In this document: piece after piece, positions 1 through 64,000 of the stretch
Layout of the letters: each line of letters begins with the position of its first letter
How positions within the stretch are numbered: the first letter of the stretch is position 1
Assembly: GCA_003833075.1 (NCBI GenBank)
Contig: RIAY01000007.1
Location: forward strand, 1-64,000
DNA: 64,000 nucleotides
Direction: 5' to 3'
Source: Muribaculaceae bacterium Isolate-036 (Harlan)
GTDB taxonomy: Bacteria; Bacteroidota; Bacteroidia; Bacteroidales; Muribaculaceae
Made by a program: the position numbers and the translations under genes
Notes under the pieces: model-generated
Told to the model about the DNA's origin: nothing
The model's database searches: none
Seen by the model: the letters and a program-made list of their open reading frames with translations, nothing else

Positions 1-111
1 AGTTTTCATGAGAAAAAGCGTCCAAACTTTTCCTTTAAATTACTAATTTTCAGGGACTTTTGCAAATTTAATCGACTGAAAATTAAGTGTTTAACAGCAT
101 AAATTTAATTT

Positions 112-552
112 TTGTCATCTACTAAAACAAATATGAAAAAGATTAAGCTCACAGCTGAACAGCAAAAACTGTTCAATGCCAACTTCAATCGAAAGGCTTA
201 TGAAGAGGCAAAAAAGCCTATTCAGGAAGCCATCTCAGGCTCTAAATCCTTTGATGAGTTATGGAGTAAACTTCAGAACCATGAATGTGATGTGGAATAT
301 GAAGATGACTGCACTATTATATCTTGTGAGGTCGAACTTGACAGAAGTCACATGGAAACTGAAGGTGATTATGTCGGAGTTTGTTTCTATATCAAATGGT
401 ATGATGAAGCTGATTCCGGCACGATAAGCAAGGTGGAACTCTATTCTTCAGAAACATCAGGTAACTACCTCGCCGACCACCTTTGCAACATACACCCTGA
501 GACTTGTGAAATCACAGAGTGGGTTTATGATGATATTGATGACAAGCAGTGA
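112..552 (+). CDS. hypothetical acidic protein (146 aa)
   Basis: Long ORF, ATG start, rich in D/E. No motif recognised. Confidence 0.4.
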   Translation: MSSTKTNMKKIKLTAEQQKLFNANFNRKAYEEAKKPIQEAISGSKSFDELWSKLQNHECDVEYEDDCTIISCEVELDRSHMETEGDYVGVCFYIKWYDEADSGTISKVELYSSETSGNYLADHLCNIHPETCEITEWVYDDIDDKQ

Positions 553-571
553 TTATCGTCAATAACCAATA

Positions 572-961
572 ATGAAAAAGAAACAAACCCATGACTCAAC
601 CAGAGTTAAAGGCTTTTACATCAATGAACTAATAAGAGGATTTTTCGGAGATCGTTATGAAGGAAAAGAAATGCTGAAAATCATGGGGCTGCCACCAGAT
701 GCAGTGCCATTCAGTGTTGTGGTCTTTCTCCAGAATCAACGTGTCTTTTGGCAAGATAAAGACGGCAACCGCGTCACAATCTCCTTCAAACTCAAACCCA
801 ATCAACTGGAATGTTTCGGAACTTATCTTAAAAAGAGAAAATCTATAAGATTATTCCGTGAATGGGGAAATCACGAAGATCCTGAAGTAATTGCTCGTCT
901 GGAGTCCGAAGCCATTGGGGACTGTTGTATGAGATGTATCTACGAGAACTTAATAGAATAA
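572..961 (+). CDS. hypothetical protein (129 aa)
   Basis: ORF packed 20 nt after the previous stop on the same strand. Confidence 0.4.
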   Translation: MKKKQTHDSTRVKGFYINELIRGFFGDRYEGKEMLKIMGLPPDAVPFSVVVFLQNQRVFWQDKDGNRVTISFKLKPNQLECFGTYLKKRKSIRLFREWGNHEDPEVIARLESEAIGDCCMRCIYENLIE

Positions 962-962
962 T

Positions 963-1298
963 ATGGGCTGGCTAATATTTGCAGCATACCTTTTTTGTGG
1001 TATAATGTACCATCTGTTCAATCAGATAGAGCAATCGGCACCTGAAGGGAGTCTTGGAAAAAAGATTGCAAAGATAGTAATGTATTCCGTAATGGGCATT
1101 GTAGGTCTTGGAGTAGTAATTTTGGCACTATATGCTATCGGATGGATATGGTACTTTTTCTGTGGAGGATTTCTCATTTTTGAGGATCAACCGTTCTGGG
1201 ATAAGGTCGTATGCGGACTGATGTCTCTCATTTTTCTCGGATTCCTTTTTGGGTTTGTCTTGGTTTGTCTTGGTTGGGATCCGGACAATCGGCGCTAA
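963..1298 (+). CDS. small integral membrane protein (111 aa, 3 hydrophobic segments)
   Basis: Starts 2 nt after the previous stop. Strongly hydrophobic helices. Confidence 0.45.
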   Translation: MGWLIFAAYLFCGIMYHLFNQIEQSAPEGSLGKKIAKIVMYSVMGIVGLGVVILALYAIGWIWYFFCGGFLIFEDQPFWDKVVCGLMSLIFLGFLFGFVLVCLGWDPDNRR

Positions 1299-1403
1299 CT
1301 CAATCAAAATATTGGAGGGATTAACTTTTCTTTACAAATAATGAGAGGTTAATCCCTCTATTATGTTATATCTGATGAAAGCAGTTATACTAATTCATTA
1401 ACG

Positions 1404-1982
1404 ATGAATATTTCAAATGTAAAAGTTTATGACTTGGAAGAGTCAGTAATCGCTTGCCGAAATGCAATGCGACTTTCTTTGCCTGAATATAATCAAGAAG
1501 AGTTTGAAGCAAGTCTCGAAAGGGCAAAGAAGCTCTGTCAGGCGTCTAAAGGCGAGGTAAGGTGCCACGCCAACTTCCGCACTGGTATCCGTGTTAGCTT
1601 TGATATAGAATATCCGAACTACATTTCTCCGGAAATGCAGCGTTACCATTGGTTTGATATTGTGACATCATCTTCAAAGATGCACCGTATCATGCAAATG
1701 GATTTCGATAAATGTTGCAATAAATATGTGACCGAAGCCACGAAAGATCAGATGAAACAACTCGTCCAAGAGTATAACGATGATAAATCTGAGGAGAACT
1801 TTATGCGGGTTCTTTCAAATTGCCCACAAGGTGTTATGCTCTTTATGCGTATTTCCACCAATTATGAGCAGCTTCGGACAATATATCTCCAGCGGAAGAA
1901 CCATAAATTACCTGAGTGGCGGTCATTCTGCCAGTGGATAGAAAGCCTGCCCTATGCTCAAGAACTAATCGTTTGCTCGTGA
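1404..1982 (+). CDS. hypothetical protein (192 aa)
   Basis: Long ORF preceded by an inverted repeat (~1313-1361). Confidence 0.45.
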   Translation: MNISNVKVYDLEESVIACRNAMRLSLPEYNQEEFEASLERAKKLCQASKGEVRCHANFRTGIRVSFDIEYPNYISPEMQRYHWFDIVTSSSKMHRIMQMDFDKCCNKYVTEATKDQMKQLVQEYNDDKSEENFMRVLSNCPQGVMLFMRISTNYEQLRTIYLQRKNHKLPEWRSFCQWIESLPYAQELIVCS

Positions 1983-2067
1983 AATATCAACCATTTATAT
2001 AGACCATATTAAAAGACACTGTAATTTTTTGTAATTTTGCAGTGTCTTTCAGTAACTACCAACCAAT

Positions 2068-2415
2068 ATGAATAGACAAAGGAGAAGTGTTCTTCACGCC
2101 GTTCTTGACGGCTTGGCAAGATTGAGAGACCCGGTTGAAAAGGATGAGGCCCTGATGATTCTTCAGAAAGCTCAATCTGATGTTCAGAAATGTGCCGATG
2201 AAGAGGAAGAAGCTCTTGACAACCGGCCAGAATCGCTCCAGTGGTCTGCGGGCAATGATGCAATGTCAGATAACATATCTGACTTGACTGACGCAAGCGG
2301 AGAGCTGGAAGTTCTTATCGACAAATGCCAGTCGGCCGATAAGTTCTCATACAAATCGGTCAAAGGTGACGTTATTAAGATAGTGAACAAGATCAAACAG
2401 ACTATTCATAGATGA
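2068..2415 (+). CDS. hypothetical acidic protein (115 aa)
   Basis: ORF downstream of a TAnnTTTG-like motif embedded in an inverted repeat (~2010-2052). Confidence 0.4.
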   Translation: MNRQRRSVLHAVLDGLARLRDPVEKDEALMILQKAQSDVQKCADEEEEALDNRPESLQWSAGNDAMSDNISDLTDASGELEVLIDKCQSADKFSYKSVKGDVIKIVNKIKQTIHR

Positions 2416-2855
2416 ATCAGGAACAACTCGCAGATAGAATCAAAGAAGCCACTAATGGAGCTGCCTATACAGGTAGCTTAACATCTTACGCCGTACAGTC
2501 TATAGAGTTAGCAAGAAGTAACTATCCAGTCCAAAATTTAATTTCATTCTGTCAAGATATGAATTTGAAGTTTGTGATGACCGATATGGCGACGGAAGAT
2601 CGCTTCTATCCTGAGTCTGTGCTGGACGTTCACAAGGTGTTGGATTTGCTTATGAAACGATATAAAGTTGATCATAAGTTAGTCTATCGAAAGACTGGTA
2701 TTCATTATACGCCGCCCAAGTCTTTAGATCCTGAAGATATTGAACGTATGAAGGAAGAGGCCGACGGTCGTAAATATGTGATACCGCTTTCGATTAAAAC
2801 CTTATTGGCTGTCTGTGAGGTGATTTATTGCGATTTGACGTTTGACCCTAAGTGA
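2412..2855 (+). CDS. hypothetical protein (147 aa)
   Basis: ATGA overlap with the upstream gene. Confidence 0.45.
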   Translation: MNQEQLADRIKEATNGAAYTGSLTSYAVQSIELARSNYPVQNLISFCQDMNLKFVMTDMATEDRFYPESVLDVHKVLDLLMKRYKVDHKLVYRKTGIHYTPPKSLDPEDIERMKEEADGRKYVIPLSIKTLLAVCEVIYCDLTFDPK

Positions 2856-2886
2856 TGAAAGCAGTGTCATAATTTAATATACGATT

Positions 2887-3183
2887 ATGGCAACAAAAAA
2901 AGAGGTTCTTGAACAATCCCAGAAAGCTATCGCAACCTACTTTCAATTATCAAAGTATTTGTTCGGAGAGGATGCTCCCGAAGATGTGAATGAAATCCCA
3001 CCAGAAAATCCATACTATGAGAGTGCCAAGACAATCTCAGATGAGATGGGGCTGGACTGGGATAATATGTCACACGAGGACAGTATTCGCGTTATGCTCA
3101 ATATGCTTGCTGACGCTTTCTCCGCCATCGAACCGGATGAGCATTATGACGCAGTTCTGACAATTTCTTTTAAGAAGGTGTGA
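2887..3183 (+). CDS. hypothetical very acidic small protein (98 aa)
   Basis: D/E-rich. Possible DNA-mimic type (inference only). Confidence 0.4.
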   Translation: MATKKEVLEQSQKAIATYFQLSKYLFGEDAPEDVNEIPPENPYYESAKTISDEMGLDWDNMSHEDSIRVMLNMLADAFSAIEPDEHYDAVLTISFKKV

Positions 3184-3184
3184 T

Positions 3185-3586
3185 ATGGGGCTGGCCGATA
3201 CAGTTCAATTTACCCTCCGGCCAAAAGATTTGGAGAAGGCGAGTGATATGTTTGGTATAGAGATTGCCTTACTGGAACGTCTCAACGCCCAGAGGCTTCT
3301 TAATGCCACATACATTCGCAATCTCCTCATCAGAGCCGATTATGAAAGACTGACAAGCGGATTGCATTGGTTGGAACATCAGGACAAGAATTATAACTTC
3401 CCTGAAGTGCTGAGAGCGTTGTCACGAGAATACAATATCAGTCAGCAAAATCTCAAAGACATTCTTCATGGGAGGAATGAATCACTCTTGTTCTGTAACC
3501 GGTGCGGCAAACGCATTGGTAAGTCTCAGTATAACAGAACAAAAGGTTTTTGTTCCAACTGCTTTGCAGATACATTGGAACTATAA
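3185..3586 (+). CDS. hypothetical protein with C-terminal CxxC...CxxC zinc ribbon (133 aa)
   Basis: C-terminal CNRCG...CSNC motif. Starts 2 nt after the previous stop. Confidence 0.45.
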   Translation: MGLADTVQFTLRPKDLEKASDMFGIEIALLERLNAQRLLNATYIRNLLIRADYERLTSGLHWLEHQDKNYNFPEVLRALSREYNISQQNLKDILHGRNESLLFCNRCGKRIGKSQYNRTKGFCSNCFADTLEL

Positions 3587-3606
3587 TTGATTAAAAGCAG
3601 TTTGAT

Positions 3607-3882
3607 ATGAACACAACATTCAAAATCCAGCAAATATGGCAATATTTAGGGGTTCAGGATGATGAAATCCTAATCATTCGACACTATAATAAGTCCGATG
3701 ATAAAGATGAGTTCTTGATCGCTGAAGTAACCCAAGATGGTCTAAAAATCACAACGGCTCCAACTATGCCTGAACTTAGGGCCGACAGACCGTTCCAGAT
3801 AATTCAACAGCGTGATTCATCCGGGAAATTCATAATCCCATCAGTAACTCAGCTAATCAATGATAAGGTTAGCGATTATTAA
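3607..3882 (+). CDS. hypothetical protein (91 aa)
   Basis: ORF followed by a palindrome and a terminator. Confidence 0.4.
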   Translation: MNTTFKIQQIWQYLGVQDDEILIIRHYNKSDDKDEFLIAEVTQDGLKITTAPTMPELRADRPFQIIQQRDSSGKFIIPSVTQLINDKVSDY

Positions 3883-3902
3883 CCAACACCAATAGGCTTT
3901 TT

Positions 3903-3922
3903 AAGATTTGTTAACAAATCTT
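3903..3922. promoter_or_regulatory. perfect 20-bp palindrome AAGATTTGTTAACAAATCTT (candidate operator or binding site)
   Basis: Seen directly in the sequence, between two operon-like gene blocks. Confidence 0.35.
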
Positions 3923-3928
3923 TCTGAA

Positions 3929-3966
3929 GGCTCTGCACTATTACTCGGTGCAGGGCCTTTTTGTAT
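3929..3966 (+). terminator. rho-independent terminator-like hairpin (GGCTCTGCAC...GTGCAGGGCC followed by TTTTT)
   Basis: GC stem plus a T-run after gene 3607..3882. Confidence 0.45.
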
Positions 3967-3992
3967 GCCCTAATTGATAAAAGCAATATAAC

Positions 3993-4487
3993 ATGGCACA
4001 GAGAATTAAAACCAATATCAAGTTCTACAAAGGGCTTGACAACGTTGCAGATAAGCTCTACGGTTTTGTCGCCAAGTCCAATGGAAGTTGGAGGGGGTGC
4101 CGCGAAACTGAGAGTAAGAAAAAAATCGTGTTTGTAGATACGGCTATTGCTAAAGACATCATCCCCAATACGCTTTACAGTTGCTCACTGGTTCCTATGC
4201 GTAATGAAGGAGGCTTCATAGCCAAGTCTGCAACCATAATCAAATTCCCCGGCACGGTAGCTACAGTATGCCGTAAAAATGTCTTTCTGGTGCGAATAAC
4301 ATTCGGCAACAAGGAATACATCTACGATCCTTCCAGTAAGGAAAAGCGCAAAAACGACATCAAATCTATCGCAGACATTCTTCGGAGCCGGCACGACCTC
4401 GAAAATGCGATAAGTGTGGCTGAAGATTTTATTGATAACGCCTGTATAGTCAAAAGACTCTACGAACAATCTCAATCCAATGTTTGA
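3993..4487 (+). CDS. hypothetical protein (164 aa)
   Basis: ORF that starts a new gene block after the terminator. Confidence 0.45.
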   Translation: MAQRIKTNIKFYKGLDNVADKLYGFVAKSNGSWRGCRETESKKKIVFVDTAIAKDIIPNTLYSCSLVPMRNEGGFIAKSATIIKFPGTVATVCRKNVFLVRITFGNKEYIYDPSSKEKRKNDIKSIADILRSRHDLENAISVAEDFIDNACIVKRLYEQSQSNV

Positions 4488-5184
4488 AGAAACCATGTCA
4501 GGTGACGAGCTGCTGAATGAGTATCGCTTAGACCTTCCTGAAATTCAGGCCAAAACTCTGCGCTATGATAAGTCAGATTATGTGACCCGATATTTATGGA
4601 AACATCACAAGCAGCCCACTGTCATAATGACCAAGATATTTGACTCATCTCGTGGCAATGCCTATTTGGGAATATTGGTCTATTTTCAAACTGGTATCGG
4701 AAAGACTAAAAAATGGGATTGGTCATCTTTCCATATCGGACTGATGAATATCAACAAGGGTGTATCAGCTATTGCTTTTTATGCAGAGAGCAAGCAGGCT
4801 ATTAAGTTCAATCCTCATTTCTTTCAACGTTACAAGGAACGCTTTATCGAAGTATGTGACTGGCAGACCAGGAGCCAACTTGCCACAGCCAAAGACATCA
4901 TTGATGTTATCGGCATATATATGAAACGCAACCTGACTATGACTTGGATTGAGACCAAATCAGTTTTTCGTGATAAAGTTCATATTTTTGGCCCGGTCAA
5001 TGATGGAGTTGCACTACTCCAGTGGAGCAAACATCATAGACTCCTTCAAGCAAACACATTTGTCACAATGGATATGCTTGATGCGAAACAGACTCAAATG
5101 GTAGAGTATGCCAAAATATATTTCTCCCTCTCCAAAGCACAAAGAAAGAAATTCCGTTTCCCGGATTTCATCTTAAATGATTAA
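4480..5184 (+). CDS. hypothetical protein (234 aa)
   Basis: 8-nt overlap with the upstream ORF. Confidence 0.45.
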   Translation: MFEETMSGDELLNEYRLDLPEIQAKTLRYDKSDYVTRYLWKHHKQPTVIMTKIFDSSRGNAYLGILVYFQTGIGKTKKWDWSSFHIGLMNINKGVSAIAFYAESKQAIKFNPHFFQRYKERFIEVCDWQTRSQLATAKDIIDVIGIYMKRNLTMTWIETKSVFRDKVHIFGPVNDGVALLQWSKHHRLLQANTFVTMDMLDAKQTQMVEYAKIYFSLSKAQRKKFRFPDFILND

Positions 5185-5209
5185 CGCAGTGTAAAATAAC
5201 TATCTTGAT

Positions 5210-5605
5210 ATGATAAGTCTCAACGAGGGCATAGCGGTCGATGCAGCCCATTCAATGAAGAATCGCAAGACAGAATTTCAGGGTGTTGACCTAAAAACTG
5301 GTAAAACACTCTTCTATACCGATCTTGGTAATCAGACCATAAATATCGGTGAGTTCCTTGCAATAGTTGAGGCTGTCAAATACATCATCGACCATGACTT
5401 TCAACCTAAAGTCATCTTCTCAGACAGTACGACTGCTATAAGCTGGTTCAAGAATAAACGTACTGCATCCGGCAAGCGAAACGCCAAGTTAATGAAAGCT
5501 GAGATATATCTGAGAGCTATGGCTTATTGGGTAGATGAGATTGAGATAGTAAAATGGGATAATCGTCAATGGGGCGAGATTCCTGCTGACTTTGGTAATA
5601 AATAA
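5210..5605 (+). CDS. RNase H-like (type 1, DEDD) domain protein (131 aa)
   Basis: Motifs VDAA...TNxxGEFLAIVEA...IFSDS...W..N..W..IPAD in RNase HI order. Confidence 0.5.
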   Translation: MISLNEGIAVDAAHSMKNRKTEFQGVDLKTGKTLFYTDLGNQTINIGEFLAIVEAVKYIIDHDFQPKVIFSDSTTAISWFKNKRTASGKRNAKLMKAEIYLRAMAYWVDEIEIVKWDNRQWGEIPADFGNK

Positions 5606-5822
5606 TATGCTCAGAACAATAATTGACTTATACGGTTTAGGAGCCTTGTCAACTCAACAATTATTTGGTTTTCCAAGACAGCCTGAACGAGAAATAATTG
5701 ATGTGGAGTATGAAGATCTTTCAGATCAAGTTGAAAATAATCATCAACTCACAGATAAATCAATCTCTGAAGTTCAACCAGTTTTAATAGCAACGGACTA
5801 TGCTGATACAGATAACAAATAA
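5592..5822 (+). CDS. hypothetical small protein (76 aa)
   Basis: Overlapping ORF in an operon-like arrangement. Weak call. Confidence 0.3.
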   Translation: MVINNMLRTIIDLYGLGALSTQQLFGFPRQPEREIIDVEYEDLSDQVENNHQLTDKSISEVQPVLIATDYADTDNK

Positions 5823-6615
5823 ATGTCACGAGGGCTGCGCCCACTGTATGCAATGCTCTCATCCTCAGGGTAAACACATGGATATGGCCACTTTCAAAAA
5901 CGCCCTGAAATTTGCTCGATTTTTAGGCGTAAGCTCCTACATTATAACCGGAGGAGAGCCAACTGAACATCCTCAGTTCTATGAGTTTTGTGAGACTCTT
6001 AATCGCTTCATCAAAGGTGGTAAAACGGTAGGTGGTTTTACCATAACATCAAACGGCACATGGTTCCCGGAACGTAAAGCCGAAATGGAAAAGCTGGCAA
6101 AACTCGATCACTATGTAGCTATGCAAGTCTATACCAATCCCAAATGGTATAAGGACGCCCCTTTCATAATTGAGCATAAGGATGAGATCGGCGCCATTCC
6201 TAAAGTGATGGTTGACACACACGATATTCAGAGTATGCAGGACTTGGGCCGAGCCAAAACCAATGAGCAAGCTCAAACTGAAATAGCCAATAGCCGTTAT
6301 CACATGTCTTGCTTGAATGGTCATCTGCTATTTAAGCAAACCAGCCCTACCAGAAAGCTCACTGGTCTCGATCTCCAGCCTGGAGTGATGTGTAAGCCTT
6401 GTGTGGATTATAAGGGTGACGTGCATCTTTCAGAATCTAATCTTTGCCCTTCATTCGGCAATGTTAATGATGACTATATGCTTGAAATCTTCAACAATCT
6501 CAGAAATGCCAAACCCTGCTGTCAGTGCGCTCTGGGAAAGAAATTCCTGACTTCCGAGAACATTAAAATACAAGTTGCACGTCACTTATTAGGATTTGAG
6601 GAGCCATCAAAATGA
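5800..6615 (+). CDS. radical SAM protein with a C-terminal Cys cluster (SPASM/twitch-like), 271 aa
   Basis: N-terminal CHEGCAHC (Cx3Cx2C), glycine-rich ITGGEPT, C-terminal CKPC...C...CCQC. Confidence 0.6.
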   Translation: MLIQITNKCHEGCAHCMQCSHPQGKHMDMATFKNALKFARFLGVSSYIITGGEPTEHPQFYEFCETLNRFIKGGKTVGGFTITSNGTWFPERKAEMEKLAKLDHYVAMQVYTNPKWYKDAPFIIEHKDEIGAIPKVMVDTHDIQSMQDLGRAKTNEQAQTEIANSRYHMSCLNGHLLFKQTSPTRKLTGLDLQPGVMCKPCVDYKGDVHLSESNLCPSFGNVNDDYMLEIFNNLRNAKPCCQCALGKKFLTSENIKIQVARHLLGFEEPSK

Positions 6616-6926
6616 AAGTGAAATATTATGACATCTTTGGACTGAGAGGCAAAATTAAGATGTCAGTAAACCCGCCTCAATGTATTGTCGATGCAGACTA
6701 CTGTATCGTTATGGGTGGTAAAGTTTTTCAATGGGTTGGCATTGGCTGGACTGAAATTCGAGATGCTACTCCAAAAGACGATGAAACCCTCCCTCTTGTA
6801 CTCACACCACATTGCTCTCATTGTAAGTATTATGATGTGGTGAAGGATAAGACAATGTACTGTCACAAACTAAACAAACGTATAACGGCTCGTAAGAAGC
6901 CATGTAAAGATTACTCTGAACAATGA
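6612..6926 (+). CDS. Cys/His-rich small protein (104 aa), ATGA-coupled to the radical SAM gene
   Basis: 8 Cys including CxxxxxxC, HCSHC and PCKDY. 4-nt overlap with 5800..6615. Confidence 0.4.
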   Translation: MKVKYYDIFGLRGKIKMSVNPPQCIVDADYCIVMGGKVFQWVGIGWTEIRDATPKDDETLPLVLTPHCSHCKYYDVVKDKTMYCHKLNKRITARKKPCKDYSEQ

Positions 6927-7171
6927 AGAAACAACTCGTAACCTCCGTAGATATAACCCATGTTTGTCATAACACAGGTGACTATATGGAACTCGTCGCG
7001 CTGGGCGAAGTATTTTATATGCGTAGAACGCGCTTTATGAAGCGCCTTGTGCGTAAAGTCATCCATAAGGTTGAAGTGCCGGTAGACTATTTTACTTCTG
7101 CTGAAGAAGCTAAAGCAGAGGCTCGCCGGCAGATGGATGAGTTTGTGAAAAAGTATTATGCCACTGTTTAA
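6923..7171 (+). CDS. hypothetical small basic protein (82 aa)
   Basis: ATGA overlap with the upstream gene. Confidence 0.35.
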   Translation: MKKQLVTSVDITHVCHNTGDYMELVALGEVFYMRRTRFMKRLVRKVIHKVEVPVDYFTSAEEAKAEARRQMDEFVKKYYATV

Positions 7172-7181
7172 GTAAATTTCA

Positions 7182-7583
7182 ATGAAAGATCATTATGTAT
7201 CGTATCAGCAAGCCATTAAACTTAAAGAATTGGAGCTTAGTGGTGAAGTGACGGGCAAATATGTTGATTGCCCTAATGACCCCACTTTATTTAACGGTAT
7301 GCTATATCAGTCATGGAACTTAGAAAATGATGAAGTTCTGGCACCTCGTCTTGACCAGGCTCAGACATGGCTCCGCGAAGAAAAAGAAATAGATGTACTT
7401 GTATTTAACTGTGCATGTGGCTATGGCTGGGAAATATCCAAAGCAGGTAACAACTTGACGCGCGGTACTACAATTATGCTCTTTGATGAGATGGGCGAGG
7501 ATGAAAATAGCGGAATGTGGTTATCCTATGAGAAAGCCTTATCCGCCGGCATTGATGCAGCTCTTAAAATATTGGAGGATTAA
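7182..7583 (+). CDS. hypothetical protein (133 aa)
   Basis: ORF. Confidence 0.4.
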   Translation: MKDHYVSYQQAIKLKELELSGEVTGKYVDCPNDPTLFNGMLYQSWNLENDEVLAPRLDQAQTWLREEKEIDVLVFNCACGYGWEISKAGNNLTRGTTIMLFDEMGEDENSGMWLSYEKALSAGIDAALKILED

Positions 7584-7585
7584 AG

Positions 7586-7834
7586 ATGAGTAGGAAGAAT
7601 CTTATACTTGCAATGGCAACAATGATGGCTATGGCAGCTGAGTCTCATAATAGGGGTTTATATGAACCTCAAATACCAAGAGTGAGAGATACCCGCAGGA
7701 ATTGTCTTGACACAACCAACATAAAGGTAGTTGATAGTCGTCAGTTGCGCGAATTTTCAATCAAAGGTCATAAGGTAATGGCATTTTCAAAAAAGGATGC
7801 TATTACCCGTCTAAAACATCTGAAAAAGATATGA
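7586..7834 (+). CDS. hypothetical small protein (82 aa)
   Basis: ORF 2 nt after the previous stop. Confidence 0.35.
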   Translation: MSRKNLILAMATMMAMAAESHNRGLYEPQIPRVRDTRRNCLDTTNIKVVDSRQLREFSIKGHKVMAFSKKDAITRLKHLKKI

Positions 7835-8316
7835 GTGTAACGATACAAGGTCGATACGGACAAACAACCATTGTGCATGATCTCTCAGTTCTCGACGATA
7901 TCATAAGAGCTGACAAAAAATTTTATGCTGAATGTGATGCGTTCCATGCAAAAATGATGGAATTGGGCGTAAAGGCATATCGGTGTAATGACGGCTGGAT
8001 AAATAGAGAACATAATATTGTTACTTTTCATCCAGATGATAGAGTTCATGGCTATTATTGGGGGAATCGAGATCTTAAAAGTGGTGATAAGATTTTCATC
8101 GGAAATGCAGGTGATGGAGGCAAATTCGCCTATATAGATTATATGGTGGAAATTACCCCGTATTGTGTTAGATACCACTATATTTTATCTGATGAGATAT
8201 TGGATGCGCAAGGGAATGTTTCAAATCCGAAACTCCAAGCATCTGAAAAACGTCTAAAGAAATTCAAGTTCTTTAGAAATATCGTGAAAAGAATATTCAA
8301 ACGGACAAAAAACTAA
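7831..8316 (+). CDS. hypothetical protein (161 aa)
   Basis: ATGA overlap with the upstream gene. Confidence 0.4.
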   Translation: MSVTIQGRYGQTTIVHDLSVLDDIIRADKKFYAECDAFHAKMMELGVKAYRCNDGWINREHNIVTFHPDDRVHGYYWGNRDLKSGDKIFIGNAGDGGKFAYIDYMVEITPYCVRYHYILSDEILDAQGNVSNPKLQASEKRLKKFKFFRNIVKRIFKRTKN

Positions 8317-8328
8317 AGAGATCCAATT

Positions 8329-8793
8329 ATGGCTAAAGATACTCAACCCAAGCCCTATGATGGAATGCTTCTTTTCAGACAAAATCATCCATATACAAAA
8401 GAAGAGTTTGAGGCTATGAAACAGAATTTCTATAAATACTGTGGTCCACTTTTCCCAGCCAAAAATGAACCTACATCTTTTGTTATGCTTGGATATGTAT
8501 CACGGGGTTTATCAGGAGAACTAAAGCTGACCCATAGCCATCCCAGTATGTCTGATAATTTCAACTTATTGCCTCCAGACTTATTCCCGGAGGTTCAATA
8601 TGGTTCCGAGCCACTTTGCGTTGAAATCAAACTCACGCCAGTACCAAATATCAAAGCCTCCGAAGTCCCCAAAGAACAGACAGAGTTTCAGGAAAGGATT
8701 TTGTGCAATCCTGACCGGCCAACCGATGAGGAAATCTGGAGAGATACAACTGATGAAGTGCCATTAAACGATAGTGAAGAAAATGAAGCGTGA
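8329..8793 (+). CDS. hypothetical protein (154 aa)
   Basis: ORF. Confidence 0.4.
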   Translation: MAKDTQPKPYDGMLLFRQNHPYTKEEFEAMKQNFYKYCGPLFPAKNEPTSFVMLGYVSRGLSGELKLTHSHPSMSDNFNLLPPDLFPEVQYGSEPLCVEIKLTPVPNIKASEVPKEQTEFQERILCNPDRPTDEEIWRDTTDEVPLNDSEENEA

Positions 8794-9013
8794 CAATAAC
8801 AGAATATCCTTAACTCTTAAAGAAGCTGATGAGGTAAGAGAACATCTTGAAACTCTTTATGCAATGGAAGGGACACTTGATGAAGATTTCAATCGTGAGT
8901 GTCATCGAGCAGGATTCTTTGCGCGAAAAATATGTGAACTGATACATGGGCATCGACATCCCCAGTGGGAAACTCCAGAGCCTCCAGAACCAAAATATAC
9001 TCCAACAATATAA
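8774..9013 (+). CDS. hypothetical small protein (79 aa)
   Basis: Overlapping ORF. Weak call. Confidence 0.3.
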   Translation: MKKMKRDNNRISLTLKEADEVREHLETLYAMEGTLDEDFNRECHRAGFFARKICELIHGHRHPQWETPEPPEPKYTPTI

Positions 9014-10932
9014 AGTTACTACCAATGCAAAATTATGAGCTAAAACCAGTTGTTTCCAGTATTCTTCAATTTCTTGAAGAAATGACTGGCTGCAATTTGA
9101 AAGAATTGACAGAACAGTCATCTTTCAAAGGGACATTGGGCACATATATAAATGCTAAAGATCTCTTCGCAATCAATAATAATATTCAGAGTGGAGAGTA
9201 TGGCATTGCCTATGAAAAGGAAGTAACATTCTTAAAAAACTTCTTATCTGAGATAAGACTCTCTCATAATTTTGATAGGCTTATCGGGGAATGTAAAGAA
9301 TTAGGCTCTATTCTTTTAGAAGCTCATACTATTTTCAAAGATTACATGATATGGGCCGCCGAAGAGAAAAAGTATTTTCGGGAATATCTTTTTAATAATG
9401 AACTCCTGAAAGAAGAAGAAAAAACTGATGACTTTCTCAATAAGTTTAGTTATGAATGGGTTGATGCAGCCAAGAAATCTGTTCAATCCAAGTTACTCCA
9501 GTTATATAATTTTGGTAATGCTTCCAATACCACTCTCAGCATAGGCCACACAACGCCATATTCTATTTCTGACGCACTTTGTATCTCAGATGATATAAAC
9601 CTATGTATTGGGACAAATAAAGGCCAGGAAGAGGATATATGCTATGCTCGTCTGGCTTTGAAAATTGACCGAGAATTGGCTTTCTCTCACTTCATTATAA
9701 CAATCCAATACAAGGATAAGATATGGTTGGTTACAGACAAACCGACTATGCCCAATCCCCAGTTCCGCGAAAACACCAGAAACCCTTATAGATGGCGTGA
9801 AGAGGCTTTTGACAATATTCAGCTTCCTTATGGCCTATTGGATCACATTGAGGAATGGCGTAAAGAGTCAAAAGCCGTAGCCAAAGAAAACAGTTCTGAA
9901 GTTTACATAAAGTCCATACAGGATTTTCTACCCCCGGCCAGTAAGATTTTGATCAAACTCATAATTGAGGAATTGATATACAATGTCATTCCCATGAAAC
10001 AATTTGATCTGACGATGATTGGTTTGGCTGGAGAAAATATTAAACTCTTGGGTGCCGGTAATACTTTAGAAAATGTTGATGATGTTTTCATAAACATCAA
10101 TAAAGAAGCCAATGAAGAACGATTAAATAACATTATCTATCCAACCTCCACTGAGCTTATCAAAATTGATCCTACCAAGGCTGTGACGCAATATGTAGAG
10201 GCTGGAGAACTATGTACTATAGACGAAATACGCAAAATTGCTATATGGTCTCAAAAGGAAGAACAGCGTAGAAACAAACAAAAACTACTGGATGAAGCCT
10301 ATACTCGTGAAAGAATGAGAGCTGATGAGGAAAAGTTAAATAAAGTGTTATTTGACAATGTTGAAAACCTTTATGAAGTGGTATTCTCAGCAGACATGGT
10401 TTTTATGTGTATAGAAGATGAAAACGCCAGAACCTTTGGATCCTCAAATGGAAATGCCATCATTCAAATCTGCGATACCAGCCTTTTTAAGTCATCATAT
10501 TCCAAACAGTATCTCACAAACTATCATATCAATAAGTTTAGAGATGAGTGGCATGTGGCAAATTGCGTAATATGTGATTGCGAGAATCCAGTCAATCTTC
10601 AGTTAAAAATCTACTCCTATAAAGAACTTTGTGGGATTCTTAAAGTTAAACGTGAACAACTGCCATACACATTCCAGAATTATACCGCGAATCTCTATGT
10701 GCCTTATTACGGCAATGTGATTTTGGATAATGTGAATCCGGAGTATAAGGTACTTGACCCTCGAAGTAGAGAACTCCAACATTACTATTCAATAGGTATT
10801 CCCTTGAATAAACGCTGTTTCAATAAACTTCGGAAGAAATACTGGAAGTATGAGAAAAGTCTTGTGATAATCAACTATACAAAAGGAACCATAAAAATCC
10901 AAGAATATGGAAAAGAAAATAAAAACTACTGA
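8965..10932 (+). CDS. large hypothetical protein (up to 655 aa; ATG at 9025 is an alternative start)
   Basis: Longest ORF of the block. No motif recognised. Confidence 0.5.
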   Translation: MGNSRASRTKIYSNNIKLLPMQNYELKPVVSSILQFLEEMTGCNLKELTEQSSFKGTLGTYINAKDLFAINNNIQSGEYGIAYEKEVTFLKNFLSEIRLSHNFDRLIGECKELGSILLEAHTIFKDYMIWAAEEKKYFREYLFNNELLKEEEKTDDFLNKFSYEWVDAAKKSVQSKLLQLYNFGNASNTTLSIGHTTPYSISDALCISDDINLCIGTNKGQEEDICYARLALKIDRELAFSHFIITIQYKDKIWLVTDKPTMPNPQFRENTRNPYRWREEAFDNIQLPYGLLDHIEEWRKESKAVAKENSSEVYIKSIQDFLPPASKILIKLIIEELIYNVIPMKQFDLTMIGLAGENIKLLGAGNTLENVDDVFININKEANEERLNNIIYPTSTELIKIDPTKAVTQYVEAGELCTIDEIRKIAIWSQKEEQRRNKQKLLDEAYTRERMRADEEKLNKVLFDNVENLYEVVFSADMVFMCIEDENARTFGSSNGNAIIQICDTSLFKSSYSKQYLTNYHINKFRDEWHVANCVICDCENPVNLQLKIYSYKELCGILKVKREQLPYTFQNYTANLYVPYYGNVILDNVNPEYKVLDPRSRELQHYYSIGIPLNKRCFNKLRKKYWKYEKSLVIINYTKGTIKIQEYGKENKNY

Positions 10933-11239
10933 CAAGGCTCAAACCTATGCTCAATCCGTAATTGACAATTTTGGGACCAACGGTGTGCCTATTGGCATAA
11001 AAGACATAAAAAAGATGCTTGCAGAAGCATATCTGGCCGGTCTTTCCGATCAATGGAGAGACACTTCAGACACGCCTCCAATAGATGAAGATGTGCTGGT
11101 TGATTACCCATATGAACACGGATATGCGGTTGCATACTATGATGGGAAGGATTGGTACCTTACCGAGACTGGAAGACTGTTACATCCGACACGCTGGATG
11201 CCTATTCCACCACATAATAAAACTGAGGGGAATGAGTAA
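10907..11239 (+). CDS. hypothetical protein (110 aa)
   Basis: ORF. Confidence 0.4.
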   Translation: MEKKIKTTDKAQTYAQSVIDNFGTNGVPIGIKDIKKMLAEAYLAGLSDQWRDTSDTPPIDEDVLVDYPYEHGYAVAYYDGKDWYLTETGRLLHPTRWMPIPPHNKTEGNE

Positions 11240-11402
11240 CCGTAGATTTCGCAAATATCCTCAGACCATTATTCTTCGATGTCCTTGCTGCCAAGAAGTA
11301 AAATATGCACTTTGCCATTTTGACTCCACCGGAGAAGCTGAATATTGCTGTCAATGTGGTCACATCAGTAAAATTAAACTCGCTAAATTGAATAACAAAT
11401 GA
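11232..11402 (+). CDS. small zinc-ribbon protein (~56 aa; the ORF track extends it to 11085, which I judge unlikely)
   Basis: RCPCCQ...CCQCGH motif. An ATG at 11232 overlaps the stop of the upstream gene. Confidence 0.35.
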   Translation: MSNRRFRKYPQTIILRCPCCQEVKYALCHFDSTGEAEYCCQCGHISKIKLAKLNNK

Positions 11403-11590
11403 AAAAGAAACATATACAATATTGGGTGTATTTCTTTTCTACCGCTATAGTTTTCTTTTGGCTTGGTTCCCTTTGTGGAGCTGGATTAGCATATCATTCT
11501 GCCGAAAAACAATCTGAAAAATATCGTGTGGAAATGGTAAAGGATTCACTTTATTTTGAATACACTCATCATCTCTCTAACTCCAAATAA
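11399..11590 (+). CDS. small membrane protein (63 aa)
   Basis: Hydrophobic N-terminal helix. ATGA overlap. Confidence 0.35.
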   Translation: MKKKHIQYWVYFFSTAIVFFWLGSLCGAGLAYHSAEKQSEKYRVEMVKDSLYFEYTHHLSNSK

Positions 11591-11597
11591 GCCAATG

Positions 11598-11828
11598 AAA
11601 TTCCAAGCAACCAAATGGCCAGTCACTATCACTTTAGATGTGGCCGACGATTACACTGAAGGTGTCGACAAAGAAAACTTGAAAGAAGAATCTCCCGAAA
11701 AGCTTATACAGCTACAAGAGTTAGCTGATATGCTCGCAGATGCACTCATTAAAGCAAAAGGCCAGATTCTCGCTCAACAGGAAGCTAAACGTAAACAAAC
11801 AACTCAAAATAATGGCACGGAAAGCTAA
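11598..11828 (+). CDS. hypothetical small protein (start trimmed to the first ATG after the upstream stop)
   Basis: ORF. Confidence 0.3.
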   Translation, partial: KFQATKWPVTITLDVADDYTEGVDKENLKEESPEKLIQLQELADMLADALIKAKGQILAQQEAKRKQTTQNNGTES

Positions 11829-12228
11829 ACTCATTTCTACCGGAGAAATAGTGGAGGTGTATGCTGATATGGATTATCATGGCAATACTACATGGCTTGA
11901 TACATCAACAAAGACTGAATATTATCCTTCTGAATTAGAATTTCTACCAGAAGATTCAAAGCCTATATCTCCAGTAGTTTCTCTTTCCCAGTTCACTGAC
12001 GAAGAGTTGAGAAGTGAATTAAAACGTCGAGAAAAAGAACGTCGTTCACAATTCCCTCCCAATATCCGGTGCCATGATTGCAAGCATTGCGTGGAAGGAC
12101 TCGCGTTCAAACATCAGTACATTCCAACAACCGTTTGTCGAATGAATCCTAAGCCATCTCAGGGGCCGGATAGATACTATTCAACAGTATGCTCTCTTAG
12201 AGCGTGTGATAAATTTGAAACCAAATAA
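11812..12228 (+). CDS. Cys-rich hypothetical protein (~138 aa from the internal ATG)
   Basis: CHDCKHC...C...C motifs. Confidence 0.4.
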   Translation: MARKAKLISTGEIVEVYADMDYHGNTTWLDTSTKTEYYPSELEFLPEDSKPISPVVSLSQFTDEELRSELKRREKERRSQFPPNIRCHDCKHCVEGLAFKHQYIPTTVCRMNPKPSQGPDRYYSTVCSLRACDKFETK

Positions 12229-12230
12229 CT

Positions 12231-12488
12231 ATGGCAGCAAAAGATTATGTGTTCTGTAAAGCGGCATTGACTGGTCACATTTATCTGACAAAGAAAATAA
12301 AGTCTAAAGATGTGATGAGTCAGGATAGAAGGCTGGTAGAGGATCATGAGGCAATCGGATGTTTTGAAGCATATCTTAGACGATATTGTGAAGAGAATGG
12401 TACCGATACACTCAATGTCACCAACTCCAAAGGAGAAGTTCTTTTTACAGCAACTCTAAAAAAGCAAGAAGATGAAACTGAAAACTAA
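12231..12488 (+). CDS. hypothetical small protein (85 aa)
   Basis: ORF 3 nt after the previous stop. Confidence 0.35.
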   Translation: MAAKDYVFCKAALTGHIYLTKKIKSKDVMSQDRRLVEDHEAIGCFEAYLRRYCEENGTDTLNVTNSKGEVLFTATLKKQEDETEN

Positions 12489-12801
12489 AATCGCTCAAAT
12501 TCTGAGAAGATGGGCTGAAAAGTTAGAGCCTATCTTTCCATACGATGTGAAGCATATCCCATATCTAAAAGAAGAGAGGCACGATATCCAGAAAATGATG
12601 TCGCAGCACTCAATACCCAGATATGTATATGATCGAGATCCAAACCGCATGAATAGGCTGGTTCGTGAAGATATTGCTTCTGGGATAGCCAAGGGATTAG
12701 ATGCTAATGGCCTCATTAAGATAACGATTGAGCCTACTCCAGAAAATGTGAATTACATCGGAGAACTATATATTATTGACTTTCATAAGGATTCAATATA
12801 A
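12472..12801 (+). CDS. hypothetical protein (109 aa)
   Basis: ORF. Confidence 0.4.
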   Translation: MKLKTKIAQILRRWAEKLEPIFPYDVKHIPYLKEERHDIQKMMSQHSIPRYVYDRDPNRMNRLVREDIASGIAKGLDANGLIKITIEPTPENVNYIGELYIIDFHKDSI

Positions 12802-12850
12802 TCAAAATCTCAATGCCTTGGGCGGCTTAATAAAACCCACAAGAAACAAT

Positions 12851-13309
12851 ATGGAGATAATCAAAATCGAAAAATTCCCATCAATCGAAGGCGTGGCTAA
12901 AGACTTCGCCAAAAGAGCAGTTGAAGGCTGTAAGGGCAGTCTTGATTTAGAAAAGTGCGAAAAGCAGATCGCATTTGCTGTTGACTATGGTCACGAAAAT
13001 GCTTGGCAGCTGCTTGACACTATGGACTTCGGCGATGCAATCAGAGCACTCAAAGCCGGTGCTAAAGTGGCCCGTAAGGGCTGGAACGGTAAGGGGATGT
13101 TCCTCTGGCTCAAACCAGCAGCCACCGTCAAATCCGAATGGTGTAAAGATCCTATGCTGAAAAAGCTGGCCGATGACAATGGCGGCACTATCGAGGCTGC
13201 TGGCACTATCTGCATGTTCACTGCCCAGCACCAGATACTCACCGGCTGGCTTGCTTCCCAGACTGATGTGCTTGCTGAGGACTGGGTAATCGTTTCAGAA
13301 GCTGAATGA
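12851..13309 (+). CDS. DUF2829-like protein (phage-associated family), ~152 aa
   Basis: Motif KVARKGWNGKGMFLWL, which I recall as typical of the DUF2829 family. Confidence 0.45.
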   Translation: MEIIKIEKFPSIEGVAKDFAKRAVEGCKGSLDLEKCEKQIAFAVDYGHENAWQLLDTMDFGDAIRALKAGAKVARKGWNGKGMFLWLKPAATVKSEWCKDPMLKKLADDNGGTIEAAGTICMFTAQHQILTGWLASQTDVLAEDWVIVSEAE

Positions 13310-13334
13310 AAATCCGTCTGACAGGTTCTTCACA

Positions 13335-13718
13335 ATGATGACCAGTAAAAAGATGTATTTTCGCAACATGGAGACTGGAGAAGAAACCGAAATTATCAAT
13401 GGCACTACTAAAATGGAGTGCTGTGATAACGATACTTCTTCAGTCAATATTTGCAATTCATATTACTTTGAGTGCGATGTCAAATTGCCTTTGATGAATC
13501 AGGCAGCAAAAGACTTATTCTTTGGTAATCCAGCGTGGAAAACGGCTTGTCGGCTTGCTGATAAACTGAATGGTCTCATTGAGGAGTATCATGCACCCGG
13601 CAACACAAGAAAAGTGCGAAGAGCCGTCCAGCGTCAATTTGATAAGACATTCAAAATCTTCCGCAACCACTGTCAGGATTGTAATATACAATACACTTTC
13701 CAACGACCGAACAAATGA
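13335..13718 (+). CDS. Cys-rich hypothetical protein (127 aa)
   Basis: ORF. It is the last gene before the integrase. Confidence 0.4.
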   Translation: MMTSKKMYFRNMETGEETEIINGTTKMECCDNDTSSVNICNSYYFECDVKLPLMNQAAKDLFFGNPAWKTACRLADKLNGLIEEYHAPGNTRKVRRAVQRQFDKTFKIFRNHCQDCNIQYTFQRPNK

Positions 13719-13755
13719 GAAATGGGGGTAGTCATTAATTGACCGCCCCCATTCT

Positions 13756-15018
13756 TTAGAACTTCATCGCTGCCAACACCTTATTCCGGCTGGCAGTGTC
13801 ACCTTGATTGTTGTAGTAGATCTTCTCACAGTTCTCTATACTGGTGCCCATCATATTCGACACATATATGACCGGCACACCCTTACTTATATAATGTGTT
13901 ATCGCTGTATGCCGGAAAGTGTAGGTGTGCAGCGGAAAAGAACAACCCAGTGCCTTACCGACTTTTTTGAGCCAGTTGTTCAAATTCCCTATAAAGTGTT
14001 TTATGTCACCATTATTGGTGGTCTGAGTTTTCAACTTCTCCTTGTTGCGTATCGGAAATATATAGCCGTCCTTGGCTAATCTTTTCCACCGTAACATAAT
14101 GCGGTCAAGCTCTGTATTGATTGGAACAGAGCAGGGTACCGCTTGCTTCTCAGCAATCTTTCTGCGATTAAAGACAAAGTGGCTTATACCACCTATCTTT
14201 TTGATGTCAGAATACCGAAGTGCTATCGCGTCACAAGCTGACTGGCCGGTATAAAGAATGAAGAGACAGAAATCCCGGTACAACTCATTGAGTGGAGATT
14301 TTGATATTGAAGATAAGTCCAGGGTGGTAAACTTCTGGCATTGTTCTTCAGTCAGTGTATGAAACTTCTGAGAGCTGGAACTGGGTTTCTTGAACCAGTT
14401 GCATTTTTTGAAGTCCTCAGCTTTCAGATACCCCTCTTTGTCGGCTTTCATAATCAATGAGTGCAGGATCTTTGAGACATAACACATTCCCGTGCCTTTA
14501 CGCGCGCGCTCGACCCATTCAAAGACGTTGTTCACGAAAGCGGCATTAATCTCAGTAATTAGGAGCTTGGAGTATTTAATCTTCTTAGCCTTGCAGAACT
14601 CCTGAAGTCTCTTGTCACATTTCAGGTAGTTCTCAAAACTGCCCTTTCCTGAGCCGTCTGCGTGCTTGTTTTTGTTGAGCTGGTCAACTACATACTGGAT
14701 GAACTCTGAGACCGTAAGAGCCTTCCTGACGGGCTCTGTGGCTGTTTCCATAGCAGCGATCATACCAAAAACACTGCCGGTCCAGTTTATAGCCATTTCA
14801 TCGAACTTCTGTCGGAACTGAACGAGTATGGCATTGTTCTCATCGCTGAAGGGGCAGCTTGGGATAAAGAGCTGCTTCTTCTGGTTCCAGTGTTTCTTCT
14901 GGATGGCTCCTTTCAGCATTTTGGTGACGTTGATAAACTTCGTCTCGCCGTCCTGATAGAGCCTCAATCTGAGTTGGAACCCTTTGGTTCCGAACATCTG
15001 ATAGTTGATTGTAATCAT
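13756..15018 (-). CDS. tyrosine recombinase/integrase of block A (420 aa)
   Basis: C-terminal HTYTFRHTAITH...G....Y motif order R..H..R..Y. It ends the small-gene block, and its 5' end faces the tRNA-derived repeat. Confidence 0.75.
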   Translation of the reverse strand: MITINYQMFGTKGFQLRLRLYQDGETKFINVTKMLKGAIQKKHWNQKKQLFIPSCPFSDENNAILVQFRQKFDEMAINWTGSVFGMIAAMETATEPVRKALTVSEFIQYVVDQLNKNKHADGSGKGSFENYLKCDKRLQEFCKAKKIKYSKLLITEINAAFVNNVFEWVERARKGTGMCYVSKILHSLIMKADKEGYLKAEDFKKCNWFKKPSSSSQKFHTLTEEQCQKFTTLDLSSISKSPLNELYRDFCLFILYTGQSACDAIALRYSDIKKIGGISHFVFNRRKIAEKQAVPCSVPINTELDRIMLRWKRLAKDGYIFPIRNKEKLKTQTTNNGDIKHFIGNLNNWLKKVGKALGCSFPLHTYTFRHTAITHYISKGVPVIYVSNMMGTSIENCEKIYYNNQGDTASRNKVLAAMKF

Positions 15019-15228
15019 TACGTTGCTTTAATCAGTTAGTGATGACGTTTCGTCTGTCACAAAATATGCACATCACTGACTGGTCTAAGCCACAACACTG
15101 CGAAAATACCCCAAACTATACAGGGTATTGACAGAACTTAGGGAAGGCTAACCCCAAGATAATCAGCTATTAAAATAGAAACTCAGTTGACCCATACTAT
15201 ACAGGGTAAACTGAGTTTCATCATTGAG

Positions 15229-15241
15229 GTGGTGCCACCAG
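15229..15241. repeat. 13-bp direct repeat GTGGTGCCACCAG, identical to the 3' end of tRNA-Phe at 30891-30903. Candidate att core and junction between blocks A and B.
   Basis: Exact 13/13 match seen in the sequence. Confidence 0.55.
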
Positions 15242-15361
15242 CACCTGAGTTTCTGAATGAATACGAATGAATTTGAATGGCTTGTTTAGGCAAAATACTG
15301 AATAATAGTGCAATATGAACTTTGATGAATTTTGGGAATTTTCAGATTTATTCAAAAAACG

Positions 15362-15383
15362 TGGTGACCTGCGTGGTGACCCG
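15362..15383 (+). promoter_or_regulatory. two direct GTGGTGACC repeats (candidate integrase arm-type sites) upstream of the integrase
   Basis: CGTGGTGACCTGCGTGGTGACCC. The same 8-mer recurs four times at the other element end (30579-30834). Confidence 0.4.
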
Positions 15384-15485
15384 ACTTGACAAAATGCGGT
15401 TTGGGTTGTTATATTTGCAGAACCAAAGTGGCTGATTGTGAATAACTGTGAACGCCACCACTCAGAAATTTATAACATCGAAGAT

Positions 15486-16949
15486 ATGACAAAAACACCC
15501 TCTCCGAAAAAATTGACCCCGTTTCATGTCCGAACCAAGGATTTGAAGAAGGATACCGCGACTCTCTTTATCCGTATCCATACCCGCAAGGTTGATGTGC
15601 TGATTTCGACCATGCTTCAGGTTGAGGTTGCCGACTGGCAGAAGGCTACGACATCACCCCGCGCATGGCTGGCGCATCAGAAGAAGAATTATCAGCTTCA
15701 TGCCAAGCTCACGCAGATTGAGGGCATAGTCAAGGCCCATCTCGCAAAGGTGAACTTTGACCGCGAGGCTCTCGACATGGATGTGCGCTATATCTCAGAG
15801 CCGGAGAAAGTGGACGCTGAACGTCGGGCGATGGAGGAAGCCGCCGAGGCTGAGCGTAAGGCTATCGCCAAACGTGAGGCGGCGAAAGAAAAAGCCCGCA
15901 AGAAAGCCGAGGAAAAGAAACGTATCGAGGATGAGAAGAACCGCCTTATCTGGCCGTTCCTCGTTCAGTTTGTCGATGACATCAAGAGCGGGGCGCGCAA
16001 GATTGGCAGTGACGACTATGCACCCGGCACATGCAAGGCATGGAAAAGTTTTATTGGTGTCTATGAAGGCTTCGACACATTGCACAAGTTCGGATGGGCA
16101 GACATCGACCGTGCGTTTGTGTCACGCTACATCAACTACTTACAGAAGCACGGCTACATGGCGAAGGTGGTCAACAAGCATCTGACAAACCTGAAGGCTC
16201 TTATCAATGCCGCATTCGTTGACGGCGTACATGATAATCAGAGAGCTGCCGCGCTCATTGTCAAGAAGAAGATTGAAGACCGCGACAAGGCTGTCGAGAT
16301 TTATCTCACCGAGGAGGAGTTGCAGGCTCTCTATGAAATGCCTCTGACCGGGAAGAAAGAACACATCCGCGATGTTTTTCTCATTGGCTGCTACACCTGT
16401 CAGCGTGTAAGCGATTACAACAACCTCAATGTTGACAATTTTGAGACCACCCGCAAGGGGACGCGCATCATCCGTCTTGTGCAGCAGAAGACCAAGACCG
16501 AGGTAACAATCCCCATTCTCAACGAGAACCTTATCACCATCTGCGAGAAGTACGGCTACAATATTCCGAAAGCCAACGAGCAGGTGCTGAACCGCTACAT
16601 CAAGGATATTCTCAAAGACCTGTCGGAGCAGTTGCCGTCACTGAAAGAGAAAGTGCCGACCAAGCTCACCATGAAGCAGAAGGAGGCGTTGAGAAAAGAG
16701 AAGAAGGAACCGGAGACCGACCTCAACGGCAACGTGATTGTGCCGCGCTATGAGTGTGTGACAAGCCACACCGCCCGACGCACCGGCATCACGAATATGT
16801 ACCTCAGCCACAGGTACACCATCTTCCAGATGATGCACGTCAGCGGTCATAAGACCCAAAAGACCTTCATGGACTACATCAAGCTATCCTCCGAGGAGAT
16901 AGCCGACGAAATTGCCGCCATGTCCAAGAAAGAGAATGATATGTGGTAA
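15486..16949 (+). CDS. tyrosine recombinase/integrase of element B (the ORF track starts at GTG 15438; ATG 15486 is more likely)
   Basis: C-terminal HTARRT...HVSGH...Y catalytic motif order. A TAtaTTTG -7-like motif sits at ~15411. Confidence 0.75.
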   Translation: MTKTPSPKKLTPFHVRTKDLKKDTATLFIRIHTRKVDVLISTMLQVEVADWQKATTSPRAWLAHQKKNYQLHAKLTQIEGIVKAHLAKVNFDREALDMDVRYISEPEKVDAERRAMEEAAEAERKAIAKREAAKEKARKKAEEKKRIEDEKNRLIWPFLVQFVDDIKSGARKIGSDDYAPGTCKAWKSFIGVYEGFDTLHKFGWADIDRAFVSRYINYLQKHGYMAKVVNKHLTNLKALINAAFVDGVHDNQRAAALIVKKKIEDRDKAVEIYLTEEELQALYEMPLTGKKEHIRDVFLIGCYTCQRVSDYNNLNVDNFETTRKGTRIIRLVQQKTKTEVTIPILNENLITICEKYGYNIPKANEQVLNRYIKDILKDLSEQLPSLKEKVPTKLTMKQKEALRKEKKEPETDLNGNVIVPRYECVTSHTARRTGITNMYLSHRYTIFQMMHVSGHKTQKTFMDYIKLSSEEIADEIAAMSKKENDMW

Positions 16950-17078
16950 ACCCTTGGCTCAACTCCTCTCAAGTGGCAAAATAGCCGCTTTCTGGGGTGG
17001 TGAGCCTTTAATCCTCTCACTAAAAGCGGATAATTCAGCATAATTTTGTATCTTTGCAAAAAAATAATTGCGCAATAA

Positions 17079-17873
17079 ATGAACAATCTATATACTAAAG
17101 ATACGCTCAAGCACTATCTCCATAATCCTCTTGGAATATTGGGGATGTTTATTACCCTCTGTTATCTAATTGCGGGCATTGTCTTTTCAATAGGATTAGG
17201 TCAGCTGCAAGGAGATTCTGAAAGATTGCCATTCATATATTTCATTATAGGTTTCCCCTTAGTTATTTTGATCGCGTTTTTATTTTTGGTTATATGTCAC
17301 CACGAAAAGCTTTATAGCCCACAAGATTTTTCAGATGAAGCAAATTTTGTAAAATTAACCGGTAAAGAGAGCACTGAAAAACTTAGGAAGGAGGCAGTAG
17401 AAATAATTTCCCATGGGAACAATGTCCTCAGAGAAACAAAAAATGTTACAGAAAAAGTCCATGCATTGATGCCAATAGTAGAAAATGTAGAGAAATTAGC
17501 CGTAAAAAAAATAGAGAGTATCTATGGCATTCAATTTCAAAGGGAAGTTCAGTATGTTTTAAACCGCCATCGATATATATTTGATGCTTTTGCACAAAAG
17601 GATGAGATTTTTTATATTTTTGAATGCAAATATGTAAGAAATGCCATCTCTCGTGAAAGGTTGAGGAGTGTGTTAGAGCAAATGTTACGATATAAACAGA
17701 TGTTCAAAGATCAAGGTATTGCAACTAAATTTATTGTTGCATTTGTATTAGATGAATTTACCGAAAACCGTCAGCACGAAATTATGGATTTTTATTCATC
17801 AGTTGCACCTGAAATGACAGTATATGTATTTGATTTCAACAAATTAAAGGTAGAATTCTCTACAAAATCCTGA
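17079..17873 (+). CDS. membrane protein (2 TM) with a C-terminal PD-(D/E)xK nuclease-like motif
   Basis: TM helices near the N-terminus. C-terminal FDAF...IFYIFECKY (D-x15-ExK). A TAtcTTTG promoter motif sits at ~17051. Confidence 0.5.
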   Translation: MNNLYTKDTLKHYLHNPLGILGMFITLCYLIAGIVFSIGLGQLQGDSERLPFIYFIIGFPLVILIAFLFLVICHHEKLYSPQDFSDEANFVKLTGKESTEKLRKEAVEIISHGNNVLRETKNVTEKVHALMPIVENVEKLAVKKIESIYGIQFQREVQYVLNRHRYIFDAFAQKDEIFYIFECKYVRNAISRERLRSVLEQMLRYKQMFKDQGIATKFIVAFVLDEFTENRQHEIMDFYSSVAPEMTVYVFDFNKLKVEFSTKS

Positions 17874-17875
17874 AA

Positions 17876-19558
17876 ATGCCCAGATATACAATAGAACAAC
17901 TTCAACATATGCGTGAGTCGGAAGACCACGTTGAGTTCAAAAAAGGGGAACACGGAAACGTATCCTATAACGGTGCGGGTAAAGACAAACCACAGGAGCG
18001 TCGCCGGTGTATCCTCGGATATGTCGCTGCTCTCTGTAACGAGGGTGGCGGTCGTATCGTCATAGGTATGCACGATGCCTATCCTCATAAGGTTATCGGC
18101 ACAAAACAGTGTCTTAACGGTATCGGGCAACTTGAGAGTGACATATATCGGGATATGGGCATACGCCCCGACATCTACGAATTGTATGAGGACGAGGAAG
18201 CAAAATCCGGGCGAGTGCTTGTAATCGAGGTTCCTCCGCATCCGATTGGCAAGGTATTCAAATTCGAGGACGTAGCACTTATGCGTGTGGGAGAGGAATT
18301 GAAGCCAATGGATGACAAGACTTTCATCTCCATCATTCAGGAGCAGGAGCCTGATTTCTCGGAGCACATCTGCGAAGGTATCACCATTGATGACCTGGAC
18401 AAAGAGGCAATCAAAGTGATGAAGGAAAGATACGCTGAAAAGCAGAAGAATCCAACATTTACATCATTGTCCGATGCACAGGCATTAAGCGACCTTAGGC
18501 TGATAATTGGAGATAAGGTTACGAATGCCGCGCTACTGCTGGTCGGCAAGGAAGAAGTGATTGAGCGTTTCTATCCTCAGGCAAAAGTAATGCTTGAATA
18601 TCGCAATACAGAAAGCCAGATACACTTTGACAACAGAAAATCTTTCGGTCAGCCGTTCTTCCTTCTGATTGACGAGCTTTGGGAGGAAATAAATCGACGT
18701 AACGGTTCCGTGCCGGTAAGAAAAGGTCCGTACATATTCGACATTCCTTTCTTCAACGAGGACGTTATACGAGAGATTGTTAATAACGCTTTTTCTCATA
18801 GAGATTATAGATTTGGCAGTGAGATTGTAATCAAGCAATATCCTCTAAAATTCACAATCATCAATGGTGGCGGTTTTCCTCATGGCGTGTCAGTCGATAA
18901 TCTTCTGACTACTCCGAGTATGCCACGAAACAGGCTCATCGCTGATGTTCTGTCCAAGACCGGTATCGTAGAACGCTCCGGCCAAGGAGTTGACAAGATA
19001 TTTCTATACACGCTTTCAGAAGGGAAGCCTGCTCCGGATTACTCAAAGACTGACGAGTTCAATGTTACAGCGACATTATCAGCCACTGTGAAGGATACCG
19101 GATTCGCCCTTTATGTGCAGGATATTCAGGATGGACTGCCGGATGACAAGAAACTTACGGTGTTTGAGGTGCTTGCTCTATGTGAAATACGGGATGGAGC
19201 AAAACGACCATCTGACAAGGAGATAGCCTTAAAGCTTGAAAAACTTGGATTCATAGAGAAGCATGGCAAGACCAACGCACAATACTACATTCTACCCCGC
19301 AAATATTATGAACTGAGTGGTGATTTGGCAGCCTATTCGTTAAAGACCGATTGGGACATCAATCAGGTATGGGCTGTACTTCATCCTTTTATGGTCAAAT
19401 ATGGCAAGGCAAAGCGGGCTGATATAAATACCCTTATTGGAACCCATTTGTCGGAAAAGCAACTTCGTAATTTTATTGAGGAGTTGAAACAGCAGGGAAA
19501 ATTGAGAGCAGAAGGAGGAAGAGGGTATGTAGTGTATTATCTTGGAGAGAACGCTTAA
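17876..19558 (+). CDS. AlbA_2 (Schlafen-like) DNA-binding domain plus HATPase_c_4 (RecG C-terminal-like) putative regulator (560 aa)
   Basis: N-terminal Y..E..E.E.VEFK...H motif typical of the divergent-AAA/AlbA_2 family. Starts 3 nt after the upstream stop. Confidence 0.55.
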   Translation: MPRYTIEQLQHMRESEDHVEFKKGEHGNVSYNGAGKDKPQERRRCILGYVAALCNEGGGRIVIGMHDAYPHKVIGTKQCLNGIGQLESDIYRDMGIRPDIYELYEDEEAKSGRVLVIEVPPHPIGKVFKFEDVALMRVGEELKPMDDKTFISIIQEQEPDFSEHICEGITIDDLDKEAIKVMKERYAEKQKNPTFTSLSDAQALSDLRLIIGDKVTNAALLLVGKEEVIERFYPQAKVMLEYRNTESQIHFDNRKSFGQPFFLLIDELWEEINRRNGSVPVRKGPYIFDIPFFNEDVIREIVNNAFSHRDYRFGSEIVIKQYPLKFTIINGGGFPHGVSVDNLLTTPSMPRNRLIADVLSKTGIVERSGQGVDKIFLYTLSEGKPAPDYSKTDEFNVTATLSATVKDTGFALYVQDIQDGLPDDKKLTVFEVLALCEIRDGAKRPSDKEIALKLEKLGFIEKHGKTNAQYYILPRKYYELSGDLAAYSLKTDWDINQVWAVLHPFMVKYGKAKRADINTLIGTHLSEKQLRNFIEELKQQGKLRAEGGRGYVVYYLGENA

Positions 19559-19769
19559 AGGGCGAACTAAAGGGCGAACTTTTACGCCTTATAAGCCATT
19601 TCAACTTGAAATCATCCTCTTATCATGTTGATAATTAGAACTAAACATTAACCGTCAAAGGGCGAACTAAAGGGCAAAAGGATTATAAGCATATTTTAGG
19701 AGACAAAGGGTACTCAGAAAGGAAAAGAAGGGAGCCAGAACGCAATAACGGGAACCATGCCCGGAATAA

Positions 19770-19802
19770 TTTGGAAAGTCTGATAAGGTGGTATTATCTT
19801 TG
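19770..19802 (+). promoter_or_regulatory. Bacteroides sigma-A-type promoter candidate (TTTG, 21 nt spacer, TAtcTTTG)
   Basis: Motifs seen at ~19770 and ~19795. Confidence 0.4.
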
Positions 19803-19888
19803 CCAGAGAATTGTGAGGCGACCATTGCTATATCGGTTATATATACTGAGATACATGTACAACCTTGTGCTATATCCGGCGGAAAATA

Positions 19889-19921
19889 TTTGGCGGGATT
19901 GAAAATTACACTTTATCTTTG
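19889..19921 (+). promoter_or_regulatory. second Bacteroides-type promoter candidate (TTTG, 21 nt spacer, TAtcTTTG)
   Basis: Motifs seen at ~19889 and ~19914. It points rightward into the GC-rich noncoding region. Confidence 0.4.
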
Positions 19922-20039
19922 CCGCTGTAAGGATGAAAAGAAAGTCCGGAACCAGGAGTAGGGGCTAATGCCCGGTCATGCACTACTTTTGGCTATGGAT
20001 GATATTTTTCGCTGAATCGTGAACTTTTTTGGACAAAGC

Positions 20040-21110
20040 TTTGTTAGGAAAGTTGCGGTGGCAAATCTCGCGACCATAGCGGAGCGTCAGATTGCTCTGC
20101 CGTGACGGTTGCGCCCTTATACACCGCAGACACAACCCGCAGCCCAAGAGTGGGCTGACTCCCTATGAGCCGACCCCGAAGGGTCGGATCCGATGCACAA
20201 CACTCGGAGGTGTGTGCCTGAATTTCGCAGCCGGATGCGCAATATCTTGCGAACAAATCGGTGTGCGGGTACTTACCCGAATCTTACACCGACACCGGTG
20301 CCCATATTCAGGCGTGACACTTGTGGACGCTATCGGCACACACCTACATCATACACACCCGATAGCCGACAATGTCAACCGCCGACGGGAGATTGTGCCG
20401 ATTTGGTAATCTCGGAAAATTTTGTTATCTTTATGTAACGATTGAAGGCAGCGCACGCCCGAAGCGACACGTTCAGCTTTATAGACAGGAACAGGAACGA
20501 TGCTCCCCGACGGATGCCATGCCCGATATTGACACTGTAACAATAATAACGAGGTACCTGATCAGAAGACCGGACTCAGAATCCGGAACCACTATGAAAA
20601 GCCTGCTGTTGAATGCGGAACGAACCGCAACGGTTTAACCCGATATCAACTCGCACTAAGGAAGCGATGCTCAACGGATTAAATGCGTGGAACAACGGCA
20701 GAAGAAGAAAGAACGGCACAGCCATAAACTGTCATAGAGCCTATACGAGCTGAATTTTGCGACAGCCATAACTGTGCCCGTACAGAATCTGTACGTCAAA
20801 AACAATCAATTAAAAAGAAGAAGAAATGCGTATGCCTTACCTTATTGCAAAGTAAGACACAACCGCCTTTGTATCTGCCCCGTATAAGGAACAGATGCCC
20901 TCATGTCGTTGCCTTTCGGCGCGATATGGAAAAGGGTGAACCACGCCCTTTGCCGACCCTGACAGGACGGCAGCAACAACCGTCGGCTTTAGCGAAACAT
21001 AGCCGACAGCCCTTCCTATGTCCTTTCGGGGACACGTCACCGCAGCCTCTTTCGTCGCCGGGGCTGTGGGTGATGCAAGTTACTTGGCGATATAACTTTA
21101 ATTTCATAAT
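20040..21110 (+). ncRNA. candidate long structured RNA or structured leader (GC-rich, noncoding) upstream of the xis-like/primase/mob genes
   Basis: About 1.1 kb without any ORF longer than 105 aa. It is visibly GC-rich, roughly 50-60% by eye against ~40% in the flanks. It has many short GC hairpins (for example CGACCCcgaaGGGTCG, CCGGActcagaaTCCGG, GACGGcagcaacaaCCGTC) and two upstream promoters. Confidence 0.3.
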
Positions 21111-21118
21111 CCCCCCAG

Positions 21119-21448
21119 ATGAAATTGAATCTTTTTGACCTTCTTCAGGCGTCGGCACTCGACCCTGACTCCCCCGATATTATCCTCAACGTCCGCCTCT
21201 CTGACCTCCATCAGCTTGTGGTGGACACAATCGAAGCCACCCGCGAGCGTCTGCTCCCCCTCTACATGGAGGCCGAGTCGGACAGGTCAATCACCAAGAA
21301 AGAGGTTGCCGAGCGGCTCGGCGTCTGCGAGACCACGGTCTACAACATGACCAAGGACGGCAGACTCCACCCTTTCAAGGTGAACGGCAGTACCCGCTAC
21401 AGCCTGCGGGAAGTCAACTCCATTATCAACCCCTCTAACGATGACTGA
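21119..21448 (+). CDS. excisionase/AlpA-like helix-turn-helix DNA-binding protein (109 aa)
   Basis: KKEVAERLGVCETTVYNMTKDGRL HTH. 8-nt overlap with the next gene. Confidence 0.6.
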   Translation: MKLNLFDLLQASALDPDSPDIILNVRLSDLHQLVVDTIEATRERLLPLYMEAESDRSITKKEVAERLGVCETTVYNMTKDGRLHPFKVNGSTRYSLREVNSIINPSNDD

Positions 21449-22670
21449 GCTTATGGAAGACGTAATAGTTACACCTCCCGCCGACGACCGCTTCGAGCGC
21501 ATCGGTACCACTTACTACAAGATTGTCCGCCAGCCCAACGCTGCCGGACAGCTCATCGAGCGCAGCATACCGTGGACTATCGAGGCAATCCGTCAGGACT
21601 ACGGCAAGGACTTCCTTGCCAACGTGCCCAAGTACGACGGCTTCTGCTGTGTTCCCTCGCATCTGGACTATAAGCCGGTTGTCGGCAGTTTCAAGAACAA
21701 GTATTCGCCGTTGAGCCATATTCCCGCCGATGGAGAATGGCCATGCATCGAATCGCTTGTGCGCCATATCTTCGGCGAACAGTACGACCTCGGTCTCGAC
21801 TACCTGCAAATACTTTACACCATACCGTTGCAGAAACTTCCGATACTGCTGCTGGTGTCGGAGGAACGGAACACCGGCAAATCCACCTTCCTCAATTTCC
21901 TCAAACTGCTCTTTGAGGCTAATGTCACGTTCAACACCAACGAGAACTTCCGCAGCCAGTTTAACGATGATTGGAACGGCAAGCTGGTAATCGTAGTGGA
22001 CGAGGTGTTGCTCAACAAGCGAGAGGATTCCGAGCGTCTGAAAAACCTCAGCACCACCTACAACTACAAGATGGAGGCCAAAGGACGCGACCGCGAGGAG
22101 GTGAGTTTCTTCGCCAAGTTCGTACTATGCTCCAACAACGAGTATCTCCCCGTGGTCATCGACCCCGGCGAGACCCGCTACTGGGTGCGGAAGGTTCCGA
22201 GGCTTACCACGGACGATACCACGTTTCTGGAGAAAATCCGCTACGAGATACCGGCATTTCTCCATGCCCTGACCTATCGGCAGCTGATAACCGCCGAGGA
22301 AAGCCGCATGTGGTTCAATCCCGCGCTGCTCGACACCGAGGCATTGCAGAAAATCATCCGCGCCAACCGCAACCGTGTGGAGCTGGAGCTTGCCGAGCTG
22401 CTGACCGAGATAATGGACTCGCGCAAAATCGACGAGGTGGATTTCTGCTTCAACGACATCCTGAGTCTATTCGGCTACCGTCAAGTCAAGGCTGACCGTA
22501 GCCAGCTCCGGAAGGTGGTGCAGGACTGCTGGAAGCTCAGACCTGCCTCCAACTCGTTCTGCTACACGACCTACACCGTCGGGATGTTCCTCAACGAAGA
22601 AACATACGTTGAGACCCGCCGTTGCGGACGATACTACACCGTCACCCGTCAGATGTTGGAAAATTTATAA
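21441..22670 (+). CDS. primase/D5-P4-type NTPase-like replication protein (PrmN1-like), 409 aa
   Basis: Walker A ERNTGKST, Walker B LVIVVDEV. The NBU gene order is int, xis-like, prm, mob. Confidence 0.55.
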   Translation: MTELMEDVIVTPPADDRFERIGTTYYKIVRQPNAAGQLIERSIPWTIEAIRQDYGKDFLANVPKYDGFCCVPSHLDYKPVVGSFKNKYSPLSHIPADGEWPCIESLVRHIFGEQYDLGLDYLQILYTIPLQKLPILLLVSEERNTGKSTFLNFLKLLFEANVTFNTNENFRSQFNDDWNGKLVIVVDEVLLNKREDSERLKNLSTTYNYKMEAKGRDREEVSFFAKFVLCSNNEYLPVVIDPGETRYWVRKVPRLTTDDTTFLEKIRYEIPAFLHALTYRQLITAEESRMWFNPALLDTEALQKIIRANRNRVELELAELLTEIMDSRKIDEVDFCFNDILSLFGYRQVKADRSQLRKVVQDCWKLRPASNSFCYTTYTVGMFLNEETYVETRRCGRYYTVTRQMLENL

Positions 22671-22979
22671 TTTTTTCTCGTTGAAATTTGATGAACTGAT
22701 GAAAGGAGAGACAGTCTATTGTTTTTCAGTGCCTTTTCTTCTCATCGGTTATTCATCAACGCTTCATCAAAGGATGAAAGGCAATGAAAAGAAAATATAG
22801 TGGCACTGAGAGAAAACCTCAATTTTCTTTTCCCTCGCCGAAATTTTCTTCTCACCGCCCATATAATAACGATGAAACAATGATGAACAGATAACGCACT
22901 GATATGATTAAATATACCTGTCCGATTCATCAGTTTATCAAATTCAACACCTCACCCGGTCGCCGAGACTTTTATCTCG

Positions 22980-23906
22980 GTGTCCACAATTCACAATGAT
23001 ATGGCAAAATCAACCAAATCCACCAAAGCATCAGGTTTTGATGCGGATAAATACCTTGAGGAACTGGAAGAGGAGTCCCGAAAGGAAAAAGAAGCTGCAA
23101 AGAAAAAGGAAGCTCGCATTATGGAATATTCAATTCCATGGAACATGACAGATAGAGAGCCTCCGCTCCCGGAAATGAAGTTGAACGCATGGCGTTTCAG
23201 ATGGGAGCCCGAGAATCTGGAAGAGTTCATACCGAAATATGGCGAAGATTGCAAGAGGATAATTGCGGAAATCAACGCCGAAAAGAAAAGACGACTCGAC
23301 ACGATTCCGGACGTAAGGCGACCGGGCTACTCGGTGACAGGGAATAAGCTCGATACTGATGAGCCAGCCAATCAACCGGATGCACAGGCAAGCAGTCAAC
23401 CGGAACATCAGTCAACCAAGACAACGGAGACCGAGATACCGGACGATGCGGTGCAACCGCAACCTCAGTCTACCGGTACACCGGTTACACCGTCCGCAGC
23501 TTCCGAGCCGGAGGTGAAAGATGTATTGCCTCCGTCATCGCCGATCACCGATGCTCCCGACGTTCAGAACTCCGACACGGACACAGCTTCTGTTCCGCCA
23601 CAAGCTGAGTCGCGGCCAAACTCCGCCACCGTGGAACAATTGAAAAAGTCCCGCGTCAGTGCCAGGAAGGTCGATGCCGATTTCGAGGAATTGTCCCGAA
23701 GGTATCTCCACGTCGTCAGTCTCGGCGAGAAGAAACCGGTGTTCCTCCCTCTCGAACTCCGCAACGCTTTGGATACTCTCGCCCGGTTGAGTGGTGTACC
23801 GAATCTGGCACCGTCTCACATTGTCATCAACATTCTTAAAGCGTTCTTTGACGATAACCGCGAACTTATCAACTGCAAACTCTCACGTGAGAAATTAAGA
23901 ATCTGA
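22980..23906 (+). CDS. DUF3408-like mobile-element protein with a low-complexity P/S/T/Q-rich linker (308 aa)
   Basis: Conserved-looking C-terminal region and a long low-complexity middle. Lies upstream of the mob genes. Confidence 0.4.
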   Translation: MSTIHNDMAKSTKSTKASGFDADKYLEELEEESRKEKEAAKKKEARIMEYSIPWNMTDREPPLPEMKLNAWRFRWEPENLEEFIPKYGEDCKRIIAEINAEKKRRLDTIPDVRRPGYSVTGNKLDTDEPANQPDAQASSQPEHQSTKTTETEIPDDAVQPQPQSTGTPVTPSAASEPEVKDVLPPSSPITDAPDVQNSDTDTASVPPQAESRPNSATVEQLKKSRVSARKVDADFEELSRRYLHVVSLGEKKPVFLPLELRNALDTLARLSGVPNLAPSHIVINILKAFFDDNRELINCKLSREKLRI

Positions 23907-24105
23907 AATCTACGTGATTCAGGGCGCGGCGGTATCCATCCGCAGGGCTAATGGAGGGGCTAAGCGAGGTTAGATTTTTGTGATACAAAAATCGTCGCAA
24001 CCATGTTGCTCCCCTCGCCACCCTCCATTACACCGGGTGGACCGGTACACCGGTGTAACGAATCCGCTTTGCCCCTCCATTTTCAAACCCTTAATCCCCC
24101 CACGC
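23905..24105. promoter_or_regulatory. candidate oriT region: long inverted repeat TAATGGAGGGG...CCCCTCGCCACCCTCCATTA plus inner IR ACACCGG...CCGGTGT
   Basis: Seen in the sequence immediately upstream of the MobC-like and relaxase genes. Confidence 0.35.
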
Positions 24106-24107
24106 CA

Positions 24108-24491
24108 ATGAAACCGAAATCCCCGACCCGCAAATCGAATCTCAGGGCAGGACACCGCAACGGTCGTCCATCCCTGCCCGAAGAGGAGCGTCAGTCCTAC
24201 GTCCGGCACACGCGATACAACGAGGCTGAAAACACCCTCCTGCTTGCCAATGTCAAGCGCACGGGAATGAAAAATGTCAGCGAATATATACGATCGGTGA
24301 CGCTCAATCCTCACATTGTTCCACGACTCGATGAATCAGAAATGAGAATCGCCCGCAATCTCTCCGGCATGAGCAACAATTTCAACCAGCTCCTTCGCCT
24401 CTGCCATCAGCGCGGACTCGATGCCATGGCCCGCGATGTGCAATACTGCCTCAGCCAATTCCGCGGACTTTTCGCAAAATTAAGTTCCTAA
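24108..24491 (+). CDS. MobC-like mobilization (relaxosome accessory) protein. The ORF track start at 24003 is probably noncoding oriT.
   Basis: R.S...EE......R.T..E...L...AK..G...S.Y.R pattern of Bacteroides MobA/MobC-type proteins. 7-nt gap to the relaxase. Confidence 0.55.
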   Translation: MKPKSPTRKSNLRAGHRNGRPSLPEEERQSYVRHTRYNEAENTLLLANVKRTGMKNVSEYIRSVTLNPHIVPRLDESEMRIARNLSGMSNNFNQLLRLCHQRGLDAMARDVQYCLSQFRGLFAKLSS

Positions 24492-24497
24492 TTTCCT

Positions 24498-25967
24498 ATG
24501 ATAGCATATATAATAAGCGGCTCAGGCTTTGGCGGATGTGTCGATTATGTCACCCGCCGCAAGCTCGAAGAGAAGCTCTATAAGGAGCAGTCGAAAGGTC
24601 TGAAAGCCGATGAAAGAAAATATGAACCCGCGAAGCGGCTCGCGAGTGGGCTTGAAGCGCATGTCAGCGGAGCTGGTGCGCGGTGGCAAAGCCATCAAGA
24701 CCCACCGCAGCGCAACAAAGGAGAGGATATAATCGACCATCTTTCCAAAGACTGGAAACTCCTGTCTTCCTCCGGCGACATAAGGATATATGAAGGCCGC
24801 AAGGCTATGGCTGACGACATCGCCCGACCGTCACGACAACGTAAGCCTATAAAAGACCCGGTCGGTCATATATCACTCGACTTTCATCCAGACGATGCTC
24901 CGAAGATGACGGACGAACTTATGACCGAGGTGGCGCAGGAATATATGAGGCAGATGGGGCTGACCAATACCCCGTACATAGTGGTACGACATTTTGACAA
25001 GGCGCATCCGCACTGTCATATAGTTTTCAGCCGGGTTGATTATGACGGCAAGATTCTGACTCAGACCACCAACTTCAAGAAGAATGAGCGCGTCTGCAAG
25101 GCTCTCAATCTGAAACACCGTCTTACGCAGGGAAAGAGCAAACTTAATACAGATGTTTCAAAACTGCGGGGAAAAGATAAAATCCGTTACCCACTTGTCC
25201 ACAATATAGCCGGAGTGTACATCCGTCCGGAGATTCAGGACTGGAACTCGTTTCTCATTGCTCTTAAGCAACAGGGTATAAGGGTCAAGGAAAAGACCGG
25301 CCAATCAGGGAAAACGAATCTGTATTACTGCACAGGCAGACATGAATTCTGGTATAAGAAACTCGATTCCTTTTTCAGCCGCGAGAATCTTGAATTGAAA
25401 TTCAAGGCTCGTCGAGAGAAACAGCAAGCGGCAAAGACTCAACCCGGAACCGCACCACAGCCTAAACCGCAACGGCAGTCACAGCCTAAATCAAAGCAGC
25501 CGGAGCCTATTGTTATCCCGCCATTGTCGGATATCGTATGCGGCGTAAGGATTGACCGACTAAAGCAGCAAGCCTATCAGGAAGGCAAGTTCATCAGCAT
25601 CGGAATCTGTGACCCCGGAGGCGTTGTGCCAATCAATCATTGGATTTGGTACGATTTCGACAAACGAGAACCCGTAATGAGCCGTACATATCCCTACGAC
25701 CACAAAATCCCCGAAGCCTTCCAGCGACAGTTGGCGTCTAAGCAATCTCCCGCATCATCATCGCAGGGCACCGGAATCCGATTCTCATCGCCTTCTCTCG
25801 GTGGAAACATTCCTGAAGAACAAGGTTTCGCTCACGACAGAGGAATGCCGGACGACTTCAAGCACTTCCTTGAATTGCACCCCGGCATGAGCTTTGAGGA
25901 AGCCAAACGCCGCTTTAAGGACGAGCAAAAAGCCAAGCAACAACGCAAAGGTCCTAAACTGCACTAA
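24498..25967 (+). CDS. relaxase (MobA/VirD2-family mobilization nuclease) with a Pro/Gln-rich linker, 489 aa
   Basis: HISLDFHPDD...AHPHCHIVFSRVD histidine triad region. Confidence 0.7.
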   Translation: MIAYIISGSGFGGCVDYVTRRKLEEKLYKEQSKGLKADERKYEPAKRLASGLEAHVSGAGARWQSHQDPPQRNKGEDIIDHLSKDWKLLSSSGDIRIYEGRKAMADDIARPSRQRKPIKDPVGHISLDFHPDDAPKMTDELMTEVAQEYMRQMGLTNTPYIVVRHFDKAHPHCHIVFSRVDYDGKILTQTTNFKKNERVCKALNLKHRLTQGKSKLNTDVSKLRGKDKIRYPLVHNIAGVYIRPEIQDWNSFLIALKQQGIRVKEKTGQSGKTNLYYCTGRHEFWYKKLDSFFSRENLELKFKARREKQQAAKTQPGTAPQPKPQRQSQPKSKQPEPIVIPPLSDIVCGVRIDRLKQQAYQEGKFISIGICDPGGVVPINHWIWYDFDKREPVMSRTYPYDHKIPEAFQRQLASKQSPASSSQGTGIRFSSPSLGGNIPEEQGFAHDRGMPDDFKHFLELHPGMSFEEAKRRFKDEQKAKQQRKGPKLH

Positions 25968-25969
25968 TC

Positions 25970-26026
25970 AAAAATCCACCGAGAGAAGATCGTTTCTTTC
26001 GGTGGATTAACTTTGTTTTTTTGTGT
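25970..26026 (+). terminator. terminator-like hairpin (TCCACCGAG...TCGGTGGA) followed by a T-run
   Basis: Seen after the relaxase stop. Confidence 0.4.
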
Positions 26027-26210
26027 AATAGTTCGACGAAATAATTTCGTTCTTAGCTCATAAAGTCTGTCCAATATCTATTTTTCTTTGCCTACAAGCC
26101 ATTGCATACTCATATTCAAAGCCATTGCTTTGATACTATTTGGTGCCTCTGATTAAATTAGTTAAAATTATCAATGACAAATGCCTGTCCAATATTTGAT
26201 GTCTGATTAT

Positions 26211-26852
26211 TTATAATTTAGACGAATTTTTGCTCTCCCTTTTTTCTTTGTTTCGTAGGTATCTAGTAGCCAACTCATGATATGATGAGTCTGATTTACT
26301 TAAAAATAATTTGCGTGTGTCGCTGTCGATATCATATTCATCAATTATATCGAAAGTGTTTTGGAGCATTTTAATCTTGACATTGACTCGATCTATTCGT
26401 GACGATATAACCCCCTGCCTTGAAGCCATATCTTCAATTACTGAAAAATCGAGCACTATTTCTTTAAATAGTTTAAGTGCTTCAGGGAGATTTGTCAGAG
26501 ACAGTTGTCTTTGACATTTTTGTATCAGGCTATGGACGAAAACAAGCATTTCTGAAAGTTTTTGCCCTTCAGATGTTTGTGGGAGTTTATCCCTACGCAA
26601 ATCCCTAATCTTATACCAAGTTTTTTTATCACGGATATCATTAGCCACGGCTTCCCCCTCATTGTCTACGCTGGTTACATGCCAGGCACAACAAAATGAG
26701 CAGTAGTAGCTTCTGGACGGGACTTTCCCAGACAAAGAGGCTATTTCATCTCGATTGAACTTGATGAAATTATCTGCCTTTGCTTGAGTTTCAAAGAGCA
26801 TCTTTGGATGTCTGCATCCAATGCAGTATACACGGTTCTTCGTTGGCTTCAT
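26211..26852 (-). CDS. N-terminal Cys4-type zinc-finger protein of unknown function (213 aa)
   Basis: CIGC...(27)...CSFCCAWH. ATGA overlap with the upstream glycosylase-fusion gene. Confidence 0.45.
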   Translation of the reverse strand: MKPTKNRVYCIGCRHPKMLFETQAKADNFIKFNRDEIASLSGKVPSRSYYCSFCCAWHVTSVDNEGEAVANDIRDKKTWYKIRDLRRDKLPQTSEGQKLSEMLVFVHSLIQKCQRQLSLTNLPEALKLFKEIVLDFSVIEDMASRQGVISSRIDRVNVKIKMLQNTFDIIDEYDIDSDTRKLFLSKSDSSYHELATRYLRNKEKRESKNSSKL

Positions 26853-27640
26853 TGTTTTAGAATCGTTTCCCAGCGGTCTATTTTAGCGTCTAGCGTAAAA
26901 TGGGTGTTTGTTGAACTGGAACTTGGGAGAGAAACGACACGTATATGTTTCGGTAGTTCATCTATATTTATATATGTTCTAAAATAAGTTGAAGCTTTGT
27001 CTCCGTTTAGACCGATGACACGAATATTTGGATGCTTTGAAATAAACCCTAATATATCATTGATAGTTAAGTTTTTGATGTCTGAATCGAGACTACTGAT
27101 TCTTTCTGCTGATTTGAGCACATCCCACAATGCGATATGGTGTTTCTCCAAAAATCGTAGCCTGTCTTCGTAAGCGAGTGGTATACTTTCGTCAAACAGA
27201 CTTGACATGATTTTCCAGAATTGATTACCCTGATTCGCATAGTAACATTGTGTCTCCAATGATACTTTGCCCGGCAATGTCCCTAAGATCAGAAATTCCG
27301 ATTCTGAATCGGCGATGGGCGCAAGACCCTCTGTGACAACGCTGGATGTCAGGACTTTTGTCATGATGACTTCTGTCTCTGACGTATGTGCCGGGGTGGA
27401 AAGCGATGTTTTTTTACAATTTGAATGTCGGATATACCATGATTGTTTTTTACCGCCGGGTTGCTCTGCATTAGGAATTTTGCCATCTCGCAGGTGTCTG
27501 CGTAAAGTTTTTCCTCCGTCGGAAGGCAAAGCCCCGTTTTTAGCTAAATAGGCGGCGACTTCACTGGGCCCCACATGATTTAATCTGTTTGATTCGAGGT
27601 ATTCATCAATCAGATATATGATTCTGTTTATGTCTGCCAT
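26849..27640 (-). CDS. fusion protein: unknown N-terminal domain (~110 aa) plus UDG-superfamily DNA glycosylase domain (Mug/TDG or deoxyinosine-glycosylase-like)
   Basis: C-terminal LILGTLPGKVSL...YYANQGNQFWKIM...ALWDV...SLDSDI...IGLNGDKA matches the GxxPG / YxNxxNxFW motifs of UDG families. Confidence 0.5.
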   Translation of the reverse strand: MADINRIIYLIDEYLESNRLNHVGPSEVAAYLAKNGALPSDGGKTLRRHLRDGKIPNAEQPGGKKQSWYIRHSNCKKTSLSTPAHTSETEVIMTKVLTSSVVTEGLAPIADSESEFLILGTLPGKVSLETQCYYANQGNQFWKIMSSLFDESIPLAYEDRLRFLEKHHIALWDVLKSAERISSLDSDIKNLTINDILGFISKHPNIRVIGLNGDKASTYFRTYINIDELPKHIRVVSLPSSSSTNTHFTLDAKIDRWETILKQ

Positions 27641-27681
27641 AGCTGAAATATTTGTTTTACGGTATTATCATTTTTATGGGG

Positions 27682-28791
27682 TTATTTAAAAATTCGGTCT
27701 TTATAAGGCGTAGATTCAACGCCATTTACTTGAAGTTTACGAACAAGTCCGTCAAGTAGAGCAAGACAGATTCTCTTAAAGATTGCAGTGTTGCCAACCC
27801 ATTTTACAAGGGTCGGACTAACAGCATAGTAGGTGCGTATGAAAGCGCGCCCATACCAAGTTTCGGCGAGTGTGTAATCGCGGAATCTGCGTAGTGTCCA
27901 AACTTCGGGACAATCGTAAGAGCCATATACCGCTGTTGCAACATAGCACGGTCCGGAAGATGGATTTGATATATGCTCCTCATTAAACGTGTCAAGATTT
28001 CCGCTTGGAAGACCCTGCTTGATTCTATTAAGTATAGCGCGAAATTCCGTAACGGATTCTTCGTTAAGATTCGATTTAAATACGTTAAAACGAGCGTTAA
28101 CAGCTTGCGTGAAATTAATCCAGTTTTTTGCCGCAAATCCTACAAGGCAAGAAAGTTCCTCATGTGCGACTTTATCATCCGGGATCACATAGCGTAAACT
28201 CAGCAACAATTCATATTGGCTCATTATAAAAGCAAATATTTCATCTGAATCGGCTGTAAGTTCTGATGCTTTAAATGGATTCGATATACAATTCAGTTCA
28301 TATATCTGCTTTAAAGCCCCTGTGTTTTGTAATTGCTCGGTAAACGACTGAAGGTTTACGTTGAGAACTGTTATATAGAAGCCGTATACGTCTATTTCCA
28401 ATTCTCCATTGGATTTTTCGATAGCCTTTTTTCCGGCAGATATTATCTCTGTGACTCTAAGGTTGTCAATACTTGAGGATAATCCGATGGCTTTCATCTT
28501 AATAAACCATGCCTGGGCATTGTCGCAGTCAATTTCAAGAATACGTTTAACATATGACTCCGCTTCATCAACATTTAAACTGTCAATGGCATTCTGAGCA
28601 AGAGACAACAAGTTTGGAACTTTGTCCGATTGATCAATCTTGACTTTCCCTTCAATGTTGACAACTCCTTCGACCATCATTTTCTTGGCTTCTTCAACGG
28701 AGTATTTGGTTCCGCATGACTGACATACGAATACACCATCTTGTTTAAGGATATTTGTGCTTCCGCACATTTCACAGGTAAGTGGTTTCAT
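27682..28791 (-). CDS. zinc-ribbon protein with a helical middle and a conserved Cys-containing C-terminal module (YdjG-like partner of SPFH), 369 aa
   Basis: N-terminal CEMCG...CQSCG. C-terminal CYVATAVYGSYDCPEVWTLRRFRD. 4-nt overlap with the membrane gene. Confidence 0.5.
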   Translation of the reverse strand: MKPLTCEMCGSTNILKQDGVFVCQSCGTKYSVEEAKKMMVEGVVNIEGKVKIDQSDKVPNLLSLAQNAIDSLNVDEAESYVKRILEIDCDNAQAWFIKMKAIGLSSSIDNLRVTEIISAGKKAIEKSNGELEIDVYGFYITVLNVNLQSFTEQLQNTGALKQIYELNCISNPFKASELTADSDEIFAFIMSQYELLLSLRYVIPDDKVAHEELSCLVGFAAKNWINFTQAVNARFNVFKSNLNEESVTEFRAILNRIKQGLPSGNLDTFNEEHISNPSSGPCYVATAVYGSYDCPEVWTLRRFRDYTLAETWYGRAFIRTYYAVSPTLVKWVGNTAIFKRICLALLDGLVRKLQVNGVESTPYKDRIFK

Positions 28792-29165
28792 GAGGATTTA
28801 CAGTCTTGTGAGGGTTTATTTTTGACTTGATTTGCAGAACGTTTGGCAATGGCATAAATGAGACAGCCATTAAATGCCATTAGACAGAGGATAGCAATGA
28901 TTCCCCAATTGTCTTCTAACTGAGAAGGCATTAATAGTCCCATAATAAATTCTATTAAAGTAAATAACGGGATGATAAAAGCCAGAGATATTGTAAATGC
29001 AGATTTAAAAGACCCTTTGTTGACCCAGTAGGAAAACAAGGCTGCAACGCAGATTACAACTGTATTTATTCCCATATTGAACATGGGATAGCAGGATAAT
29101 ATCAATCCGGCTACGATATTTATCATCAGAAAGATGACATATAAGATTGGGAATATTTGTTTCAT
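28788..29165 (-). CDS. small polytopic membrane protein (YdjH-like), 125 aa
   Basis: Three to four hydrophobic helices. Lies 1 nt after the SPFH gene stop. Confidence 0.5.
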   Translation of the reverse strand: MKQIFPILYVIFLMINIVAGLILSCYPMFNMGINTVVICVAALFSYWVNKGSFKSAFTISLAFIIPLFTLIEFIMGLLMPSQLEDNWGIIAILCLMAFNGCLIYAIAKRSANQVKNKPSQDCKSS

Positions 29166-29166
29166 A

Positions 29167-30270
29167 TTATGGCAAAGGTGGTGGTGTAATAGAATTGATT
29201 AACGATGCTAATGTCGGAATCTGAGAGATAGGAAGCCAAGCAGACATTCCAATCGTCCACGCAAGCGTGGAACCATCGACAACACCACTTGAGATGTAAG
29301 CCGAAATACTCTCGGTCGTTAGATTGGGGACTTGTTGACCATCTATCAGCAAATAGTATGTCGGAGCGGACTGAGGGATGGGCGGCACATGAGGATTGGT
29401 GTTTAGATACTGGCCGGCAATATTACCGGCTGCATTACCCACGCCCATCCCAGCTCCGAGACCTACGCCTAACCCCATCATCTGACCTCCTGCGCCATCA
29501 TTGTTAGCAGCGGCTTCAAGGACGTTGAAACTACGTTCCATTTGGTATACATCGCGTCCGGTAATACGAAGACGCGCGGCAAGATCTTTGGCGTTTTTTA
29601 GCTTAATAACACTTTCGTCATCCTGAGGGAAAGTAATTGACATTATCGAAAATTCGATAATTGAAACTCCGTATTTCCCAAGCAGTTGATTGAGTTGCTC
29701 ATTAATGGAATCAGACATTGACAACAATAATGTATTGATGTCAAGAATTGATATGCCGTTGGTAACAATTTGCCTCGCGAGCAAAGAGTTTAGGGCGGAA
29801 ATGATTCTGCCCTTATAAAATTGTTCAATCTGTTCAGATGTAAACGCCCCCATGCTGCCGATAAGAGTTTCCAAGAAGATACGGGGATTAGTGACACGGA
29901 TACCATATTGACCATGAGCTCGAACAGGCACAATAATATGATACCGAGGATCTTCAATTTGAATTGGGTGCGGAGTGCCCCAGGGAAGATTGAGTTTTGC
30001 TGTTTGATTTATAAACCATACCTCGGCTTGGAACGGAGATTCCGAGCCAAAAGGCAAGTTTATAATCTTATTAAGTATCGGTATATTTTCAGTATCAATT
30101 CTATATGTTCCCGCAGTAAATTCATCACAGATGGCACCTCCTTTTACAAAGAAAGCTGTTTGAGCTGGGTGTACCACAAGCTGAGTACCCATACGCAGGT
30201 CATCGGAGTCGAACTTATGACAAAGTTCACCATCAACCGTTTGATATTTTACAACGTCTATTATTGCCAT
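29167..30270 (-). CDS. SPFH/Band-7 family protein (PF13421-like, YdjI-like) with a Gly-rich linker and a C-terminal GYF/DUF4339-like domain, 367 aa
   Basis: N-terminal MAIIDVVKY...FFVKGG signature of the SPFH-Band7_1 family. C-terminal YYLLIDGQQ...W module. Confidence 0.6.
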   Translation of the reverse strand: MAIIDVVKYQTVDGELCHKFDSDDLRMGTQLVVHPAQTAFFVKGGAICDEFTAGTYRIDTENIPILNKIINLPFGSESPFQAEVWFINQTAKLNLPWGTPHPIQIEDPRYHIIVPVRAHGQYGIRVTNPRIFLETLIGSMGAFTSEQIEQFYKGRIISALNSLLARQIVTNGISILDINTLLLSMSDSINEQLNQLLGKYGVSIIEFSIMSITFPQDDESVIKLKNAKDLAARLRITGRDVYQMERSFNVLEAAANNDGAGGQMMGLGVGLGAGMGVGNAAGNIAGQYLNTNPHVPPIPQSAPTYYLLIDGQQVPNLTTESISAYISSGVVDGSTLAWTIGMSAWLPISQIPTLASLINSITPPPLP

Positions 30271-30578
30271 ATACTCAACTTAAAACTGACCAAAAGCCCA
30301 CTTGGTCATAAATAAAAAAGAGGCGTGGGCTGCTATGCCACGCCTTTACGGATAGGTGGTAGGAATACCTGTATATGAAGATGTGGAAATAACAGCTCCA
30401 CGCCGTATGGCATGGAGACTGTCATGACTTTCTCTTGCATATACTTGGATGTAAGTTTCCTACGCTTTATCCGTACAAGCAGAAGACATAACGCCTCTTT
30501 GATTCAAAAATGTTTGGACAGACCACGGCCTATCCGACTGCAAAGTTACGAAAATATTTTGATATTTTAACCCTAAGG

Positions 30579-30834
30579 TGTGGTGACCCGGCGAGATTTT
30601 GGCTGAGGTCACCACATTTTTATTGCTGGAATATGGTTAAAGTCTGTTAATGTTTGGGGTCATCAGGCGGTGATGTGGGGATGAATGACGCTGAACGGAT
30701 TTGGTTGAATTTGAAATATATACTGATTATCAGCGCATTAAACCGCCATGATAAAAGATATGCGCCTATACAGACACGCATAATAAACAATATTTCAGTG
30801 TATTAGGATGGGCGTGGTGACTTTTGTGGTGACT
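30579..30834. promoter_or_regulatory. four GTGGTGAC(C/T) repeats (30579-30588 direct, 30607-30615 inverted, 30814-30822 and 30826-30834 direct). Candidate integrase arm-type sites at the tRNA-proximal end.
   Basis: The same 8-mer occurs twice next to the integrase at 15362-15383. Confidence 0.4.
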
Positions 30835-30856
30835 TGGAGGGGTATGATTGAATAAA

Positions 30857-30890
30857 AGACCGCTAACTCATTGAGAATTAGCGGTCTTTT
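30857..30890. terminator. hairpin AGACCGCTAA...TTAGCGGTCT flanked by A/T runs (bidirectional terminator 3' of tRNA-Phe)
   Basis: Seen in the sequence. Confidence 0.45.
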
Positions 30891-30891
30891 G

Positions 30892-30964
30892 TGGTGCCAC
30901 CAGGAATCGAACCGGGGACACAAGGATTTTCAGTCCTTTGCTCTACCAACTGAGCTATGGCACC
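30892..30964 (-). tRNA. tRNA-Phe (anticodon GAA), no encoded CCA
   Basis: Reverse complement GGTGCCATAGCTCAGTTGGTAGAGCAAAGGACTGAAAATCCTTGTGTCCCCGGTTCGATTCCTGGTGGCACCA shows a cloverleaf with a GAA anticodon loop. Confidence 0.85.
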
Positions 30965-31626
30965 AACTTTAATGTTTGCAATATTGAGAACCTGCGCTAC
31001 TGCCTGTTTCCGTTTTGCGAGTGCAAAGTTAGTAATATTTTTTTATTCTGCAAAATTTTTCGCAATTTTTTATTAATTATTTTGTTGGATTCTGCTTCAG
31101 AGATTTACTGAACACAGCTGAGCTTTGCTGAATCACGTTGGCTAAGTCACATGTTACCAACAATATCCGCCATATGTTTTTTTTTAATAAACAAGTGCCG
31201 GGAATTAGCCTGTCTATCTCTTCAGCATATCCAAATCAATGTCCGTGCGGATGTCGAAGGGCTGCGGGTGCATTGCCATTATATCGTCAAGCAGCAGGAC
31301 TGTGCGGATGAAACATCGCCGCACTTCGCTTCTGTACACCTCCGCATACACGCCTTTGTTGGCAAGTTCATGCAGCTTGCTCCATTGCAAATAGAGATTC
31401 TCCTCGCATGCTCATAATCATGATATTTGTCAAATATTGTATACTTGAAATCAAATTTAGCTCGCTTCATTGACGCCTACTGCTTCCAGATAGGAAGAAC
31501 CGTTTCTCAGGGCGTTGTCAAGAAACAGTGCACTATCATTGTCAATGCTTTCGAGACACACCACATAGATATTGTTATCAGATACTGCAATCAGCTTTTG
31601 CGCATCAAGAGTGTTCCAGACCTTTA

Positions 31627-31810
31627 AGAAACTGTTTAAATTTAATTCGAAAAAATTTATATAATATATCTTGTGGGTTCCTTGAGGTCTTTTATGGTTG
31701 TTTTCACCAAGTCTCATCGGTCTCATAGCCCGCTATGCTCCCTCTTCAACTCGTGAAAACTCCTCATAAAATCCTCTCAATGAACCTCACAATTAAATTT
31801 AAACAGTTTC
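31627..31810. repeat. MITE-like repeat copy 1 (~184 bp) with perfect 20-bp terminal inverted repeats GAAACTGTTTAAATTTAATT
   Basis: About 90% identical to 40220-40402. Flanked by a TAA direct repeat. An internal CATAGCCCGCTATG hairpin is present. Confidence 0.6.
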
Positions 31811-32077
31811 TAAAGAAGCCATCAGCCATTTTTCAAATAGTTTCAGACGCCGGTTGTCATCCATATGACAGGAAATACACATATGGGCTTCGTCACTCTC
31901 TATGACTACCGCCTCCGACGCACATACATCCAGCAAAAGATCGCCGACAAACACCTTTGACGTCAGATTAAGATTACGCTTCTGCAGAATAGCGTTGAAA
32001 ACTATCCTGTTCACTGTCTCGCCATAGATACATCCCAGAGAGGGATCATCCGCATTAAAATGAAATGCCACTTTCAT
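31799..32077 (-). CDS. hypothetical protein fragment whose 3' end and stop codon lie inside the MITE terminal repeat (gene probably truncated by the MITE insertion)
   Basis: The ORF ends ...LMASLETV* within the GAAACTG TIR. A second ORF piece continues on the other side of the MITE (31457-31626). Confidence 0.3.
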   Translation of the reverse strand: MKVAFHFNADDPSLGCIYGETVNRIVFNAILQKRNLNLTSKVFVGDLLLDVCASEAVVIESDEAHMCISCHMDDNRRLKLFEKWLMASLETV

Positions 32078-32088
32078 ACCTTTGATTC

Positions 32089-33069
32089 TCAAGCGGTAGC
32101 CACAAGCCATGCCATATAACCGACATAGCAGGCGGCAAGCACACCACCCTCCCGTCGGGTAATGGTACGCTCTTTATAGACACATCCGAATATCCAGAAA
32201 AGCAAACTGCTTGCGGTGAGTATAAGCAGGTCTGCATTACCTACGGCTCCGAATGGCAACGGTCTTACCGTTGCCGCACATCCCAACACAAGGAATATAT
32301 TGAAGATGTTGCTCCCGATTACATTTCCCAGGGCTATGCCGGTCTTGCCTTTCAGGGCAGCCGTTATCGAGGTGGCAAGTTCCGGCAAAGATGTGCCCGC
32401 CGCCACAATCGTAAGACCGATCACGGCATCGCTCACCCCCAGTCCCGCGGCTATTCCGGAAGCACCGTCCACAAACTTGTCGCCGCCGTAAATCAGTCCC
32501 GCAAGACCACCTGCCACCCACAGCCATGCCTTCCACACCGGCATTTTTCTCTTCGACTCACCGCCTTTTGCCGCAGGGTCGCCGGATGCGGCATGCCTGG
32601 CAGAGGAGAAGGTGTGATGCATGAACACCATAAAGAAAAGCAGCAGGATTATACCGTCAACCCGCGTCAGCATATTGGTTTTCGAGCCGTCAAGGAGCGA
32701 TGTGTTGCCCATTGTCAGCAGAACGAGCGCCGAAAGTATCACAAGCGGAATATCCGTGGTCAGGATACTTTTCGAAATACGCATCGGTCGCACAAGGGAT
32801 GTTATCCCGATTATGGCACACACGTTGAAGATATTGCTCCCCACCACGTTTCCAATCGCCAGTCCGGCATTCCCGTCTACCGCCGACATTACGCTTATCA
32901 CGAGCTCAGGCGCCGACGTGCCGAACGCCACGATTGTGAGTCCGACAACAAGATCCGACATTCCCCACCGCTTGGCAAGCGACGACGCGCCATCGGTAAG
33001 CGCGTTTGCTCCCACAAGAATCAGCACAAGACCCAATATGAGAAATACTATATTCAGAATCATAAGCAA
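32089..33069 (-). CDS. CaCA-family Na+/Ca2+ (cation) antiporter (YrbG-like), 326 aa
   Basis: Duplicated GNVVGSNIFN / GNVIGSNIFN alpha-repeat motifs and a polytopic membrane profile. Confidence 0.7.
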   Translation of the reverse strand: MLMILNIVFLILGLVLILVGANALTDGASSLAKRWGMSDLVVGLTIVAFGTSAPELVISVMSAVDGNAGLAIGNVVGSNIFNVCAIIGITSLVRPMRISKSILTTDIPLVILSALVLLTMGNTSLLDGSKTNMLTRVDGIILLLFFMVFMHHTFSSARHAASGDPAAKGGESKRKMPVWKAWLWVAGGLAGLIYGGDKFVDGASGIAAGLGVSDAVIGLTIVAAGTSLPELATSITAALKGKTGIALGNVIGSNIFNIFLVLGCAATVRPLPFGAVGNADLLILTASSLLFWIFGCVYKERTITRREGGVLAACYVGYMAWLVATA

Positions 33070-33148
33070 TGAAATTTCAGTTCATACACCGCCACTTCGC
33101 GTCACATCCCTGTCAAACCCCGCAACGCCCCGTTTCGACTCGTCACCC

Positions 33149-34438
33149 CTATTCCTTAACGTAAAAATCTATCAGAGAGTTGAGGGCACGGCGGCACGCG
33201 GGGCAGAATCCATGCCATTCATTGTCACGCATACGGCACCTGTCCGCAGGGCTGTATACACCACGAAACGAATATCCTCCTCCCTCGAACACACCCACAG
33301 GATACCGTTGCCATTCACTGCGTTGTGTCGGCACCGGAGTCCCTTCCTCAAGCAAGGATTTCCATTTTGAATCAAAATCCACGAGTGTGGTGATATTCGG
33401 CTCCCAAGGCTCCACATCAAAAGGATAGCTGTCTTCCATCACGTCTCCTTCATAGAAATATTCATCGGCAAGACCTCCGAAACTATGTCCGAACTCATGT
33501 ACGACCACCGGCGCGAAATTATCATGTCCCGTAGTTGTCAGCGTATAGCTATTGTAAATTCCGCCGCCCCCATACACATCGCAATTGGCAAGAATTATGA
33601 TATGTTCATAAGGTACATGCGAAACCGATTCGTGAATATCAGACACATTTCCCGTGGTCAGATAACGATCCGAATAAAACGTGTCGAAATTTGATCCGAA
33701 CGATGTCTTCTTCCATTCCTTTCTTCTCGGCACACTCACTCCCTCATCTTCAGAAACCGTAGCTACAGCCACAAAATTAAAGCACGACTCCCGGTCCTTG
33801 AACGGCTCATGGCTCAGTATCGCCGTCACAGCCTTCTCTGCATCCCTGTAAAAAGCCTCCGTCTGCGATGCATTATACCCCTCGGCAAGAATCGCCACAT
33901 CAATCACATCTTCAGCATTGCCATTCTTCCTCAGATAGCGGTATTCGCTTTTACCCCTCGTGTCCGACTCCTTTACGAGGATATCATCCGGTGAATAGAG
34001 ATGCGTATTCGAAGCCACAGCATCATGTCGGGCGTCAAGCAATTCAATCGTAATCCTTGCCGTCCTGCGAGGCAAAGGTATCAAAAACGTATTCTGAAAA
34101 GATTTCGAAGTTACGGCAGCCTCCGGCGTAGACTGCCACTCCCGGAAAAGAGTGGAAAAACTGTGTCTGTATATGGTATCGCCACTAAGAGAATCAGCCA
34201 CAGTCACTATCCCGTTGCCGACATAAGGAATACTGTCAAGATTACACCTGCGTCCTGCCCATCCGCCGAACTTATGCATCCTGTCAAGAAACACGTGACT
34301 CTCCTTCGAATTACCTGCAGCTATATAATCAAGTCTGAGAGTTGAATCACAGAACACCTTTTCAAAACTCACATCCGCCATCCCCACCATGCGATAAAAC
34401 ACGACAAATGCAGACAACAGCAACAATTTTCTTATCAT
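33149..34438 (-). CDS. secreted M64-family (IgA-peptidase-like) zinc metallopeptidase. The start is trimmed to the ATG preceding the signal peptide.
   Basis: HEFGHSFGGLADEY zinc-binding motif. N-terminal MIRKLLLLSAFVVF signal peptide. Confidence 0.65.
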   Translation of the reverse strand: MIRKLLLLSAFVVFYRMVGMADVSFEKVFCDSTLRLDYIAAGNSKESHVFLDRMHKFGGWAGRRCNLDSIPYVGNGIVTVADSLSGDTIYRHSFSTLFREWQSTPEAAVTSKSFQNTFLIPLPRRTARITIELLDARHDAVASNTHLYSPDDILVKESDTRGKSEYRYLRKNGNAEDVIDVAILAEGYNASQTEAFYRDAEKAVTAILSHEPFKDRESCFNFVAVATVSEDEGVSVPRRKEWKKTSFGSNFDTFYSDRYLTTGNVSDIHESVSHVPYEHIIILANCDVYGGGGIYNSYTLTTTGHDNFAPVVVHEFGHSFGGLADEYFYEGDVMEDSYPFDVEPWEPNITTLVDFDSKWKSLLEEGTPVPTQRSEWQRYPVGVFEGGGYSFRGVYSPADRCRMRDNEWHGFCPACRRALNSLIDFYVKE

Positions 34439-34596
34439 ATTAACCGTCAATTGATTTTTACTGACCACTTCAAGGTTATTCCATAAGACGAACCGGAATA
34501 ACAAAAAGCATGGCTGCAAATGTAATAAATTCTTTTTTGGAAACATGAAGTTTCTAATTTTTTTGTTAGCTTTGGCTAAAACAATACAGAACAACC

Positions 34597-35034
34597 ATGC
34601 GCAAGTCAATTCTTATACTCGCTTTGCTTCTCGCGAATCCGTTTTACGTCATATGCCTTGCTGAACAAAACAGGCGCCACACACCGGCAGCGAAGAGCAA
34701 CGTGCCGAGAAGGATCATACACACCTGTATCCGACCATGATTATCTACCCTCCGACCGCCCCACCCTCGACGGCACTTTCTGGATTGAAGACGGCAAGCC
34801 ATGGGCGTGGCATACTCTAAAAGCGGTCGCCTCGAAGGTCCGTGGATACAAGAGAAAGAACCGCTTACACCCCCGAACCACGGTCATGGCATGATATTCA
34901 AAGATCTTGAAGGACGCAACATCCTTTCAGCACATAGCCATAGCGAAATCAACGGCAGATATGTACGCCGTCCCGTATTCTGGGAGATCGATCTTACAGG
35001 CGACAAACTCCGCATTATCCGCAAAATCGACTGA
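34597..35034 (+). pseudogene. frameshifted remnant of a secreted protein (signal peptide in one frame, the body split across two other frames)
   Basis: ATG plus signal peptide MRKSILILALLLANPF at ~34597. ORFs 34658..34894 and 34801..35034 continue the same apparent protein in shifted frames. Confidence 0.4.
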
Positions 35035-35203
35035 ACGAGACACACAAACCTCCACAAATTTCCACAATTCCGAATAATTACAAGCCAAAAATTCATATTT
35101 TTATAAAATAAATACCGATTATTACTGTCTTTTGATTATATTTGCGGCAATTTTCGAAAAAAACGGCGGCAAAACCGCCAAGGGCAAGAATAATCAATAA
35201 GTA

Positions 35204-35821
35204 ATGAACAACGACCAGGTATCAGTGATGTTCGCAGGAGAAGAGCATATAAAATATGCCGATCTCATATGCGACCTCATCTATGAGTCCGCGCTTCAGC
35301 GCGGCACCGGTATCGCCAGGCGTTCTCCCGACTACATCATCGACAAGATCCGAGGAGAGAAAGCCGTAGTGGCGATGTATGGCGACCGTCTCATCGGCTT
35401 CAGCTACATTGAAAGCTGGGGTCATGGTGACTACGTTGCCACATCGGGTCTTATCGTAGACCCGGAGTTCCGCAAGCTCGGTCTTGCGGCGCGTATCAAG
35501 AACAAGACATTCGAACTTGCCCGACGACGATTCCCCTTCGCAAAAATTTTCTCCATCACCACTTCGCTGCCTGTAATGAAACTCAACTCCCGCCTCGGCT
35601 ACAAGCCGGTGACATTCTCGGAGTTGACCACCGACGAAGAATTCTGGAGAGGATGCGAAGGGTGTGTGAATTACGATATCCTCTGCCGCAACAACCGCAA
35701 GATGTGTCTCTGCTACGGCATGCTTTACGACCCGAAGGCAACACTGCGGAAACAGTCATGGACTATCCCTTACGTAACTTGGATATCCAACAAGGTCAGA
35801 AAAATATTCCATCTGAAATAG
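35204..35821 (+). CDS. GNAT-family N-acetyltransferase, ArgA-like (N-acyl-glutamate synthase of the Bacteroidetes arg operon)
   Basis: GNAT motif region ...VDPEFRKLGLAARI... It is the first gene of the arg cluster. Confidence 0.6.
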   Translation: MNNDQVSVMFAGEEHIKYADLICDLIYESALQRGTGIARRSPDYIIDKIRGEKAVVAMYGDRLIGFSYIESWGHGDYVATSGLIVDPEFRKLGLAARIKNKTFELARRRFPFAKIFSITTSLPVMKLNSRLGYKPVTFSELTTDEEFWRGCEGCVNYDILCRNNRKMCLCYGMLYDPKATLRKQSWTIPYVTWISNKVRKIFHLK

Positions 35822-35947
35822 ACAGGTTTTTCCACACCGCATCCCCCTGATACTCATCCGCGCCGCACCCGGCGCTTAAAAGTTTTAATGCAGGAGCGTC
35901 CGCACCCGGCGGAACGCTTCATAACACATATACATACACATAAAGAA

Positions 35948-37156
35948 ATGAAAGAGTCCAAGAAAAAAGTCGTCCTTGCCTTCAGCGGAGGCCTCGACAC
36001 CTCATTTGCAGCAAAATATCTCTCCGAAGATCTCGGCTACGAGGTTCACACTGCAATAGCCAACACCGGCGGATTCACCCCCGGAGATCTCGAACGCATC
36101 GAGCAAAGGGCATACGCACTCGGTGCGGCGTCACACGCCTCTCTCGACATAACCGAAGACTATTACAACCGATCCATACGATATATGATAGCCGGCAACG
36201 TGCTCCGCAACGGCACATATCCCATCTCCGTCTCCTCGGAGCGCATATTTCAGGCGATAGCCATCATCGAATATGCCAAGAAGATCGGCGCGGACGCTGT
36301 GGCACACGGCTCAACCGGAGCCGGCAACGACCAAGTGCGTTTTGATCTCACATTCCAGATTCTCGCTCCGGAGATAGAGATCATCACTCCCACCCGCGAC
36401 ATGACACTCACACGCGAATATGAGATAGACTATCTCAAAAAACACGGAGTCGACGCCGACTATAAGAAAATGGAATATTCCATCAACAAAGGTCTGTGGG
36501 GAACGAGCATCGGCGGCAAAGAGACTCTTCACAGCGAGCAGACACTTCCCGACAGCGCCTATCCCAGTCAGGTCACGGCATCGGGAGAAGAGACACTCCG
36601 CATCACATTTCACAAAGGCGAAGTGACTGCCGTCAACGGCAAGACATATGAAAACCGCATCGACGCCATCCGTGCGGTCGAGGAGGCGGGAGCGAAATTC
36701 GGCATCGGACGCGACATGCATATCGGCGACACAATAATCGGCATAAAAGGACGAGTTGGCTTTGAAGCCGCCGCTCCCGTGCTCATCATAGCCGCCCACA
36801 AAATGCTGGAGAAACACACCCTCACCAAATGGCAGCAATACTGGAAAGACCAGATCGGCACCTGGTACGGCATGTTCCTTCACGAATCGCAATATCTCGA
36901 ACCGGTGATGCGCGACATGGAGAAATTCCTTGAAAGCAGTCAGGAGAACGTAAGCGGAACAGTTGAGATTACACTCCGTCCGCTCGGCTATACCCTCGTT
37001 GGCGTCGACTCCCCGTTCGACCTGATGAAAACCGATTTCGGAGAATACGGAGAAGTCAACAAGGCATGGAGTGCCGACGATGTGAAAGGATTCACAAAAA
37101 TTCTCGGCAACCAGATGAAAATATTCCACAACGTACAGAAAAGAAACGGGAAATGA
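35948..37156 (+). CDS. argG: argininosuccinate synthase
   Basis: AFSGGLDTS PP-loop motif. Start trimmed from the ORF-track start (35888) to ATG 35948. Confidence 0.85.
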   Translation: MKESKKKVVLAFSGGLDTSFAAKYLSEDLGYEVHTAIANTGGFTPGDLERIEQRAYALGAASHASLDITEDYYNRSIRYMIAGNVLRNGTYPISVSSERIFQAIAIIEYAKKIGADAVAHGSTGAGNDQVRFDLTFQILAPEIEIITPTRDMTLTREYEIDYLKKHGVDADYKKMEYSINKGLWGTSIGGKETLHSEQTLPDSAYPSQVTASGEETLRITFHKGEVTAVNGKTYENRIDAIRAVEEAGAKFGIGRDMHIGDTIIGIKGRVGFEAAAPVLIIAAHKMLEKHTLTKWQQYWKDQIGTWYGMFLHESQYLEPVMRDMEKFLESSQENVSGTVEITLRPLGYTLVGVDSPFDLMKTDFGEYGEVNKAWSADDVKGFTKILGNQMKIFHNVQKRNGK

Positions 37157-38115
37157 TAAAGGCAGGAATAATCGGAGGCGCGGGCTACACAGCGGGAGAA
37201 CTTGTCAGGCTTCTGCTCAACCATCCCGAAGTCAGTCTCGAATGGGTACACTCGTCGAGCAATGCCGGCAGACCGCTGTGCGAGGTGCACTCCGGCATTG
37301 CCGGAGACACTGACATGCTCTTTGCCGACACCCACCCGTTACAGGGCATAGACGTTCTCTTTCTCTGTTCCGGACACGGAGCGAGCGCTTCATTCTGGCA
37401 GCAGAACGAAATGCCCCGCGGTCTGCGGGTCATAGACCTTGCCCAGGACTTCCGCGATGAATCATGCGGTTACGTCTACGGACTTCCGGAAATCAACCGC
37501 CCACGCATCGCCGAGGCACGCAAGGTCGCCAACCCCGGATGCTTCGCCACAGCCATTCAGCTTGCTCTTCTCCCCCTCGCCGCATCAGGCAGTCTTGAAG
37601 GACGTGTGCATACTACGGGAATCACGGGAAGCACCGGCGCGGGAGTAAAGCCCTCCGTCACCACCCATTTCAGCTGGCGCGACAACAATCTGTCGGTATA
37701 CAAACCGTTCACACACCAGCACCTTACTGAAATCGGTGCCACCCTGCGCCATCTGCAGCCATCCTGGTCCGAAGGCATCAGCTTCATCCCCGTGCGCGGA
37801 GACTTTCCACGCGGCATATTCTGCGCCACAACCCTGCGCACTGCACTCGACACCGGCGAGCTGACCCGGATGTATTCGGATTTTTATTCGGAATCACCGT
37901 TCACACACGTATGCCGGACCGATGTTGACCTCAAGCAGGTTGTCAACACCAACAAATGTCTTCTCAGCGTCACCTCCCGCAACGGAGAAGCCCTTGTCAT
38001 CTCAGTCATCGACAACCTTCTAAAAGGAGCTTCCGGTCAGGCAGTCGAGAATATGAATCTGATGTTCGGACTCCCCGAAGACTGCGGGCTGAGACTCAAG
38101 GCATCTGCATTTTAG
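37153..38115 (+). CDS. argC: N-acetyl-gamma-glutamyl-phosphate reductase
   Basis: N-terminal GIIGGAGYTAGEL Rossmann motif and a catalytic Cys region (NPGCFAT). ATGA overlap with argG. Confidence 0.85.
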   Translation: MIKAGIIGGAGYTAGELVRLLLNHPEVSLEWVHSSSNAGRPLCEVHSGIAGDTDMLFADTHPLQGIDVLFLCSGHGASASFWQQNEMPRGLRVIDLAQDFRDESCGYVYGLPEINRPRIAEARKVANPGCFATAIQLALLPLAASGSLEGRVHTTGITGSTGAGVKPSVTTHFSWRDNNLSVYKPFTHQHLTEIGATLRHLQPSWSEGISFIPVRGDFPRGIFCATTLRTALDTGELTRMYSDFYSESPFTHVCRTDVDLKQVVNTNKCLLSVTSRNGEALVISVIDNLLKGASGQAVENMNLMFGLPEDCGLRLKASAF

Positions 38116-38142
38116 GTGTCGTTTAAATCTAAAAATACAGCA

Positions 38143-39270
38143 ATGAAACTATTTGATGTTTATTCATTATACGACATAGAACCCGTGCGCGGCAAGGGAA
38201 ACTATGTCTACACCGCCGACAGCACTCCCTATCTCGACTTTTACGGAGGTCACGCCGTGATCTCAATTGGTCACTCGCATCCGCGATATGTCGATGCCGT
38301 CAGCAGACAGGTGTCTCAGCTTGCGTTCTACAGCAATTCTGTTAAAAACACCCTGCAGCAACGCCTCGCCGACCTTCTCGGTGAGATTTCCGGTTATGAC
38401 GATTATCAGCTCTTTCTTGCCAATTCAGGCGCGGAAGCCAACGAGAACGCCATAAAACTCGCATCTTTCGCTACCGGACGCCGCAGGATCCTTGCCTTCG
38501 ACAAGGCGTTTCACGGACGCACATCTGCCGCAGTTGCCGCCACCGACAACCCCCGCATACAGGCACCAGTCAACAAGACCGACAACATCGTCTTCTCCCC
38601 CCTCAACGACATCGAGGCGGCAACCCGCCTGCTCGAATCACAGGAATTCGCAGCCGTCATTATCGAAGGCATTCAGGGAGTTGCAGGAATCCGCATGGTC
38701 GATGATGATTTCCTGCGCCGCCTGAGCGAAGTCGCCGCCGCAACCGGCACACTGCTGATAGCCGACGAAATCCAAAGCGGCTACGGACGCACAGGGAAAT
38801 TCTTCGCCCATCAGCACGCCGGGATACGCCCCGACATAATAACCTCCGCAAAAGGCATTGCAAACGGATTCCCGATGTCGGCGGTGCTCGTGTCGCCGGA
38901 GATCAGACCTGAAAAAGGGATGCTCGGCACAACCTTCGGAGGAAATCATCTCGCCTGTGCAGCCGCAATCGCGGTGCTTGAGATAATGCGCGATGAAAAC
39001 CTTGTGGAGAATGCAGCCCGAACCGGAGAAAGACTTATCGCGCGGCTTCGCGCCATTCCTGAGATAAAAGAGGTGCGCGGACGCGGACTGATGATAGGAA
39101 TGGAGATTGACGGAGATGCCTCTGAACTCCGCAGAAAACTCCTCTTCGGCAATCACGTATTTACCGGAGGCGCAGGCATACATACCGTCAGGCTGCTACC
39201 CCCGTTAACCATAACCGACGGTGAGGCTGACATCTTCATCGAAAGGTTGAAAAAAGCTATCAAAGAATGA
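38143..39270 (+). CDS. argD: acetyl/succinyl-ornithine aminotransferase (class III PLP aminotransferase)
   Basis: LIADEIQSGYGRTGKFFA PLP-lysine region. Confidence 0.8.
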   Translation: MKLFDVYSLYDIEPVRGKGNYVYTADSTPYLDFYGGHAVISIGHSHPRYVDAVSRQVSQLAFYSNSVKNTLQQRLADLLGEISGYDDYQLFLANSGAEANENAIKLASFATGRRRILAFDKAFHGRTSAAVAATDNPRIQAPVNKTDNIVFSPLNDIEAATRLLESQEFAAVIIEGIQGVAGIRMVDDDFLRRLSEVAAATGTLLIADEIQSGYGRTGKFFAHQHAGIRPDIITSAKGIANGFPMSAVLVSPEIRPEKGMLGTTFGGNHLACAAAIAVLEIMRDENLVENAARTGERLIARLRAIPEIKEVRGRGLMIGMEIDGDASELRRKLLFGNHVFTGGAGIHTVRLLPPLTITDGEADIFIERLKKAIKE

Positions 39271-40220
39271 GAAAGTTCACAGACGTAACAGACATCGGCT
39301 CTCTGCGCCAAGCCGTAGATGAGGCATTTGAGATAAAACGTGACCGTTTCGCCCATACCGATCTCGGCAAAAACCACACTTTGCTGATGATATTCTTCAA
39401 TTCGAGCCTGCGCACACGGCTCAGCACCCAGAAAGCGGCGATGAACCTCGGCATGAACGTGATTGTGCTCGATGTCAATCAGGGCGCATGGAAACTCGAG
39501 ACAGAACGCGGCGTGATAATGGACGGCGACAAAGCGGAACACCTCCTTGAGGCGATTCCGGTCATGGGAAGTTACTGCGACATAATCGGCGTGCGCGCCT
39601 TCGCCGGTCTCAAAGACCGCGACGAAGACTACGGGGAGCGCGTCATCTCCCAGTTTATCCACCATTCCGGGCGCCCCGTATTCAGTATGGAAGCGGCAAC
39701 CCGCCATCCCCTGCAAAGTTTCGCAGATCTTATCACCATCGAGGAGTTCAAGACAGTGGAGCGCCCTAAAGTGGTGCTTACATGGGCACCCCATCCCAAG
39801 GCTCTCCCGCAGGCGGTGCCCAACTCGTTCGCCGAATGGATGAACGCCGCCGACTACGATTTTGTCATCACTCATCCCCATGGATATGAGCTCGCACCGG
39901 AGTTTGTCGGCAATGCCACCGTGGAATATGACCAGCATCGCGCATTCGAGGGAGCGCACTTCATATACGCGAAAAACTGGAGTGCATACAATGCCCCCGA
40001 TTATGGAAAAGTTCTGAACACCGACCGCTCATGGATGGTGGATGAAGAGAAGATGCGCCTCACCGACAACGCCTTTTTCATGCACTGCCTTCCCGTCAGA
40101 CGCAACATGATTGTCTCCGATGCAGTCATAGAATCCGAACGCAGTCTGGTGATTCCCCAGGCAGCCAACCGCGAGATTTCGGCGCAGGTAGTTCTCAAAC
40201 GCATGCTTGAATCCCTTTAG
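39267..40220 (+). CDS. argF: N-acyl-ornithine carbamoyltransferase (ArgF'-type transcarbamylase)
   Basis: The transcarbamylase fold lacks the canonical STRTR signature and shows SLRTRLS instead, as in Bacteroides ArgF'. ATGA overlap with argD. Confidence 0.7.
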   Translation: MRKFTDVTDIGSLRQAVDEAFEIKRDRFAHTDLGKNHTLLMIFFNSSLRTRLSTQKAAMNLGMNVIVLDVNQGAWKLETERGVIMDGDKAEHLLEAIPVMGSYCDIIGVRAFAGLKDRDEDYGERVISQFIHHSGRPVFSMEAATRHPLQSFADLITIEEFKTVERPKVVLTWAPHPKALPQAVPNSFAEWMNAADYDFVITHPHGYELAPEFVGNATVEYDQHRAFEGAHFIYAKNWSAYNAPDYGKVLNTDRSWMVDEEKMRLTDNAFFMHCLPVRRNMIVSDAVIESERSLVIPQAANREISAQVVLKRMLESL

Positions 40221-40402
40221 AAACTGTTTAAATTTAATTCGATTTTTTTTATATAGTACATCTTGTGGCTTCCTTGAGGTCTTTTATGGCTGTTTTCACC
40301 GAGTCTCATCGGTCACATAGCCCGCTATGCTCCCTCTTCGACTCGTAAAAACACCTCATAAAATCCTCTCAATGAACCTCACAATTAAATTTAAACAGTT
40401 TC
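40220..40402. repeat. MITE-like repeat copy 2 (~183 bp), inserted between argF' and argB. Its first base completes the argF' TAG stop.
   Basis: Perfect 20-bp TIRs. A TTA direct repeat flanks it. Confidence 0.6.
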
Positions 40403-40426
40403 TTAGAATTAATATATTGACAGATA

Positions 40427-41203
40427 ATGCAGACTCTGAAAATTTTCAAGATAGGCGGCAACGTAGTTGACAACCCGCAGATTCTAAGCAAATTCCTTGC
40501 GGATTTCAACAGAGTGTCGGGAGACAAGATAATAGTGCACGGAGGCGGAAAGGAGGCGACACGTCTCGCCTCCGCTCTTGATGTGCCGGTCACAATGATC
40601 GAAGGGAGACGCGTCACAGACCGCCGGACACTCGACATCGTCACTATGGTTTACGCCGGACTCGTCAACAAACGTGTTGTGGCGGCACTTCAGGCTATCG
40701 GCTGCAACGCTATCGGGCTCTCTGGGTCCGACGGCGATGCGATCAGGGCTGTGAGACGCGCACCGGAACCTGTTGACTATGGATACGTCGGCGACATCAA
40801 CGCATCCTCAGTCAATGTCAGGCTGCTGACAGACTTGCTCGGCTGCGGCATGGTACCGGTGCTATGCGCCATAACCCACGATGGCGACGGCTTGCTACTG
40901 AACTGCAACGCCGACACGATAGCCTCGTCCGTCGCAGTAGCGCTTTCGCAGGTGCGGGAAACAGAACTGATCTACTGCTTCGAGCAGCCGGGAGTGCTTA
41001 CCGACATAAATGACAAAAGCAGCGTGATTCCACTGATCACCCCCGATGACTTTCCCGCTCTTAAAGAGAGCGGTGTGATTTCAGCCGGAATGATACCTAA
41101 AATCAAGAATGCCCTCGACGCGGTGCGCAAGGGAGTCAGATACGTCTCTGTCAAAAGCAGTGATGACATTCTCGGCTGCACCGGAACAACAGTGCGCCTA
41201 TGA
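40427..41203 (+). CDS. argB: acetylglutamate kinase
   Basis: Amino-acid kinase family motifs (KIGG...VHGGG). Confidence 0.8.
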   Translation: MQTLKIFKIGGNVVDNPQILSKFLADFNRVSGDKIIVHGGGKEATRLASALDVPVTMIEGRRVTDRRTLDIVTMVYAGLVNKRVVAALQAIGCNAIGLSGSDGDAIRAVRRAPEPVDYGYVGDINASSVNVRLLTDLLGCGMVPVLCAITHDGDGLLLNCNADTIASSVAVALSQVRETELIYCFEQPGVLTDINDKSSVIPLITPDDFPALKESGVISAGMIPKIKNALDAVRKGVRYVSVKSSDDILGCTGTTVRL

Positions 41204-42288
41204 CACGTCAGGCAACAGACCTCCTCAGGACACTCATCGCCACACCCTCCGTCTCTCGCGATGAAAACGCCGCAGCTGATGTCGTGGAGGCTTTTCTCCG
41301 CGACCATGGTGTCCGTACCCGGCGTTATGCCGACAACATCGTCGCTCTGCCGGAACGTTTCGTTCCGGGGTTGCCGGTACTGATGCTCAACAGCCATATC
41401 GACACAGTCCGTCCCGCACCCTCCTATTCGTTCGACCCCTTTGCCCCGTTCGAAGAGAACGGACGTCTGTACGGACTCGGCAGCAATGACGCCGGGGCAA
41501 GCGTGGTGTCGCTCATAGCGGCGTTTCTGCAGCTTCGCGGCGAGGACCTCCCCCTGAATCTTCTGCTTGCCGTCTCGGCGGAAGAAGAGGTCGGGGGTGA
41601 AAACGGGATGCGCCTGCTTCTACCTTCTCTTGCAGCCGACGGCATCGTGCCCGACATGGCAATCGTCGGAGAACCCACGGGGATGCAGCCCGCCATCGCC
41701 GAACGCGGACTTGTCGTTCTCGACTGCGTGACACGCGGAATAACCGGACATGCCGCCCGCCCGGAGGGAGTGAACGCCATATACAGGGCGATCGATGACA
41801 TTTCCCTGTTGCGCGGCTTCCGGTTCGGCAACGAATCGGAGACTCTCGGTCCTGTCAGGATCTCCGTAACCATGATAGAGGCAGGCAGGCAACACAATGT
41901 AGTGCCCGACGAATGCCGCTGGGTTGCGGACATACGCACCACCGACGCCTACTCGAATGAAGAGACCGTCAGGATACTGCAGGAGGCTGTAAGCTGTCAT
42001 TCCGTTCTGACTCCCCGTTCCACACGCATCCGCGCCTCGGTGATCGACCCGGGACATCCGCTTGTAAGGGCAGCCTCGGAAATGGGACTGACTCCGTTCA
42101 TATCCCCAACCACCTCCGACATGTCGCTGATGCACGGCATACCATCGCTCAAGATCGGTCCGGGGGATTCCGCCCGCTCCCACTCCGCCGACGAATTCAT
42201 TCTCATCGACGAGATAGAGCAGGCTATATCGTTATATCCGAAACTAATAAGAAAATGTTCAAATGAAACTTTGGGACAAGGGTTTTGA
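41200..42288 (+). CDS. argE: M20-family deacylase (acetylornithine deacetylase or succinyl-ornithine desuccinylase)
   Basis: M20 motifs NSHIDTV and GSNDAGA. ATGA overlap with argB. Confidence 0.7.
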   Translation: MTRQATDLLRTLIATPSVSRDENAAADVVEAFLRDHGVRTRRYADNIVALPERFVPGLPVLMLNSHIDTVRPAPSYSFDPFAPFEENGRLYGLGSNDAGASVVSLIAAFLQLRGEDLPLNLLLAVSAEEEVGGENGMRLLLPSLAADGIVPDMAIVGEPTGMQPAIAERGLVVLDCVTRGITGHAARPEGVNAIYRAIDDISLLRGFRFGNESETLGPVRISVTMIEAGRQHNVVPDECRWVADIRTTDAYSNEETVRILQEAVSCHSVLTPRSTRIRASVIDPGHPLVRAASEMGLTPFISPTTSDMSLMHGIPSLKIGPGDSARSHSADEFILIDEIEQAISLYPKLIRKCSNETLGQGF

Positions 42289-43552
42289 ACCCGACAAAAT
42301 AATAGAGAAGTTCACCGTAGGCAATGATCGCGAACTCGACATGAGACTCGCCCTTTACGATGTCGAGGGCTCCATGGCACACATCACCATGCTTGAATCG
42401 ATCGGACTTCTGACACAGGAGGAGCTGCAAACCCTCCTCTCCGCTCTTGAGGAAATAAAAGAGACCATACGCAACGGCAGTTTCAGCATCGAGGAGGGTG
42501 TGGAGGATGTCCACTCCCAGGTCGAGTTCATGCTTACGGCAAAGCTCGGTGACCTCGGAAAAAAAATCCACTCAGGTCGCTCCCGCAACGACCAGGTGCT
42601 TCTTGACCTGAAACTCTTTATGCGCGACGAGCTGAAGAAAATAGCCCAAGTCACAGGCAGCCTGTGCCACTCTCTGCTTGATCTTGCCGAAAGACACAAG
42701 GATGTCCTGATGCCGGGATACACACATCTGCAGATAGCCATGCCCTCTTCTTTCGGTCTGTGGTTCGGAGCTTACGCCGAATCATTTTCCGACGACCTCG
42801 AGCTGCTTTGGTCGGCATACCGCATAGCCAACCGCAATCCGCTCGGGTCGGCAGCCGGATATGGCTCTTCGTTCCCCCTTGACCGCGAGATGACCACCCG
42901 CCTCCTCCACTTCGAATCGATGCATTACAACGTCGTGGCGGCGCAGATGAGCCGGGGAAAGACCGAACGCGCCGCAGCCATGGCTGTTGCCGCAATAGCC
43001 TCTACCCTTTCACACCTTGCCATGGACGTTTGCATGTGGATGTGTCAGAATTTCGGATTTGTCTCCTTTCCCGATGAGCTCACAACCGGTTCCTCGATAA
43101 TGCCTCACAAGAAAAATCCGGACGTGTTCGAGATAATGCGGGGCAAATGCAACAGGCTCCAGTCTCTGCCCAACGAGATCGCACTTCTCACCGCCAACCT
43201 CCCGTTAGGATACAACCGCGACCTCCAGCTACTGAAAGACATAACATTCCCGGCTACTTCGGAAATCATCTCCTGCCTCGAAATGGCGGAATTTATGCTC
43301 GGACACATCAGAGTGAACACCAGGATTCTCGATGATCCGAAATACGACTACCTATTCACGGTAGAGGATGTGAACCGGCTCGCTCTTGAAGGCATGCCCT
43401 TCCGCGATGCCTATAAAGAAATAGGTATGCAGGTGCAGAAAGGTGAATACAAACCCGATCAGCATATCCGCCACACCCATGCCGGCAGCATAGGCAACCT
43501 CTGCAACGACCGCATCGCAGCTCGCATCAACGAAATCCTCTCACGCTTCTAA
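42263..43552 (+). CDS. argH: argininosuccinate lyase
   Basis: Fumarate-lyase signature GSSIMPHKKNPD. Confidence 0.85.
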   Translation: MKLWDKGFEPDKIIEKFTVGNDRELDMRLALYDVEGSMAHITMLESIGLLTQEELQTLLSALEEIKETIRNGSFSIEEGVEDVHSQVEFMLTAKLGDLGKKIHSGRSRNDQVLLDLKLFMRDELKKIAQVTGSLCHSLLDLAERHKDVLMPGYTHLQIAMPSSFGLWFGAYAESFSDDLELLWSAYRIANRNPLGSAAGYGSSFPLDREMTTRLLHFESMHYNVVAAQMSRGKTERAAAMAVAAIASTLSHLAMDVCMWMCQNFGFVSFPDELTTGSSIMPHKKNPDVFEIMRGKCNRLQSLPNEIALLTANLPLGYNRDLQLLKDITFPATSEIISCLEMAEFMLGHIRVNTRILDDPKYDYLFTVEDVNRLALEGMPFRDAYKEIGMQVQKGEYKPDQHIRHTHAGSIGNLCNDRIAARINEILSRF

Positions 43553-43601
43553 AAGAATCTACGATATCATTATTTTAACTTTCGTAAATAAGTCAAGACG
43601 A

Positions 43602-43694
43602 GTTCACTGTTTAAATTTAATTATGAGGTTCATTGAGTGGATTTTATGAGGCGTTTTTACGAGTTGAGGAAGGAGCACAGCTCGCTGTGCTCCT
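43602..43694. repeat. partial, inverted MITE-like copy 3 (one TIR plus ~70 bp) followed by a GGAGCACAGC...GCTGTGCTCC hairpin
   Basis: TTCACTGTTTAAATTTAATT...ATGAGGTTCATTGAG matches the reverse complement of the right half of copies 1 and 2. Confidence 0.45.
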
Positions 43695-43860
43695 GACCAT
43701 ACAATATAAGGCGGTGTGTCAAAATTGATAAAATTTGACACACCGCCTTGATTTTAGCCGGATGGCGAGGATGCTGTCAGAATAGTCCGAATCATTCAGC
43801 CAACGACCCAGACGGGCTATTATGACACATCCTCTTCACTTTTTAGTATTATGCGCCAGT

Positions 43861-46800
43861 CTATCTGTCGTTAACTACCTTTACCACACGTGTCGTGCCA
43901 TCGGAAAGTTCCTCCAGCACAATATAGATCCTGCCATCAGCCGTTTCAGGCACAGGCACCTCAATTCCTTCCGTATTGAAGAATCTGCGGCTGACAACGT
44001 TTTCCCCATCATTTTCAATAGAACCGATTCCTGATGTATGGTTCACTGCCAGTTCATATGTCTTTGACAGGTCACCTGCCGTAGCAGTCACGAGAATCTT
44101 GCCTATGACAGTTGCTGCGAAGCAAGCCTTGTTTCCATCAAACACGAGATCCTTGCAATCGCTTGACCATTTCACGGTTCCTACGCCACCTACATTGAAA
44201 TCCTTTGTCACACTTGATTGCGTGTCACCATCGGCAAGGATCAAACCTGCAGCATGGAACAATGCGACTTCATTTCCTACGGCATCTTTCACTACCGGAT
44301 ATGTATAGTCATCCGTCGAAACGAAACCTTCACCGAGATCAAGAGCGGCAAGTTCCTTTGCAGTTATCTTGCGCGCCTCAAACGCCTCGTCATTGACACT
44401 ATTGTTGATGTCAAGATAGAAGGTATTCTCCATCTTGTTGTCTGCCGTCCATTGTTTTCCGTTTGTAAAAGACACACCCACTATTGAGCCGCAAGAGTCA
44501 GCAGGAGCTTCGATCTTGCCGGAATTATAACAATTGACAAACTGAGTCTTCCCCTTTTCGGGAGTTGCCACAAGACCTGCCACACGGGCAAGCCCCTTCA
44601 CGGAACCCGCGTTGTAGCAGTTTCTGAATGTTGCGCCCGAATGCGCAGCCAGACCGCCTATCTCAAATGAAGGCTCATCTTTTGTCACAGTAGACTGCAC
44701 ATTACTGAGCGATGAAACGCTACCTGTGTTCCAGCACCCCTCGACAAGACCGTCTATAGGCGATCCCCATGCGATCAACCCGCCTGCACGATCTGTCTTT
44801 CCTGTAATGTTACCCGTATTGTAACAGTTTATCATCTGTGGACCATTACCTGCAAATTGCGAAGTAATGCCCGCTACCATACGGTTACCCTCGATATCAC
44901 CGACATTCCGGCAATTCCTGAATATCACCTTTCCCGATGCGGAGCCGGTGATGCCACCGCCCTGGTTGCCATCGGCAATGATCGTTCCTTCGTTGACACA
45001 ATCGATAAACGATGCCTCGTCAGGAGTAGAAGCAGATCCCGGAGTACCGATTACCTGTCCCGCTATTCCGCCGGCATAGACATTGAAATTGGATATGATC
45101 GTACCTGTATTGGTGCAACGAGTGAACGAAGACCCGGGCGTATAGGATGTTACAAATCCAGCCGTTGGATAACCCGTGCCGAGAGATTTGGTCGATTCTG
45201 CAGAAATGTCACCATTGTTAAGGCAATCAGTCATTATATATTGAGCGTTGGCTGATGCCGAAGATGTTGCCGGAGTGCCGGCAATGTACCCTGCAACCTT
45301 ACCTGCCGCGCTGACCGGAGTGCTGTTGGTACAAGATACGAAGGAATAAACGCCATTGCCCTTAGTGCCAAGAGCGTTTCCGATGAATCCGGCTACAGTG
45401 TGAGCCCACTCGGGTGTGGCAACGATTATTTCTCCATTGCTTTTGCAATTCTCAAAAATTGCGGCACCTGAACTTGAAACAAAACCACCTATAGTGACTG
45501 CCGTTGCTTTGGAATATGATGCCGTCTGCTCTATCTTGCCCTTGAACTCGCAATCCTTATATGTCACTCCGGCTGCACCTGTGGCAACAAGACCACCGAT
45601 CGATGCCATATTGCTCTTTATCGAGCCGCCGAACACCACGCCATTAAGCACTGCGCCTGCATAAGCATTGCCTACGACTCCGGATACATTCGCCTTATTT
45701 GTTGTCACCGAAACATTCGAAACAACGTTCTCCAGTGTTCCGTAAAGTTTATCAACAACAGGACAGGCATATGTATGCGTAGCGTTTAACGTTCCCTCAA
45801 TCTTAAGGTTCTTGATTGTCGCATCGGCACCGACGGTTCCGAACATTCCACTCGCCGAATTGGCAATCGAGCTTAAGTCAACAACTTTTATCGTGTGGTT
45901 AGCACCATCGAGCGTTCCGCTCATCACGGTCACTCCATCGCCACCTATGCGTACGGGAGTAATGCCTGAAAAGTCAAGGTCCGCAGTTATCCTTACAGTC
46001 TGACCGATCAGGTCCCTGCCTGTCTTGTTCATGTGTGTTGCAAGAGCGTTCCAGTCCCCCGTATTATTGAGAAGATATGGATTATCGGCTGTACCCTCTC
46101 CGTTGAGAGGCATCGCGGGAAGCACACGGATAAAAATCGGACGACGCACATTTGCCGCGTTAACGGCTATTAGCGTATCCGCCACTATCTCCGTTACGTT
46201 CTGCGGGACTATCAATACCCCATTCTCAATCTTGAACGCGCTTCCGTCAGAGAGTGACCATGCTGCGTTTCCATCAAGTTCCACATTGCTTGCGAGTTCG
46301 CTGAAGATCTCTCCCGACACAGCTTTGGCGATGACTTTACGTGCAGCATCCACCTTAGTCTCGTCTGCGAATGTTTTCAGCGCGGGATATATACCGGCAC
46401 GGTAGTCCCATACATCTGAGACAAGACCTTCAAGGGCTTCACCGGAAGTCAGTGCCGTTGTTTCAACACCATTCATATTCACAACGTCAGCGTTAGCTCC
46501 TGCCTTAATACCTATAGTCTGTGCATCGAAATAAACATTCTCAACATTCTTCGTACCGGCAAGACCGAGAACAGCACCTACTGTCGCCTTGTTGCCGCAA
46601 TATACATTGCCGAGACTCAGGCAGCCGATTATGTTATCATTTGCCGATCCTGCTGCCGATGTGCCCTCCATAGAGCCACTTATGCCGCCGGCATTATTAT
46701 TCTGGGCGTAAACGGTGCCGTAATTCACACAATTTTTTATTGCCGAACCGTTGCTGCCTCCTGCAATACCGCCTACCCGCTGCAACTGCTTGATATAGTT

Positions 46801-49800
46801 TGTGCAGATAGCCGACGCCGAGATATCGCCTGTATTCACGCAGTTCTCTATCATACCATTGGAAGAGCCCGCTATGCCTCCGACGTTGGCATATCCGGAA
46901 CGTATGTTTCCCGCATTATAGCAGTCAGAGATCCTGCCTCCCTTATTCACCATTCCTGCGATGCCTCCTACCCAGCATGAATAGCCGGTCACGTCGGCAT
47001 AGTTACGGCAGTTTTCCACCGTTCCGTCAAGCGATGCCACAAAAGCGGCGCAGGTGCCGTACATTTCAAACTTGGATCCGGCTCCGATGTTAAGATTGCG
47101 CACTACCCCATTCTCGCCCAAACGTCCGAAAAGTCCGCCCATTGTGCGGCATTCCGAGGTGTTGAGCGTTCCGACTTCTGTCTCCGTCGGTGTCTTTGAC
47201 CACACAACCCTGTCAGGTATAAGTATGTTGTCGATCGTATAGCCTCTGCCGTCAAACACTCCCTGGAATTTTACCGATGCCGAACCCGCTGAAGCGTCTG
47301 CGGATATTCCGTCGAATGCCGGGTCATGACCGAGATCTATGTCGTTTGTCATGGCAAAGTATACACCGTCGAATGTCTGACGCTTTGCCGTAGTAGCCTC
47401 GGATAGCAGGATGAGATCGTTCTTCGTCTTTATGAGCAGCGGCGAATCAGCCGTGCCTTCCCCCTCGAATGGTATGGGGGCAATGTTCAGGAAATGATAT
47501 GTCTGCACATCTCCGTTGACCACATAAAGAGTATCCGTGCCAAATTCCGTTCCGATTTCAAGGGTCTTGTTTTCAACAATTCTTGAATAGTAACCTTCTG
47601 TATAGAGATTGCGCCCTTTTGAAATACGGAAAAGCGTGTTGCCAAGGGCAGTAAGCGGCGTGTTGTTTGAGATTTTACGGAAACTGTCGCCTGAAGCTGT
47701 CAACACGGCAGATGCGCTGAATTTTGCCGCCTCCGTCTCTGCCAGAGCCTTGATGCGCGGATATGCTCCTTCCGTGAAAGTCCAGACATCGGCAGGGAAA
47801 CCGGCGGGACCGCCCGCTGCAGTCAGTTCGGCAGTGGTGGAGCCGAAGCGCGTTGACTGGAAATCGGTTACTTTCCTGTCGTAATATATATTGGTCAGTT
47901 CAGGATTTGTTCCGTCCAATATCTTGCCTATCACTTCATTGCAATTATTACGGTCATACTGGTATGTCTCCACCTCTACGGAAGCCGACGTATAACAGTT
48001 TATAACCTTAGGAGTTATTTTTGACGATCCGAGCTGTATCTGACCTATTATACCTCCTCCCATCCTTGTGAAGCAGTGAACCACTCCGGAGGAGTAGCAG
48101 TTCTCGACAACTCCGCTTGACAGAATGCCGACAACTCCGCCGACTTGCGACTGTGAGCTGTAACCGCGCACAACGCCAGACGAGAATGAGTTGCGCAAGG
48201 CAACGTTCTGAAGCGTGCCCACGACACCTCCTATAATCTGTCCGTTATCGTTCTGCAGATTCGCATATGTAATAAGTCCGCTGAAATACAGGTTTGACGC
48301 GTCCGCATCAAGAATATTGCCCGCGACACCTCCGGCAGGGCTGTTATCTCCCATGATATGAACCGTTGTCCCTACGGCAGAACAATTGTTCATGCCGCCA
48401 TGAACCTCGCCAACGACACCACCCAGGAAACCGGTTCCGGCAACGGTGCCTCCGGTGACGCGGCATTCGGACATGCTGCCCGACACTATACCGGCAACGC
48501 CTCCCGTACCTGTGCGTGCTCCGCTGACAGACGGCTTATTCACTGTTATGTTCTCGAGCGAACCGATACACCATGCGGCAACCGGTCCCGCGCTGAGATA
48601 TTGACTGGAAACTACAGGTTGTTCGATCACTATATTCTTTATCACCGTCGTAGTGTCACAAATGCCGAACAGACCGGCATACGCATCTGCACCCGAATTT
48701 ACGTTAAGCCCACGGATAGTATGCCCCCTGCCATCCAATGAGCCTGCAAACCGCTGATTCCAGGTTTTGCCAATGGCATCGAATGCATAACCCTTCATGT
48801 CAATATCGGAGGTAAGGGCAAAGTGCTTGCCTATATATGTACGTGTATATTTCTGTGTTCCGTACACGCCCACATAGTTATCATCGCTGTTCACCTTGTC
48901 TGAAAGAAGAATGAGATGATCAAGAGATGAAATCAGGTAAGGGCTTTCAACGGTTCCGTCTCCCTCAAATCCGTCAACACTGAGTTCGGGATATTTCCAT
49001 GGAGTATCGGCAGAAAGCCTTGCCTCCGTCAGCACACCCGCATATGACTTAGCCTCCGCGCACAGCAGCGACCAGTCTGTCCAGGAGAGAGTGCTGTTGT
49101 CGGCTGCCGGAGCTGCCGCAGTTGCAATGATAGGCGAATATTTAGTAAGATTGCCCTTATCGTTAAATTCCAGACACTTGATCATCAACCACGAACCGGA
49201 TCCGTTTATAAATGCCGTCTGGTTGTTGATCTCTGCCGTGCGGTCTCGATTCAGTTTAATCTCGATATCCAGACCACGGTTGAAGATATTCGTAACCGCC
49301 AGCATGTTTGGCGATGTCTGGTTTATGATGACATAATATCCGGCTTGCCTGTTGTCTGAAGTTTTATATGTCATTGTGCCATTGGGCATTCCCATTGCCA
49401 GATTGAAGTATGCGCCTACGAATTTATCCTTGTTGGCACCCTCCTTCTGAACATATATTCCCCACCATGCCTCAGTGAAATCTATGGAACCGCCATCAGT
49501 CACCTTGCCGGTGATCTGCCTGTCGTAAGCGGGAGTTCCATCCGTCTGGGTCACTGCAATGTCAAGACGACCGAGCGATTCATCCGTCATCACATACTGG
49601 CTGGGGATCGAAACCGTCGACGTAACCTTGTCGTAATGGGCACGCACATTGCATCCATTCCAGAAGTTATTGATGGTAATCGAGTCACCGTCTGCATCGG
49701 GGGTCAGCTGCATTGTTGAGCCGCCATCGTAACTTGCGCTCACAAGTGTCTGATAAGTGCCCACATAATAACCACCGATATCGCCTGCCTGTCGCGATTC

Positions 49801-50061
49801 TGCCGCTTTCACAGGTCTGTTTCTGAGTATCGGCGACACTTTCCTTTCCGGCTTAATGATAGCTTTGGGCAATACCTTAAGCCTCAATCCCCCTTGAAGC
49901 GATTGGGGGTTGAAAGAGTTGTGACTTGCAGCCGTAGCGACCGATCCGGCTATCCGACCGTCAAGTTCGGCAGATGCCGACAGCGTCTCTGTCTGCGCCT
50001 GGGCAATCAGGCTTGCCGCAAGCATGCCCGACACCAGTAAAGAAGTTATTGTCCTTCCCAT
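43861..50061 (-). CDS. giant secreted GLUG-repeat protein (IgA-protease-like beta-helix repeats) with a T9SS C-terminal sorting domain. The start is trimmed to the ATG before the signal peptide.
   Basis: Signal peptide MGRTITSLLVSGMLAASLIAQAQ. Dozens of GG[IV]AG...N[CS]YN.G.V repeats. C-terminal ...RIYIVLEELSDGTTRVVKVVNDR. Confidence 0.6.
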   Translation of the reverse strand: MGRTITSLLVSGMLAASLIAQAQTETLSASAELDGRIAGSVATAASHNSFNPQSLQGGLRLKVLPKAIIKPERKVSPILRNRPVKAAESRQAGDIGGYYVGTYQTLVSASYDGGSTMQLTPDADGDSITINNFWNGCNVRAHYDKVTSTVSIPSQYVMTDESLGRLDIAVTQTDGTPAYDRQITGKVTDGGSIDFTEAWWGIYVQKEGANKDKFVGAYFNLAMGMPNGTMTYKTSDNRQAGYYVIINQTSPNMLAVTNIFNRGLDIEIKLNRDRTAEINNQTAFINGSGSWLMIKCLEFNDKGNLTKYSPIIATAAAPAADNSTLSWTDWSLLCAEAKSYAGVLTEARLSADTPWKYPELSVDGFEGDGTVESPYLISSLDHLILLSDKVNSDDNYVGVYGTQKYTRTYIGKHFALTSDIDMKGYAFDAIGKTWNQRFAGSLDGRGHTIRGLNVNSGADAYAGLFGICDTTTVIKNIVIEQPVVSSQYLSAGPVAAWCIGSLENITVNKPSVSGARTGTGGVAGIVSGSMSECRVTGGTVAGTGFLGGVVGEVHGGMNNCSAVGTTVHIMGDNSPAGGVAGNILDADASNLYFSGLITYANLQNDNGQIIGGVVGTLQNVALRNSFSSGVVRGYSSQSQVGGVVGILSSGVVENCYSSGVVHCFTRMGGGIIGQIQLGSSKITPKVINCYTSASVEVETYQYDRNNCNEVIGKILDGTNPELTNIYYDRKVTDFQSTRFGSTTAELTAAGGPAGFPADVWTFTEGAYPRIKALAETEAAKFSASAVLTASGDSFRKISNNTPLTALGNTLFRISKGRNLYTEGYYSRIVENKTLEIGTEFGTDTLYVVNGDVQTYHFLNIAPIPFEGEGTADSPLLIKTKNDLILLSEATTAKRQTFDGVYFAMTNDIDLGHDPAFDGISADASAGSASVKFQGVFDGRGYTIDNILIPDRVVWSKTPTETEVGTLNTSECRTMGGLFGRLGENGVVRNLNIGAGSKFEMYGTCAAFVASLDGTVENCRNYADVTGYSCWVGGIAGMVNKGGRISDCYNAGNIRSGYANVGGIAGSSNGMIENCVNTGDISASAICTNYIKQLQRVGGIAGGSNGSAIKNCVNYGTVYAQNNNAGGISGSMEGTSAAGSANDNIIGCLSLGNVYCGNKATVGAVLGLAGTKNVENVYFDAQTIGIKAGANADVVNMNGVETTALTSGEALEGLVSDVWDYRAGIYPALKTFADETKVDAARKVIAKAVSGEIFSELASNVELDGNAAWSLSDGSAFKIENGVLIVPQNVTEIVADTLIAVNAANVRRPIFIRVLPAMPLNGEGTADNPYLLNNTGDWNALATHMNKTGRDLIGQTVRITADLDFSGITPVRIGGDGVTVMSGTLDGANHTIKVVDLSSIANSASGMFGTVGADATIKNLKIEGTLNATHTYACPVVDKLYGTLENVVSNVSVTTNKANVSGVVGNAYAGAVLNGVVFGGSIKSNMASIGGLVATGAAGVTYKDCEFKGKIEQTASYSKATAVTIGGFVSSSGAAIFENCKSNGEIIVATPEWAHTVAGFIGNALGTKGNGVYSFVSCTNSTPVSAAGKVAGYIAGTPATSSASANAQYIMTDCLNNGDISAESTKSLGTGYPTAGFVTSYTPGSSFTRCTNTGTIISNFNVYAGGIAGQVIGTPGSASTPDEASFIDCVNEGTIIADGNQGGGITGSASGKVIFRNCRNVGDIEGNRMVAGITSQFAGNGPQMINCYNTGNITGKTDRAGGLIAWGSPIDGLVEGCWNTGSVSSLSNVQSTVTKDEPSFEIGGLAAHSGATFRNCYNAGSVKGLARVAGLVATPEKGKTQFVNCYNSGKIEAPADSCGSIVGVSFTNGKQWTADNKMENTFYLDINNSVNDEAFEARKITAKELAALDLGEGFVSTDDYTYPVVKDAVGNEVALFHAAGLILADGDTQSSVTKDFNVGGVGTVKWSSDCKDLVFDGNKACFAATVIGKILVTATAGDLSKTYELAVNHTSGIGSIENDGENVVSRRFFNTEGIEVPVPETADGRIYIVLEELSDGTTRVVKVVNDR

Positions 50062-50215
50062 AATTGCTGCTGACTGAGGAACTTTGATTACTATAAACAC
50101 CCGTGAAAGACTACATCCGTGTCCTCAGTTTACCGGACTGTAGTGCTTGTCAGGGGATATTGACCGATCCGTAAACCAGTCATTAAAAACTTTTAGACGT
50201 TGTTTATCCGGATTC

Positions 50216-52417
50216 TTAATCCACAACATGGACTTTTGTGGCTCTCCCGCCACTCACTTTTATATATATTCCCGGCACATTGGGAGCGCTGACTTGGTAA
50301 CCGGAGATACTGTACCATTTCACTTCTCCACACTCCTGATCAGTTTCTTCATACAAGACACTGACTCCTGATTCCTTATCCTGCATAAGAGTGATTTCCA
50401 TTAGTTCCACCGCACATCGTGCCGATGCGCTTCCGGTGAACTGCGCCAGTCTGAACGCCGGTTTCTCAAGTGATCCGGTGTTGTAATGTAGAGTTATTGT
50501 CTCACCTCCTCGCACGGATGGGTTTGCCGAACCTTCGACTGTATTCACCGGGACCCATGTCAATCCATTGTCTATTGAAGAGTAAAGACGGAAAATGGCA
50601 TTAGAGGCAGTGGCATTGTTTACCCGTATTGACACGTTCTCCACCTTGGCATCAATGGCTGAGCACTCCGCTTCAGAGCCTTTTATGGTTGTAAGCACTG
50701 TGTTTTCAGAATCTTCCATAGCTTCTATCCTTGCACCCTTTGAAAAATTCCAAGAGGCAAATTTACCCGATATCCCCTTGGCATCTCCGGTTGTAGGAGA
50801 CATGTTGGCAAAATCTTCCACCAATGTATCCACATCGTCTTCCATAACGCTGAAAGTAACGGTTCCGTCAGATTTAAGCTCAATATCATTGATGATAAAG
50901 GGAGTGGACTGCATAGTCCACGAACGCAGCGAGGGGGTAGTGGCATTGTCAAGCCTCGTCACGTTGCCGCTGCCGGGAAAGGGGTCTCCGTCACTATCGG
51001 TCAGAGTCGCACCCGACACTTGGGGCGAGGCGCGAAGCAATGTGTAGTAGGTACGCCCGGATGTCGCATTGACCCGATTGTTTTCCCATACCGCCGGATT
51101 AGTCAAATCTACCCTGTGGACCAGCAGCCCCTCGCCGGGAAGATATTCATCCCAACGTGTTTTCGTGCGGCTTTCAAGCAGGAAAAATTCATTTTCCACA
51201 GCTGAATTTATCCGGCATCCGTCCGGTGTGTCACCTTCATTAAGAGGAATTATGCCATATTCCCCGCTCCGGGTTATAAGCCTGGGAGTTGCAAAACCAA
51301 GTGCATAACGTTCGAAAAGGGAATATCCGCAAGGGGTGCGACTTTTGTTCAGATATGATCCGCTTGCCATCACTGACCATTTTGACGGATGTTCTGCCTG
51401 CCCTCCTGTTTCATAATCCACATCATATAAATCGGGCAAACCGAGCACGTGACTGAACTCATGACATATTGTCCCGATGCCGTCAAGCAATTTATTTGCC
51501 GGTGCCCCATAAAGTTCGGTAGAACAAGCATAACGGCCAAAAGAAACCCCGTCAAGACTAAGGTTCATCACCATTGAGGCATGTGGCCATATGAGAGTCT
51601 CGTCGTTTCCCGCGAAATTCGACCCGGCGCCTGAGAAAATAAAATAAACCATATCCACCTCGCGATTTCCATCAGTATCATATACGGAATAATTCACTTC
51701 TGAATCAGCAGCGCGCAACGCGGCACTGACAAGAGTCTGCGCACCTGCCGTCTGTCTTGCATAATGTCGCGAATAATCTATTTTCACGGGACCAACCACA
51801 TCAAACCTGGGATCAAACACTCCTCCTGAGTTTTCATAATAATAATCACGCACTGAACCTGTGTATTCCACCTTTGTCGGTATCATGTGATCGGTCATAT
51901 AACCATCGTAACCCTCCATGTTTATCATCTCGTCGAAAACCATTTGTATATCATTCCTTGAGAACGGAGTGTCGTTATATTCCACAAGAATTACAAGCCC
52001 ACGGAAGCTATCGTAATCGTATTGTCCTGTTTCAAGTGAGTATCTTCGCCGTTCAGGCATTTTTTGTTTCCGGTTTTGCCGGAACACCGGTCTCACGCCC
52101 TTTGACCGTGTCGGTGCTTTCTTGCCGTCAGCGGCACCGATGCCGGTGGAAACAAGCATGCCGCCGGCGGATAGTTCCGCATATTCCCAAATTCCGGTTA
52201 TATCGTTTAGCACTACAGCATAGCCATCCGCAGTCATAGTATAGTTATAGGATTCATCACCGAAGAGGCGCAACGTCACTTCGGTTCCATCAGGCTGTGT
52301 AAACGTGCTGGGATCGGGATTGGCAACTACTGCGTTCGCCCTGATACCGGCAAAAGCAACCATTCCACCGGCAAGCATTATCCCGATGCTTTTTTTAAAT
52401 GAGTTTTTTATAGCCAT
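50216..52417 (-). CDS. secreted M6-like (InhA-type) zinc metalloprotease with a putative T9SS C-terminal domain
   Basis: HEFSHVLGLPDLYD motif. N-terminal signal peptide. C-terminal ...GIYIKVSGGRATKVHVVD. Confidence 0.6.
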   Translation of the reverse strand: MAIKNSFKKSIGIMLAGGMVAFAGIRANAVVANPDPSTFTQPDGTEVTLRLFGDESYNYTMTADGYAVVLNDITGIWEYAELSAGGMLVSTGIGAADGKKAPTRSKGVRPVFRQNRKQKMPERRRYSLETGQYDYDSFRGLVILVEYNDTPFSRNDIQMVFDEMINMEGYDGYMTDHMIPTKVEYTGSVRDYYYENSGGVFDPRFDVVGPVKIDYSRHYARQTAGAQTLVSAALRAADSEVNYSVYDTDGNREVDMVYFIFSGAGSNFAGNDETLIWPHASMVMNLSLDGVSFGRYACSTELYGAPANKLLDGIGTICHEFSHVLGLPDLYDVDYETGGQAEHPSKWSVMASGSYLNKSRTPCGYSLFERYALGFATPRLITRSGEYGIIPLNEGDTPDGCRINSAVENEFFLLESRTKTRWDEYLPGEGLLVHRVDLTNPAVWENNRVNATSGRTYYTLLRASPQVSGATLTDSDGDPFPGSGNVTRLDNATTPSLRSWTMQSTPFIINDIELKSDGTVTFSVMEDDVDTLVEDFANMSPTTGDAKGISGKFASWNFSKGARIEAMEDSENTVLTTIKGSEAECSAIDAKVENVSIRVNNATASNAIFRLYSSIDNGLTWVPVNTVEGSANPSVRGGETITLHYNTGSLEKPAFRLAQFTGSASARCAVELMEITLMQDKESGVSVLYEETDQECGEVKWYSISGYQVSAPNVPGIYIKVSGGRATKVHVVD

Positions 52418-52487
52418 GTCATTATTCGGTATAAAATAAGTAGGGTGTTCAGCCATATATTCTTACAAAACTGTAACCTAAACTATT

Positions 52488-52524
52488 AAAGGCTTCGATC
52501 GGGATTCCGACCGAAACCTTTAGT
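52488..52524 (-). terminator. hairpin terminator downstream of the 2084-aa gene. A near-identical copy lies downstream of the paralog.
   Basis: AAAGGCTTCGATCGG...CCGACCGAAACCTTT. Confidence 0.4.
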
Positions 52525-52555
52525 TTTGATTCTAATTGAGGTTGGTCGGGAAGAA

Positions 52556-55500
52556 TCAGTTTTTAGCGATCTTCTTCTCTACCTTCATTGTGCCGTCGGT
52601 GAAGACGGTGCGCATGATATATACTTGACCGGGTTCGGGGGTGACAACCTGACGACCCTGAAGGTCAATAAGCACAACTTCCTTAACTTCCTTGCCTGCG
52701 AAAGATTCCTCTACAGCCGATTGTTCCTTGTAATCTACCAAAACTTCGAAGTTTTTCTTGAAACCTTTGTAAAGGCATGTGAGCATCACTTTGCCGGAAG
52801 CTGTCGGGACAGCGCGTCCTCCGTCAATCTTCAGAATCTTGGAAGCGGACTCGGTTGATGCAGGTTCGACATCAGTATCTTCGTCATCCACGAAATCGGT
52901 TGCAATCCATTCACAACCATCAGGTCCTACGAGTGTGATTTCTCCTGAAACCTTGCCGTAAGTATCGTTCTCGGCAAGTAGAAGAAGAGCCGAGCCGGCA
53001 TTTGCCGCATCATTGTCGGCAAAGCTTGCCAATACGGGATAGCCACCCCAGGCAGGATTAGCGAAGCCTTCGCCTATCATAAGCTCCTTAAGCTCTTTAG
53101 TGGTCTTCTTTGAACCCGGAACTGTACGGAACTCGCGACCGGGGTTAATCTCAACATCATAGAAACAGTTTTCATGACCCTCCAGCATCAGACGTTCAAC
53201 GCCATCACAAAGTTTAGTATATGAGCCAGAATAGGTTGTCCCACTCCACAAATAACGCTCGCTATTATCTGAGATTATGTTAGTCTTAAGACATGTGACT
53301 TTACCGGAGTTATAACAATTACGCACTACCGAATATGGATAGAAAACGCCTCCGAAAAGACCTCCCACTCGCCTTTCGGCAGTTACATTTCCGGTGTTAT
53401 AACAATTTTCTACTCTATGAGGTGCATCTTCGTTACAAGTAGAGAGATACCCTCCGAGACCTCCTGCATTACCCTGCGTAGCCGTGCCTGTATAATTGGA
53501 AACAACATCTCCGATATTGAAGCAATCTCTCATGACTGCCGGATACGTAACATCACCTGATGCAAAATATCCGACAAGACCTCCTACTGCATAATTGGTG
53601 GCTGTCACATCTCCTGCATTGAAACAGCGCTCCATGACACCATTCATTTTACCTACCAGACCGCCTGCTGTCAACGCACCGTTTGCAGGATTGGATCCGA
53701 TTGAATAAACATCACCCGTATTATAACAATCGCTCATATATCCGAACTTGGCTAAGTCACCTATAAAACCGGATATTCCTGCTCCGTTTCCTCTGACTTC
53801 ACCGGAATTGAAGCACCTTTCTATTGTAACCAATGATTCTTTGGTCTTTCCGGCACTGGTTTTAGAAGAGAAACCATATGCGTATGCAGTCGAGGACCCG
53901 TTTGATGCAGTCACATCACCTCTGTTGGAACAATCAGAAATTTTCCAACCTGCATTTATTACTCCTATAGCTCCCATTATATTGTTGGAACCTTTAAGAT
54001 TGCCGTAATTGTGACAATTCTTAATAAAGCCGGTCGTTCCATCTTCGTCAATATCGGATATTGATGACAAAGTATATACAATTCCATAAACGTCACTTCC
54101 CGGTTTGGCAAGCTGGGAAAGGTCTATATCGGATTTATTCTCACAATCCTCCATATAACCTGTAGCTTCAACTTTATAAGCCACACCGGCAATTGTACTT
54201 TTAGCCATCAGGGAACCTTCATTCACGCAACCCTTCATGCCTCCTGCGACATTGGCGACAATACCCATCGCCGAAGTTGTGGTAGAAGTCACGGAACCCT
54301 TGTTGACGCAATTCTCAAGCAGCGATCCTGCCTTGGTCTCGTAAACGATACCCGTTGCATAAGTTATCTTGGATACTACGGCTCCTTCGTTCACACAGTT
54401 CCTGATTATTGAATTCTCATATGAACGGCAAGCGATTCCCGATGCGTAACCGCTTGTAAGTGTCTCAACAGATCCCAGGTTGGTCACATTCTCGATCAGA
54501 CCGTAATTATAACCCACGACTGAACCAATATAACTGTGAGCCTTAAGCACTCCGTCAAGTGTCAGATTCTTTATCGAACCTGTGCTTCCGAGAGTTCCGA
54601 TAAGTCCGAGGTACTTGCCTACGTACAAATTCGGTCCCTGAAGTTTTGTTTTGGTAGAATTATTGTTTGAATAGACATAATTCTTTATCGTGTGTTTCGC
54701 GCCGTCAAGCTCTGCCTGGAAATTGACCCCATTCACTGCAAGCAGTTTGATTGAGTCGCCCTGGAAATCAATATCATTCTCAATTCTGAAGAAATTACCG
54801 CTATATTCCCATTGGGAGGACTCCATAAAGTCGGCAAGTTTGTTCCAGTCTGCCGGAGTCTCAATCAGATAGGGAGATTCCTTCGTGCCTTCTCCCTTGA
54901 GAATAACAGGCACTGCGTTCAGATCGAAAGACTTGGCATAATTTCCACATGTCGCCGTTATCCTGTCTGAGACAAGCGTCATGCCTTCCGGCTTGATGAT
55001 TGTCAACAGGTCACCTTCTATCTTGAAACTTTCGTTTTTCTCAAGTTTGAACTCAATGCCTTCTGCCTTTGAAAGGGGAACTTCGGCAAGCACGTTTGTC
55101 CTCATCTGCTTCGGAGCAAACGCCACATAAATCGAACGCATCGCCCGGGATGCATTCTCGTTTGCAAACGCCTTCAGCACAGGATATGCATTGGGTGTGA
55201 AATCAAATTCTTCTGCGGGTAGACCAGCAAGTGCATTTCCTGCAACAAGCTCGCTTGAAGAAAGTCCTGTGGCTCCCTCGACTCCATTGTTGTTTGCGCC
55301 CCCGTTAACATTGACAGATGCGTCATAATAGTTTCCTGTGAGAGTTATGGAACCTGATGCAGAACCAAGAACACCTCCGCGTGACAGAGTTGATTCAAGC
55401 ACGTTGACAACTCCGTTGTTTATACACTGCGCGATATCTCCTTCTCCATTATAATTGCTTGCAGCTCCTGCGATACCACCGACTTTGTCAAAGCCTTGAA

Positions 55501-58500
55501 CACCGCCGTTATTCACGCTGCACTCTATCTTGCCGTAATTTGTACCAACAACACCGCCTACGCAGTTGGTCTTGGTTTTCTCCGTCACTTTATCAAACGA
55601 CTTGTTGAATACATCGCCATCGTTCTGACACTTGGAAACACACGCCGTAGCGGCATTATAGCCGACTATACCGCCGCCATTCGCTGTGCCGAAGTTTACA
55701 GCTCCTCCATTGTAACATTTGTTTACCTTTCCGCCGGTATGGTTGTAACCAACGATACCGCCGACATATGAAGTCATGGCATTGACAGCAGTGTAATTAC
55801 GACAGTTTTCAACAAGACCCTGATTGACACCGGCAACAGAGCCGCCGTAAGCGTAATGCATCAGATTGCAATCTTCGGCGATATTGAGATTGCGCACAAC
55901 CCCCTTCTCTCCAATATAAGCGAAGAACCCTGTATAATATCTTGATGCAGTATTCGATACAGCATTCTTGTCATCACGCACGACCGCATCAATCTTCAAT
56001 CCATGCACTGTATGACCAAGTCCGTCGAAGATTCCGCAGAACTGGTTTATAGTGGCATTCGCACCTGTAGCGCCATAACCAACACCACTGAAATCTTCCG
56101 CAGAGGAGAAGTCTATGTCATTAGCCATAACGAAGTAGTCGCCATCGTGACTCTGCTTATAGACGCTGACAGCCTCATGAAGTTTCCTGAAGTCATCAAC
56201 CGTCTTCATCATATATGGGTCTCCAGCGGTGCCTTCACCTTCGAATACCTTCGGCACAACCGCCAGACGATACAGCTTGATACCCCAGTTGTCGGCAGTA
56301 GATGCGGTAATTACAGAGTTTGAATATTGATCTTTTACAATCACCTTATTGCCCTGGACACGCAGTGCCTTAGTTTCCGTAGCCGTCTCACCGGCTTCCT
56401 CATCAAAATTCAATGCCCATGTTACATTGGAAGACTGGGTAAGCCCCACTTCCTCCCTGACCTTCGCGCTGTTATCAACTTCGCGCATCAATAACGGAAG
56501 AGAGGAAATCTCCTGAGTCTGCGTGCCAGTTCCCGTTGCAAGTACGGGATACTTGCCGGATTCTGATTTCCATACCTTGGAATCAAATCCGGAAGGCAAA
56601 GCACTTATAAATTCTCGAGTAGATTTGCCATAATCAGGATGATCGAATCCCATAACCTGATTGTCGAAATAACAGTTTTCTATGCATCTCTCCAATGGTC
56701 CGGGACCAACATATGAAGAACTTAAATGGAAATTTCCAACAATTCCCTTATTGGGAGATGCAGAAGTGGATATTATCTGACCGGAGTTATAGCAATTCCT
56801 GATATTGCTGATATTGATCATCTCTATCGGTTTACCGGATGTAAACGAATAACTGACACCGAGATAACCTATAATACCGCCTACATTCTCGCTCTGATCC
56901 GACTTCATGATCGTGCCTGAATTGTAGCAGTCAGTCAGCTCCGAACTATTGGTATACCCTACGAGTCCTCCGGTATTTGTATCATCGTCTCCGCCATTTG
57001 GACTGCCAAAAGAAGCCCTCTTTGCAGAAATCGCCGCCGTATTAAACGATTCTGAGATCCTGGTTGAAAAAGAATAACCGACAAGTCCGCCAAGACATGC
57101 ATATCCTATTTCATCGGATATAACACCTGCTACCTGACATTTCGAAATCTCACTGGAGAAAGCTTTTCCGACAATTCCACCACCCACTACACTCGACATC
57201 ACAGCCGATGCTCCGTCAATCGTTATGTTTGTCCTTACATCGCATGTAGATATGGTTGCGCTATGGGTATATCCTGAAATTCCGCCTCCACTTCCTTTCG
57301 ACATTACATTACCGGTGAAAGAACATCCGGCAATCGAACCGCCAAGAGCTTGTCCGACAACACCTCCTCCGATCTCTCCGTCGCAATCCACAACGCTCGA
57401 TGTAATTGTGATATTACTTATGTCGGCATAACTTGTGCCGGCAAGGATTCCCACATAGTTTCCTGTAGCCGTTACACCCGCTTTGTCAAACATAATGTTA
57501 TCAACAACAGATCCTTCTCCGAGCACACCGAAAAGTCCTGTGTCACAGAAACCTTTTCCGTCTGCTAAGAAATTGGATATTTTGTGTCCGTTGCCATGCA
57601 ACTTACCGCAGAAAGGTGTAGCCACCGAACCGACCGGAACATATGAAGTAGGAGACACACCCGAGAAATCCAGATCACCACCTAATGCAAAATGAACACC
57701 TTCGAAAGAGTTGCCTCCCTCTGAAGCCTGCGAAATTGCCTGAATATGGGAAACAGACTCTATCAGATAGGGGGAAGCTTCCGTTCCCTCTCCTTTGAGA
57801 TCAAGGGCGACAGGTGCCGGATAAGTTATCTGAGCCTCCGTGGTGACAGAAACGTCGTTATACATATAACCTATCGCTCCGCCCGGATTAGCACGTGCGG
57901 ATATAACCCAACCACCGATCTTCAACTCGCCGTCACCGGTATCCTTAAGCACCATGTGGTTTTTCCAGTCTACGGAAACTTTCCATTTTTGCGTGTTCAC
58001 ATCCTGCTCGAATGATGCCGGATAGTTCATAAATTCTCCATACATCATATGAGTATACATCTGCTGTGGAGAGATAAGAATACGCTTGTCGACTGTCAGT
58101 CTCGCTGTGAGAATATCGTTGGAATTGATGTTGCCGAAGCCATAGAGAACCACCTCGTTTGATGCAGTCTGTTCAATATACATCTCATACATCATGAGCT
58201 TGTTCTGGGAAATATTGAAGCAGGCTACCTCTGTGTTGGGAACAACCCATTCGCTGCCTGAGAATACATTGAAAAGACGTCCCCAGTTGGGAGACTTCTG
58301 CAATTCGCCGTCTACTTCCTGCATCTGCGTGACCATGACACCCCATGTGCCGAGCACAATCGTGCCGTCGCTCTGCAATGTGCCCTTGAGGTCTCCTTCC
58401 ACAGTATAGAATTTACCCTCCTTGATAAGCATGGGCACCATACTTACCTCTCCGTATGAAGCATGTTGGTAGATTTTCTGTTGTGGAATAAGCACCTCTC

Positions 58501-59047
58501 CGGTCTGAAGATTGATCTTCATGTCAATCACCGCATCAAGTCCGTAAACATTACCAAGGGCATAAACCCCTTCTGTTTCCGTTGATTCAACTGTGATCCT
58601 GGAACTATACATCACGGATTTGTAATTGAGATCCTTCGTCATCATTGTGCCGGTGACAAGCTTAGGGACGGATGCCCCATCTGCCTTACGGATCTTCTTC
58701 GGAGCGACGGAGACAACTCCCTTCCCTCCTTCTACTGCCACTCCTATCACGGAATCCTCCGAAAGGATCACATCCGCAGAGGGGCGGGCATCGACCACTT
58801 CCGCAGGCACAAACTCATCGCCCGCCTGAAGAACAGATGAAACAGGGTTGTCAGATCCCTATCCGGGATATTCCACTCCAGAAGAAACGATCTCTTGTGG
58901 CTGCATCTGCGTTCCGGCAGGCAGCTCGTTTTTCACAATGGCTTTTGCCCGCTCCTCAATCTCCGCCTTGTTGAGACGGGGAAGAACCGCGGAACCTGCC
59001 AGTGCGAAAAACACAACCAGCGTTGCTGACAGTAGTTTTCTTACCAT
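52556..59047 (-). pseudogene. giant GLUG-repeat T9SS cargo protein whose signal-peptide exon-like N-terminus (59047..58862) is separated from the 2084-aa body (58810..52556) by an in-frame TAG at 58859-58861
   Basis: The same reading frame runs throughout. MVRKLLSATLVVFFALAGSA signal peptide, then ...GVEYPG*, then GSDNPVSSVLQAGDEF(V/M)PAEVV... The body has a T9SS CTD (...VYIMRTVFTDGTMKVEKKIAKN). Confidence 0.5.

Positions 59048-64000: not shown

What the first reader, a model, noticed from the sequence alone, without database searches (positions are those of the whole stretch)
58810..59047. In-frame amber codon separates the signal peptide from the body of a 2100-aa GLUG-repeat T9SS protein
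ORF 59047..58859 (MVRKLLSATLVVFFALAGSAVLP..., a clear signal peptide) and the 2084-aa ORF starting at 58810 are in the same frame. They are separated only by the TAG at 58859-58861 and 16 sense codons. Without the upstream piece the giant protein has no signal peptide. Yet it ends in a T9SS C-terminal domain, which is only meaningful for a Sec-exported protein. This is either a recent nonsense mutation (pseudogene), a sequencing error, or a translational read-through or ON/OFF switch for a surface antigen.
Basis: seen in the sequence. Interest (0 to 1): 0.55.

Follow-up and report, generated by a model that had tools for sequence, protein, structure and literature searches.

The report
Natural nonsense allele in surface-protein gene
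One base change (TCG to TAG at codon 63) cuts a 2163-residue secreted GLUG-repeat protein of a mouse-gut Muribaculaceae strain just after its signal peptide; most sister strains carry the intact gene, so this is an ordinary natural knock-out allele and not recoding or a sequencing error.

Summary
On the minus strand, ATG 59047 opens a 62-codon signal-peptide ORF. It ends at TAG 58861-58859. The same frame then runs 2100 more codons to 52556.

It is not a sequencing error. The identical 62-residue peptide plus TAG occurs in at least 12 independent assemblies, including the cultured strain Muribaculaceae bacterium Isolate-036 (Harlan), which matches the window exactly.

It is not recoding. All ten contigs shown for the same locus, found through a neighbouring gene, carry one uninterrupted 2163-residue gene with TCG (Ser) or CCG (Pro) at codon 63. 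The upstream tandem paralogue A and a homologue in another species are also uninterrupted. TAG ends ordinary genes in the window (argC). There is no suppressor tRNA and no RNA structure.

TAG alleles show no further decay. The gene is a gene-conversion hot spot with paralogue A, so repair or spread of the stop by conversion is possible but unproven.

The T9SS C-terminal domain is only weakly supported.

Verdict: a segregating null allele in one of three tandem paralogues. It is ordinary and of low interest.

The parts
58859..59047 (-). Truncated product of gene B: 62 codons (signal peptide plus about 40 residues) ending at the premature TAG. NCBI annotates it as hypothetical protein ROS83576.1.
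58988..59047 (-). Sec signal peptide (residues 1-20, MVRKLLSATLVVFFALAGSA). It is identical in paralogue A and in the homologue of another Muribaculaceae species.
   Evidence: read from the sequence
58859..58861 (-). Premature TAG at codon 63. The mutated base is window position 58860 (C to A on the coding strand). Sister alleles have TCG (Ser) or CCG (Pro).
58811..58858 (-). Sixteen sense codons between the TAG and the first possible restart codon (GTG 58810). They are homologous to residues 64-79 of the intact protein.
52556..58858 (-). Body of gene B: 2100 codons plus stop, with no other stop or frameshift. It has no signal peptide of its own. NCBI annotates 52556-58810 as ROS83575.1 (2084 aa).
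56909..56980 (-). Best-scoring GLUG motif (PF07581) in the body. For the whole protein: 66.9 bits, E 9.3e-19, cut-off 20.5.
52559..52783 (-). C-terminal domain of about 75 residues, shared with paralogues A and C and with the M6 peptidase. It behaves like a C-terminal sorting signal and is weakly similar to the T9SS C-terminal domain (CTD) of RgpB.
59225..59232 (-). TAAATTTG, a match to the Bacteroides -7 promoter consensus TAnnTTTG, 178-185 nt upstream of the ATG. This is a candidate promoter by inference only.
   Evidence: sequence; the consensus is recalled from the literature and was not tested
60431..64000 (-). Tandem paralogue A (3' part; its 5' end lies beyond the window). In related loci it is 2152-2183 aa, is intact, has Ser or Pro at the codon that is TAG in B, and acts as a donor of gene-conversion tracts into B.
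50216..52456 (-). M6 (immune inhibitor A-like) metallopeptidase immediately downstream of B, with the same C-terminal domain. It could suffer polarity from the premature stop.
43861..50061 (-). Third giant paralogue C (2066 aa), with its own signal peptide (MGRTITSLLVSGMLAASLIAQAQ) and the same C-terminal domain.

Best explanation
Gene B is one of three tandem genes for giant secreted GLUG-repeat proteins in a mouse-gut Muribaculaceae species. In this strain it carries a single-base nonsense mutation, TCG (Ser63) to TAG. Translation from the normal ATG stops after 62 residues, that is, after the signal peptide plus a short linker. The remaining 2100 codons are left without an export signal. 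Any re-initiation product would stay in the cytoplasm and could not reach an outer-membrane secretion system. The allele is therefore most likely a natural knock-out. It is tolerated because paralogues A and C remain intact.

The allele is a minority variant in a nearly clonal population where most strains keep the intact 2163-residue gene. The body still looks pristine. Either the mutation is young, or the gene is constantly reshuffled by gene conversion with paralogue A.

Shown here: the stop, its single-base origin, its presence in many assemblies, the intact alleles, and the normal use of TAG as a terminator.

Inferred: loss of function, tolerance through redundancy, and any selective cause such as escape from host IgA or from a phage.
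For: The in-frame TAG and the continuous frame are seen directly.

The exact 62-residue peptide plus TAG occurs on 22 contigs read from 26 index blocks. They include MAGs, ENA and Logan assemblies and the isolate genome of Muribaculaceae bacterium Isolate-036 (Harlan). One JGI contig also has it.

A look-up through the neighbouring 70-residue ORF does not depend on the state of codon 63. All ten contigs it displayed have B as one 2163-residue gene (2192 in one case), with TCG or CCG at codon 63.

L033 (TCG) and the TAG allele L005* differ only at nt 188 over the first 954 nt. The Ser63 version of the same 5' haplotype is seen on 13 contigs, against 12 for the TAG peptide.

Paralogue A has Ser or Pro at this position, and a homologue in another species has Gln.

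TAG terminates argC and a GNAT gene in the window, and 8 of 36 long ORFs.

The window holds no tRNA other than tRNA-Phe. The RNA downstream of the TAG has no unusual structure (z = -0.31).

There is no signal peptide after the TAG.
Against: None of the 11 TAG alleles has a second stop or a frameshift in up to 6.3 kb. The seven other variants private to TAG alleles are 2 non-synonymous and 5 synonymous, not the excess of non-synonymous changes expected under free decay. This could mean the body is still useful. It is equally explained by a young mutation and by import of tracts from functional copies.

The TAG sits on several downstream haplotypes. The allele has therefore persisted through, or spread by, recombination.

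No expression or protein data exist.
Confidence: 0.8

Rival explanations
1. The stop is one state of a reversible ON/OFF variation run by gene conversion. The TAG lies in a 5' block that is 91% identical to tandem paralogue A, with long perfectly identical flanks. A-to-B conversion can therefore erase the stop, and recombination can spread it. This would give heritable switching of one surface antigen.
For: The minor allele equals a paralogue-A allele at 127 of 181 polymorphic sites in B. About 8% would be expected for random point mutations (my estimate).

The 1384-nt upstream spacer is almost invariant (0-3 differences), while B differs at 50-290 sites.

All 9 differences between the TAG allele L005* and the intact allele L023 are A-type in L023. 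They include a tract at nt 188-245 that covers the stop.

Both TAG and TCG occur on both downstream haplotypes.
Against: The direction of the L005*/L023 event cannot be determined. Import of a TAG tract into an intact allele fits equally well.

Intact alleles with B-type flanks exist (L033, L035, L028), so simple descent explains much of the pattern.

A is a full-length gene, not a silent cassette. No TAG was seen in 14 A copies. No within-culture switching data exist. Nothing suggests a dedicated mechanism as opposed to ordinary concerted evolution.
Confidence: 0.2
2. The TAG is decoded as an amino acid. This could be programmed read-through, a genomic suppressor or pyrrolysine, or suppression by a tRNA brought in by a TAG-recoding phage of Bacteroidales. 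The full-length exported protein would then still be made, constitutively or conditionally.
For: The 2100 codons downstream are fully open in all 11 TAG alleles, and the private variants lean synonymous. The related species has Gln at the equivalent position, which a Gln-inserting amber suppressor would mimic. TAG-to-Gln recoding in gut phages is known; this is from my own knowledge and was not tested here.
Against: The stop is not conserved: most sister strains, paralogue A and the other species all have sense codons. TAG ends normal genes in the same window. There is no suppressor tRNA in the window. There is no RNA structure. The base after the stop is G, which is not known as a leaky context (from my own knowledge). 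Pyrrolysine machinery is not known in Bacteroidota (from my own knowledge).
Confidence: 0.03
3. The stop is a sequencing or assembly artefact.
For: None was found. It was a legitimate prior for a single base in a single assembly.
Against: The identical TAG is present in an isolate genome, several MAGs, and ENA, Logan and JGI metagenome assemblies from different projects and assemblers.
Confidence: 0.01
4. The true gene starts downstream of the TAG with its own export signal, and the 62-codon ORF is an unrelated upstream peptide.
For: NCBI annotates two separate hypothetical proteins.
Against: Intact alleles, paralogue A and the other species all start at the same ATG with the same signal peptide and read straight through. 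There is no hydrophobic segment after any downstream start.
Confidence: 0.01

Closest known systems
Segregating premature-stop alleles of bacterial surface proteins (for example inlA premature stop codons in Listeria monocytogenes; recalled from the literature, not tested here)
   Same: A single-nucleotide nonsense mutation in a large exported surface protein. It is present in part of a natural population, while other strains keep the full-length gene.
   Different: Here the stop lies at codon 63, right after the signal peptide, so essentially nothing of the protein is made. The gene has two intact tandem paralogues and is embedded in active gene conversion.
Gene-conversion antigenic variation (Neisseria pilE/pilS, Borrelia vlsE; from my own knowledge)
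   Same: Mosaic polymorphism of a surface-protein gene that can be traced to a nearby paralogous donor. The flanking DNA is almost invariant.
   Different: The donor (A) is a complete gene with its own signal peptide, not a silent cassette. No dedicated machinery or switching rate is known. The stop codon is a point mutation, not a product of the system.
T9SS cargo proteins with a type A C-terminal domain (for example P. gingivalis RgpB)
   Same: An N-terminal Sec signal peptide plus a conserved C-terminal domain of about 70 residues at the very end of the protein. A profile of that domain hits the RgpB C-terminal domain (CTD) structures 5hfs, 7pq4, 5ag8 and 5ag9 end to end (E 0.014-0.19). Foldseek lists the RemA and RemZ CTDs.
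   Different: TIGR04183 and PF18962 do not detect it (0 of 40 and 1 of 40 relatives). The spacer between the 'DLxGRxV' and 'GxxYI' motifs is much shorter. T9SS machinery was not examined.
TAG recoding in gut phages and other stop-codon reassignments
   Same: An in-frame TAG inside a long ORF.
   Different: It is a single site, absent in most sister strains. TAG is a normal stop in neighbouring genes. There is no suppressor tRNA in the window.

Membership tests
Nonsense (premature-stop) null allele / incipient pseudogene | Both sides of the stop are homologous to one continuous protein in relatives | tested here: met
   Paralogue A, 10 sister-strain alleles of 2163 aa (one of 2192 aa) and a homologue in another species align across the site
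Nonsense (premature-stop) null allele / incipient pseudogene | Close relatives carry a sense codon one substitution away | tested here: met
   TCG versus TAG. L033 and L005* differ only at nt 188 in the first 954 nt.
Nonsense (premature-stop) null allele / incipient pseudogene | The stop is real (reproducible in independent data) | tested here: met
   At least 12 assemblies, including a cultured isolate
Nonsense (premature-stop) null allele / incipient pseudogene | Full-length product is absent | not testable with these tools
   Needs proteomics or a Western blot on Isolate-036
Programmed stop-codon read-through / codon reassignment | The stop codon is conserved at the site among orthologues | tested here: not met
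   Ser, Pro or Gln codons in all ten sister-strain contigs shown, in paralogue A and in the other species
Programmed stop-codon read-through / codon reassignment | The codon is not used as an ordinary terminator in the genome | tested here: not met
   TAG ends argC (38113) and a GNAT gene (35819), and 8 of 36 long ORFs
Programmed stop-codon read-through / codon reassignment | Suppressor tRNA or Pyl/Sec machinery, or a stimulatory RNA element | tested here: not met
   Only tRNA-Phe is present in the window. Folding z-score is -0.31. The rest of the genome was not examined.
Classical phase variation (simple-sequence repeat or invertible promoter) | A repeat tract at the switch site, or an invertible segment seen in both orientations | tested here: not met
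   No repeat around CCCGGATAGGGATC. The only long inverted repeat is 73% complementary. The spacer ORF has the same orientation in all of the roughly 25 loci.
Gene-conversion antigenic variation | Mosaic polymorphism traceable to a paralogous donor, with conserved flanks | tested here: met
   127 of 181 minor alleles equal paralogue A. The spacer has 0-3 differences per 1384 nt.
Gene-conversion antigenic variation | Silent donor cassettes feeding one expression site | tested here: not met
   A is a complete ORF with a signal peptide in all 14 copies seen
Gene-conversion antigenic variation | Measurable switching within a clonal lineage | not testable with these tools
   Needs deep sequencing of cultures
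T9SS cargo (type A C-terminal domain) | Match to TIGR04183 / PF18962 | tested here: not met
   No hit for B, A, C or the M6 peptidase, even at E <= 10 on the last 120 residues. Among 40 relatives, 0 hit in Pfam and 1 hit marginally in NCBIfam.
T9SS cargo (type A C-terminal domain) | Similarity to solved C-terminal domains (CTDs) and strictly C-terminal position on diverse secreted cargo | tested here: inconclusive
   The profile hits the RgpB C-terminal domain (CTD) at E 0.014-0.19. Foldseek lists RemA and RemZ CTDs at E 0.2-1.3 from a model with pLDDT 62. There are 203 representatives at E <= 0.001; nearly all of the 150 listed match at the extreme C-terminus.
T9SS cargo (type A C-terminal domain) | T9SS machinery genes in the genome | not tested
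   None found among the window genes examined; the rest of the genome was not available
GLUG-motif proteins (PF07581) | Pfam match above the gathering score | tested here: met
   66.9 bits against a cut-off of 20.5, E 9.3e-19

The most novel reading that the evidence does not exclude
The amber codon is not a dead end. It is one state of a heritable, reversible ON/OFF variation of a giant surface antigen, reset by gene conversion from the intact tandem paralogue A. L023-type alleles would be natural revertants that co-converted A-specific markers at nt 229, 234 and 245. The variation would be maintained by fluctuating pressure from host IgA or phages. An even more exotic reading, which I put at about 0.01-0.02, is that the TAG is suppressed only when a TAG-recoding phage delivers an amber suppressor tRNA.
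Probability: 0.15. Interest if true: 0.5.

Novelty: new member of a known kind. Interest (0 to 1): 0.2.

Why it matters
The practical value is for annotation. ROS83576.1 and ROS83575.1 are two halves of one interrupted gene. Strain Isolate-036 (Harlan) is a natural knock-out of one of three giant GLUG-repeat proteins, and near-isogenic intact strains exist. That gives a ready-made comparison for asking what these proteins do in the mouse gut, for example in IgA coating, phage adsorption or adhesion.

The wider locus is more interesting than the stop itself. The coding sequences are highly mosaic between almost invariant flanks. That pattern points to gene conversion as a generator of surface diversity in Muribaculaceae.

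Tried and rejected
Protein searches gave little. A word-index search with the fused N-terminus found only one fragment, P0001. The same search with the C-terminus found only P0002. Neither helped with orthologue sampling.

The species-representative genome scan returned only one locus, from another species (L008). It was useful as an outgroup, but the species' own representative was not found.

Pfam and NCBIfam scans for a T9SS sorting domain were negative, both on full-length proteins and on the last 120 residues.

The AlphaFold model of the C-terminal 100 residues, built from a 4-sequence alignment, was poor (pLDDT 62). Its Foldseek hits are all non-significant.

The PDB profile search with the 4-sequence alignment found nothing relevant. 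Only the 35-sequence profile reached the RgpB C-terminal domains (CTDs), and only marginally.

Literature searches for GLUG or T9SS in Muribaculaceae found nothing relevant.

Invertible-promoter idea: rejected.

Genome-wide TAG recoding: rejected. The two other places where long same-frame ORFs are separated by TAG (38113, 35819) are normal gene boundaries in the arg operon.

dN/dS on whole alleles was not used. The variation is imported in blocks from paralogue A, so it does not measure selection since the nonsense mutation.

Full report
**1. The observation**

Reading the minus strand and translating 59047..52556 confirms the finding exactly. ATG at 59047 opens MVRKLLSATLVVFFALAGSAVLPRLNK...GVEYPG (62 codons). 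Next comes TAG at 58861-58859. The same frame then runs for 2100 more codons to the stop at 52556. The first possible restart is GTG at 58810, 16 codons after the TAG.

The leader has the usual Sec signal-peptide layout: R3 and K4, a hydrophobic core, and an A-L-A|G cleavage site. Nothing after the TAG looks like an export signal.

Pfam confirms the GLUG motif in the body (66.9 bits, cut-off 20.5).

**2. Source organism**

The exact 62-residue and 2084-residue products are NCBI ROS83576.1 and ROS83575.1 of Muribaculaceae bacterium Isolate-036 (Harlan). They lie on a 146,921-nt contig of a cultured mouse-gut isolate. NCBI annotates them as two separate hypothetical proteins.

**3. Not an error**

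The identical 62-residue ORF ending in TAG was found on 22 contigs read from 26 index blocks. These include MAGs (GCA_948903545.1, GCA_949092695.1, GCA_948967895.1), ENA assemblies from several projects and a Logan assembly.

A JGI metagenome scan used a pattern that left the codon free. It found one more TAG contig, L034.

**4. Not recoding: the intact gene is the common state**

The look-up in section 3 is conditioned on the stop. I therefore sampled the locus through the neighbouring 70-residue ORF (window 59565-59777), which does not depend on codon 63. All ten contigs shown carry gene B as one uninterrupted ORF of 2163 residues (2192 in one case). That is exactly the fused length. Codon 63 there is TCG (Ser) or CCG (Pro).

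The free-codon JGI scan gave two TCG alleles of B and one TAG allele. L033 (TCG) and the TAG allele L005* differ only at nt 188 across the first 954 nt. An 82-residue contig-end fragment has the same 5' haplotype but Ser63. It is recorded on 13 contigs, against 12 for the TAG peptide.

The upstream tandem paralogue A (2152-2183 aa) begins with a nearly identical signal peptide and has Ser or Pro at the site. A 78%-identical homologue in another Muribaculaceae MAG has Gln there.

The stop is therefore a single C-to-A change at window position 58860 on the coding strand.

TAG is an ordinary terminator in this genome. It ends argC at 38113, directly before argD, and it ends a GNAT gene at 35819. 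It closes 8 of 36 long ORFs in the window.

ARAGORN and Rfam find only tRNA-Phe in the window. The 141 nt around and after the stop fold no better than shuffled sequence (z = -0.31).

There is no simple repeat at the site. There is no convincing invertible element upstream: the best inverted repeat is 73% complementary. The spacer ORF has the same orientation in all loci.

**5. State of the interrupted gene**

All 11 TAG alleles, five of them partial, have no second stop or frameshift. Apart from the nonsense change, only seven variants are private to TAG alleles in my sample, 2 non-synonymous and 5 synonymous. So there is no sign of decay.

This does not show that the body is still used. The mutation may be young, and most variation here is imported from functional copies (section 6).

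**6. The locus is a gene-conversion hot spot**

The 1384-nt spacer upstream of B differs at 0-3 positions among about 20 strains. B itself differs at 50-290 positions per 6.5 kb, in obvious blocks.

A and B are 91% identical in the first 300 nt, 58-69% in the middle and 98-99% at nt 3300-4200. At 127 of 181 polymorphic sites in B, the minor allele is the base found in paralogue A. Random point mutation would give roughly 8% (my estimate).

The TAG lies in the highly similar 5' block, with long perfectly identical flanks. It occurs on both downstream haplotypes (ADVI and AEII), and so does TCG.

All nine differences between the TAG allele L005* and the intact allele L023 are A-type in L023. They include a tract at nt 188-245 that covers the stop. 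This is what repair of the stop by conversion from A would look like. Import of a TAG-bearing tract into an intact allele fits the data as well, and intact alleles with B-type flanks exist (L033, L035, L028). Reversibility by conversion is therefore possible and mildly supported, but not shown. Nothing suggests a dedicated switch.

**7. Mechanism**

The best-supported reading is a natural null allele. Translation ends after the signal peptide and a short linker. The body cannot be exported, because any re-initiation product lacks a Sec signal. Paralogues A and C (C has its own signal peptide) plausibly buffer the loss.

Polarity on the downstream M6 peptidase gene is possible but untested.

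Why the allele persists is open. It could be neutral in a redundant family, or selected by IgA or phage pressure on a surface antigen.

**8. The T9SS claim**

The curated models TIGR04183 and PF18962 do not hit B, A, C or the M6 peptidase. This holds even on the isolated C-terminal 120 residues at E <= 10.

Still, the last 75 residues or so are shared by all four proteins. A profile of them finds 203 cluster representatives at E <= 0.001. Among the 150 listed, nearly all matches are at the extreme C-terminus, in proteins of very different sizes.

Forty of these carry typical secreted cargo: C10 peptidases, Omp28, BspA-type LRR, pectate lyase, reprolysin-like proteases and GLUG. Only one has a marginal TIGR04183 hit.

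A 35-sequence profile reaches the RgpB C-terminal domain structures 5hfs, 7pq4, 5ag8 and 5ag9, aligned end to end, at E 0.014-0.19. A low-confidence model (pLDDT 62) lists the RemA and RemZ C-terminal domains among non-significant Foldseek hits.

I read this as a short, divergent relative of the type A sorting domain. That is plausible but not proven. T9SS machinery was not checked.

**9. Comparison and verdict**

This is a new instance of a well-known kind: a segregating premature-stop allele of a surface-protein gene. It fails the defining tests for programmed read-through or codon reassignment and for classical phase variation. It shares mosaicism with gene-conversion antigenic variation but not the silent-cassette architecture.

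Interest is low for the stop itself. The mosaic, conversion-driven diversity of the giant GLUG paralogues, and the unrecognised C-terminal domain family, are the more noteworthy by-products.

Noticed in passing
window 43861-64000 (and L019-L028): An island of surface proteins and proteases. Three tandem giant GLUG-type paralogues (C 43861-50061, B 52556-59047, A 60431 to beyond 64000) lie with an M6 immune-inhibitor-A-like peptidase (50216-52456) between B and C. A C10 (streptopain-like) peptidase with a Spi inhibitor domain lies just beyond the window. An M64 'IgA peptidase' is at 33149-34609.
   Followed up: partly
window 52556-59047 versus paralogue A (L002:2150-8617 and others): B is highly mosaic among otherwise near-identical strains, with 50-290 differences per 6.5 kb against 0-3 per 1384 nt in the adjacent spacer. 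70% of the minor alleles equal the paralogue-A base. A and B are 98-99% identical at nt 3300-4200 but about 60% in neighbouring segments. This indicates active gene conversion between tandem paralogues.
   Followed up: partly
window 52559-52783, 43864-44088, 50219-50443, 60434-60658: A C-terminal domain of about 70 residues (consensus ...GI...EV....YYDLxGRxVxxPxxGxxYIxRxxYxDGTxxxxK...). It is found at the very end of 203 cluster representatives with diverse secreted cargo. PF18962 and TIGR04183 do not recognise it. It is marginally similar to the RgpB C-terminal domain (CTD). It may be an unmodelled short variant of the T9SS sorting domain.
   Followed up: partly
window 1-26000: A lower-GC (38-44%) stretch holding mobile-element genes: two tyrosine integrases (13756-15018 minus, 15438-16949 plus), a helicase (17876-19558), a primase-like protein (21441-22670), a MobA/VirD2 relaxase (24498-25967), a Tad2-like anti-Thoeris domain protein (12776-13309) and a radical SAM protein (5800-6615). 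tRNA-Phe at 30891-30964 (minus) lies nearby.
   Followed up: partly
window 59048-60430: A 1384-nt spacer between A and B that is almost invariant across about 20 strains. It contains a doubtful 70-codon ORF (59565-59777, plus strand), a weak 41-nt inverted repeat (59421-59461 / 60211-60251, 73%) and a Bacteroides-type -7 box (TAAATTTG, 59232-59225 minus). No inversion was seen in any assembly.
   Followed up: partly
L007 (ERZ27269680 k119_92655) 1-2470 and 8893-10347: This TAG-allele contig has an inverted fragment of another paralogue upstream of the spacer, in place of the end of A. The 3' end of B is A-like (about 78% to B). It is either a real rearrangement between paralogues or a chimeric assembly.
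   Followed up: partly
window 50216-52456; L002, L003, L019-L028: The M6 peptidase is called as 746 aa in the window, L005 and L006, but as 720 aa in L002, L003 and all ten intact-B loci. In L029 it is split into 450 + 103 aa. The start-site or allele difference was not examined.
   Followed up: no
L001 (ERZ807552 NODE_3348) 2005-2859: P0001 is a 284-residue fragment 90% identical to residues of about 250-460 of B. It has an unrelated N-terminus (MKPTKDY...) and an unrelated C-terminal tail. It is probably a rearranged or broken copy in another strain or species.
   Followed up: no
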